Of a DNA stretch of 64,000 bases, positions 1-64,000 are shown in pieces (position 1 is the first letter of the stretch; each line of letters begins with the position of its first letter). Source of the stretch: Guillardia theta CCMP2712 (taxonomy: Eukaryota > Protista > Cryptophyta); NCBI RefSeq assembly GCF_000315625.1, contig NW_005434612.1, positions 267,038 to 331,037 on the forward strand, in the 5' to 3' direction. The notes beneath the pieces were generated by a model. The model was not told where the DNA came from, searched no databases, and saw only the letters and a program-made list of their open reading frames with translations. Both the position numbers and the translations under genes were made by a program.

Positions 1-331
1 CTTCTTTGTGCTCAAGAGCAAGAAGGACAGAGATTTCTTCTTCAAGTTCAACGCTTCCTTCAACCTCATCAACGTTCATGCAGTCAACATAGTGCTGGCT
101 TACCTGATCAGAACCTTCATTCCTAGGAGTCTGGTCTTGTACGATCTATGGAGCACGCTCACTGTCTCTTTGTTCTACACTCTTCTCTACCTGTTCATCT
201 TCGATATGAATGGGTATCACTTCTACATTATCCTGTCGCCTCGTACGCATTTCTGCTTTCTTAGTTATTCATTGATGTTGGGGATCATGGCCTTCATATA
301 TTACTGCCTTGGCGGGAGATTTGAATTGTGA
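1..331 (+). CDS. 3' end of a multi-pass membrane protein of unknown function (partial)
   Basis: Frame is open from the window edge to TGA at 329-331, has GC3-rich codons and several hydrophobic segments (e.g. LWSTLTVSLFYTLLYLFIFD). Confidence 0.55.
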   Translation, partial: FFVLKSKKDRDFFFKFNASFNLINVHAVNIVLAYLIRTFIPRSLVLYDLWSTLTVSLFYTLLYLFIFDMNGYHFYIILSPRTHFCFLSYSLMLGIMAFIYYCLGGRFEL

Positions 332-2307
332 GTCCGGTGGGAAATGGTTCTTTGTGTCAAGTTCTATCTCCATGGTATCTCACGGACAATAATGCCGAAA
401 AGTTTGTAGTCGCGTCACGGGATTCTAAGACGATTTTTGGTAAAAAACAATGCAGGAGTTGTTTGTCTTGGACACGTAATAAAGCAACTCAGCAGTCGGA
501 TTCAACTCGCTGGAGTCACATAGAGCATCATTTTTGCTCTAATCCAAGATTGACTTTTCACAGAGTGGCATTTGAATAGACAGCGCCGTAATTGTCAATG
601 TGCAGCTCTAATACAGCCGTCTGCTTTTTATCGATAGGAGAATGATACGATGTCGCAGACAGTTGCGAGTTTGGCCTAAATCATGATGATTGAAAGGTAT
701 GCTTGGGAGGACCCTAGGAGAAGACTTTGGCTGTTTTTTTCCGATCCTTTCAAGCACATCACGCCATATCAAGACACATGTGGTGCCTCCTTCGTTCTTA
801 TTTGTATATCTTTCCTAGAGTTATGTCGTTACCCACACGCTATTGCCTTTTTGTAGAAGGTAGACTTACGTTGAGGATGAGTTTCATGGAAAATCGGCAA
901 ATCTCTTCACTTCAACAAAACAAAGCGATGCAGGAGAGAAAATTAAAAAACAATATCAAGATGATCCAGGGCGATCCACCCCAAACACCACCCCTCATTT
1001 GATGCACCCTACCCATCCCAGAACACGATCTGTTGTAACCACCCCGTCATGGAGCAACTATCTGTACACTAAAGAAGCAATAAAGAAAACTCACTGCTTT
1101 TGCTCACCGTATCGTAAACCAGAGCCTGCTGTTTTTGTCTCCCACCACAGCATGCAAAAAGCAGAGACAATGTGTCTTCCCTAAAGGTATGTCTGCTCTT
1201 AAACTGCTCTCTCTTCCTCTCCTCTGCTCCCTGCCATTCGGTCTCAACCGCCCCCGTCAGTCCGATCACATAACCGATTCATCTCAGTAAAGACTCACAA
1301 CCATTTGGACATGACTGGGGGACGTGACTCATGTTGGGGGACGTGACATTTTTTCCTCAATATTGTGCCTGTCGCGTCTCGTAGCCTCCGGCAAACAGCT
1401 GTCCCACCGGATCACGTTTTGTCCAAACATTTCCTGTAAATATTGAAACTTGAACAATTAATTTTCAAAGGAACAGTGGTAAATTTAAAGTCACGCGTAC
1501 CTAATATTTTTGCGTGCCCGTTGACCAGCAAAATCCTTTCCGCCTACCACCCCTACCCTGGGGTATGAGGCGTTTGAGTGGTAGTCGTAAGGGTGTGCTG
1601 ATTCCCCATGTCCCCTATCGATATAAGGGGGAATCTTATCTTCAGTACCCCCTACCCCTAGAACCATAACCGTACCCTACAGGATACCCACTGTTCCCCC
1701 ACCACCACCCACCATTTTATAACCTCACAAATTCCACAGATGTACCCCTACCCTCCTCTTATCCATGGGGTGCTCCGTTCTTATCTGCAACCTAGGCTCC
1801 GGAAAACTATACTTTTCGCAATATTTTCTTTCGATGAGACTTGAAACAAACAGCGATTGGATGCCATCTCATCTGAAAAAAGACTTTTTGGTTCAGATCA
1901 GTATCTTCCAAGAGTCATGATTTTGCGACGGTTTGAAGTAACCTCAGACCCCTACCCCCTGGTTTCCCAGTCCAAATATTAACAACTACCACCTTTATTT
2001 TTACTACCCTACCCTTCCTCCACATTTCCCTTGCCCCAACCCTACACTAGATTTTCCTTGCGTTCCATTGAACCCCTGCGCTTCTCCCCGACCTCTTCAA
2101 CCCCCTCTGACACCCGAGCAGGCCCTACCCACACACACACCTCCCTCCTCTTCCTACGACCTCTCGTGGAAAAGTTCCGCTCCCCTTCCTCCCGTCTCAA
2201 AGTCTCGTCGCATGCAATGAGTCTTTCCTTTCTTTCGATTTCATCCTTGGTGTGCACACGTCTTCCTTTCTCCTCTCGTTTCATGTTTTCATGGGTAGGA
2301 AGGGCCC

Positions 2308-3317
2308 ATGAAGGATCAAGGTAGATGGAGGAATAGCAATTGCTGGAGTGTGGGCATACAAAATGAGTTGTATACTCGTTGGAACATGTCAAGTCAAAGA
2401 GTGGAATGGAAGGTATATGATAGTGCTTATCCGAGATCGAACGTGCGGTGCTCACCTAGTTTGAAGATGGGCATAGATGAAAGAGAATTGAAGATGATCG
2501 TGCGCAGACTCGCATTTTTTTCTAATACACTTTGCAGTTTCAGGATCATGATTTTTTCTCGCCTTTTCAACATATCTAGGGATCGCTGCGCAACATACCC
2601 TTTCGTTGCTCCTCCTACAGCCAAAGTGCAGGATCAATCTGAGGACGGAAATCATCAGGAGCAGGCCTCAAGACCTCCGCGCACAGAGATCGTCTCCTTG
2701 TTCGCCATCACAGTCCTCTGCGCCAAGAGGCTTCCACTCAACCCGAACAGGAAGTGCGCCCCTGTTGTCCACATGCTCTTCACCATGCCGGGGTACAGAT
2801 CTCAGCACGCAAAGACGCAGAAGCGGCAGACCAACTGGCCGATCTGGCAGGAGCAGTTCATTTTCTCGGTAGACCCTTCTGCAAAGATCTCAGAGGGGAT
2901 GGTGAGTTCAAGGGGAGGGCTCCAGGAGGAGCTGACGATGCTTTCTCAGGTTCACATCCTGCTTGAGGACTCTTCCCAGCACAAGAAGCTCGGGGAGTTC
3001 TGGGTCTCTTTGGAGAGCATCATGCAGGATGGCAGCTCGACCCGCAAGTTCAGTTTGGGCTCGGACGACAGCATGTCAGAGCCCTCGATCTCAGTCGCGT
3101 TTGACACCCTGACGGAGAAGAAGTCAAAGTCGCACATGGTGTCTCATAGAAAGAATGGTGGGTCTGTTGTGCCCAGCTACGCTCCAACTGACGTGAAATG
3201 TTGACAGTGTACTCCGTCCTTCCCGCGACGCTCTCGAGCTCTGACGAAGAAAAGAGGCATCTCGGTGCTGGACTCTTCACCCTCCTGCAGATCGCGCAGA
3301 GCTCGGCGGAGGACTAG
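2308..3317 (+). CDS. C2-domain protein, multi-exon
   Basis: LFAITVLCAKRL...HAKTQKRQTNWPIWQEQFIFSV...VHILLEDSSQHKKLGEFWVSL is a C2-domain pattern; short GT-AG introns (e.g. ~2902-2949); start approximate. Confidence 0.65.
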
Positions 3318-3413
3318 AGTGTTGCTAGATGTCGATGATGAACCTCTCATGTACAGTAAAGGGATCAGATAAGAATGGAGAGCGGTAGGCCGGTTCAGAG
3401 ACGCTGCGGCACT

Positions 3414-6400
3414 CTAGAGAAAACCCGCTGCCTCGTTGTCCACGTGCCATGGTGTGTCCTTGCCTTGCGCATACCTCCAGGGCAGGTATGAGGATAGGAG
3501 GGCAAGGGAGGGAGTCTTACCTGGCAGGGGGGAGCGAGTAGGGGAGGGGAAGGGGAGCCTGCAAAAGGCTAAGGAGAAGAAGGAAGAGACTAGTAGAAGG
3601 AGGAACGAGGAGGAGGAAACGAGTAGAAGGAGGAATCGATGAGGAGGAGAAGCTATGGTTGCTTCCAACCTCAATGTTGCTTGCACTCTCACGGCAAGAG
3701 ATGGTGGAGAAGAAGGACAAGTGACGCTTCTTGCCATTACCCTCGGGCAGGGTGGTAGTGGCTGCTAATGTTGCCTCCTCCTTGGCCTGCCTTCCTCCAC
3801 AGGTGCAGGAAAAATCTCATGGAAGTCAGTGAGGGAAGTTTGGATTTATCAGGCTGCTACCTGAATCGTTGTGGAGCAAGCTGGGGAGGAGTAGAACGCT
3901 AAATTCGTAGCTGGTGATGCTGATTTGACTGAATTGAAATCAGAGAAGCAGGAGCAGGAAGCAGGAGCAGGAGCAGGAGCAGGAGCAGAGGCAGGGGCAG
4001 GGGCAGGGGCAGGGGCAGGAGCAGGAGCAGGAGCAAGTGCAAGTGCAAGTGGACGAGGAGCGGCTCAGGGAGGCTTAACCTTGCATTTTTCTCAAGTCTT
4101 CCCCAGGCAGCACCAGAGAGGTTGTGGGAGCCAAGCAGGATCCACGCTACCCGAGTAGGAGAGGAAGGGGAGGACGAAGGCGAGAAGCGAAGCCATGTCT
4201 TGATGTGCGGCATGGCTCGCCTGCGGAGCTGAGGGTCCGAAGAACCTGGTGAGAGCAGGTGAGAGGAGGAGCAGGGGCAGGTGATCGTACCTGAGGACCA
4301 GCGACAGAACATCTTCAGCAAGAAAGGCTTGTGAACATTCTTAGAGAAGCCGGGGATACTGACAGGACGTAAGAAGTGCCACCCGTATACTGCTCTTCTC
4401 CGTCGCTTGTTCTCTCCCTCTCCCTCCTCTCCCTCCTCTCCCTCCTCTCCCTCCCGACCCCTCCTCCAACCTCCTCCCTGCCTTCTCCTCTCACCGTTCC
4501 TCTTACCTTTCCCCCATGGTGTAGCCCTTGGAGGATGTCCTGACCTCCTCCATGGTTGGCCAAATAAAGTGAGGAGGCTCCTCCGGCCGCCCGATGTTTT
4601 TCCCCTCGGTGTTCTGAAGGAGACGATCGACGGGGGCACATCAGCGAGCAAGAGGCAGCGGAGGCTTCAGCAGGGAGAGACGAGGAGAGGAAAAGAATGA
4701 GTGGGACATTGGGAGGGCAGGACAAGGAGGGCACGGCAAAGGAAGCTGGGTGAGGAGTAGAGAAGAAAGGTCACCTTTCCCTCACACAAGGAGGAGGTGA
4801 ATTCTTCAATCCACTTCTCGCTCAGGGATCCAATTGAAGTGCATTGCCAAACCTGGAGTGCAAAACCTTGAATCGTCATTGCTACAAGCTCCTTCCCCCG
4901 AAGACAGTAGCATACAACTCTCCCTTTCCTTCCTCTACTCTCTCATCATTTCTTCTCTTCTGTCCTCCGCAGCGACTATTCTGGTGCCGCCCCTCTCCTC
5001 TAGCCTTGGTCCCTCCCTCCCTCCCTCCCTCCCTCCCTCCCTCCCTCCCTCCCTCCCCTCTCCTCCTCTCACCATAGGACACTTGTTGAAAAGCGGGTCG
5101 AAAGTTTCTCGTGACAGAATTCTGTTGATGCAGCAATGAGAACAATCGGTCAAGGAGGTCTAGATCGTCCCACCTCCTCATCTTCATGTGGCCCCACATG
5201 TGCATCTTCTCGCCCTGGTGCCTTCCAGGTACAGACGCTACAATCTTTGCCCGCGCCTGAAAAACATGTTGTCCTTGTCATTTTCACCATCACCACCACC
5301 ACCACCACCGTCATCAACATCGTCATCATCATCTTCATCACCACCACCACCATCATCATCTTTGTCTTCATCAATCATTGTCATCATCATCGTCCTCGTC
5401 CTCGTCATCATCATCGTCATCATCATACTAACATTTTTGAAACTGTATCTACGAAGGTATTGAGCGTCGAGCTTCGACCCGCAAGGCAAGGTGGTGCCTT
5501 TCCATTGCGTCGCTTGAAAATACGACACCAGGTCATCTTCAAACTCACTCCTTTCCTCCCCCTGCAGCAAACAATTCAGAGCTATGCTTGCTCCTGTTTC
5601 CTCTCCTCCTCTCCTCCTCTCCTTCTATCTCCTTCTGCTCCTCTGCTCCCCTCCTCCTCTGCTCGTCGTTGCTTTTGACCATCTCCACTCCTATTTACTT
5701 CTTTCCTCTAGTATCATCTTCCGCCTCCTCCTCTTCCTCCTCCTCCTCCTCCCGTCGACCTCACCTCTCCCTTCAACGGGAAGTCCTGAGCCCATAGAGC
5801 ATCGGTCATATCGTAGTGATCGCCATGAATGTGATTCGCCGTCATCACCACCACCCTCACCCCCGTGTTGTACCCCAGCAACATCACTTTGCTGTGGTGG
5901 ACGCCGTACTGGGGCGTCGGAGGCGCGTAGCGAACGATGGAGGAGGAGGAGGGAGGCGAGGCGAGGGAAGAGAGGAAGGGATACATGAAGACAACTCTGG
6001 GGATGGAGGAGAGGAGAGCGATCTCTGACAGCAGCCAGCGCTCTTGCACCATGTAGTTGGTGAAGATGGCCCAAAGAACGTCTCCTTGCACCACGTCCCT
6101 CAGGCGGACTGCTTGCTCGTTGCCCGGCTCCTCGATCCCGTCGGTGTGGAACAGCCAGAACCCCCTCCCGTCTGCTACGAACTCCCTCCTGCCGTTCCTC
6201 GCAGCTCCCGATGCAGCAAGCCCTCTGAGCTCCTCCTCCTGGAGCATCCTGGCCAGCTTCTCATCCTCCTCCATGGAGGGAGCAGCCCTTGCTCCTTCTT
6301 TCCGTGGGACTTTGCTTGAGGGTCCAGCATGCTCTTCCCCAGCCCTGCTCCTCTTCGTCCTTGGATGGTCATCTTCGTCAGAGTCCAGCACTATCACCTC

Positions 6401-6734
6401 CACTTCTTCTGCATCCAGCTGGGTCAGAGCGAAGAGGGGGGGTGGGGTGAGGGGAAACGAAGAGAGGAGAGCAGAGGAGCAGAGGAGCAGAGGAGAGCAA
6501 AGGAGGAGAGGAGAGGAGAGGAAGACCTTTGGTCGCATGCTCCTTCTTGCCCTTAGGGTGGCTGTACTGCTCGAAGTGCTGGGGGTTCTTCCTGTTGCAA
6601 TCGACGCCATATCTGAGCGAGGGGACTGTATCACACGACGCGAGAGGGAGAAGGATGGGGAGGAGGATGGGGAGGAGGAGGAGGAGGAGGAACCTGCATC
6701 GTTCCTTCCCTGGCGGATTCCAGTCACTGCTCAT
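3414..6734 (-). CDS. TDP1: Tyrosyl-DNA phosphodiesterase 1 with N-terminal PBZ zinc finger, multi-exon
   Basis: Both HxK catalytic motifs present (GVHHSKVMLLGY...VVVMTAN; RAMPHIKTW...WILLGSHNLSGAAWG), plus IVASVPG, QCTSIGSL, FIWPTMEEVR, SYEFSVLL and LPLPYSLPP across exons. Confidence 0.93.
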
Positions 6735-7050
6735 CGCAGTCTCCTGTCCTTCTACTGCTCTCCCTGCCTATCCTGCCCCCCTCCCTTCAGCGCGTTTTTC
6801 CCACGGGGGGAAGGGCAGGAAAAGGGCCAAGGCAAGAGAGTGAAATTGACGAGGGGGGCGCAGGATACCAAGGCGAAGCAAGGGAGGCGAAGCAAGGAGG
6901 TAAGAAGTGGGAAGAGAGACGAGAAGAGAGAAGACATTGCAAGAGCAGGGCAGGCCCAGGAGCAGCGGTATGGGAGGGAGAGGGAGAGGGACTGCAAAGG
7001 CCTTATTCGCTTTATTCCGCTGTACAATGATACATGTTCACCCCATCCCC

Positions 7051-10000
7051 TCAAACGTCTGCGTCAGACATCTCCCACTCGTGCTCCTCGTTGGTCAGCG
7101 AGAGGCGGGAGTTGCGGAGGTTATCGATCACCTCCTCTAGCTCCTCCTTCCTCCTCATCGACTCCCTGATCCTCCTCTGCATCTGCATGCGCAAGTCAGC
7201 AGCGGCGGCATGCACGGGCAGCCGGCATGACCTGAAGGTGCTCCTTCTCCCTCTCCTTCAGCTCTGCCTCGATCCTCTGGACCTCACAGTCCATCCTCGG
7301 GTGCTTGTACGCCATCCTCTTCAGCCTCACCAGCTCGGCCCTCTGAATGCTGACCTGCTGGTTCTCCTCCACCTGCGTCCAACCCTCCTCCTCAGCAGCA
7401 GCCCAGCACAGGCTCCCCCTCACCTCATTCAAGAAGATGCAGACGTGCACGCGGTTGGAAGGGCTCTCGAACTTGACCTCCACCTCGTCCTTGTCCGCCA
7501 GCATGCTCCAGGAGACTCTCGCTGCGGGGCTGCCGACCCCTGCCCCCCAGCTCTCCTCCTCCACCACCCTATCATCCTCCTCCTCCTCCTCACCCTCCTG
7601 GACCCGATCGGGGTCGTTCCACCCGCTCGCTCCCCCCCAGAACGTGGACGAGTTCTGCACGATGACGCTCCCTCTCTTCCTGCACACGACGGAGATGCCC
7701 AGGTTGACAAACCCTGTGAGGCTGGAGACGCCTCGCAGCCGGAACACGTACCATCCTCCCTCCTCCACCTCCACGTCCCGCTGTACCACTTCCTCCCTCT
7801 CGCTGTCCTGCAAGCACAGCAGGAGCATAGTAGAGTCCGTTGCCGCCATGGCCAGCTGCGGGCTGGTCTCCCAGAGCATGGAGGCAGTGGTGGTGAGCCC
7901 GAGACGGATAGCAAGTTCCTCCAGCGTACTGATGTTCCCCTGGATCGTGTGGAGCCTGGGCTTCCGGAGAATGTCCTCCCCCTCCAGGGTGACTGTAAAC
8001 TTCATCTTCCCCTCCTCCTGCCTCGACGGACTCCCCGTCGAGCTGCCTCCCTCCTCGCTGTAGGACAAATGCAGCTCCCTCCTCCTCGACGTCACGGGGC
8101 GGGAGATGCGGCCAGCGATCTCATGGCACCTCCTGCTGCACTCGCTGAGCTGCATGCTCGTTTCGCGGAGGGAAGCGTGCAGCGGCTCGATGACCTCCCT
8201 CCTGTCTGCCATCACGTCAGGCGCGTACGGGGGATCGACCTCGTCTACCTGCGAGCAGGCGGTGCTCCCGGACATCCTGCTGGATTTTGGTTGCTGTATG
8301 CACGCTGACAAGTTGTGAAGTGAGCAAGAAAATTGAGAATGAAAATGTGGCAGAAAGGGGGAGGGGGGGGGGGAGGAGGAGGAGTAGAAATAGGAGCAGG
8401 AGCAGAAAGAGGACGAGGATTGGAACGAAGATTCGAGATAACAAGGATGAAGACAGGGAAACAAGGACAAAGATCGATGCGAGCCAACAAGAAAGACGAA
8501 GAAGGCAAGAGAGGAAGAGAAAGAATCTCAGTATTATCGGCCGACAACGGAGTAGGAGAGAGAGAAGATTGCGGTCCTCACAAGGAATCAAGATGCATGT
8601 AGATGGTGCTCTCAACATCATGGAAGCGGAACAAGGAGTTCATCCTCATCATCTGAAGATCGCTCGTCCGCTTATCCTGCAGTATCCTCCTCACTCACTG
8701 CGACTCTCCTCCTCCCACCCACCTGGATGGTGGAGATCGTGTCTAGGATGCCTGCTCCTCGGTCCTGCAAGAGCTCAAGAGCCTGGACCTGTTGCCTCGT
8801 CTCTGCTGCCTTCCTTTCCGCTGCTTCCTTGCTCCTTGATATGTGCGATCGGGCCTTCTTCACTCTCTCCACGTTCTCTTGCAAAACGCGCTGGAGCAGT
8901 TTCTAGCATCCATAGTAAGCCAAGGCAGCCGCTGGAAGGGGAGTAGGGAGGGGAGCAAGAAAGGAGGCAGTGAAGGAGGGAGGGAGAGGGAGGGAAATGG
9001 AGGGAAATGGAGGGAGAGGGAGGGAGGGAGAGGGAGAGGGAGGGAGGGTGGGGGAGGGAGGGGGGGTAAGGAAGAGGGAGGAAGAGGGAGGGAAAGGGAG
9101 CGGGCGTACCTCCTTCCTCCTTAGATCTTCCGCTTCTACTTCAGTCTTGAGCATCTTGATCAGCACCTGTCAAACATGTCTGTGGGTTTGTTTGGAGAAA
9201 TGTCGATGATGGTAAGTCACCTCATTGAGAGACTTGAGATTTCTCCTCCTCTCTTCCTCCACCTGGGCACCACGGGACCGGAGGGCTTTCGCTGCATGCA
9301 TCCCCTGCGTGTCTGCGGCGCTGAACATCTGAGAAATCTTGTCATCGACGATGAAGGTGAAGGAGAAATGAGAGGGTTGAGAGCAGAGGGGAGAAGTTGA
9401 AGGCAAGAGGTAGAAGAAGCCCACCTCTTCCAACGAGTTCAGCCGCTGCTGATATGCTTGCACCTGAGACTCGAGCGCTATCTTGTCATTCTCCCACTTG
9501 CTGATCATTTTCTGGGCATTGTTGCGAAGATCTTCTTTCTTCTTCACAAATGGATTCTCGGCCGAGATAGTATTGAGACTTTGGTTCAAAGTGTCCAAAG
9601 AAGAGAGATTTTGATCCTTTCGATCCTAAACATCTGTAAGATACCAAAGGCGAGAAGGAGCAAGAGGGTAAGGGAGCGAGGGAAATACAAAGAAGGTGAA
9701 GAAATACTTGTAAAATTTGCAGGAAGTGAGCAAAAGCTCGATCGCAAGAGACGAGCTTCGCGATCTCAAACTTCACTTCCTCAGCATCGTCGGCTTTCTT
9801 GAGGACATCAAGAAAGTCCTCCTGCAAACATCGTTTCATGCCAGGTCGTGTCATGTCGTGAACCGTCAGAGTCACAGCCGCACGTCACTAGAGAGCAGGG
9901 GGTTGGTGTTGCAGACAAGACAGACGACTGATCCACAGAAAGAAGATGTGCAGGAAAGAATCAAGGATGGGTTGAGGCGAGGAGAGAGGAAGGAAGGCAG

Positions 10001-11014
10001 ACAGGTTTTCGCGAAGGCGCCTTACTTGAGCAGCATGCTTGTTGTGCAATACTTTGAACAGATCCTGCAATAAATTTGCTCAAACAAGGTTCGCCATTCG
10101 TGGGGTGCACAATCACCTCCACGCTCTTCTCGCAATCAGGTCGATTGCATGCACTCCACTGTCCATAAAACTTCTCTTCCCACTCAATCACTTTCCTCAC
10201 AAGTGAGAAGACGTTCTCGTTGAAGAGATTGGCCAACTGGCAAGACAGACGCCTTCAGCACCAACGCATCGCACACTCACTGCACACACCTCCACCTCGC
10301 TCTTAAGATCTCCTGGGCTGGGCAGACAGCCTTCCAGGTCCTCCCACACCTTCTGCAACCTCGGCATAACTAAATCTCGAATGATGCAAGGAGGTGAGGA
10401 CCTTTACACGGCACAAAAGCTCGACATTCCCGTCATTCTCGGACTGCACATATCTCGCCATCATCCTTTGTAGGTCTTGCTTGCAGTTATCAAAGATCTC
10501 GAAACTGTTTTGTCGCTCCTCTTCAGCAAACCTTCACCAGACAGGTCATTGTTGAACATTACGGCTGTGCATACGAACTCACTCGATTTCGCTTTCATGA
10601 ACCTGCATTCGAAGGTGATCAAAGTCTGCGGCGACCACGTCGTCGTCATCGCGCACGAGTCTCTTGCACTTGAAAACAATCTTACAAGAAAGAAAGATAG
10701 CGAAACAAGTCAATGTCTGGCAACCTTCTGCTGAAGAATGTTTCGTACATCTCCCGCACATTCCTCGACAAGGAGCCAGTGAGACGACGACTGCATGAAA
10801 TCCTCCCTGAAGCTCAAGGTTCATTCGAGCAGCCAACAGTGACAGTGCTAATGGAAAGATGAATATGACGAACAAGCACAAGCTCAAGCTCAAGCTCAAG
10901 CTCAAGCTCAAGCACAAGCTCAAGCACAAGCTCAAGCACAAGCACAAGCACAAGCACAAGCACAAGCTCTACGGTAGGGAACAACTCACATTGTAGCCAA
11001 GATTGTGACCTCAT
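7051..11014 (-). CDS. Large multi-exon coiled-coil protein of unknown function (could be two genes)
   Basis: Chain of minus-strand coding segments (7196-8310, 8672-8884, 9170-9598, 9888-10236, 10460-10810) with E/K/Q-rich heptads and GT-AG introns; stop at 7051-7053 followed by AATAAA near 7011. Confidence 0.6.
10872..10968. repeat. Intronic (CAAGCW)n hexamer repeat
   Basis: Alternating caagct/caagca units. Confidence 0.9.
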
Positions 11015-11026
11015 CCCCTCCTTGAA

Positions 11027-11420
11027 ATTCGCCGCCCGGGCTTGGCCGACCGGCCCTGAGCGGCTCAGTGGCGGCGAGCCCCGCCCGGCCCCGGGATGCG
11101 GCCCCGCCGCGGGCCGGGCTCAGCTCTGCAGTGCCTGAAAGTCACGACTCGCCCTCAGGCCGCGCCGGCGCCCTTAAAGGCTCGCCCGGGCGCCGACACT
11201 TGATCGGACTGATCCGAGGCCAGTTCAACTGTGTCCGACCGTCCGACTTTCAAGTTCGACTCGACACTAGGGACCCGATCAATCAGCCGCGAGCCCGCCC
11301 TCCACTCTGGAGTCCTACCGTGCCGTGTCGCGAGTCGGGTCATCGGAGGGCGCTCGGCTGGTCCGATCGGAACAATAATGGCCCGTGACAGCCGGGGGAG
11401 GCTTCAGTGTGACTCGTGAC
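11027..11420. promoter_or_regulatory. CCGG/GGCC-rich island in a divergent intergenic region
   Basis: Very GC-rich non-coding tract dense in ccgg, ggcc, gactc/gagtc and cgatc, lying between the starts of a minus-strand and a plus-strand gene; similar tracts at ~52970-53310 and ~57790-57970. Confidence 0.4.
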
Positions 11421-11554
11421 AGGCACTGAGTTTAGTCAACGATTCGAGGCCGTCGAAGAGATACAATGGCCTCTCTTTACCACACGAGATGCTGACGGCA
11501 AAAAAGATTTCCGAAAGGAGTGCGCCACTCTGATCCCGCAGCAGACACCACACC

Positions 11555-11878
11555 ATGAGAATGCACACCAGCCAGAGCCTCCAAGACCTCCCCACCATCC
11601 AGGCTGACTTCAGCGCCCTCCTCGTCCATGACCATGACGACGAGAGCGAGCTGAGCTCACAGCAGAGCCTGGCCTCTCCGCTCTCTCCCCTGCCAGCGAG
11701 CAGGCGCAGCAAGGAGCTCGACACGGCCGAGTCCTACGAGGCGAGGCGCATGCAGGCGCTGGAGAGGATGCCGAGCCGACAGAGGCAGCTCCAGGCACTG
11801 GAGCACTGCATCCGGCTGCTCACCTCACCGGAGCGACCCGTGATCACGAGCGCGACGGGCCAGCGGATGCAGCTATGA
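11555..11878 (+). CDS. 107-aa unknown protein, copy 1 (inverted copy)
   Basis: MRMHTSQSLQDLPTIQADF...GQRMQL; strongly GC3-biased codons; AATAAA at 11958-11963. Confidence 0.7.
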   Translation: MRMHTSQSLQDLPTIQADFSALLVHDHDDESELSSQQSLASPLSPLPASRRSKELDTAESYEARRMQALERMPSRQRQLQALEHCIRLLTSPERPVITSATGQRMQL

Positions 11879-12663
11879 GGGGGAGGAGGGAGAGAAGGGG
11901 GGCGACGAGGGAGGGATAAGAAGGGATGTACGATAGGGAGGGGGGGACCGCTTGTATAATAAATGGCATGGATGAATGAAAGGGATCGAGTCTTGGGTTG
12001 TAGGATGGTTTTTCTCCGTTTTTCTACTACTCGCTGGTACTTCCTTGCTTGTCAGACGTTGCAAAAGCATGTATGGTTCCATGCATATTCCTCCTGTCAT
12101 TCCTCCTTCATACATAGTCTTGTCATAGAACGTAAGCATGAGTCATAGACTGTATTCCTTCGAGGATATTACTGTCACTCCTGGCAGCAAGTTGCTGGGT
12201 AAGGATTGTTGTGCTTTTATGCCCTTATTAGCGCAAGTGTTGTTACACACCGATTCAGATTCCTAGTCAAAATGAATGAGTCCTACTCCACCAGCCTCCA
12301 AAATAAAAGAGCCTGATTCCTTACGTGTTGGGCTCGACAATCTTGAATTGAAGAAGGTTGTAGGTTGCTCTAGGAAGATTTTCAACCAAAACACAGTGAC
12401 TCATGCTTACGTTCTATGACAAGACTATGTATGAAGGAGGAATGACAGGAGGAATATGCATGGAACCATACATGCTTTTGCAACGTCTGACAAGCAAGGA
12501 AGTACCAGCGAGTAGTAGAAAAACGGAGAACAACCATCCTAAAACCCAAGACTCGATCCCTTTCATTCATCCATGCCGTTTATTATACAAGCGGTCCCCC
12601 CCTCCCTATCGTACATCCCTTCATATCCCTCCCTCGTCGCCCCTCTTCTCACCCTCCTCCCCC

Positions 12664-12987
12664 TCATAGCTGCATCCGCTGGCCCGTCGCGCTCGTGATC
12701 ACGGGTCGCTCCGGTGAGGTGAGCAGCCGGATGCAGTGCTCCAGTGCCTGGAGCTGCCTCTGTCGGCTCGGCATCCTCTCCAGCGCCTGCATGCGCCTCG
12801 CCTCGTAGGACTCGGCCGTGTCGAGCTCCTTGCTGCGCCTGCTCGCTGGCAGGGGAGAGAGCGGAGAGGCCAGGCTCTGCTGTGAGCTCAGCTCGCTCTC
12901 GTCGTCATGGTCATGGACGAGGAGGGCGCTGAAGTCAGCCTGGATGGTGGGGAGGTCGTGGAGGCTCTGGCTGGTGTGCATTCTCAT
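12664..12987 (-). CDS. 107-aa unknown protein, copy 2 (Q10H variant)
   Basis: Identical to the other copies except SQSLHDL for SQSLQDL. Confidence 0.7.
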   Translation of the reverse strand: MRMHTSQSLHDLPTIQADFSALLVHDHDDESELSSQQSLASPLSPLPASRRSKELDTAESYEARRMQALERMPSRQRQLQALEHCIRLLTSPERPVITSATGQRMQL

Positions 12988-13997
12988 GGTGTGGTGTCTG
13001 CTGCGGGATCAGAGTCGAGGAGGGAGCAAACTGGCCGTGGCTGTGCCGTGTGCCGTGAGCCAGGAATATCCTTGTTCTATGCACCAGTAAGGAGCCATGC
13101 ATCAGCAGGTCACGCGGATCGACTCCTTGAATGAGTGAAGGAGGCGGAGAAGGTCCTTACTACAGATGCCAATGGTCATTGCTGACGGTATAAAACTAAG
13201 ATTCCGATTTCCGGACTCGGGGTCGGCCGGGACTCGGACCTGTCATGGCCCAGGATTGTTGCGGCCCGGCATCAGAGGCCGCGGCGGGTACTCAACCGTC
13301 CGACGCCGGACTCACCGTGGCACTGCCCTGAGCGACGTCAGCCCAAGCCTTCCATCCCGCGTTTACGGTTCAATCGGTTGTCGCAGCCATCATTGCTGGC
13401 CCTAGGTTCCCGAGTTCCGAGTTTCAGCGACGTCTGCTGCATGCGGCAGTGCCCGTCTGATCCTGCCCGCAGTCAAGTGAGCAGTGGGAATGAGGATTGG
13501 AGTAGGCTCTTTCTCTGTCCGACGGACGCATCTGATCCCCGCGCTCGGAAGATCTCGTGGAGGGTCGTGAGGCCCGACTGTGATGAGTGAGCATGCTCGA
13601 TCAGGGAAGAAGCTATCTTACAGCAGAGATCTCCCTTGAGGTGCATGATGGGGAGACAGCTGAAGCTGAGTCATGAGACTTGGCCAGCACACACTGCTGT
13701 GTGATAGTGGCATCCTTGGCCGCGTGGGCAGTCGTAGTGACGTAGTGACGTGATTTCTCGCTTGTCAATGGCATGCCAGCACTCGCCCGATCAACGCGAG
13801 AGCAGGTGGTCAGTGCCTTGATGCTTCCAATTGAAGAAAGCGTACAAGAGAACTTGCAGGAACCAATCACCAATGCAGCATCAGCCAGATCTCTCTCTCT
13901 CTTTCCATGCCGTTTATTATACAAGCGGTCCCTCCCTCCCTATCGTACATCCCTTCTTATCCCTCCCTCATCGCCCCTCTTCTCTCCCTCCTCCCCC

Positions 13998-14321
13998 TCA
14001 TAGCTGCATCCGCTGGCCCGTCGCGCTCGTGATCACGGGTCGCTCCGGTGAGGTGAGCAGCCGGATGCAGTGCTCCAGTGCCTGGAGCTGCCTCTGTCGG
14101 CTCGGCATCCTCTCCAGCGCCTGCATGCGCCTCGCCTCGTAGGACTCGGCCGTGTCGAGCTCCTTGCTGCGCCTGCTCGCTGGCAGGGGAGAGAGCGGAG
14201 AGGCCAGGCTCTGCTGTGAGCTCAGCTCGCTCTCGTCGTCATGGTCATGGACGAGGAGGGCGCTGAAGTCAGCCTGGATGGTGGGGAGGTCTTGGAGGCT
14301 CTGGCTGGTGTGCATTCTCAT
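13998..14321 (-). CDS. 107-aa unknown protein, copy 3
   Basis: Translation identical to copy 1. Confidence 0.7.
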   Translation of the reverse strand: MRMHTSQSLQDLPTIQADFSALLVHDHDDESELSSQQSLASPLSPLPASRRSKELDTAESYEARRMQALERMPSRQRQLQALEHCIRLLTSPERPVITSATGQRMQL

Positions 14322-15308
14322 GGTGTGGTGTCTGCTGCGGGATCAGAGTCGAGGAGGGAGCAAACTGGCCGTGGCTGTGCCGTGTGCCGTGAGCCAGGAA
14401 TATCCTTGTTCTATGCACTAGTAAGGAGGCGAATGTCCAGGTGTATCGGGGCCATGCATCAGCAGGTCACGCGGATCGACTCCTTGAATGAGTGAAGGAG
14501 GCGGAGAAGGTCCTTACTACAGATGCCAATGGTCATTGCTGACGGTATAAAACTAAGTGTCCGATTTCCGGACTCGGGGTCGGCCGGGACTCGGACCTGT
14601 CATGGCCCAGGACGCCGGACTCACCGTGGCACTGCCCTGAGCGACGTCAGCCCAAGCCTTCCATCCCGCGTTTACGGTTCAATCGGTTGTCGCAGCCATC
14701 ATTGCTGGCCCTAGGTTCCCGAGTTCCGAGTTTCAGCGACGTCTGCTGCATGCGGCAGTGCCCGTCTGATCCTGCCCGCAGTCAAGTGAGCAGTGGGAAT
14801 GAGGATTGGGGTAGGCTCTTTCTCTGTCCGACGGACGCATCTGATCCCCGCGCTCGGAAGATCTCGTGGAGGGTCGTGAGGCCCGACTGTGATGAGTGAG
14901 CATGCTCGATCAGGGAAGAAGCTATCTTACAGCAGAGATCTCCCTTGAGGTGCATGATGGGGAGACAGCTGAAGCTGAGTCATGAGACTTGGCCAGCACA
15001 CACTGCTGTGTGATAGTGGCATCCTTGGCCGCGTGGGCAGTCGTAGTGACGTAGTGACGTGATTTCTCGCTTGTCAATGGCATGCTCGCACTCGCCCGAT
15101 CAACGCGAGAGCAGGTGGTCAGTGCCTTGATGCTTCCAATTGAAGAAAGCGTACAAGAGAACTTGCAGGAACCAATCACCAATGCAGCATCAGCCAGATC
15201 TCTCTCTCTCTCTTTCCATGCCGTTTATTATACAAGCGGTCCCCCCCTCCCTATCGTACATCCCTTCTTATCCCTCCCTCATCGCCCCTCTTCTCTCCCT
15301 CCTCCCCC

Positions 15309-15632
15309 TCATAGCTGCATCCGCTGGCCCGTCGCGCTCGTGATCACGGGTCGCTCCGGTGAGGTGAGCAGCCGGATGCAGTGCTCCAGTGCCTGGAGCT
15401 GCCTCTGTCGGCTCGGCATCCTCTCCAGCGCCTGCATGCGCCTCGCCTCGTAGGACTCGGCCGTGTCGAGCTCCTTGCTGCGCCTGCTCGCTGGCAGGGG
15501 AGAGAGCGGAGAGGCCAGGCTCTGCTGTGAGCTCAGCTCGCTCTCGTCGTCATGGTCATGGACGAGGAGGGCGCTGAAGTCAGCCTGGATGGTGGGGAGG
15601 TCTTGGAGGCTCTGGCTGGTGTGCATTCTCAT
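15309..15632 (-). CDS. 107-aa unknown protein, copy 4
   Basis: Translation identical to copy 1. Confidence 0.7.
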   Translation of the reverse strand: MRMHTSQSLQDLPTIQADFSALLVHDHDDESELSSQQSLASPLSPLPASRRSKELDTAESYEARRMQALERMPSRQRQLQALEHCIRLLTSPERPVITSATGQRMQL

Positions 15633-16606
15633 GGTGTGGTGTCTGCTGCGGGATCAGAGTCGAGGAGGGAGCAAACTGGCCGTGGCTGTGCCGTGTGCCG
15701 TGAGCCAGGAATATCCTTGTTCTATGCACCAGTAAGGAGGCGAATTTCCAGGTGTATCGGGGCCATGCATCAGCAGGTCACGCGGATCGACTCCTTGAAT
15801 GAGTGAAGGAGGCGGAGAAGGTCCTTACTACAGATGCCAATGGTCATTGCTGACGGTATAAAACTAAGATTCCGATTTCCGGACTCGGGGTCGGCCGGGA
15901 CTCGGACCTGTCATGGCCCAGGATTGTTGCGGCCCGGCATCAGAGGCCCGCGGCGGGTACTCAACCGTCCGACGCCGGACTCACCGTGGCACTGCCCTGA
16001 GCGACGTCAGCCCAAGCCTTCCATCCCGCGTTTACGGTTCAATCGGTTGTCGCAGCCATCATTGCTGGCCCTAGGTTCCCGAGTTCCGAGTTTCAGCGAC
16101 GTCTGCTGCATGCGGCAGTGCCCGTCTGATCCTGCCCGCAGTCAAGTGAGCAGTGGGAATGAGGATTGGAGTAGGCTCTTTCTCTGTCCGACGGACGCAT
16201 CTGATCCCCGCGCTCGGAAGATCTCGTGGAGGGTCGTGAGGCCCGACTGTGATGAGTGAGCATGCTCGATGAAGCTGAGTCATGAGACTTGGCCAGCACA
16301 CACTGCTGTGTGATAGCATGATGGGGAGACAGCTGGGCAGTCGTAGTGACGTAGTGAGCACACACTGCTGTGTGATAGTGGCATCCTTGGCCGCGTGGGC
16401 AGTCGTAGTGACGTAGTGACGTGATTTCTCGCTTGTCAATGGCAGAAAGCGTACAAGAGAACTTGCAGGAACCAATCACCAATGCAGCATCAGCCAGATC
16501 TCTCTCTCTCTTTCCATGCCGTTTATTATACAAGCGGTCCCCCCCTCCCTATCGTACATCCCTTCTTATCCCTCCCTCATCGCCCCTCTTCTCTCCCTCC
16601 TCCCCC

Positions 16607-16930
16607 TCATAGCTGCATCCGCTGGCCCGTCGCGCTCGTGATCACGGGTCGCTCCGGTGAGGTGAGCAGCCGGATGCAGTGCTCCAGTGCCTGGAGCTGC
16701 CTCTGTCGGCTCGGCATCCTCTCCAGCGCCTGCATGCGCCTCGCCTCGTAGGACTCGGCCGTGTCGAGCTCCTTGCTGCGCCTGCTCGCTGGCAGGGGAG
16801 AGAGCGGAGAGGCCAGGCTCTGCTGTGAGCTCAGCTCGCTCTCGTCGTCATGGTCATGGACGAGGAGGGCGCTGAAGTCAGCCTGGATGGTGGGGAGGTC
16901 TTGGAGGCTCTGGCTGGTGTGCATTCTCAT
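16607..16930 (-). CDS. 107-aa unknown protein, copy 5
   Basis: Translation identical to copy 1. Confidence 0.7.
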   Translation of the reverse strand: MRMHTSQSLQDLPTIQADFSALLVHDHDDESELSSQQSLASPLSPLPASRRSKELDTAESYEARRMQALERMPSRQRQLQALEHCIRLLTSPERPVITSATGQRMQL

Positions 16931-18028
16931 GGTGTGGTGTCTGCTGCGGGATCAGAGTCGAGGAGGGAGCAAACTGGCCGTGTCTGTGCCGTGTGCCGTG
17001 AGCCAGGAATATCCTAGTTCTATGCACTAGTAAGGAGGTGAATTTCCAGGTGTATCGGGGCCATGCATCAGCAGGTCACGCGGATCGACTCCTTGAATGA
17101 GTGAAGGAGGCGGAGAAGATCCTTACTACAGATGCCAATGGTCATTGCTGACGGTATAAAACTAAGATTCCGATTTCCGGACTCGGGGTCGGCCGGGACT
17201 CGGACCTGTCATGGCCCAGGATTGTTGCGGCCCGGCATCAGAGGCCGCGGCGGATACTCAACCGTCCGACGCCGGACCCACTGCCGGCCACGCCGGAATC
17301 CGATGCTCCGACACTATAACAACAGTTGAGGAAGAGATCTGAGGTTATTCGAGCAACCTGAGGGGCGTCAGCCCAAGCCTTCCATCCCGCGTTTACGGTT
17401 CAATCGGTTATCGCAGCCATCATTGCTGGTAGGTTCCCGAGTTCCGAGTTTCAGCGACGTCTGCGGCATGCGGCCGTGCCCGTCTGATCCTGCCCGCAGT
17501 CAAGTGACTCTCAGCAGTGGGAATGCGGATGGGGGTTAGCTCTCTCTCTGTCCGACGGACGCATCTGATCCCCGCGCTCGGAAGATCTCGTGGAGGGTCA
17601 TGAAGCCCGACTGTGTTGAGTGAGCATGCTCGCCCAAGGAAGAAGCTATCTTGCAGAGATCTCCCTTGAGGTGCATGATGGGTGGAGACAGCTGAAGCTG
17701 AGTCATGAGATTTGGACAGCACGGCTAATGAGTGTTAGTGGCATCCTTGGCCGCGTGGGCAGTCGTAGTGCCGTAGTGACGTGATTTCTCGCTTGTCAAT
17801 GGCATGCTCGCACTCGCCCGATCAAAGCAAGAGCAGGCGGTCACTGCCTTGATGCTCCCGACTGAAGAAGGCGTACAAGAGAACTTGAAGGATCCAACCA
17901 ACAATGCAGCATCAGCCAGATCTCTCTCTCTCTTTCCATGCCGTTTATTATACAAGCGGTCCCCCCCTCCCTATCGTACATCCCTTCTTATCCCTCCCTC
18001 ATCGCCCCTCTTCTCTCCCTCCTCCCCC

Positions 18029-18352
18029 TCATAGCTGCATCCGCTGGCCCGTCGCGCTCGTGATCACGGGTCGCTCCGGTGAGGTGAGCAGCCGGATGCA
18101 GTGCTCCAGTGCCTGGAGCTGCCTCTGTCGGCTCGGCATCCTCTCCAGCGCCTGCATGCGCCTCGCCTCGTAGGACTCGGCCGTGTCGAGCTCCTTGCTG
18201 CGCCTGCTCGCTGGCAGGGGAGAGAGCGGAGAGGCCAGGCTCTGCTGTGAGCTCAGCTCGCTCTCGTCGTCATGGTCATGGACGAGGAGGGCGCTGAAGT
18301 CAGCCTGGATGGTGGGGAGGTCTTGGAGGCTCTGGCTGGTGTGCATTCTCAT
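18029..18352 (-). CDS. 107-aa unknown protein, copy 6
   Basis: Translation identical to copy 1. Confidence 0.7.
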   Translation of the reverse strand: MRMHTSQSLQDLPTIQADFSALLVHDHDDESELSSQQSLASPLSPLPASRRSKELDTAESYEARRMQALERMPSRQRQLQALEHCIRLLTSPERPVITSATGQRMQL

Positions 18353-18887
18353 GGTGTGGTGTCTGCTGCGGGATCAGAGTCGAGGAGGGAGCAAACTGGC
18401 CGTGGCTGTGCCGTGTGCCGTGAGCCAGGAATATCCTTGTTCTATGCACCAGTAAGGAGGTGAATTTCCAGGTGTATCGGGGCCATGCATCAGCAGGTCA
18501 CGCGGATCGACTCCTTGAATGAGTGAAGGAGGCGGAGAAGATCCTTACTACAGATGCCAATGGTCATCGCTGACGGTATAAAACTAAGATTCCGATTTCC
18601 GGACTCGGGGTCGGCCGGGACTCGGACCTGTCATGGCCCAGGATTGTTGCGGCCCGGCATCAGAGGCCGCGGCGGATACTCAACCGTCCGACGCCGGACC
18701 CACTGCCGGCCACGCCGGAATCCGATGCTCCGACACTATAACAACAGTTGAGGAAGAGATCTGAGGTTATTCGAGCAACCTGAGGGGCGTCAGCCCAAGC
18801 CTTCCATCCCGCGTTTACGGTTCAATCGGTTATCGCAGCCATCATTGCTGGTAGGTTCCCGAGTTCCGAGTTTCAGCGACGTCTGCG

Positions 18888-18987
18888 NNNNNNNNNNNNN
18901 NNNNNNNNNNNNNNNNNNNNNNNNNNNNNNNNNNNNNNNNNNNNNNNNNNNNNNNNNNNNNNNNNNNNNNNNNNNNNNNNNNNNNNN
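18888..18987. other. Assembly gap (100 N) inside the last array spacer
   Basis: Run of N; the true copy number may be higher. Confidence 0.98.
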
Positions 18988-19499
18988 AGTGGGAATGCGG
19001 ATGGGGGTTAGCTCTCTCTCTGTCCGACGGACGCATCTGATCCCCGCGCTCGGAAGATCTCGTGGAGGGTCATGAGGCCCGACTGTGTTGAGTGAGCATG
19101 CTCGCCCAAGGAAGAAGCTATCTTGCAGAGAGCTCCCTTGAGGTGCATGATGGGTGGAGACAGCTGAAGCTGAGTCATGAGATTTGGACAGCACGGCTAA
19201 TGAGTGTTAGTGGCATCCTTGGCCGCGTGGGCAGTCGTAGTGACGTAGTGACGTGATTTCTCGCTTGTCAATGGCATGCTCGCACTCGCCCGATCAAAGC
19301 AAGAGCAGGCGGTCACTGCCTTGATGCTCCCGACTGAAGAAGGCGTACAAGAGAACTTGAAGGATCCAACCAACAATACAGCGTCAGCCAGATCTCTCTC
19401 TTTCTTCCATGCCGTTTATTATACAAGCGGTCCCCCCCTCCCTATCGTACATCCCTTCTTATCCCTCCCTCATCGCCCCTCTTCTCTCCCTCCTCCCCC

Positions 19500-19823
19500 T
19501 CATAGCTGCATCCGCTGGCCCGTCGCGCTCGTGATCACGGGTCGCTCCGGTGAGGTGAGCAGCCGGATGCAGTGCTCCAGTGCCTGGAGCTGCCTCTGTC
19601 GGCTCGGCATCCTCTCCAGCGCCTGCATGCGCCTCGCCTCGTAGGACTCGGCCGTGTCGAGCTCCTTGCTGCGCCTGCTCGCTGGCAGGGGAGAGAGCGG
19701 AGAGGCCAGGCTCTGCTGTGAGCTCAGCTCGCTCTCGTCGTCATGGTCATGGACGAGGAGGGCGCTGAAGTCAGCCTGGATGGTGGGGAGGTCTTGGAGG
19801 CTCTGGCTGGTGTGCATTCTCAT
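19500..19823 (-). CDS. 107-aa unknown protein, copy 7
   Basis: Translation identical to copy 1; upstream region is a diverged version of the spacer. Confidence 0.7.
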   Translation of the reverse strand: MRMHTSQSLQDLPTIQADFSALLVHDHDDESELSSQQSLASPLSPLPASRRSKELDTAESYEARRMQALERMPSRQRQLQALEHCIRLLTSPERPVITSATGQRMQL

Positions 19824-20811
19824 GGTGTGGTGTCTGCTGCGGGATCAGAGTGGAGGTGTTCTATTCATGTTTTAGAATCGGGGGCCATGCATATCCTTCT
19901 CGGTCAGCAGGTCACGCGGTACGACTCCTTTGAGTTTACTACAGAATCCACTGGTCATCGTTCCATAGGTGTAAACCCTCATGTGACCAAGTGTATTACT
20001 CATTTCTTCGGACTGGGTGTAACTACCCGATGGCTAAATATTTCAATACAACTTTACTCAAAGTTAATTTCAATATCAGTACCGGTTTTGTACCTCGTTT
20101 GAAATAAAACTCATTTGATGTAAAACGTGCCGGGCCCCCGCCGGGGATCAAGCGCCTGTGGCAACACGGAGCGGCAAGTTATCGCTAAGGTGCTGCGGTT
20201 AAGAGAAGACCTGCCACGAGTCGAGAGAACGGCGGCGATCAACAACCACAAGTCCTTGGCATGCTATGAGGACTCCCGGAGTCCGCCTAGTACCTGAGGG
20301 CCAAGTCGATCTAGCTTCAGCTGAGTACCTTGGGCAAGTGACCTTCAAGGTCGTGCTTCAGTGAGTGACTCGGACGGCGTCCTTCCAAACTGAGCTCGTG
20401 GCTGATATAGTTAAGTTGGCGGGTTCCGAAGCAACGAATCACCTCGGGGCAGGTTGAGGCTTCGGCTCACTGGCTCAGCGGCTGCATACTCTGCCAGTCG
20501 GCCTTGAATGGATTCACTGCAGGCTACCGGCGCCACAGTGGGGAAGTGACGGACATACTCACTGAGAGAGAGAGCGACTGAAAAAAAGATTGACCAGCGG
20601 TGATAGGTGAGATAAAACCGAGAGACAGCGGTACACCTCTCAACTAAAACTGGAAGGTAAATGCTCACTACTCAAACGCTCAGGAAAGGAGAAACGTAGC
20701 ATGCGATGGGAAGGCAGACAGCTGATAGGCCATGGAGGTTGAAGGGAGGAAAGTTAGATGCAACAGGACAGAGAAAAGTACATATGTAGAGATGATGGCG
20801 CTTGTCCCTGT

Positions 20812-20884
20812 GTAATCGCAGAGTGAGAAGCATTTGCTTGTGTTTGAGTAATCACAGAGTGAGAAGCATTTGCTTGTGTTTGAG
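20812..20884. repeat. 36-bp tandem duplication upstream of the subtilase gene
   Basis: gtaatc(g/a)cagagtgagaagcatttgcttgtgtttga occurs twice, with one mismatch. Confidence 0.9.
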
Positions 20885-20946
20885 GGATAACGATCTTTCT
20901 GAGTCGGTTCTGATCAGATTCTGACTTGCACGCTCAACTGATCATC

Positions 20947-22327
20947 ATGTTCGAAACCCGAAACATCTTGCTCCTCCTCCTCCTGGCCATGGCGGTGGCG
21001 GTTTCCTCCGACAAGGCCCCCGGTAAGAGGATACATCCCCAGGCTTCAGGGACGAGGAAGAAGCCTTCCAACACTGGGGAGCCACACGAGAAGGTCCTGC
21101 TGCATCAATTAAAGGGCCGTCCGCTCCTCATCCATGGAGGCAAGAATACCCTGCTAACGAGGGCGTCATTGGGGCCCAAGGCCTCCTGGAGGGACTCTTC
21201 GCTCAAGAACTCGTCCAAGTTCTACGGGGAGAGGATCTTGTTGGACTACCAGCAGTACATCGTGAGGACTGAGAACCCAGTGAGGAGAGGGCTTCTGCAG
21301 GAGCTGAGGGAGATGGAGGGGGTTGATGCGATACGATACGTTCCTTACGACACATTCATCGTGACTGCATCCCAGAAAGGGTTGCAGCAGTTGATGAGCA
21401 CGCACGGCATATCCGGGATCTTCTATCTCCCCGACGTGTTCAAGTTGGAGCCGGAGATTCGCTTCTCCTTATTCGAAGATGTCAACTACGGGAGGGGGAT
21501 GGCTGGCTTCAAGGGACGGAAGCTGATGGCGGATGAGACTGAGAATGAAGGAGATCAGTCCGTGTATGTGATCCTCGCAATCAGCGACGCGGAATGGTCC
21601 TACCAGACGGTGCAGCTCGTGTCCGACTGGGAGCAGGAGATGCAAGATCTGAACCTCGGCGTTACCTTGAAGACTGTGTCGAAGAGGAAATTGTTGGTGA
21701 AGACGAAGCAGGAGAACATGAAGACAGTCTGTCAGTTCCTGGCGCACAAGCCGCTAGTGCGGTGGATAGAGAAGAAGAGGGAGGTTTTCCTCCGCAACCG
21801 GTATGCTGTCCAGGCGCTGCAGAGCGAGGGAGCAAACATGACGAGCATTTGGAACCGAGGGATCAACGGCTCGTCCCAGATCATCGGGATAGCAGACACG
21901 GGTATGCAGTCTGCAGGAGAAGTAGAGAGAAAGGGGGAGGAGAGGAGGGTGGGGAGGAGACGAGTGGGGAGGAGGAGAGCTGGAGCAAGAGGGAAGGGGG
22001 CAGAAAAGGGAGGTGGAGAGAGGAAACCAAAACAGCACAATACGATCCAAGTGCTATTGTCTGATAGATTCGCAGGAATCGATTATGACCATTGCTTCTT
22101 CAACGACCCTTTTGAAACGGTTGCCAAGTGCACAGGGTCAGGCGATCAGGCGACGCCCTCCTGCTTGAACTATCGGCACAGAAAGATAGTCACCTACCGC
22201 AAGTTTTCCTCTACCGACTACCAGGACTACTATGGCGGACACGGAACACACGTTGCTGGCTCAGTTGCAGGTGAAGAAAGCGAGAGAGGGTGAAGAAATG
22301 ACTGCTGTTCCTGCTCCTGCTCCTGCG

Positions 22328-22358
<31 letters not shown>

Positions 22359-23141
22359 TTGCTCCTGCTCCTGCTCCTGCTCCTTCTGCCTTTTGTTTGT
22401 GTTCTCTTGCTCCCTTCCTCCCTCTTTCTTCCCTTCTTCCTTCATACTTGCATCCTCGCACTCTTGTCTGCCCGCCCTTATTTCGCTCGCATTCCATGCT
22501 CACTCCCTGCGTAGGAAACGCCTACGACGCTGACCCGACCGAGATGAACTATGCTGGCGCCTACAACGGGATGGCGCCGGGAGCGAAGATCGCGTTTGAC
22601 GACGTCGGAGACAGTAAAGGAGCGCTTCCTGGCATCCCCGACGACCTCAACACAGGGCTGTTTCCCCACTCGTATCATGCCGGAGCCAGGCTTCACTCCA
22701 ACTCCTGGGGAGCGAAGTTTGCAGGGTAAGAGATAGGTCGGAGAAGGAGCACGAGTAGAAGGAGACGGGGGGGAGGGGAAGAAGGAGAAAGAGCAGAACC
22801 ATGCATCATAAAAAGATTCAGGAGCAGAAGATTGAAAGCGTTCTTATGATGGGAGTGCACCTGGGGAGTTGGGTAGAGGCAGAGAGAGGAAGAGGGGTCT
22901 GAAGTTGGCCGCAGGTACGAGTCGATGGCGATGGAGATCGATGAATTCACGCACGATCATGATGATTTTCTGGTGCTCGTGGCGGCCGGCAACGATGGGC
23001 CTCATCCGTACAGCATCGGCACTCCAGCCACAGCAAAGAACATCCTCGCTGTGGGAGCCACTGACAACAGCCTCAAGGTTCCTTGCTAGTTCTTTTGACG
23101 ACTTGCACCGTGCTCCCGCTCCCGCCCCCGCCCCCGCCCCC

Positions 23142-23183
<42 letters not shown>

Positions 23184-24057
23184 CCTCCTCCTCCTCCTCC
23201 TCCTCCTGCTCCTCCTCCTGCTCCTGCTCGTGATCATGATCATGATCATGGCCCTCGCCTGATCCTCACCTCCGGCCTCCTCAACTGCATCCTCATCGCA
23301 CAGACCATCTCAGTGCTCCTACTTCTTTCCTCTTGCCCTGCCTTCTCCAACCTGCTCACCCCACGTCGCAGGCGAGTCAAGTGTGGGGATACTCCGTCGC
23401 CACTCAGGTCCTTGTCAATCAGTCCGTCCTCGACTTGAGCCTGCTCCCTGCCAACTTCGGCCCCCAAAGTGCAGATCATGTCACCGGCCAGCTCAGGCTT
23501 GCATCCCCAGCAGACGCCTGCTCGCCATTGGACGGAGACTTTGCAGGATCTCTCCTGCTCATCAAGCGCGGCTCCTGCTCGTTCCTGCACAAGGCGCTTA
23601 TGGCGCAGACAGCAGGTGCTAGGGCCGTCCTGATCCAGAACTCAGAGGACACGCCTGTGCTGATGACGTCAGACAACTCTTCCTCCGTCTCCATCCCCGT
23701 CTTCAGCATCTCATTCTCCGACGGCAACCGGCTCCTCTCCTCCCTCAACTCCAACATCGAGCTGCGGGGGACAACCCCCACCACCCGGGCTCACTCCCAC
23801 GAGCACCTGGTGTACTTCTCCTCCTGGGGTCCCACCTACGACTTTCGCATCAAACCTGACGTGCTCTGCCCGGGGTATCGGATCCATTCTTCTTTCTCCG
23901 ACGGGGATCCTACCTCCTTCCAGTGCGGGGCGTACGCCAACTCGGCTGGGGGCGCTCTGCTGGAGATGTCTGGCACCTCCATGGCAACTCCGCTGTGCGC
24001 CGGTTCTGCCGCTCTCGTTCGCGACTACTTCAAAGGCGGCCATCACGCAGGTTGAGT

Positions 24058-24137
<80 letters not shown>

Positions 24138-27100
24138 AAGCAGGAGCAGGAGCAAGGGGAGCAGGGGGGGTGCAGGAGAGAAATGAGAGGGGAGGGAGAC
24201 GTGCAGGAGGAGGGTACGTTGGGAGGACAAAGGAGGAAGAGGGATGGGAGACGTCCAAGGGCCTCACTGCTCGCGGTGCAGGTGGAGATGCGTCGAAAGG
24301 GTTCAATGCTTCTGCTGCCCTCGTGAAAGCTACTATGATCCACTCCGCTCAGGTGTGTGGAGAGGAGATGTAGGATAGAGTTTACAACTTCTATCAAAGA
24401 GGATGAAGAAGGAGGAAGGAAGAAAGAGGGAGAGGACGAGGGAGAGGGAGAGGGAAAGGTGGAGGAAGAGGTGGAGGAAGAGGACGAGGAAGATGAACAA
24501 AGCAGGAAGAGGACACTGTTCCTTCACTAACTCACTCCTCCTTCCACCAGCCTGCCATGGTTCAGTCAGCCTCCGGAGCCTGGGAGTTCCCATCCTCAGT
24601 CCCCAACATCCAGACGGGGTACGGGAGGATCGACCTTAGCAAGGGCCTCTCCTTCTCCGACTCCCCTACTCGCTCCATCTACCGTGACCGAGAGCAAGTG
24701 GACAACGGAGGGGAGCTGTCTGTATGTCTTCACGCCTCCTCCTCCATGCCGTTCAAGGCGACGCTGGTGTGGACGGATCCGGCTGGGGAGTACCTGGCCG
24801 AGAGGGTCCTGGTGAACGACCTGGACCTGATCGTGCAGAACAAGGACGGAGACGTGTGGAGGGGAAACAATTTGAGGCAGAGCGATGAGACGTACAAGGA
24901 CTACGTCGTGAGTGACAACTTACAGAATGCAGAGCAGGTGAGTGGACAGAAGAGAGGGGGAGGGAGAGGGGGAGGGAAAAGATGAGGATGTTTTCAACAG
25001 TGCCATCTAATGTACCTCAGGTATCTTTTTCTGTCTCGTCCCCTGGTCTGCTTGTGGTTCGAGTAGTCGGGGTCGACGTTCCCCTCGGCCCTCAGGCCTT
25101 CAGTCTCGTCCTTTCCGGCTCTGACCTCGTGGTTTGTCCCTCCTCCTCCTCGTCTCCCCCTCCTCTTCTCCCTCGTCCTCCTCTACTGCTGCCTTCCCCT
25201 TCCCCCTTCCAGGTCATCTCCTTTTCGCACCTCCTTGCTTCTCGTTCTCCTCTCTTCCTCCTCAGTCCTACTGCAACATCTCTCCATGCAAGGTCCTTCT
25301 CCTGATGTCGTGACAAGGAGCAACAATCCTCCGCCTGCAGCTCCATCACCTGCCCAAAGAACTGCTCAGGTGAGAGAAACCGTTTCAGTTTTGCTTGCTC
25401 CTCCTCCTCCTCCTCCTCCTCCTCCTCTTCCTCTTCCTCCTCCTTGTCATCATCATCGTTGCCATCATCATAAACATAATCATCATCGTCATCGTCATCG
25501 TCATCGTCCTCATCCTTCCTCGTAATTTCTCTTTCCTGTTTCCACTCCCTTGCCTCTGCCTTTCCTCACCTCCCTCATCTCCCCTTTCCTCACAGTCCTC
25601 ACTCTCCTCAAGCGCACTTGCTGATCGTCTTCTCTCGCACAGGGCATGGCACTTGCCTATCAAACTCCGTCTGCCATTGCGACTTCGAGTACGGAGGTTC
25701 CGACTGCTCCAGGAAGTTTCGGACGTTAGAGCAAGGAGAAAACCATCTTGCTGTCACTGCCAACGGGATGAGCTTTTATACCTTTAATGTGACATCCTCC
25801 TCCTCCTCCTCCATGGCCTGCTCCTCCCCTTCTCTCCTCCCTCTCTTCCCCTTCCCCCCATGGCTCCCCTCGTTCGCTCGTTTCCTCTCCTCCCTCCTTG
25901 GTGACTCACTTCCTCCTCATCCTACCTGCTCTCTTGCCACCCAAACCTCCACTCCTCCTCCCCCCTCTCTCTGTTTCTGAGCTCCCCTGCTTCTCACTCA
26001 ACCCGCAGCTCTCTCACGGCAAGTCCTTCCGCATTATTTGCACGGGCCTTGGGCCGAGCACCGGCTCTGATCCCGACTACTACCTCAGCTACGAGAGGTC
26101 TCCCCTCCATCCCCGTGCCCCCCATCTCCACCACCTTCCCTCCCTGCCTCCCTCCTGTTCCTCCTGTTTCTCCTGTTCCTCCTTTTGCTAGCTCTCCTCG
26201 TCGTTCTCTTCCTTCCTCCCTCCTCCAACCCCCTTTGTGTTCTCCCTCCTTCCCCCCTGACATCCACCTCAGCCTCCCAACCATCGGTGAGTACGTCGAC
26301 GCTGTCAAGGACGAGGGAGACAGCGCCAGTTTTGTCCGCAACCAGGAGCAGGGAGGCATGTGGGTCCTCGGCCTCTACGCGCGATGCTGCGAGGACGTCG
26401 AGGTCTTGGTGGTGCTGGAGATCCAGCCCGGCCCCTTCCCATCCCTCCAGCTCTCTCCCTGCTCCTTCCCCTGTGACTGCCAGAGGTTCACGCAGTCAGC
26501 GGGTCAGATGGAGGACGGCTCGGGCGTCTACACATACAACAACAACGCCAACTGCAGGTGGATCATCTCCCCACAGGGAGGAACACACGGTGCGCTGAAG
26601 CTCACGTTCCCCTCCTTCGACCTGGAGGCCAACTATGACTTCCTCCAACTCAACCATTGCTTTGACGAGCTCTGCTCCAGCACCTCCTCCCTTGCCACTC
26701 TGACCGGCACCGTCTCGTCCTCTGCCTCCTTCGTCGCCTCCAGTGGCATCGTGGAGATTCTCTTCACCTCGGACTCTCTCGTTACGGCAGGAGGCTTCCT
26801 CCTCAAGTGGATGTCCCTCGGTGCTTTTGACATCTGCAACAGCCAGTGCAACTGCGGGATCTTCAACGGCACTCACGGGGTCCTGACGGACGGAGCAGGA
26901 GCAGGAGGACTGTATCCCAACGATGCCTTCTGCCACTGGATCCTCTCAGCACCCCAGGCATCTTGGCTACAGCTCTCCTTCAAGCGCTTCGCTACCGAGC
27001 TCAACTACGACCTGCTGCTGGCCAAGGAGTGCGATGACGCTGCTTGCCGCAGCTCACGGACCATTGGGATCTTCTCCGGCCATATCCAGAACCTCGTCCT

Positions 27101-27908
27101 CCTCTCCACTACCGGTATCATGGACATCGTCTTCACCAGCGACGCAAGCTTGCAGGACAGCGGCTTTGAAGCTGCATGGACCACATCGCTGCTGGCAGAG
27201 GAAGGGTACTCGCCCTCCCCTTCGCTCCCAGGGCCCTGCCCGTCAGGCTACCGCTGCCAGGAGTGCACCAGCCCGTGTCACTGCCAGCAGTTCCTCAGGC
27301 AGGAAGGGCTTGTGACCGACGGGTCGGGCAACCGAGGGCTGTACGAGAACTTTGCCAACTGTCACTGGCTGCTCTCTCCCTTCAACGCTGCCAACATCAG
27401 CATCAAGTTCAACTTCTTCGAGACTGAGCCGGGCTACGACTTCCTCTGCCTCTTCACCTGCAGCGACCCGAGCTGCCTGGACAGGACGGCTCTTAGGAAT
27501 TTCTCGGGCTACTGGACAGGAGAAGAGCTCACTGTCAACGCTCCCGTCCTCGAGCTCGTCTTTCTCACGGACAGCACCGTTCGCTTCCCCGGTTTCGAGC
27601 TCTCCTACCGCGCCATCGTGGACCCCCGCAGCTCCAGCGTCTTCGCCTGTCCTCCTCGCTTTCGCAACTGCTCCTTCACCAGGGATTGGCCGGAGGTCAC
27701 CCCTGAGATCCGCAGCGGACGAGCGGCGACGGGGGGGCTGGGTCACATGATTGTTGTCAACCTGTACGAGGCATGGCTGTGTATCCTCGACCACCCATGC
27801 TCTGAGGTGAAGCCAGACGGCAGCACGGACCCCTTCTGCTTCATCTACAATGAGCAGCTGCTGCGTTTCGAGCCCTGGAATCTCAACTCGGTCATCAACA
27901 TGTACTAG
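20947..27908 (+). CDS. Secreted subtilisin-like S8 protease (KP-43/TagA-like) with PA insert, P/galactose-binding-like domain, EGF and three CUB domains; multi-exon
   Basis: Signal peptide MFETRNILLLLLLAMAVAVSS; catalytic Asp IGIADTG, His GHGTHVAGS, oxyanion AAGNDG, Ser SGTSMATP; PA motif IKRGSCSF; ATLVWTDP..LVNDLDL; EGF GHGTC..CHCD..YGGSDCS; three CUB repeats of the form Y-NNANC-W-I...F-LE-NYDFL...FTSD....GF. Confidence 0.92.
24059..24152. repeat. Intronic (GCAGGA)n microsatellite
   Basis: About 15 units; the same unit occurs at 3947-4035 and as its complement at 22308-22384 and 23140-23228. Confidence 0.95.
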
Positions 27909-28841
27909 AGGGTGGGCGAGGAGCGGGAGATCAGATCTTGTGCCCGTCTGTGTGTGTACATGTTGGCATTCGTATCATGTGTGTGCATTGAGCGTGTTGA
28001 TGCAATGTTTGTTTTTAGTGATATTCAGCCTCTGCGAACTTTTTGGTTGTCTGTATTTGTCTGTTAACTTAGTGAGGAAGATCAAGACACACTCAATCTA
28101 GAATCTGAACTCAAACTTGCTTGGCATCGCCTTCCCTACATTCTGCTCCTCATCCTCCCTCCATCTCCTTTCGCTTCCCTTCCCTTCCCCTCCCCTCCCC
28201 TCCCCTCCCTTCCCTGTGTGCACTCTGTTCCTTCTCTTCACCGCCTCCTCTTCTCACCTCCCCGTCCTCCTCACACGCTCACTACTGTTGCATTCCAACA
28301 TTCCTCTTGGCGAATTTTCTGGCTCCAATTTTCTTAATTTTGATGGGTCAACATCCCCAGGCATGGGGGTAATAAAATCTTGCATCCAATTTGACAAAGT
28401 CTGTTTTGGTCATCATAAAATTTGAAACTTTAGTGATAAAAAGAGAAGGCTATCTGAAACATTGTTTAGGAGATTTGTGGAGTGCGGACATGTGAGATCT
28501 GGACGACCGTAAAAATGGGTGGAGGAGGGGAGGGAGGGAGGGGAGGGAGAGGAGAAGAGGAGAGAGGCGTTAGAGGAGGTCATGGCCATAGATAGAGGTG
28601 AGGAGAAGAGAGGAGAAGAGAGGAGAGAAGAGGTATAATGAAGGGCACTCAGGAGAAGGTATGTAAACTAGCAGTCAGGAAAGCAGGCAGGCGAGCAAAC
28701 AGCCAGTGGTAACTTTTTCTTGTAACTTGTTGTTTCTGCTCCTACTCTTCTTCACCGCGCTTTTCCTCTCGAGTTGTTGCTGCTGATCATTTCATTAGGG
28801 CGCCTGAGCTTTGAGATGCCTGAAATACCATAGTGCCCGCC

Positions 28842-31048
28842 ATGTCTTCGGAACCCAACTTTAGTCGAGCCGAGTCCATGGAAGTGGACGAGGGGATACA
28901 GTTCTTCCTCGACGACGACCTCCTGTCCGCAACAGTGAACTCTTCCTTTGCGTTCGAGATCGACCGGAGAACGTCCAGCAATGGAAGCTACCTGGACTTC
29001 GCCGACAGCAGCTCGCACGAGCATGCCGGCGCGCAGGTGAACGGAGCAGAAGATGTCCCATCGGCATCAAGACGCAACGAGGAGGGAGATGATGGGCGGG
29101 AGCAGCTGCTTGGGGGAATACAACCTGAGGATCGGCAGACGGTGATACCAACCGAGGAAGGAGGAGGAGGAGGAGGAGGAGGAGGAGGAATGCAGACGCA
29201 GTGGAGGAGTAGGATGTTGATGGTGGGGTTGGAGCTAGTTGCGTTCATGACCAGCGTCCTGCTGATTTCTCTCCTGTTTCTGCTCCACAACAAGTTTAAC
29301 GCAACGGTGCATTGCTTCCCTGCAGATCAGATCAGGAGGGTCAGGCCGGATATCCTTCAGGTTCGGCTCGCGATCAAGAACGTCGACTATGTCGACGACG
29401 TCTCCCGCCTTCTCTCCCAGACTTCCATCGCCCGAGCGCTCGGTCATCAGCCTCGAGCTCTCGATCCCTCCGAAGCTGCGCAGGCATTGACTTGCGACAA
29501 GAAGGAGAGTCGAACGAGATGGAAGCCCTTCTTCAGTATGCTGAGCAGGAAGCAGCAAAGCGCCCAGGGCCGCACGAACTCTTCTCATGTCCAAGGGAGC
29601 GCGATCAAGGGGAGGCAGGAGACATGGGGCTCTGCCATGTGGAGGAGAATCTTGGGGTCAGGCAAGCGTCTAGAGGGGCTCGAGGAGCAGGCCCCATCAG
29701 CTGCCAGCAGCGGGAGGGCAGCGAGTCCTCGCACGACGTATGCTTACATCTTCAGCAAGGAGAAAGGTTTCCTCATGCTCTCGCACCGAGCTATGATCGA
29801 CTTAAACGTTTCCATCTTGAACATCACGATCTTCGAAGACGATCGCTGCCTGGGAGGGGGCGACTTGCTGTCTACGTGGCTCATCTCCTTCGTTGGGTTG
29901 GACTCGATTGTACTCAATCAGTTCCACACCTTCTTCGGGGGAGGGTACGTGCACAACGTGCAGACTGCTGATCTCTACAACCTCAACTTTGCGAGGAGGA
30001 GCAAGAAGGTGGAGGATGTGGTGTATCACAAGCTCGGGATACTCTGCACATCTCTTGTGCTGGCGATCACGACTTCAACTCTCGTCTCCTTCACGCTGAT
30101 CGAGACTCATGCAAGGGTCTTGAGATTTATCGTGCAGCTCCGTCACCACAACCGCCATGGCGCCTCCTACCTCCAACTCTTGCTGCCCCACTCGCTTGAC
30201 TCCCTTGCCTTCCTTCCCATCATGATCGGAGTGTTGATGTTCCTCTTTGAGTTCTTCGAAGATCAGGTGAGAATGACAGGAGGAGACGGAGGGGGTGAAG
30301 GGGGAGGAGTAGGAGGAGCAGGAGGGAGGAAAGGGGAGAAGAGATCGCGAGATGGATTAACGAGGCGTTCTCAGGTTCTGGCTTTCCTGGTATTCAGTCT
30401 TGTATGGGGGAATGAAATCTTTCGAATGGTCAGTCCTGTTGTGATCGAAATGATGACGATGATGGTGAAAGTGGTGGTGGTGGTGACTATGATGAGTATG
30501 ATCATGATAGTGAAGATGATGATTATTGTGGTGGTGATGGATTTGATTATGACAACCATTGTCGCAGATCAAAGTGAGAGGGAATCGGTCCATGCGACAA
30601 TTTCCTAATTTTTTCCTTGCTCTCTTCTTGTGCTTTCTCATTTATCTTTATTCATTTCCTCTTGGTAAGAACTCTGGCTTTCTGCGTTCCGCCTTCTCTC
30701 ACGGACCATCCTCCCAGGGTTCAGCTACATCGCGTTTGCTTGTTGGGCTTCGTCTTTCCTTACCGTAAGTTGGTGATGGAGCAGTGGAAACAGGAGAGAC
30801 TGAGCGAGTGGAGGAGAGAAGGAGAGGAGGAGGGAAAGAGATTGAGCGACTGGGTTGAGAAAGAGGGGAGGAAGAGGAGAGAAGAGGATCAGAGGAGGGA
30901 AGGGTAGGAGAGATGAGGAGCTGACTGTGACTGATAACAGATCATTCTTCTCTTCTCCAACCATGTCGCCCCTCGCAGCCGCTACCGCAGGACCAGCATG
31001 CATGTCACTACCACCCTGTACTGGTCGGAGCAGCCTCAGATGCTATAG
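28842..31048 (+). CDS. TMEM259: Membralin (TMEM259-like) ER membrane protein, multi-exon
   Basis: YIFSKEKGFLML, SFTLIETHARVLRFIVQL, PIMIGVLMFLFEFFEDQ|VLAFLVFSLVW and FLIYLYSFPLG|FSYIAF match the membralin family; spliced stop TAG at 31046-31048. Confidence 0.82.
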
Positions 31049-31185
31049 GAAGAGCGCGAGGTCGGGGCTGCTCCGTGTCTCTCGGTGGCGGAAGGGGAGG
31101 AAGGGCAGGCGAGTGGCGGCCAGGAGGTTCTCAGCTTTCTCTCTCAGCTCCATCAGCCTGCCATGGAGCTCAGCTGGACGGGCAG

Positions 31186-31417
31186 CTACTCTCCTCCCTC
31201 CTCCCACGTGTTTGTTGGCTTGTCGCGACCGTTGATCGCCTGCTGGATAGTCTCCTTCCACTTCTTAACAGTCGATGATTGACGAACTCGCTCCTGCAGC
31301 ATCATGGCCTGTGCAGCTATCACTTCTCTTCCTCCTATCGCTCCTCCTCCTCCTCCTCCTCCTCCTCCTCCTCCTCAGCTATTACTCCTGCTCCTGCTCC
31401 TCTCACCATCCTCGTCC

Positions 31418-31452
<35 letters not shown>

Positions 31453-32908
31453 TTGCTTCCTCTTCCTCTGCCATGCCCTTTCTCCATCTTAAGTGTCATG
31501 GAGTCCAGTCTCCATCGTCCTACATCACCCTCCTCGTTGTTCCTCTTTCTCACCGTCTGCCAGACGGTAGGAGGGAGGAGTGTCCGACAGATCTGCGTGC
31601 ACATGAGAGGAGGGAGATGAGGAGCCGAGGCTCCTTGTGACCTCCTCGAGGCAGACTCCTTCTCCGGCCTCAAGCTGCTCCTGCACAGAAAGTCAGTAGA
31701 AGAAGAGAGGAGAGGGGGGGCAAAGAGAAGGTGACCTGCAGGATCTCCTTGCCCAGCCCCAGCGGGTCGCTCCTCAGCCTCTGGATCTGTGGAATGATCA
31801 GGGAGCAGGGAGCAGGGAGCAGGGAGCAGGGAGCAGGGAGCAGGGAGCAGGGAGATATGGTTTTGATCGTATGAGGGAGAGAACAGCAACGAGGGTCAAT
31901 GGTTGGAGGACCTGCATCGAGTGCATCTCGCCTCGGATACACCAGTTGACCACATGCTCGCAGTTCTGAGAAGTAATCTTCACCGCTGCAGCTTCCTCCT
32001 CCTTCCCTCTCCTCCTTCCTTGACTTGATACGTGCCCGCCCCATACTCTTCACCTCCACCCCCCCTTGCTGCCTCCCTTCCCTCCCTCACATCATCTCCC
32101 CCGCCCGCCCCGTGCTTACCTTGCTGAACAGATTGTATCCAGTCTCCCCGACTCTTGACTTCGCTCGCTGAGGGCCCGTCACTTCTTTCCCTCCTCTTCT
32201 CACTCGCACCTCAACGATCACTTCGCGCGGAAGAGCGTTGGGAGGATGGTCTACAACCTCGATATGCATTCCCTTCGCCTTGCCGTAGTTGTATCTGCCG
32301 CCTGTCAGAACTTCCTCCCCTTCCTCCTCTTCCTCCTCTTCCTCTCTCCTCCCTCCTCCCTCCCTCTCACTAACTTCCCAAGCCTTCCTCTTCCTTACAT
32401 GGTCCTCAGCGAGTCTATTTTGCATGTAGCGTTGGCTTTATCCGTAACTCCTCCTTCCACCATCAACGTCAGACGCAGCCCGCACGAGGACACCACCCTA
32501 CATTTCCTCTTCCTGTTCCTGCTCCTCTTCCCCTTCATCTTCCCCTTCCTCTTCCTCTTCCTCTTCTCCTTCCTCTCCTCCTTCGCCACCACCACCACCA
32601 CCACCACCATCAACCTCATTCTCTCACCAGTGAAGTGCATTATCTTCCCATCTCCAAGGTAGATCGCATGGTGCCTGTCTCATCATCAGCTGCTGCAAAT
32701 TTGTCTCGTGCTCAACGTCAGGGCACGAAAACCCGCGACCCCACGGACTTTGAGATGATCTCCCGGTTGCAACCTGCAAGGCATTATGATATGAGAGAAG
32801 AGAACAGCAGAGAGAAGAGTGATGTGTTGTTGTGCAGCAAGAACGAAGGGAGGAGGAAGCAGAACGAGGAGGATTGAAAGGTGAGGAAACTGCTTGCTGG
32901 AGCAGCAG

Positions 32909-32975
<67 letters not shown>

Positions 32976-33624
32976 AGAAGAAGAAGAAAAAGAAGTATCG
33001 ACCTCCACATCATCACTTCAGGTTGAGCAAGGATGTACTGCATCGTCCGATTCGCCTGTTGCTCCACCGCCAGCTTGCACGACAGGAGCGCCGACGACAT
33101 GCCCTGCATTGCATGATCAGCGGGCCAGCGCGCTCAGCTGCAGTTGCTGACCGTCTCGTCGGAGAGAGATCTCAACCTTGACAGCTGTTGGTCAAGGTGC
33201 GGGAGCCGCAAGGGCCTGTCGCCACTTCATCAGCTCCTCCCTTCTGCTGCTCTCCTCCTCCCCACCTGACTTGACTCTCAGACCACTTGGCGAACTCTCG
33301 GAGCTCGTTGACATCATAGGTCTTTTGCGCATGCTCGCCGGCGCCATATCTGGCTTCTGCATGTCCTCCTCCCTCTTCTCCCACTGCTCCGCCTCCTCCG
33401 CCTCCTCCGCTTCCCCCGCCTCCTTCCTGCTCCTCATCCTGCTTCACATCCTGCTGCTCAACGGAACTCGGAAGCAGGTTCATCGCGCTCTCATCAGGAG
33501 CATGGCTTGTGTTTGCCATGGACTCCAGCAGCATTGCATGCTGCGACGTCCCATCATGTTGAGCGCCTGTGGCGCATGCCCAGCAAACCAAGAGAACCAG
33601 CCAACAAGCTCGACCCAACCTCAT
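31186..33624 (-). CDS. LRAT/NC-domain (permuted NlpC/P60) protein with N-terminal signal peptide, multi-exon
   Basis: Spliced motifs LQPGDHLKV, HHAIYLGDGKIMHFTG, RAKSRVGETGYNLFS and NCEHVVNWCIRG; N-terminus MRLGRACWLVLLVCWACATGA. Linkage of the 5' exons to the catalytic exons is inferred. Confidence 0.8.
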
Positions 33625-34062
33625 AGTGATGAGTTTGCGACCATTGGCCTTAAGTTTAATCCTCTTCCTCCTCCTCCTCCTCCTCCTCTTCCCTCTCCTC
33701 CCCTGTCTTCAACCCTCTTTCTCTTCCCCTTCCTCCCTTCTGCCTCCTGTCCTCCCCCTACCTCTCTTCATATCTCCCTCCCCCGCCATTTTCTCCTTTT
33801 TACACCGCCAGGGCAAACCCTTTGGTGCGCCCCCTTTTACAAGGTTTGTTGCACCATAAACGAATTTCGCCGACCCCCATGCTGCTCCTTCATGCCTGCG
33901 TCGCTTTGCGTCGACTCTCGCACACTCACCTCTTCCTCCTTCTTCCTCTTCCTCCTCCTCATTCCTTCTCCATGTTCCTCCTTCCTCGACCTTCCTCCGC
34001 TTCCTCCCCTCCCTCTCATCCTTGACTTCTCTTGTTGTGACCTTTATTGACATCAGTTGCGC

Positions 34063-37000
34063 TCAGAACGTGATCTTGCGAGCGGTGGAGTTGGAGCTGG
34101 CGGGGGAGAACGTGAGGGTCCGTCTCAGGCTGAGCAGCTGCGGGGAGGTCAGGGTCACCCTCATAGAGACCTGATGCAGCCGTGCGATGCACTCGCTGAC
34201 GTCCTTGAACACTCCTCCCTCCGCTCTCAGCACCTCGTCCGCCTCCTTCGCGCATGACGCTGCTTCGTACTCTCGTCCTATCCACAGCCCCTCGATGCCA
34301 CTCTGGCACTTGCTCAGTGCCTGCAGCACGTTGACTGGCATCCGCACGAGCTTCGCATCCGGCAGCGCTCGGAGTTCGAACCCTCGCTTGCGCTTGGCGG
34401 CAGCTTCCTTGAGCAGGGACGAGGCCTTCTCGCTGACGAGGAACGCCTCCTCGTGCTGGTGCACCTGCGACAGGCACGTGCAGAGGTTGATCAGCTGCAC
34501 GACAACAAGGGCCTTGCTCGAGCTCGACTCCAGCAGCCGGTTGCAGCTCTTGCCCAACAGGTTGGCTGCGTAGCCAGCCTGACCGAGGCAACAGAGCAAG
34601 AGCGGGTGCAGGAAGGCCTGGAAGGCGCGAAGGTCTTGGAACTCTTCCCTTGCAAACCCTCTCATGCCCCACAGGATCGAGTCGCTGATCTCAAGGCACT
34701 TGCCAGCCACCGCCATGTCCTCGTGCCCGGCCATCCCCTCTGGCCTGTGGCAGGCAGAGAAGATGATGCAGGAGAATAGGAGGGAGAGGGCGGCGACGTC
34801 TCTTGCTCGGTACAGGATTTCCTCCTCGTTCATCCACAGGGCCGTGTGCAGCATCCTTTGAATCTCCGCTCGAGCTTTCTCTATCGTCCTCAGCCCCTCC
34901 TTGGCTGTGCTGCTCTGCAACAACTGCTTGAGTTGGACGAACTCCGGCCGCCGCGGCTGCAAGAACTCAAAGGACTGGCAAGGGAACGCAGCGAGCATCA
35001 GGTAGTTCCGCAGAGGCCTCTGCTGCTGCTCCTTGCTAGAGTCGGAGATGATGGGGAGTATCCTGACCTTGCTCGGCCTGTCGCCGAGCTCGTGTTTGAG
35101 CGAGAAGAATGCCATGGCCTCGTTCGCACGGCTCGTCCTGATCTTGATCTTCTTCTCGTTCTCGGCCAGCATGGGAGACGCAGCCCTGTTGAGCGCGATG
35201 TGCGGCGGGAACCACCTCCCGAAGTTCCTCAGGCTCTCCTCCTTCATCTCCTCCTCAGTCTTCTCCTCGTGGTCATTCACCACGGCAGAGGCGCTGGAGC
35301 TGGTGGCTGACACGATCTGAGTGACTTTCTTGGGAGCCTCCTGCTTCAAGATGCCAAGCGCTCTCAACACTTCCTCCAGCGACACCATCGTGTGCCTCAC
35401 CCGCCGCATGAAGATCGGCTGCTGGTACGAGTCCTCGTACGCGAGCGCAACCGATCGCTTCACTGCCTTCATAGCAGCGTCGTACTTCCTCTCGGCTATG
35501 AACCCGATACACAGGTTGTAGTTGCAGACAGCTGCGAGGTGCGAGGCGGAGCACCGGTAGCGCTGGTTGAGGTGTCGGGAGGAGCAGACGCTGGACCAGG
35601 AGAGCTGGTCTGCAGTGGAGCACCAGAGCTGGAGCTTCTGGATGGACTGATGGAGCAACTGGATCGACAGGCCGTAGTCGTCCAACTTGGAGTGGATGTA
35701 AGAGCACCATATATCGCAGTGGACTTCGATCAGAGAGTCTCGCACTTCGATCCCCGAGGCCATCTCCTTCACCTTGCCGACGGCCTTGAGCGCCAGGTCC
35801 ATCCTGTCCACGAGGACGTAGTATCTGCAGAGGTTGTAGTAGGTGAGCTGACGGTACTCCAGCCTCTCCGTGATGCCGACGGAGAACGTGTCTGGACCTT
35901 CAGAGAGCTTCTCTGCGAACCTCAAGAGTTGGTACCCTGCTTCCCTTAGCACTTCGAGGCTCGAGTCCCTCTCCGTCTCCGAGAACTTGAACAGCAGCTC
36001 GGCTCCGTGAGCGTTGCAGAACGACAGGAGGGCGATGAGGAGGTCGTAGGCGTCGTCCTGGTTCAGGGAGACAACCTGCGAGGAAGTAGCTTCATCTGAC
36101 CAAGATTTGCTGCACAACAAGGTCAGCAGGCAGGCAGCAGGATTTCAGCTCATCTACATCTTAGCGAAGGTGCTGTCGAAACTTCCGATACCCCCCAGCA
36201 CCTGCACGGCCACACAAGGTCAGCTGGAGGTCAGCTGGAGGAAGGAGGGGGACCTCAACTTGGTCTCTGCGGAGTTGAAACTCGAGAGTCTCAAGGATCT
36301 GAGCGCTCCGCTCCAGCCTTGGGGTCTCCGACATGGGGAAGTGAGCAAGCCACCAGGTGGGAAAGACGCACTCGACCTTCCTCTGCGTCTCCTTGAAGGC
36401 GGCATACTTGTCTAGGGACTGCGAGTGCTGCGACAAGGTCTCGATCCACGCGCAGGCCTCCACGCGCATCAGCGACTCGATCACCTTCCTGAAGGCGAAC
36501 TTTCCCACCCACCGCTGCATCACCCGGTTGGCCCGGACTCGCTTCTTGGCTCGCCGCAACGCCAGATACTTGCGGACGATACACTGAACCTTGACCACCA
36601 GCATCAGCACTCGCTTCGACTTGATCATCTTCCTCTTAGCTCGCATTCGCTTCCGCGCCGCATGGCAGAGGATCGCTTGTTTGATCACGTTGACATGCTT
36701 GAGAGTGCGAAGCCCCTCCATGACAGCTTTCGCTCGGTGCATCTTCCAGTGTGACAGGATCACCCCAGCAGCATGGTTCGATGCAGACATCGTCAGTCGT
36801 CGCATGAAACGAGCTTCCAGCACAGCCGTGTGACAGAGCCAAGCATACTTTATGGTGTCTGACGCAGTTGAAGCAAGCAAGCGTTCCTCCTCGTGTTTCA
36901 GCCTCTCCTTGTAATTCAGCTTTGATTGCTGATCTTGCCTCTTCTTCAGGTACCAGCTCTGCAACTTGGTAGCTTGAGCATGCCTCGTCTTTATCTCAGA

Positions 37001-40000
37001 GTACATCTGCTGGAAGACTTGGAGAGTAGCGTTGAAATCGTTGAGAAATCGCTTCATACCAGCTCTTTGGCCTTTGACTGACTTCGACGCAAACAAGAAT
37101 CGAGTCGAGACTTTCTTATTCGTGTGCTTCCATCTTGTAGATTTGACTCTGATCGATCGAGCCAATCGCACTTCCCTGCTGACCTTGATGGCTTTCGCTC
37201 TTTGCTTCCGACGCCATGCAAGCTGGTTCCTAGCCGCATGACAACGCCAGGCAGACTGAAGTCTGACTGCAGATCCCTCCACATCGCGTGAAGCTGCTGC
37301 TTCTGTCGTTATTCCTGTGTGTCTTCCTGGAGGCCTTTTGACCTCTTGCGCAGCTGCTTCTCTCCCCCTCACTTCCCTAGCAACGTGAGAGCGCCAGGCA
37401 CACTGCAAGACGGAAGCAGCTCTTGCTTCCTCAGCTCTTGCTTCCCCAGCTCTTGCTTCCTCAGCTCTTGCTTCCCCAGCTCCCTGCTCCTCTGCGCTCT
37501 CATTCTCAACCACTCGCTCTCCTTCATCCTCCTCCACATGCTTCGCTCCTCCTGCCACCACCAACCCTGCCTGCTTGGAAGAATCTTGCAGATTAGCTTC
37601 TTCCACTTCAGCCAAAGCATCTTTGCTCTCACTTTCGAGCGCCTTGTTCCCATCCGCCCAAGCAAGCTCATCGGTATCACTCGCCTCCATCTCCTCCGCC
37701 ACCTCTGCCACCTCTGCGACCTCTGCCACCTCTGCGACCTCCTCCATCACCTGTTTACACTCCCCATCTGTTGATTCCTCCAACTTCACGGGCTCCTCCT
37801 CCTCATCCTCGTTTTCCAATATTGCTACCTTTGCAGAAGGCTCTCCAACATCTTCTACCTTGTCATCCTTTCCTCCCACGTCGTCGTTTGTTCCACACAC
37901 GTCTGCTCCTTGCTCTGAGATTTCTCTGTTCCATTTCTCCATTTCGTTCTCATCCTGCATGTTTGCCTCTCCGTCGGGCTCCTTATTTGCCTCATCCTCT
38001 CCCTCTTCGTTGGCACCCTCGCTCACCTCATCCGCTATAATCTGGACAATATCCTCGTGCTCCCCTTGCTCCCCCTGCTCCCGCTGCTCCCCCTGCTCCC
38101 CCTGCTCCCCTTGCTCCCGTTGCTCCCGTTGCTCCCCTTGCTCCATATTTGTGGATTGCTCCCTCATCGCTGCTGACATCTTGTCTCGATCAATCATCTC
38201 ATTGCCCTCCTCGCTGTCGTTTGCCTCCGCTCCTCCAGCTCCATCTTCCTCCTGGGGCTCCTGATCCACTGAGATCGCTTCCTGCCTTTGACTGGGTTCC
38301 TGACCTTCATCGACTGTCTTGAGCTCATTCACCACATGCAAATCTCTTTGCTTGTCTTCTTCCTGCCTCGCTCTGTTCTTTTCTTCTTCCTCTTCCTCCT
38401 CTTTTCTTTCCACTCCCTTCTCTTTCCCTCCCTGTTTCTCTTCCTCCTCCTCCTCCCCTTCTTCTTCCTTCCAAGTCGTAAGCTGGACATTGTCTGTTGT
38501 TACTGTAAGAGTCGACTCCTCATCATGAGCAGCAGACTCCAACCGCAGCGCATACAGCGACACCTCAAGCTTGTCGCTCACGTCAGCATAGAGCTGTACG
38601 AGGACTTCGGCGTCATCAGCATGAGATGAAGGGGCAGCCTGATCCTCATCTGACATCGGCTGAAGATCCTTTCTGTCGGTCTTGACCGGCTCCTCTATCT
38701 TGGTATCCATCGAGTGTTTCGCTCTCTCCTCCCCTTTCCTCGATGCTCCGTCAGATGCTTGCGGGAGGCTTTCTCCAGAAGAGTCATCATGAGCAGCAGA
38801 CTCCAACCGCAGCACATACAGAGACACCTCAAGCTTGTCGCTCACGTCAGCATCGACCTGCACGAGAACATCGGCGTCATCAGCATGAGATGAAGATACA
38901 GCTTTGTTTGTGCGCTCAGTTTCCTGCTCCTCTACAGGCACTTTGCTTTGATGTTTCCCTTCCTGCCCCCGCTCTTTTCCGTCTCCCTTGGCCGCGCCTA
39001 TCTTGGTACTCATCGAGTAATTTGCTATCCCCTCCCCTTCTTTTGACGCTCTCTCATATGCTTGATGGGGGTTCTCACGAACGGCTACTGCACCCGTTGA
39101 CTCCTCATCAGCAGCAGCAGACTCCAACCGCAGCACATACAGAGACACCTCCAGGTTGTCGCTCACGTCAGCATCGACCTGTACGAGAACTTTGGCGTCA
39201 TCGACGAGAGTCTTGCTACTTGCAATTGATTCCCAGGCAGTGCAATCGGCTGTTACGACTGCTTGTTCTTGGCCTGTGTGCTCAGAGCTACTGACTTGCG
39301 TCACAACTTTATCATCTTTGTTATCTCTTGTTCGGACTCTGACTCCTGATTCAGGTCCTTCTCTCACACTGTGCTTGATAGACTCCAAAAGCCTCAGAGC
39401 ATCAGAATCGTCAATGCTGTGTAACAACTGCTGTCCCTCTTTCACGAGCTTGTGTACATCATGCAAAGAAGAATCGATTTGAGACTCCCTGCGCGAGTCC
39501 TCGGTAGCGACAATCTGAGAAAGTTCTGATTGCAATATATGATTGATCAAGGACTGCTGCATCGCCTCATGATATGTTCTCAACAGCATAGCATATAACG
39601 GATTGAAATGATTGATCGAGAACAGTGAGAACCAGAAATGGGAGAAGTCATTGTTGATTTCATCCTGTAGGAACCTTATTTCAACTTTTGCCATGCGTAT
39701 CACATGCGAGCACAGGTAAAGTAAATTTCTTGAACGTTCTTGGCTCAATCCGAACGCAAACGCATTTAGAAGCAGGTGCACTGCAACCGGGCTTGACTGA
39801 CATGACTGAACGAGATTCTTCAAGTCCAGAGAGGAGCTGTCTTTCAGCTGATGATCAATGATTTCAACCTCGGACTGTATCTCCTCTACCTTTCGCAACA
39901 CTGTTTCCTTGATGACTTCGACCGCCGTTTCCTCCAGCTTGTCTCCGCTTGTCCAATTCAAACAGATGTCCGTGACCAGAAACAGAGTTAGGCCCGAGTT

Positions 40001-41900
40001 GGGCAGATGCCTGAACAAGGCTAAGAGCCTTTCATCGGCTGACATCTTCATCATGTGGTTCAAGACTCGGTGAGCATCTGCTATGCAATGATCTTTAGTC
40101 GTCTCAGCTGAGGTGAGAACGGCTCGGATCTCCTCTAGGACGATGTTTGATAGCATGGAGATCTCTGCGTTCTCTACTAGAGATTGAACGATTTGCCGTG
40201 CCGAATCAGCTGAAGCAAGCGAGAGCATCTTCTCTCCTTCTAAAAACAACTCGTGCAAAAGGTTATCAACCTCAGCATCATTTGATTTGCCCCTTGACAA
40301 ATAGTTTTGAAACAATTCAATAGCCAAGGGATGTCCCTTGTTCGAAACTTGGTTGAAACGTTTCTGGATTTGTGTTGATATCAAATTCCATCGCTGATTC
40401 TTGTTGAGATTTGTTATCAGTTGATCCTTTTGGGCAGGAGAAGACCTAAAGAATGAGGAGTCCTTTTCTTGCAGCTCCTGTTCGATTATGACGTTCATCA
40501 TCTCTAGAGTTTTGATTCCCAGGCATTTCTCGTATTCAAACAGGTTGGGCTTGAATCTCTGAGCATGAAAAAGCCTTTCAAGAATCACAGTCTGGCTCGT
40601 CACTTGCTCATCCATGTCTTGAGATTCCGAGTTGGTCAGCGCGCCGAGACTCAAGTCAATGTTCTTCAGTTTCTCAACAACGTTCATGTCAAGAACTTGG
40701 ATTGCATTGTCAAAGCTGGTGTGGTACTGACTGTCTTGCTCAGGCTTTGACCTCGCAGCAGGTGAATTCTCAAGATCGCCATCGAAACTGAAATCAGAAA
40801 GATACCGCTTTGTAGTTCCATTCCAAACCTTTGAATGCAACTTGTTGATGTATCTCTCGACGTTCCTGCCATTGCCGCTGTTCTCCGACTCGTTTCTATC
40901 CGCATCCAACATGTTGGAGGTCAAGAGCCCAAGTGCAGTCAAGGTAGGTTCGAAATGGATCAACAGCATGCTTGCCCTTTGCAGGATGGCCTTGCAGAAT
41001 CCAAGAACAACACAGAGTTTGGTGTGGAATTGATCTTTTGCCTGTGCTTCCACACTGTTTCTCACAAGTTTGTTGCTGTTTCCACAGTCAGGTGAAACGT
41101 CTATAAACTTATCACAAGAAATGAACATACCTGTCATACACTAGTTCAGCATCGATGTTCCCATCCGAATTGTATATGAATGCAACTCCGTGCTTCATGT
41201 CACAATTCCACTCAGCTGAAGTTTCCCTTGCATGCTCAGCGTCCAGCGACAGGGTTGCGCCCACACCATGTCTGTTGCATTCATGAAACTGACCAAAGAA
41301 GATGGATGCTTCATCGGCTTGGAGGAGGAGGCCGCAGCCATGGGGCTGAAGCAATCGTCAGCCATATCAACATCTGAGTGACGAAGCAACCACTTACCTC
41401 GTTCGCATTCCATTCTCCTTCATATCGATGCCCAGCTTTCCAGTGAAGAACTCCCACTCCCTTCTTGATCCCGTGGCTGAACTCTCCACAGAACCAAGAT
41501 CTCTCGCTTTCATCGTCCTCTGTGTACAAAATTATCCCCAGCCCGTGCGGTTTTCCATCGTGCTGTAAGAAAGGTCAAAGACAGGACGTGAGGAATGGAG
41601 CGAGCCTCACCTGGCTCCCGAAGTACAAGCCTTCATCTACTTGCAGCGCGTCAATGTCTTGTGCCGATGTCAAGCTGAACACATCGAAGCATTTGTCGAG
41701 GGTAGACATTTACACTTCTTTGCTTCACCGCGGTCGTGAACGATTCCGCAATGAGATGATCAGCTCAAGTATCTCATCCCCGCGCCTCTCCTGCTCTGTT
41801 AGCCCTCCTCGCCTTCATCTCCCCTCCCAGCCTTCCCTCCCTCACACCCACGGTCGCCCTCCTTCATACGCCCATTTCAACAGCCGTTCCTACCGGTTGC
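34063..41900 (-). CDS. Giant protein (~2500 aa): N-terminal MORN repeats, acidic repeat region, IQ motifs and a C-terminal TPR-like region
   Basis: MORN motifs (FCGEFSHGIKKGVG, YEGEWNAN, FFGQFHECNRHGVG); IQ-like motifs (VLQCAWRSHVAR, RLQSAWRCHAAR, KVQCIVRKYLA); TPR-like helices in 34063-36120; short GT-AG introns near 36110-36255 link the two long ORFs; start approximate. Confidence 0.7.
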
Positions 41901-42087
41901 CTGTACTAGTTTTACTTTGCTCCTCATACTGTAAAACTAAGAGGGAAAAAAAGTCCTGATCCTGTAGGCAAGGAGAGGAGAGTCTCCGGCATGCGCAAGC
42001 TCTGATGTGATCGTATGAGCTCGACTTGAATGCAGTCTAGAGCATGACGATGGCAAGGTAGCAAAGGTTGTGGGAAAACAGACATCT

Positions 42088-43958
42088 TTACTCAACGTGA
42101 GCATGAGCAGATCTGTCCGATCTGTGCTCTTCGATCCATCCCTCGATCATGTCTCGGAGGGCCTGTTGATACCAAAACATTTATCAGGCTGTGGTAGCAG
42201 CAGATGAGAGATCGCACGAGGTTCGGTGCCAGGTCCTCCATCTTGAATGGTTTCTTGGTCATGGGATCTTCACCTGTCATCAGTTTGAGTTTGATTTCTT
42301 CGAGGTCCAGCTCTTGCCGTTGCTGTTGGCGTGCCAGGTGACTATCGCTGCTCTCTCGTACGTGTGTCCGCTGACGCATACCTACCAGCATCTCAACGTT
42401 CCTGCCGGCAAGGGCCTATCTTACCATCGTAGGCTCCCGCATGATGTCATGAGTGATCTTACAGATGAAGGAATCCGGAACACTGACAACGCGCTCAAAG
42501 ATGTCAACAGGAACATCCTGGGGAGAGGAGGAAGTCACGACTTGAGGAGACGCGCATCAGAATCGTTCACAATTGGAGGAGGCCAGTGCATCGGCCTTGG
42601 CGGTCCTTCATGGAGACTGCTTCCTGCAGGCCCATCAAGTTTTACGAGAGGATCATGGAACGCGCAGATCATCTCGATGCCAGCATTGTGAGCTTACCTT
42701 GCCCTCCCCCGCGGGCCTCGCCATGCCACCCAAACACGAAGGGGTTCATGGCGAAGTGCAGATGGTTCATTGGCGGGTCCTCGTTCCCACCACGGAAGAA
42801 CCAGCGCAGAAACCTGTAAGTCCTTGAGAAAGGAAGCCTGGGTGAAGGTAAGAACCAATAAGAGGCCGCAGCTAAGCGCTACAATGTCATGTGGTAGTAA
42901 AGGTCCAAGTCGCACAGGACCCATGGAACCATCCTCCATATCGACGCATTCACATACCACAGCATCGCGGCTGCGAGGATCTGGGAAACTGTCTCCGCCC
43001 ACAGATCATTCCAAAGAGCTTTGCACAACCATGTGATGATGAAATTCCCGTTGATCTGCTGCCTGGCCCTCTGAATCCTAGCTCGTACAAGTAGATACTC
43101 GTTTACTGCAGCTACCTGCTGACATTGTTAGCTCCATCGCAACAAGTGATCGTGTCGACCATGCATATTATCAAGACCAGATAACGATGATCGTCCCAGA
43201 AACCCAGCGCCTCTCTCATCAAAAGCACGTTCGGCAACATGTACAACATAACCCAGAAGCACACATGCGAGAACAGAGAGTCGTTGGATGCAAACAATCT
43301 TTCCAGGGCATCTTCTTGCTGGTACAAGTACAACCAGATCATCAGAGTCCTCGGCTGTTCGAGGATCGCTTTCTCCATGAGATAGACCATCTCACGGTGG
43401 CTGCTCCTGAACTCCCAGAAATCTCTGGGATGCTTTCGAGCCAGCGTTCTCAGATCCCTCACCGCCGCAGCAAACAGTCCTCGTGCTGCACCCTCCTCCT
43501 TGCCATCGAGCCCTAGCATTTCATAGTACTCCTCCGGGCTGTTGGCGACATGATGCAGCAAAAGGTTGCCGTCAATGCCGTTCAGAATGGCTCTCTCCGC
43601 TGCGCCTTTCATCCCTTTCTTCTCTTCAGGATCCTTCCCAAGGTCGGCGAGGAAATCAGCAACGTCCTGCGGACTCCATTCATGCACTCCATGCAACCTG
43701 CTGGCGTTCCGGTGAACATCTAGAGCAGGTAGGGGAAAGGTATCACCTTTCTCTTGCCATGACAGCATTGTCGCCCTTGGACGAGATGGGCAAGAGCCCT
43801 TGGTAGACAGCAAGCCGATGGAGGCTATAAACGACGACAGCCACGACCAACAGCCGCCAACCCCCTCGCTCTCTTGTAGCTCTCAGGTTGTTGTTCAAGG
43901 AGAAGTGGATGCCGAAGTTTGCATGACGATGACCATTCCCTTGTTGAGGTGGCTGCAT
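42088..43958 (-). CDS. SAM-domain, multi-TM protein with a C-terminal U-box (putative membrane E3 ligase), multi-exon
   Basis: SAM: VHEWSPQDVADFL..NGIDGNLLL; U-box: VPDSFICKITHDIMREP, SGHTYERAAIVTW, DPMTKKPF..LAPNL|ALRDMIEGW; hydrophobic segments lie between the two domains. Confidence 0.8.
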
Positions 43959-44467
43959 GCGCTCGGGGCACGTGAGACACAATGAAAAAGAGATGGAACC
44001 CAGAGATTCGGAAGCTGCGGCAAGGTGGGAGAGAGGAAGGGGGTGAAAGGAGAGTGGAGACAAGAGGAAGGGGAAAGAAAGGGGAGGGAGAGAGCGGAGA
44101 AAAGTGGGTGTTGGGAACAACAAGGCTCTTTCAGTGTACGCCTTGGGAGAACTCTGCCATGGAAAGAAATTCGAGCAAACCTGATATAGGTCTGCCTCAG
44201 AGGTTGAGAAGCAATTTGAGAAGGACAGCAGGGACAATGGAATGTCACTCTCGGGATGCGATTCGCTGCCTAGTTCAACTCATCAGACACTGCTGCTTGT
44301 AACATGCAACCCCTTGCAACGAAGTGATTTTCCATATTCATTAAATCAACAATGAAGCCAGTGAATCGCTATTGCCTCTCATACTTACAATCAACATCCT
44401 AGCAACCACGAAACTATGTATAATTTGAGCAATTCTACAACCTAAAAAGCACCTTGTCACCATCACG

Positions 44468-45871
44468 TTACCCGAGATGGATCCAATTCTCAAACACTCT
44501 CTTGGTCTGACACTCATTGTAATGTGGCATATCGTCATCCTCATCCTCTCTGATGGGAATCCCCAAAGCACTTGCGATCAACCTGTAGATCATCCACAAA
44601 AACTCGAGAATCAATGCAAAGATGCATTTGCCGTCATCCATGACATGATTTTGACCGTCATCAAAGGTATTCAAAGAGCCCATATCAGGTTTGTACCCAA
44701 CATGAAGTTGCAGCGATCTACGTTTCTGAATCCATGACTTCAGTTTCCGCTTCTTGAGCGATGTCATGCTATCGCATACACCCCTCCTCCTGCAGCAATC
44801 TCCTGAGTCGTAGAGAAGTTTCCGTGTTCGGGGCATCTTCTTGACTTCCTCTTGTAGTTGCACCCCAATGGTTCTGTTGTAGATAGCTCTGACTTTTTGT
44901 CGCTCGCGCTCCGTCTCAAAATCCGACAACGCTATTGGCGATTTCGAGCTTGAAATATTTGAACACTCGCCTATCATACAGTTGGATCTCTTGGAGTCTT
45001 CGGAAGCCGATGATATAGAAGACGAAGCTATTTCAGACCGTCTGAAGTGAATGGCGCTGTCCTGGTCTATCGGAAAAGGATTCGAATCAGAACAAACTTC
45101 AAACATCACCATAACACACGAAGCCCTGCCTATCCCGTCAACAACAGGGTATGCGTGAATATGACACATGATTTCTCTGCAATCGCTTGAGTATACCATG
45201 ACCCAATCTTCGTGCTCAAATCCCGTTTGAATCCTTTTGAAGATATTTTTCCATGTTCCTGGATTGGTCCTTGGCCCTTGTATCATCCTGATCGAACTCC
45301 GCTCAGCTTGCTTCTTGCTGAATCCAAAAGTTGAGACGAACTGGTCATTGACGAATACCAGTCGACCAGGTTTCGAGGCGGTGATGACTGCCTTTGGTAC
45401 ATCGGCGTGAGACACGGCTTGGTACATGTGCATAGTGTCGCATCTCATCATGTACAAAACCGAAAATTTTCCATCGCCTGTTGTCATTTGCTTTGCTTTG
45501 ATGTGTGCAAAGAGCTGCGAGCTATCGCTCTTGTACAACGAAGCGAACTGAACGCCGGGCCTCTTCTTGTCTGAGGCTCCGCATATGATCTCATGCATCT
45601 TGAGGAGGTCTGTCTGCGGCCCGTACATCAAACTACACCCCCTTCCTATCACCAGCTCGGAAGATGTCCAATTGAACATCTTCAGCCAACTCTCACTCAC
45701 GTCAACAATCCGGAATGGGTATTCACGAGAGACTGTCAAGGTGCAATCCTTCAATTTGTCGTCGTCTAATAATTGTGGGCCAACTCTTGTTGTATATTGT
45801 TCATTGAAACCAGATTCATGGATGGAACTTGATGACTCTGAGGCTTCGGCTTCGCTGTGAGCCTCCACCAT
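44468..45871 (-). CDS. Tandem PAS (LOV-like) domain protein
   Basis: 467-aa ORF; PAS1 RIVDVSESWLKMFNW..GRGCSLMYGPQTD; PAS2 RLVFVNDQFVSTFGFS..IRMIQGPRTN. Confidence 0.8.
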   Translation of the reverse strand: MVEAHSEAEASESSSSIHESGFNEQYTTRVGPQLLDDDKLKDCTLTVSREYPFRIVDVSESWLKMFNWTSSELVIGRGCSLMYGPQTDLLKMHEIICGASDKKRPGVQFASLYKSDSSQLFAHIKAKQMTTGDGKFSVLYMMRCDTMHMYQAVSHADVPKAVITASKPGRLVFVNDQFVSTFGFSKKQAERSSIRMIQGPRTNPGTWKNIFKRIQTGFEHEDWVMVYSSDCREIMCHIHAYPVVDGIGRASCVMVMFEVCSDSNPFPIDQDSAIHFRRSEIASSSISSASEDSKRSNCMIGECSNISSSKSPIALSDFETERERQKVRAIYNRTIGVQLQEEVKKMPRTRKLLYDSGDCCRRRGVCDSMTSLKKRKLKSWIQKRRSLQLHVGYKPDMGSLNTFDDGQNHVMDDGKCIFALILEFLWMIYRLIASALGIPIREDEDDDMPHYNECQTKRVFENWIHLG

Positions 45872-46854
45872 GATGGTTTGTTCGAGATCAGGCTACCTTA
45901 GGCCTTACAGTCAGTCAGTTGCAGATGCTGTTGAAGGGGGAAGATAGCGCAAAATGGTTCTAATATCAGTGCAGGGGGAGGGAGGAAGACGGGGTCGGAA
46001 GGCACCACTTAAGTAATCAAGATGAAATGGGGCCAGGGTGGTACCCCTCGTTATTTGAAACTAGGTTCGCACATAGTAAATCTCTTGTAAGGGTACCTGA
46101 GATACCCAGGCAGCCTCGGTGTCCCCGAAGGCAGATACACGGGGCCGGGAGGGTACCTATTTCTGATGGTGTCAGCATATCGAAGAACGCCACGATTCGG
46201 CATATCCTGTCAGCATCTGAAACGAAAAACTCTCTTTTTGGGCTTCATAGAGGACGGTACTTTCAACCATTGTGTTCAAAAAGCTCTATTTTCGATCGAG
46301 CCATATCCCTAGATTGCACCTGGTCAAAAAAAAAACTGAAGCTGAGTTCTCGAGGGGCGGTTGGGGGATGAGGGTACATTGTGGTGCTCGTTTCGGCATG
46401 GTCACAACGAAGATGGGTATGAGGGTGATGATATCAGCTGAGGTGGGCCCAGAGCAAGAATGAGAGGGGATGAGGGCCCTGATATGGGCAAGGCGTTGCT
46501 GAGAGTGAGGGGGATGAGTATTACGTTGGGGGATGAGGGTACTTCGCAGGTGGCGGGAAAATGCATCGTAGAGAGGGGATAGGAAAATGCCTCATGGCGT
46601 AGAGGAGAAAGGCGCAATGAGGCCTGAGCTAACAAGGGCTGATGGCAGCGGAGGGGTGCAGAGAGAAAGAAGAGACAAGGTGACAGTGGCAAGATGAAGG
46701 AGGGGAGAGAGTTGTGTGGCAACAAATGAAGCTGCAGTTCCCCTATGGCCCAGGACAGGGACAGGGGGAGAGTTCTTCTTTAGGTTTTACTGCTGTCAAC
46801 ATGAAAGTTGTCTCATGCCCGTGATGGTGCTCTGATGCGAATGCTTGAGGCAGA

Positions 46855-49800
46855 ATGCCAAGGAAAAAGCGGGCTTCCATTGATCTCCCGGCCGCTTTCC
46901 CGAGCCCGCCAAAGAAGAAAGCAAGGGAGCAGCATTATCGAGGTAGATGGCGGTGGCGACATGAAATTGAAGGGCAGCTTGACGGGGTTCTTCAGATCTC
47001 CCTACTGTCTGGTCTACGTCAGCAGAAGAGCCTGGGGGTCAAGTGTTCAATTACAGGTGATGCCTCCATCGACATGTGGTATGTAGGGGTGTTCTGACTG
47101 ACAACCTTGATAGACAAGAAGTGTTTTGGGATGCTTTGAAACAGTCGACTGTCAAGCCCAGTGGTGTGCTATGAGTCCTTTGCTCCACGATGTAAAGATG
47201 CTGGTGCAGGTGCACTGAAGAAGTGCCTCACTCTTCTGAAAACGATGATGAAGAGAAAAGGAGGACTCTACTTCTGCGATCCTGTGACATCATGGAAGAA
47301 TGAGAGAATGAAAATCGATTAATTATGGTGTTTAGGTTGATCCTGAGGAGCTAGACCTTCCAGATTACTTTGATGTCATCGATCGACCCATGGATTTCGG
47401 GACAATACAGGTCGGATCCAACAAGTCGAATGCTCGCAATCTGTTCAAGCTGACGAGAACCTTTCGAGACAGAGTTGGATTGAGGAGGGTCTATATGAAA
47501 GAAGTGCAAGTCACTTGCCTCCATACAAGCAGGTCATTCAGATGTATCATTTTGACATGTCAGTGGATAACCTTTCTTCAGATCGACGAGGACGTGGAGC
47601 TCGTCTTCTCGAATGCGATGGTCTCAATCAGGACGCCCGCCCTTGATTTGTGGGAGTAAGCAAGCGATGCAGGTTTACAATCCTTCAAGCTCCGATGTCC
47701 ACCAATGTGCTTCAAGCCTCCTTGCATATTGGAAACAACAGGTGACAATTGATTTGCAAACAGATATGTTTTTGCCCTTAGTTGCGAATATTCCCAATCC
47801 TCTGATACCCTTGTTTCTTTCTTTACAGTTTGCGAAGATTGAATCGGAAGAAGGAGCTTCGCAGATGACTGTCGTTCTCAACGGACAGGAAGGGAGTGAA
47901 ATCCTTGCAAGCTCGCAGCATGTGATTGGTCGGGGATGTGGAGTAGGATCACCAGGGGATGGAGTTGGTCCCCCATCCAACATTGAGCTGGCGCAGAGGC
48001 ACATCACTCATTTTTTTGTCATCTCTGAGACGGGAAAGGTGATCTCACCAGAAGAGCACAGCACCGAGCCCTCATCGTTTCTTGTTGGGGTTCTGCAGCG
48101 ACCTGGGATGGAATCAAAATCCAAGGAGGAAGACAAGACGGTAGCTATTCCAATCAAGGAGATCTTTCTCCAGTACTTTCCTGAGCTCAACCAGAAGTCA
48201 TGTCTATGGATAAGAGGTGCATTCGCCTGGTACAAGCTGGAAGAACCCTTGAGTCCTTATCGAGAAACTTTCCAAAAAGCACTTGTTCGTGTCAAGACTG
48301 GCGATCTGCTCAAGAACCTCCTTCTCAAGAACGCTAAAGCGGCATACGATCGAACCATCAGTGCAGTCTTGAAGAAAGCTGAATCATTCATGATTCTTCC
48401 GGGCTCCTCAGGAAGCAAGCAAAGATTCAAGGAAAAGCAGCTGCGTGCCCTTTTGATGAATGATGCTGCTTATCTCTCCCTCTGCGTGGACGATTTGATT
48501 GATTTGAATCCAAAAGCGAAACTATGGAAGATCATGAAGGGAATGGACGATGAAGCTTCGGATGTGCATGGAGCAGACCTGTTTGAGAAATACAAAGAAC
48601 ATCATGAGGTCAAACTTGAAGAAGGAGAGATGATGCAGGTGTGCACTGCTGTCTCGAGCATGTGCTTGCAAACAGAGTTGAACGATCTCCGGGAGAAGAA
48701 GAGATCGTTTCAGAAAGAATCGTTCATTGACAAAGAGATCAAAAGCACATTGGAAAGTGTCATAGGGAAGGTTGTCGATCTAAACGCCTTGCCAACAGGA
48801 ACACCGATGTATGAAAATCTTGATTTTGAGGTCGTCAATTTGTGTCGCATAGTCTTGAATTTCTATGAAACATTCAGCTCAGCGCTCTTTCAATCGACAG
48901 AGATGCCTTCGACTGTTCTTCCCATCAAACTCATTGAAGGGATGAAATCTGAAATGCCATCATCCCTCGTAGAAAAACTCCACATTGGATTGATATCATT
49001 GCTGGTAGAAAGCCATTTTCCTAGACAGAACTATAGCCCGGTTGTTAATTCTGCTACTTGGCCCGAACACTTGCGCATTATCATGGAAGATATTCTGCTG
49101 AGACGCGCTCAGGCGATTTTGCAAGAACGTCGAGAAAATGGAGAAACAATATCTTTCCAGAGCACAGAGAACGAGTCTGTAGCAGATGATAAATCGGACG
49201 GAGACGGGAACAGTGATGATGTGCAAACAGCAGCTGAATCTGAGATCTTTGAGGAACAGGCTGATTCCAAGCTCTGCTTGCAATTCTGTTCCAGCATTCT
49301 CAGGGAAGAGATGGAAATCGTCGATCATTTGGGGAAGTCTTGTTATTCTACGATGCCGGTGCTCATGCGATGGCGAGCGCTCAATTGGCTTTGCACGACT
49401 GTTTCTGAGCTTGAGGGCTCTACGATCAGAGACGAGATTGAGAGACGCATAACAGCCAGCAAGCTGCTCGAGCGTCTGCAAGGGATGCAGGACATGAAGC
49501 AGATAGAGCTCATGTCACCGGAGATGAGAATGCTCCTCTTCGCCCTCAACATTGTCCTCGTCGAGGATGCGAGGTATTACGGATGGTTTTCATGCCCTGT
49601 CGAGCCAGACAGGGCGGGGCTGAAAGATTACCTCAACGTGGTGAAAGTCCCCATGGACCTGGGGACTGTTCTCAACAAGATACTCGCTAACGAGTATGAA
49701 TCGCACGGGTCTGCAATGCGGGATATTCGACAGGTTTGGTCCAATGCAAGGCTCTATCACGGGAAGGGGGCTCCTGTAACGAAGGCAGCCGATCACCTGG

Positions 49801-51722
49801 AAACGACCTTTGAAGATTGCCTCAAGGCGGCTAGAAATGGATCCATCGATTGGACAGGTTTGTGAAAGTTGTTCCAAGGATGCGATTGACGGTTGCTTCA
49901 GAGATTCGATTCAACTCTGAGAGGATGCAAGCATCTCGAATCAGGAGGGACCCAATTGGAGCAGATAGATTCGGGCGAGAGTACTTTTGGGACCGCAAGA
50001 AGTTGGTGGCAGAGATAACAGAAGGTGCTTCCTTCTTGGAAAATTTGGGGTTCGGAAGGATCAGCTTTTATCACTCCTTGGAAGAACTGGGAAAGTTGTC
50101 CGATTGCATGGATCCTAAGGTAGACTTGCATTGACATGACATGAGATTATTGACTTGAACAGATTCAATCAGAAAAGAATTTGCAGGATTGGATTCAGGT
50201 GAGGGGATCTTGGTTCAACGCTTTTGAGTTGTAACAAGCCCTGCCAGGCTAACAGGGAGCTTTTCAAGGGCATGAGCAAAGACTCAATTGTGGCTGAATG
50301 GCAGAAATCAAGCATGAATGGAACGGATCATGCAAAAACTTTCTGTGATCTCATGGTCGAACAAGTCTTCGATGTGAGGAGAAGTATCATGTCAATCCCA
50401 CAGCATCGAACTCTGCTGAAATGCGCAAGGAATCTTGACAAAATCATGGGCTGTGACAAAGGTGACAAGCAGAAGTACGAGGAAAAGTGTGTGTCTGTTG
50501 CCAAGAAATTCCTGCTTGACGCTGAGGAAATTCTTCTTGAACGTGGGGCATTCTCAACACATTGGCGGGATAAGAGAAGGCCTGGGTTTCGAGAAAGTGT
50601 GAATTCGGCCATGACATCTGCAGTTCTCAGTTTACAGGTGAAATAGCCTCTTCATTGCTGTCAATTGACTTGTTCTGTTTTGCACAGATGCATTATTTTC
50701 GGGATTTCGGGCTGGATCTTATCTTGACCTTCTCTACCAGGTTTAGAGCGTTTTATCCTTGCTCGCAAGAATGATTCCGTTTCAGGGAGTTGAATAAGAG
50801 CTCATGGCAACGACAGCGCAAGGGGAAAATCTTTTGCCCGTCGCCGTTACAGGAAGTCTAGTAAGTCGATATCCTCGAGGGTTAAGTGGAGCTCTTACCA
50901 AACAAACCAGCTATGTGAGAAACGGGCATGAGGAGCATATACAGAAGTATGGCAAGAATGCATGGGATGAAGATTTGAGGCCTAAGAAAGTAGAACGCTG
51001 TCAGGTCCTTATTCTGTTTCTCCTGTCCTCCCCTCAGCCGGAATCTCAGGTGGAAGATGTTAAGTACTTCGAAGGGAAAGACAAAGACGAATGGCCTTTT
51101 GCCGTCATAACGTTGCGATCCCTTGAGACCGAAGACGAAACGTTAGAGGGCCAACCCCCCGAGGGTGAGGTCTTCCACCTGACTCTGCATTGCGGGCATT
51201 CGCTACCTGAGCTGCTGGTGGACGCGCGGGTCTTTCAGAGGTTTCCCCACGCTCCTGGTCGCCTGTCTGACACAGTCATAGGAGTTTGAGACCATGGAAA
51301 GAAGGAGAGAAGGTCAAGATGTGGTTTTCAAACGAGGACCAGACGGGTGGGCACTACTACCTTGGCACTTTCCTCTCACAGGTGGGCATGTGATCAGGCG
51401 ATTGTTGTTGGTGACGTGGCTTCAGCACGTGGGAGAGGACGAAGACGTTTGGAACTCCATCACTGTCCAGTGGGATGATGGAGAAGAGATGCAGGTAAGT
51501 GGCTTTTCAACGCCAACGTGCGTTGAGTCATGGGGCCATGTAGGTTTGCCCGTGGGAGCTCTTGAGAGAGGGAGATCAAGACATGGACGTGGATGCGCAG
51601 GAATTCACTGAGAGGATTCCATTCCAGGTTTGGGTTGACGTTTGTGGGGGCAGTGTGAGAAATGAAGTTCGTTCCAGGGAGGCAAGAACATAGTCAAAAT
51701 CAAGTTGAACAAAGAGAACTGA
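46855..51722 (+). CDS. Chromatin protein with Bromo, RFTS-like, DDT, WHIM1, Bromo, WSD and BRWD-like C-terminal domains; multi-exon
   Basis: Bromo1 YFCDP|VDP..LPDYFDVIDRPMDFGTI..FSNAM|VYN; WIRGAFAWYKLEEP; DDT LNFYETFS..LHIGLISLL..TWPEHLR; WHIM1 YSTMPVLMRWRALNWLC; Bromo2 DYLNVVKVPMDLGTV; WSD RRDPIGADRFGREYF; C-terminal YVRNGHEE..ITVQWDDG..VCPWEL. Confidence 0.85.
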
Positions 51723-51796
51723 GGGCGACATTCTATCTGTGCACAAGTTTTAACAAAGGCGTCGGGGAAACAATGATTGCAGCTACAACGAAGGGG

Positions 51797-52606
51797 CTAT
51801 ACCACCTCTAGCTCCTGACAAGCCACACGGCCCAACTTCCCCTTGTGCTGGAGAGGAACTGATGAAAAAACGTGGCAACGCCCCAAAGGGAGGAATCTTG
51901 ACAAAACTTGAGTCTGAAAGAATAGCATACAGGAGAGTAAAAGGATCAAGACGCCGAGGAGTATGACCAGCCTGTCACCTCCGTTCACATACAAACTGAT
52001 CAGAACCGCCCCTGTAGAGAATCCTGCAGCAAGGAGGCTGAAGATCAAGACGTCCTTCAAGCACTTGGCTTCCTCTGTTGAGGCACAGGCGACTGCTGAG
52101 CTTGCAAGCAGCGACCGCCTGTCACTGTCAGGTATGCTGAACTCAGGCTGCAGCATCGGGCATGGGCCAGCCTGATGAGCTCGGGAGACGAGGATCTTGA
52201 TGGGGGCAGGAGGCGGAGAACTCGGCAGGTCGGAGAAATCACCAGCGATACACTCTAGGATGACTTCAAGGTGGCGCTTCTGGTGCGGAGTCGCGATGAA
52301 TCGACTACCATCATCCACCAACACAAGGGCTGATTCATGGTGCTTCGACGCGAGGAATTCCTGGATGGAGACGTCGTGGTCTGCCGGGAGAACAATGCTG
52401 TCGTGCTTGTACAAGATCTTCAACCTTCTGCCTCTGGTAAGATAGTTCTTCTTGTGAGACCTCTTGATCTTCTTGATCCCCCGAGACCTCAACTCTCTCA
52501 TCCTCCTCTTCTTCACGCCATTTCCGTCGTCCCTCACAACGTCAGTGTCCTGAAGTGCATTTTGCCATGGTGCCGAGGGTTTGAATTTTGAAATTTTGGA
52601 CCTCAT
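51797..52606 (-). CDS. Hypothetical protein, basic N-terminus and two C-terminal TM helices
   Basis: 269-aa ORF with hydrophobic segments VLIFSLLAAGFSTGAVLISLYV and LVILLGVLILLLSCMLFF. Confidence 0.5.
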   Translation of the reverse strand: MRSKISKFKPSAPWQNALQDTDVVRDDGNGVKKRRMRELRSRGIKKIKRSHKKNYLTRGRRLKILYKHDSIVLPADHDVSIQEFLASKHHESALVLVDDGSRFIATPHQKRHLEVILECIAGDFSDLPSSPPPAPIKILVSRAHQAGPCPMLQPEFSIPDSDRRSLLASSAVACASTEEAKCLKDVLIFSLLAAGFSTGAVLISLYVNGGDRLVILLGVLILLLSCMLFFQTQVLSRFLPLGRCHVFSSVPLQHKGKLGRVACQELEVV

Positions 52607-52694
52607 AGTGTAAATTTGAAATTTTATAACATTGTTTCTTTTTTGCTGATTCCTTCCGGAGTCCGAACTTCTTTAATAATCAAAGTTAAGTTAA

Positions 52695-52764
52695 TCCTGC
52701 CAACTGCTGTCCCCCAAACTTAAACTGATACAGTTTTAAGTTTGGGGGACAGCAGTCGGCAGGA
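52695..52764. repeat. Near-perfect 70-bp palindrome (hairpin)
   Basis: tcctgccaactgctgtcccccaaacttaaactg-ata-cagttttaagtttgggggacagcagtcggcagga: 33-bp stem with one mismatch and one extra T. Confidence 0.92.
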
Positions 52765-52969
52765 ATAGGTTTGGTTCTCGCTGTCTTTTCTCTTCTCGCC
52801 GTTTGGCCTGTGCGACAGTGTCAGGGTCAAGCCTCCTCGACTCTCCTGATTGTCCTCGTACTGATTTTTAACTTAACTTTGAGTAAAGAAAAGATACCGT
52901 GACCTTCACTTAAAACTGCGCGCTGTACGGTCGCAGGACCATTCCCCCGACTCGACTCTAATAGCCTAG

Positions 52970-53310
52970 TAGCTCGGAATTTGCCCCGCGGCACGGCCCG
53001 CCGGGTCCGCACTGCCGGCGGCAGCTGCCCCGGGCCGGGCAGGCCCGGCCGGCAACCGGGACCGTCAGGGACTCCGAGTCCGGAGTCCGGTGACTGCCAC
53101 CGTGACTGACTCAGTCAGTTGATCTTGACCATGCCATAGGTCACTCAGTAGCCTGAGCCTGGACTCCCGCGGGCACTGTGGCCGGGCCGCCATACCGTGT
53201 ACCGTCTCAATACCGGCCGCGGCGCACCGTGACTTACCAGGCTGAGTGCTGCCGGGAAAACTTTGGCACCGGTGACCGGGGAGTCCCTGGGCCCGGCCGG
53301 GCGGTGTCAG
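52970..53310. promoter_or_regulatory. CCGG-rich island in a divergent intergenic region
   Basis: Same composition as 11027-11420; lies between two gene starts. Confidence 0.4.
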
Positions 53311-53345
53311 ATCCTCATCCCCGCTCTTGCAATTGCACGTGTAGT

Positions 53346-53477
53346 ATGAGAAAGAGCTTCGGGATGACGAAGGAGGGAGGAAAAGGGGAGGAAGGGAGGC
53401 GAAGAGGAGAAGAAGAGAAGGAAAGAAGGCACACTGGTGCATCAGAAGGTAAACATAACAACAACAAGATGAAAACG

Positions 53478-53518
<41 letters not shown>

Positions 53519-55974
53519 GAACCATGCGGGCAAGAGCAAGAAAAGTCCGAAAATCGACAGCGCCCCAAAAAGCTCCATGGACAAGGTCAAGTTTCACATA
53601 TACAAGCAAACAGGTAGTTTTGATGACAAGACTCCTCTAATCCCCAAGAAATTCCGAAAGCCGAAAAATCATGACGACAAGGCTGAAAATGACCAGGAGA
53701 AACAGGGCGAAGGGGAGAAGGAGAAGGAGGAGAAGAAGGAAGAGGCAGAGGCAGAAGAGAAACAGGGCTCTCCCATCTCCATGGCTCAGATAGCACAGAG
53801 AATGCAAGGAGACCCTACTGAGGCAGACTTCTTGAACTTGTCCAAGATGGGAATCTCCGAGCTACCTGATCTCTCAAGCTGCACCAACCTAAAGAGACTG
53901 GACCTTACAGATAACGCGATCTCATCCTTGAAAGAGATATCGGACTGCAAGGAGATCAACTGGCTGTCTTTGAAGGACAACAAAGTGACAGACCTCACTC
54001 CCATCCGTAGGATGAGGAAGATGGACGTTCTTACGCTGTCTAGCAACATGATCGAGATATTGGATCCCATCGCCTCGATGAACAAACTCAAGGCCCTGAT
54101 CGCCAACAACAACAGGGTCTCTTCGTTCTCCGGTCTTTCAGGTAGATGACGGACGTGAAGGATGGGTGGAGGCTGGTTGATGCTGTGGTGAAGGTTTGGT
54201 CAACGTCACCACTCTCGTTCTTTCGCACAATCTGATCAGCGAGATCGATGGGATCTCGGGCCTGAAGAACCTCAAGAAGCTCTCGCTTGCGCACAACCAG
54301 ATCAGAGTAATCCCAGACATGCGGCATCACCCGCTGCTTGAAGAGGTATCCCAGCGATCTTCCTTCCATGATGGGGCTGGCACTCGTGATCGAACGACTG
54401 ATGCGCTACAACATGACTGCACCTCACTCACTTTCTTGACTTCTCTCGATTGCCTCGCAGCACTCCCTCTCTTTGTTCCGAGCTCATCGTCTCTGCAGTT
54501 GCGTCTGAATGACAACAAGATCCAACGAGTCCCGGAAACCATCGACCGCAACCCTTGTCTCAAGTTGATGGACCTGGTTGACTGTCTCCCATGTTGTCAA
54601 CTCGCTGATGCTGGGCCAACCTCAGGGAAAGAATCGTCTGTACGACATTGGCGATCTTTTCAGGCTAGGACAATGTAGAAAGATAATCAATCTCAACCTT
54701 CTTGGTAGAAATCTTATCTCTCTTTCTAACACTCACCCTTCTCTTCCTTCCCTCCCTCCCTCCCTCCCTCCCTCCCTCCCTCCCTCCCTCCCTCCCTCCC
54801 TCCCTTCCCCCCTCCCTCTCTTGTCCCGCTCCCACCTTTCAATTTTATTCTCGTCTGACTGTCATGTTTGCAGGAAACACAAGGTTGTGTTCCCAGGAGG
54901 GATACAGAGAAAAGGCATTGAAGTGCTTGCCGGACCTTGTAATTTTTGACGGGAAGAAAGTGAGTGACGCGCTGTCAGTGAGATGTCGATTGACGCCGGC
55001 GTGAAGGTGATAGAAGATGAATCTAAGAAGAAGCGAGTGAGAAAGAACCATGACCCCAATCGCTCGAAAAAGGTTCGCAGATTCCACTCCGGACCTGATC
55101 CCTGATTGCTGTGAAAGGGGAAGGAACAGAGCGAGACGAAGGAGGAGGAGGAGGAGGAGGAGGGGAAAGAGGAGGAAGTGGAGGCTGATAAGACGGAGAA
55201 GGCTAGCAAGAAGGGTGGAAAAGCAGAGCAGCGCAAGGAGAGTTCGAAAGGGAAACAACCTACAAAAGCTGGCGATGCCAAGTCGGAGACGAGGAGCGAG
55301 AAGAAGAGGAAGCGTCCGTCCAAACCTGAGGAGGAAGCCGAGGAGCAGGAGGGGAGCAAGGGCAGGCAAAAGAAACGAGATCACGACACGATGACGAGCC
55401 AGAGCAAGGAGAAGAACCCCTTCGATCTCGTTCTGCAGAAGAAGCAGAAGACGACGAGCAAGGAGGGCAAGGAGGTAAAGGAGCTGGGGGATGGCTGGGA
55501 GAACCCAAAGGCGCACAAGGGGCAAGACAAACCCGGGGAGAAGAACGAGGAGGAGATGGCGGGTGATTCTTTTCGCGATATCTCTCTTGTTCATCTTGAC
55601 ATGTGCTGCAGAGAGGAATGAGGGAGGGAACACAAACGACAGCCAACACTCAGGCGTCGTCGAGATCAAAACATTCCAAGGGGCTGCTAAGGTGAGGACA
55701 ACTCCCTGACGAGCTTCACTTCCCCTTGTTCTCGTCAAACTCGTCGTCTTCCTCTCCCTTCCAACTATCGCTTCCGCTTCTCTTGTCTCAGCCTCTTTGT
55801 GTTTCCCTTTGCCTCTCCTTTTCTCTCCATCCATTCTCATCGACTCTTTCACAGGTTGCCAAGGCAGAGCCAGCAAAGGCGAGCAAGAAGAAGTTTGTTG
55901 ACCTAGAAGCTCGTCAAGACTTTTTGACCAAGACGGAGGAAGTAGGGATGGGAGGAGACTCATCATGGGATTAA
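53346..55974 (+). CDS. SDS22-like leucine-rich-repeat protein with Lys/Glu-rich termini, multi-exon
   Basis: Repeated LxxLxLxxNxI (LKRLDLTDNAI, INWLSLKDNKV, LKKLSLAHNQI); LRRcap YREKALKCLPDLVIFDG; C-terminus EVGMGGDSSWD. Confidence 0.85.
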
Positions 55975-56113
55975 GACTCTCTTGTATAACTTTACAACCC
56001 TCCCCATCCCCTCAGCACACCGCCTGTTATTCTCCCTCCCGCTCCCCCTCCCCGTCCTCCTCTCGCTCCTCCTACTCTCCTCCTCCTCTTCCTCCCGCAA
56101 GAGTAAGAATATA

Positions 56114-57304
56114 TCAGTGGCCCCCGGAACTCTTGGCATTGGGGAGGAAGACGCTCTTCAGCTCGTCATAGATCACCAGCACAAGAGCGCTTCCTATCGC
56201 CCTCACGGAGTTGGCGAACGCGCCCTTGTACAGCAGAGCCACTCCTCCTTGCTTCAGCGTGTGCTGCAGGCAACCCCATGACGTGGTGTACAGTTTGTCG
56301 CTCCTCCCGCTCATCATCATCATGTTGCGACGGATGGTATCCAGCGGGTACGCGCACAGGGCAGAGAAGATGTCGATAGTTAGCGCCATGCCGAACTTGG
56401 TGACCACTGCTCCGACCGAGTGCGCGTTTGCCCCCTGCCCGACCCCCATGATGGGCATCACGTAGACCTTACTGAAGTCGTAGAGCCCGAAGTAGCCGGC
56501 CCGGTACACGATGATCCCGGCGACTGAGGGCCCGTAGCCCCGATACAGCCCGCGGATCCCGTCAGACTTCACCGTCTTGGACATACAGTCCGCGATCCCA
56601 TTGAACTTCCTGGCTGGACCCTTGCCAGCTGCCGCGCCCGCCGCTCCATGGGCGACGCCGGTGTCGGCAGCGAGGCGAGTGTAGGTGAACTCGAGGGGGT
56701 AGCTCACTGTAAGCGCCGTAGCCCCTGCTGCTCCTCCTGCAGCCAAGTAGCCCATGAACCAGCGGGTGAAGCCTACCTCCTCCCGGGGGCGCACGAAGAG
56801 CTTCTGGTAGCGCTCCTTGAAGGCAAAGTTCATCGCCTGCGTCGGGAAGTACCGCAGGCAGTTGGATAGATTGCCTCTCCACAGAGCAAGCACTCCCTGG
56901 CAAGATCGTGAGTCGGAGGTGCGAGGATACGAGGGGTGGGGGAGGATAAGCGCTGGGAAGGGAGGGGGGAGGGAGGGTGAACGTGCGTCTGAGGGAAGGA
57001 GGCAAGAATGGGGCGAGAATGAAGAGAAGATGGCGGCGGGAGAGGAGGATTGCTCCTGTCTACCTGCTCCTTGGGGACTTTGAAGAGAGCGTCGACCATG
57101 CCCTTGTACTTCTGGCCCTCAGCATTGAGCGACCCGACTTGCAACAAGATCTTGACTCTCTCCAGCGGGGCGCAGGTTGTCTTGGCGATGACGCCACTGG
57201 TCCCTGCGCACCATGAGCCGTCACTTGCCTGCGAGAGCGAAGAAGGATAAGTCACCTCCGAGCACAAGATCCTGCAAGAAGCGAAGAGGTTTGTTCTCAG
57301 CCAT
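56114..57304 (-). CDS. AAC: Mitochondrial ADP/ATP carrier (SLC25 ANT/AAC family), three exons
   Basis: AKTTCAPLERVKILLQ, LWRGNLSNCLRYFPTQAMNFAFK, YPLEFTYTRLAAD, GLYRGYGPSVAGIIVYRAGYFGLYD, YPLDTIRRNMMM. Confidence 0.92.
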
Positions 57305-58001
57305 GTCTGATCCAGCAATGATTGTTGCTGGCATGAAGAAAGTCAGTGTCATGGTAAGTGATGTCGTTTGTCTTTGAGCTTTGAGGTCCCGTTCCTTGTA
57401 CACTTCTGTCTTTATTCTGCGTGCCATCCTTTCCGCTGCTCTTCATACTGCTCCACTCTCCCTCTCCTATCTCCCATCGCCTTTCGCCTGATCTTCCTCT
57501 ACCTTCCTCCCTACCTCCCCTCCTCCTCCCTACCTCCCCCTATCTCACCCCCACTCTTTGCCTCTCCTCCCTCCCTCCCTCCCTCCCTCCCTCCTTCCGC
57601 CTGCTCTCAACAGCGCACGCGCATGTCTAGAGGTCACTAGGCCTCACATACGGGGGGTCGGGGTACTCAACATAACATATCTCACCCCTCATTATCGTAT
57701 ACAAATGTAGGGGTGAAATCAATAGAGACTGGGTGGGGGGTTATCAGATTGGTGTATTGCAGCTCATAACCCTATTTTGCGCAACATCCCGACCGGGGCC
57801 GGGCCAACGGTGCCACGGTCACTGAGATGAGAGTGTCGACCGGGGATCGCCCGGCGGCTGCAGGGCCGGGCCTGCCGATCGAGATCGTACGGTACCTTAG
57901 GTGCAGTGGGCCGCCGGGCCCGGGAGTCCCCCGATGATCCGATCTGACCGGGCCGGGGCGAGACGCCGTGTGAGTAAAGGATATTACTAGGAGTACTCAG
58001 A

Positions 58002-62253
<4,252 letters not shown>

Positions 62254-62743
62254 AGCGCACGTGCAATGCGGGCCAACCCCTACACTGTCGGAATCTCTTC
62301 AGAAGCTTCCAACGCTAAACTCACAAATATGTCTAAATTTTAGATTTAATCATAGTATTAAAACTAATGTATGTCATTTTAGTGTTAATTGTATTTTGAG
62401 TGAAAGTGCAGGGGAGTTTGTTGACAGCGCAGGCGACTGAAAACGGGGGAGGAAGCAGGGGAGAGGAGGAGGAGGGAGGGACTGAGGACTGAGGGGAGGG
62501 GAAGGAGGTGAACAGAGGGGGAGGGAGGGGGAGGGAGAGTTGTTGAGGAGAGCTCCAGGTGATGTTTTGAGGTAGAGGACTATAGTGCATGTCATGAAAT
62601 GGCCGCCCTGCCCGCGACCTCTTCAAATTCCTCCGAATGAACTGACAGCATGTTTGTCCTCCAGGGCTAAAGGCCAACTCACCGTCGGTCTTGTTTGATA
62701 CTAGCATCAACTAGCTTTCATCCGCATCCAACAGCTCTTCAGC

Positions 62744-64000
62744 ATGAGCAGAGCGGATAGCAGCCTGTTACTTGCAGGGGAGGAGGAGCAGGGCCAGGGC
62801 AAGTACACCGACATCGATGAAGCGACCCCTTCCAAGAAGCCGCCGCTGTCGACCCTCAGGCTCATCTGTCTTAACATGCACGCTTTCAACTATGGCTTGT
62901 TCTATGCTTCGGTCGGCGTGCTCCTGCTCCCGGAGGAGGCCCTGCACATGTTCAACGAGTCGCACGCGATCTTCCTAGCTGTCATGTTGGTCATAGCCGG
63001 GGTCAGCCAGCTGATCTCACCTGCAGCGGGGTATTGGTCTGATAGGTTGATCTCTAGAATGGGTCGTAGGATGCCCTTCATCTTGGGGGGGAACTTGGTC
63101 TTGTTCTTGTCTCTGGGGTGTATGTATCTAGCAAGGACGTACTTGTACGGTTACACTTACCTGCTTCTTCTCTTCGTGGCAGTCTTGGCTCTCAATGTTG
63201 CCTACACTGGCTTCACTGGGCTTGTGTCAGATGTTGTCGACATGTCACAGATGGGATACGCGTCGGGAATCATGGGGGGGTTGACGGCAGCAGGGGCAGT
63301 GCTGGGACTGGTCAGTCTGGGCTTCTGGATCCCGCTGGACATGGCGTACGGACTGTACGCCATTGCAGTGGTCGCAACGACGCCCTTCACTTGGCTGTCT
63401 GTTCGAGACGCTCCGCTGCCCTTCGACAAGCAGAAACCTTACCTCTTCTCGGAGCTGCTCAAGAGCTACTGGATCTCCCCGACGACCCACGGGGATTTCT
63501 TCTGGGTGTTCGTCTCGCGTACTTTCTACTACATGGGTGTTTCCATTCAGATATACATCTTGTACTACCTCAAGGATACCATGAAAGACCCTGAGATCAG
63601 CGGCAATGCACAGAAATACACTGCGATCCTATGCATTCTGTCCCAGAGCGCGTCAGGAATCGTCGCTGCGGTCTCCGGCAAGTTCTCAGACGGGATGGGC
63701 AGGAAACCTCTAATCTACTTCTCCTGCCTCATCATGGCCTTGGTGTACATCGGTTACTGCTTCATCGATGACTACCAGTGGGTCATCGCTCTTGGCCTCT
63801 GCTACGGAGCCAGTAATGGGGTCTATTTGGCGGTAGACTATGCCCTGGCTGTCGAGTGTCTGCCACAGAAGGAAGACCATGCTCGCGATCTTGCGATGTG
63901 GGGCATTGCCGCCTTCTTGGGCACAATGTTCGGTCCCTGCGTTACTGGCCCCATGCTGACCATCATCGGTGGCCAAGGGACAAGCCATTATGCATTCCGT
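62744..64000 (+). CDS. MFS transporter (GPH / sucrose-symporter SLC45-like), 3' truncated by the window end
   Basis: Frame open from ATG 62744 to the edge (absent from the ORF track because it has no stop): MSRADSS...GYWSDRLISRMGRRMPF and GKFSDGMGRK are MFS motif A, with many TM helices. Confidence 0.88.
   Translation, partial: MSRADSSLLLAGEEEQGQGKYTDIDEATPSKKPPLSTLRLICLNMHAFNYGLFYASVGVLLLPEEALHMFNESHAIFLAVMLVIAGVSQLISPAAGYWSDRLISRMGRRMPFILGGNLVLFLSLGCMYLARTYLYGYTYLLLLFVAVLALNVAYTGFTGLVSDVVDMSQMGYASGIMGGLTAAGAVLGLVSLGFWIPLDMAYGLYAIAVVATTPFTWLSVRDAPLPFDKQKPYLFSELLKSYWISPTTHGDFFWVFVSRTFYYMGVSIQIYILYYLKDTMKDPEISGNAQKYTAILCILSQSASGIVAAVSGKFSDGMGRKPLIYFSCLIMALVYIGYCFIDDYQWVIALGLCYGASNGVYLAVDYALAVECLPQKEDHARDLAMWGIAAFLGTMFGPCVTGPMLTIIGGQGTSHYAFR

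Follow-up and report, generated by a model that had tools for sequence, protein, structure and literature searches.

A seven-copy array of a small-protein gene from an uncharacterised family in Guillardia theta, with uniform cores between diverged spacers

The window analysed, a stretch of 64,000 nt from Guillardia theta CCMP2712, contained an array in which a 324-nt ORF encoding 107 residues occurred seven times. Six of the copies were identical in DNA sequence (324/324), and c2 carried one substitution (Q10H); coordinates and nucleotide comparison thus bore out the initial annotation of seven ORFs with the same translation except for one Q-to-H change. The array consisted of one inverted copy (c1) and six tandem copies (c2 to c7) with periods of 1298 to 1471 nt (Table 1). 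The inversion of c1 was absent from that annotation. Copies c1 and c2 were arranged tail to tail as a palindrome with arms of 619 nt (99% complementary) and a loop of 251 nt, and the arms included 173 nt of 3′ flank common to these two copies and unlike the 3′ flank of c3 to c7. When the 87.1-Mb assembly (669 contigs) was searched at ≥99% identity, only the seven copies were detected, the next-best match having 73% identity.

Table 1 Coordinates of the copies, spacers, flanks, and other features of the array (positions in the window)
Feature	Extent	ORF	Strand	Remarks
Left flank, upstream of c1	11467-11526		+	Without homology to array spacers
c1	Core 11527-11972	11555-11878	+	3 differences from c4, all in 3′ flank
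c1/c2 tail-to-tail palindrome	11527-13015			Arms 11527-12145 and 12397-13015, loop 12146-12396
c2	Core 12570-13015	12664-12987	-	Q10H
Spacer u2	13016-13903		-	Type A, private 23-nt deletion; putative promoter of c2 and 3′ flank of c3
c3	Core 13904-14349	13998-14321	-
Spacer u3	14350-15214		-	Type A, private 49-nt deletion
c4	Core 15215-15660	15309-15632	-
Spacer u4	15661-16512		-	Type A, 62-nt deletion and private replaced block of ~90 nt
c5	Core 16513-16958	16607-16930	-
Spacer u5	16959-17934		-	Type B, 64-nt insertion, differs from type A at 35 fixed sites
c6	Core 17935-18380	18029-18352	-
Spacer u6	18381-19405		-	Type B, contains gap 18888-18987
Assembly gap	18888-18987			100 N, in spacer u6 between c6 and c7
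c7	Core 19406-19851	19500-19823	-
c7 upstream region	19852-19970		-	Diverged, deletion-bearing remnant of spacer promoter region; then unique right flank

Each ORF lay in a 446-bp core present in all seven copies and composed of the ORF with 28 nt of upstream and 94 nt of downstream sequence; an AATAAA lay at core positions 432–437, about 9 nt before the core end. Relative to c4, no difference was found in c5, c6, and c7 (446/446 identical), one in c3, three in c1, and four in c2. The core alignment therefore confirmed the unit proposed initially (28 bp of 5′ flank, the ORF, and ~94 bp of 3′ flank with the AATAAA), as did the base composition for the proposed codon bias, GC3 of the ORF being 0.86 versus a GC content of 0.57 in the spacers. 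Only c1 and c7, the outermost copies, defined the limit at -28; in the inner copies the identical tract exceeded the core, the last difference between the two spacer types being located ~160 nt upstream of it.

The spacers u2 to u6 were 888, 865, 852, 976, and 1025 nt long (the last figure counting the N residues). Pairwise substitutions ranged from 0.7% to 10.2%, with indels of 23 to 64 bp on top, although part of this divergence represents replaced blocks and indels rather than substitutions; in u4, for example, 37 sites of the “aabaa” pattern were packed into alignment columns 221–310. Two types were distinguished, A (u2 to u4) and B (u5 and u6), separated by 35 fixed differences in ~825 ungapped columns (~4%), while the neighbouring spacers u2/u3 and u5/u6 were nearly identical (0.7% and 1.1% difference, respectively). 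The indels measured 23 nt (u2), 49 nt (u3), 62 nt (u4), and 64 nt (u5/u6), and together with the 35 fixed A/B sites these agreed with the initial description of private indels of 23, 48, and 60–62 bp and a second spacer type. In genome searches that included u3, spacer DNA matched within the array only, and the spacers are therefore not a dispersed repeat. Neither Rfam nor a tRNA scan gave any match in the array, so that the spacers conceal no RNA gene.

Outside the outer copies the flanks differed from the spacers. On the left, nt 11,467–11,503 were conserved in an environmental contig, L067 (positions 18–54; 34/37 identity, E = 3e-10), this being its sole match within the window. Upstream of c7, patchy homology to the spacers and to two further environmental contigs (L061 and L062) was observed at nt 19,877–19,966, and the segment between about -130 and -29 (numbered from the ATG) could be aligned to none of these.

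The 100-N gap in u6 neither touched nor broke any ORF of the family, and a 134-aa ORF running through the X residues of the gap was dismissed as spurious. The 30 nt on each side of the gap matched the previous unit exactly and were colinear with u5. Since the register across the gap shifts from 1422 to 1472, the 100 N would replace ~50 nt (17,466–17,515 in the previous unit) provided that the gap conceals no unit; it may, however, hide further whole units, and the copy number of the array is therefore uncertain.

Compared with paralogs in a sister cluster (C71), the ORF had a dN/dS of 0.30 to 0.33 overall and of 0.14 to 0.17 in the C-terminal domain, revealing purifying selection. Its limits were conserved in the paralogs and in complete ORFs from transcripts of Hanusia phi. 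These findings bear out the initial reading of a protein-coding gene and show that the ORF is a genuine gene without introns, encoded by the nuclear genome of G. theta CCMP2712. The 107-aa and 105-aa products had no match in the MMETSP-derived part of the protein collection, and only genome-annotation sources contained the product.

The gene had been regarded as an unrecognised orphan, a view refuted by at least 117 relatives in the genome and by others in H. phi; homology thus indicates that it belongs to an uncharacterised family of small proteins. In G. theta, at least 117 profile matches were located on 43 contigs (tblastn gave 55), all being intronless open frames without stops. Local tandem or inverted clusters were common, with 89 of the 117 members within 5 kb of another and adjacent pairs lying on the same strand in 37 cases and on opposite strands in 25, and the seven-copy locus is the largest array of the family. 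A profile search run exhaustively against 1.84 billion representative proteins retrieved 32 proteins, all of 69 to 141 aa; sources were traced for 20 of these, 17 being H. phi transcript products and three environmental. Among matches with a traced source, the family was seen only in Guillardia, its sister Hanusia, and a few environmental contigs. A search of the literature on six family locus tags and on Guillardia tandem arrays or gene conversion returned nothing on the family. The supposed orphan thus belongs to a hitherto undescribed family with no fewer than 117 small proteins, encountered to date in one cryptophyte clade only.

Alignments of the family revealed a common N-terminal QxDFxxLxL-like motif, followed by an acidic, Ser/Pro-rich disordered half and a conserved C-terminal module of ~40 to 55 residues that ends at the C-terminus (consensus PSRxKQLxALxHCIxLL...ERPxIxSATGxxxxL). 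Across the family the N-half was acidic and the C-terminal module mostly basic. In AlphaFold models, too, the acidic N-half was predicted to be disordered, whereas the C-terminal part was confidently modelled as helix, helix, and beta-hairpin, with pLDDT of 87 to 93 for residues 60–107 in the full model and a mean of 84 in a domain-only model. In place of the single helix of the initial annotation, two helices and a beta-hairpin were thus predicted.

This mini-domain, although confidently predicted, matched no known family or fold. A Pfam scan of the ORF and 17 members yielded sub-threshold singletons only (DUF1722 and Alba); DUF1722 (PF08349) was rejected, with 16.5 bits against a gathering cut-off of 22.5 and E = 0.011 in one of the 17 members. 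Neither a sequence profile search of the PDB (no match) nor a feature-based search of the ESM Atlas (best score 0.75, at noise level) identified a relative, and fold searches with the full and domain-only models (Foldseek E ≥ 2.5, VIA Z ≤ 4.2, Atlas TM ≤ 0.41) returned generic long helices and coiled coils only. MADS-box proteins, which occupied the top Foldseek rows, were also discarded (E ≥ 2.5, TM 0.17 to 0.26, rmsd 8 to 17 Å, and no match to Pfam SRF-TF). A homodimer test of residues 48–107 gave a score of 0.02, which speaks neither for nor against binding. As a tentative guess, the protein might act in the cytosol or nucleus as a small adaptor or regulator, whose C-terminal module would bind a partner and whose acidic tail, with SP and RRSK sites, would modulate this binding. 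The array would raise the output of the product only if all copies are transcribed.

Comparison of cores and spacers showed unequal divergence. Between the copies associated with type A and type B spacers, no difference was present from -188 to +94 (606 nt), versus ~4% in the spacers, while ~25 differences were expected, or ~8 if only UTR and synonymous sites are counted; the tract without differences spans from about -188 to about +130. The core of c7 was identical to the inner cores although its upstream region is a decayed homologue of the spacers. In the environmental contigs, the 5′ flanks of L061 and L062 were of the c2–c6 type and that of L067 of the c1 type; a c7-type flank considered for L062 proved on pairwise alignment to be of the c2–c6 type with a deletion. 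The cores of the three contigs shared six substitutions and three indels absent from every G. theta copy. With nine fixed core events and mixed flank types, cores grouped by lineage and flanks by position; L061, L062, and L067 are short metagenome contigs assembled from short reads of three different samples, and chimerism across the repeated core, which is possible, would weaken this argument. Similar patterns were seen elsewhere in the family: the three copies of C71 showed no difference between about -45 and the stop codon, their flanks being unrelated, and another array (C81) displayed a milder version of core homogenisation. The identical cores between spacers ~4% apart, together with the grouping by lineage versus position, support concerted evolution of the cores, kept uniform by recombination and not by recent duplication alone, in agreement with the gene conversion proposed initially.

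Taken together, the copies, their family, purifying selection, and a homogenised core between diverged flanks were demonstrated, and short-tract gene conversion is the probable mechanism that we infer for the uniformity of the copies. The copies would be old enough to have accumulated divergence in spacers and distal flanks, and short-tract conversion between them, with the inverted c1 included, would repeatedly overwrite the coding core, together with ~160 nt of the putative proximal promoter in the inner copies. Conversion tracts would probably end where homology ends, which would explain why the outer copies share only -28 to +94. The ORF would stay alignable through purifying selection on the protein, thereby allowing conversion to continue. 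The proposed confinement of conversion to the transcribed part was not upheld, since identity extends ~160 nt further upstream in the inner copies and the identical tract of C71 reaches no further than the stop codon.

If unequal crossing-over alone had produced the array in a very recent tandem amplification, the cores would be identical owing to their youth, and this would account for the 446/446 identity of c4 to c7 and for the pairs u2/u3 (0.7%) and u5/u6 (1.1%), which fit recent two-unit duplications. However, identical cores adjoin A and B spacers that are ~4% and a 64-nt indel apart, c1 and c7 at the array ends combine identical cores with unrelated or decayed flanks, and whole-unit crossovers would homogenise the spacers as well. 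In addition, the c1-type junction also occurs in an environmental relative (L067), indicating that the junction is old. This explanation is thus improbable. It is quite improbable, too, that the 446-bp core corresponds to an mRNA spread or corrected via cDNA, by retroposition or cDNA-mediated conversion. In its favour, transcript ends could plausibly lie at -28 and ~9 nt beyond AATAAA, the limit at -28 is identical in c1 and c7, and an intronless family, with uninterrupted frames in 117 of 117 matches, would be explained; but neither a poly(A) tract nor a target-site duplication was found at the core ends, the identity ~160 nt upstream of the core in the inner copies covers the putative promoter rather than mRNA, the C71 tract stops at the stop codon without the 3′ UTR, and the copies are local instead of dispersed.

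A mobile element or satellite with an incidental or non-coding ORF was also considered, as members of the ORF family are scattered over 43 contigs, often in inverted pairs, and antisense ORFs of 84 to 106 aa overlap the ORF. Such an origin is highly improbable: core and spacer DNA were found at this array only, a genome-wide search with both detecting no dispersed unit of a transposon family; between clusters only the ORF is conserved (dN/dS 0.3, with start and stop kept); no transposase, reverse transcriptase, or integrase domain was detected by Pfam in 17 members; and full-length orthologues of family members were present among Hanusia transcripts. A broader proposal, namely a fast-turnover small-protein system specific to Guillardia and Hanusia, with a new C-terminal fold and with arrays and palindromes kept by transcription-coupled or RNA-templated conversion bounded by transcript ends, appears unlikely. 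If the transcript-bounded reading were true, the family would offer a compact natural model for the amplification of young gene families and the maintenance of their uniformity.

Under the favoured reading of short-tract conversion between the copies, a textbook mechanism acts on a new and unexplained protein family, and no new mechanism is revealed. The array resembles the histone repeats, 5S and 45S rDNA, U2 snRNA, and polyubiquitin arrays in its head-to-tail units each with a complete gene, in a gene uniform within the genome between spacers that diverge by indels and substitutions, and in copies closer to each other than to their positional counterparts in a relative. Unlike these arrays, it has seven copies only, one of them inverted, and its product is a clade-restricted rather than a housekeeping protein. 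The likeness to rDNA and histone genes drawn initially is therefore valid for the mode of evolution but not for copy number and product. The locus is a clean case of concerted evolution on a small scale, in which the homogenised tract, the decayed flanks, and related environmental copies are directly readable, and it could be used to determine how long conversion tracts are in a protist with few measurements of this kind.

In the Drosophila Hsp70 genes at 87A/87C and the yeast TEF1/TEF2 genes, which form inverted or tandem paralogue pairs, conversion is limited to the coding region. As in c1, c7, and the three copies of C71, identity ends sharply near the ORF limits and the flanks are unrelated; Hsp70 and TEF are ancient, well-known proteins, whereas in Guillardia the same habit is seen across a young family with over 100 members. 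Mammalian sex chromosomes carry ampliconic palindromes with arm-to-arm gene conversion. The near-identical arms (99%) of the c1/c2 palindrome around a unique loop are similar, as are the 25 adjacent family pairs on opposite strands, and the scale is 0.6 kb in Guillardia versus 10 kb to Mb in mammals.

The seven-copy array described in the initial annotation was recovered in full: the 324-nt ORF was found seven times in the window (contig C62, 267038-331037) as copies c1 to c7, listed below, with identical DNA in six of the seven, the exception being c2 with its single substitution. Copies c2 to c7 formed a tandem on the minus strand with start-to-start distances of 1334, 1311, 1298, 1422, and 1471 nt, while c1 was inverted, pairing tail to tail with c2 in a palindrome whose 619-nt arms were 99% complementary and enclosed a 251-nt loop. 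An assembly gap of 100 N at 18888-18987 lay within the c6/c7 spacer and touched no family ORF; a 134-aa ORF reading across the X's of the gap was spurious. The 30 nt on each side of the gap matched the previous unit exactly, with the register shifting from 1422 to 1472; thus, the 100 N represent about 50 nt, provided that nothing else is missing, and the gap could conceal whole additional units. No core was found on unplaced contigs in a search of the 87.1-Mb assembly (669 contigs).

Copies of the 107-aa ORF, spacers upstream of c2 to c6 (u2 to u6), and neighbouring genes
Feature	Position	Strand	Basis or remark
Copy c1 ORF	11555-11878	+	ORF listing
Copy c2 ORF	12664-12987	-	ORF listing; one substitution, Q10H
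Copy c3 ORF	13998-14321	-	ORF listing
Copy c4 ORF	15309-15632	-	ORF listing
Copy c5 ORF	16607-16930	-	ORF listing
Copy c6 ORF	18029-18352	-	ORF listing
Copy c7 ORF	19500-19823	-	ORF listing
Spacer u2			Indel 23 nt
Spacer u3			Indel 49 nt
Spacer u4			Indel 62 nt
Spacers u5 and u6			Indel 64 nt
CUB-domain ORF	26049-27905	+	Apparently ordinary neighbour gene
ORF with Membralin-like region	28833-30605	+	Apparently ordinary neighbour gene
PAS-domain ORF	44471-45871	-	Apparently ordinary neighbour gene

The core common to all seven copies was 446 bp long, comprising 28 nt before the ATG, the ORF, and 94 nt after it, with AATAAA at core positions 432-437. With c4 as reference, the core of c5 to c7 was identical, and there was one difference in c3, three in c1, and four in c2. 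The five spacers, 852-1025 nt in length, differed pairwise by 0.7-10.2% substitutions plus several indels; 35 sites scattered across alignment columns 36-880 distinguished type A (u2 to u4) from type B (u5 and u6), and 37 sites private to u4 were packed into about 90 columns, which may be read as one replaced block rather than independent substitutions. Going upstream from the core, the nearest A/B difference came after about 160 nt, and going downstream after 36 nt, so that the uniform tract of the inner copies was about 640 nt and exceeded the core; the boundary at -28 was due to the outer copies c1 and c7 only. Within 606 nt (-188 to +94), no A/B difference was seen where about 25 were expected at an A/B divergence of about 4%, and none where about 8 were expected when only UTR and synonymous sites were counted. 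Repeated ACGTCA-containing motifs (CACGTCACTACG...), resembling bZIP/CRE-type sites, were present in the spacers (13016-19405), about 150-250 nt downstream of each core, and u4 had a variant block at the position of this stretch. Rfam and tRNA scans of the spacers gave no match.

Short-tract gene conversion among old copies is the best reading of the uniform cores; the tracts would probably stop where homology stops, and the ORF would stay alignable through purifying selection. Conversion had been proposed earlier as confined to the transcribed part; conversion itself is supported, whereas a transcript-bounded limit is not demonstrable, since the uniform tract of the inner copies extends farther upstream than the core. 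Whole-unit unequal crossing-over probably also operates in the array, because the spacers u2/u3 and u5/u6 are near-identical pairs, but on its own it cannot yield identical cores beside spacers diverged by 4%. RNA-templated copying of the core would fit its mRNA-like size and the lack of introns in the family; it is disfavoured because the identical tract of the inner copies takes in promoter DNA, both a poly(A) tract and a target duplication are absent, and the identical tract of the paralogues on contig C71 ends at the stop codon. Nor is the array unit a transposon, core and spacer DNA being confined to the array locus in the genome search.

Concerted evolution was also traced in the flank of c7, in paralogous clusters, and in environmental relatives. 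Upstream of c7, patches of the ancestral promoter persisted at 19877-19966 and the remainder was no longer alignable, yet the c7 core was still identical. The three C71 copies (orientations -, +, -) did not differ between about -45 and the stop codon but had unrelated flanks, and in the array on contig C81 the ORF was more uniform than the spacer. Positions 2644-5595 of L063 (C71:127500-135500) spanned four family genes in alternating orientation, all inside 3 kb; three were these identical copies, and the fourth had diverged and was matched by a separate Hanusia orthologue (P0023/P0044). Close relatives of the array gene were carried by three environmental contigs (L061, L062, and L067), each assembled from short reads of a different sample, so that chimerism across the repeated core is possible. 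The upstream region of L061 and L062 was of the c2 to c6 spacer type; in L067, the 84 nt upstream matched the left flank unique to c1 (identity 34/37, E 3e-10; sole match in the window), and the 3′ flank matched the type A spacer at 121 of 122 positions. Regardless of flank type, no G. theta copy had the changes common to the three contigs, namely six substitutions plus three indels (2 nt deleted from the leader, 6 nt deleted from the ORF, and 3 nt inserted into it); thus, cores cluster by lineage and flanks by position. These nine fixed events were concentrated in the leader and roughly the first 170 nt of the core, with near-identity to G. theta over the 3′ half of the ORF and in the 3′ spacer; such a mosaic suggests that a conversion tract may have overwritten the 5′ half in one of the lineages.

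Comparison with the three paralogues on C71 bore out that the ORF is a real gene: dN/dS was 0.30-0.33 overall, falling to 0.14-0.17 over the C-terminal 38 codons and reaching 0.46-0.47 over the N-terminal part. GC3 was 0.86, versus a GC of 0.57 in the spacers. Its description as an orphan could not be upheld. A DNA search of the assembly returned the seven copies and then paralogues 72-75% identical across the ORF alone; a protein search of the genome gave 55 family matches and a profile built from 27 members gave 117, all uninterrupted frames, spread over 43 contigs. Among these, 89 of the 117 lay within 5 kb of another member, adjacent pairs being on the same strand in 37 cases and on opposite strands in 25; contigs C81 and C20 carried six-member arrays, and the largest cluster was that in the window. 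Members had about 80-130 residues and, in alignments, three common parts: a QxDFxxLxL-like motif at the N-terminus, an acidic stretch rich in Ser and Pro (pI about 4-5), and a conserved, mostly basic block at the very C-terminus, in which Q78, L79, L82, I86, L88, P95, and G102 were nearly invariant. No transcript-derived record of the gene was found in the protein collection; a 105-aa annotated product came from genome-derived sources only, and the 107-aa form was absent. No publication on the family was found in a literature search; the protein family is new and unexplained, and the evolutionary mechanism is textbook.

A word-based protein search found 8 proteins, from G. theta, Hanusia phi, and one environmental source, and an exhaustive profile search of 1.84 billion representatives found 32 (E ≤ 0.001), all of 69-141 aa. 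Sources were traced for 20 of the 32, with 17 being Hanusia phi transcript products (MMETSP/EukProt) and 3 environmental, and no other named organism was among those traced. The family is thus clade-restricted within the reach of HMMER searches of called proteins, and small ORFs may be under-called in other transcriptomes. In the tree of the close subfamily, several G. theta members paired with Hanusia orthologues, and the two Hanusia proteins closest to the array gene joined the C71 copies (support 99/100), not those of the array. As drawn with a midpoint root, the array lineage fell outside the C71 and Hanusia group and would therefore predate what the identity of the seven copies suggests.

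AlphaFold2 with the family alignment gave low confidence for residues 1-53 and pLDDT 87-93 for residues 60-107, predicting helices at 54-70 and 75-90 and strands at 96-98 and 104-106; a domain-only model agreed (mean pLDDT 84). Searches of Pfam, PDB sequences, and solved and predicted folds returned nothing beyond generic helices, and the sequence had no signal-peptide-like N-terminus. The acidic tail contained, by our reading, SP sites and one RRSK site. At a guess, and a rather doubtful one, the protein might be a small soluble adaptor or regulator that binds a partner via its C-terminal module and is tuned by phosphorylation of the tail.

To the right of the array, a subtilase-like gene (20926-22293, +) had a weak Peptidase_S8 match at residues 384-451, its ORF crossing a Gly/Arg/Glu-rich stretch that resembled an unspliced intron. 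A 750-aa ORF at 47613-49862 (+) possessed a DNMT1 replication-foci domain (E 8.5e-9) and a bromodomain (E 3.4e-15), and its product looks like a putative chromatin reader, with no obvious methyltransferase domain in that exon. The open frames at 36164-41137 (-, 1658 aa) and 34066-36120 (-, 685 aa) matched no Pfam family at E ≤ 1e-5. Another 100-N assembly gap was located at 58640-58739. Hexamer microsatellites, (ACAAGC)n at 10872-10969 and (CTGCTC)n at 22305-22384, lay beside the array region, which was also bordered by a GAGG-rich tract at 9000-9100.
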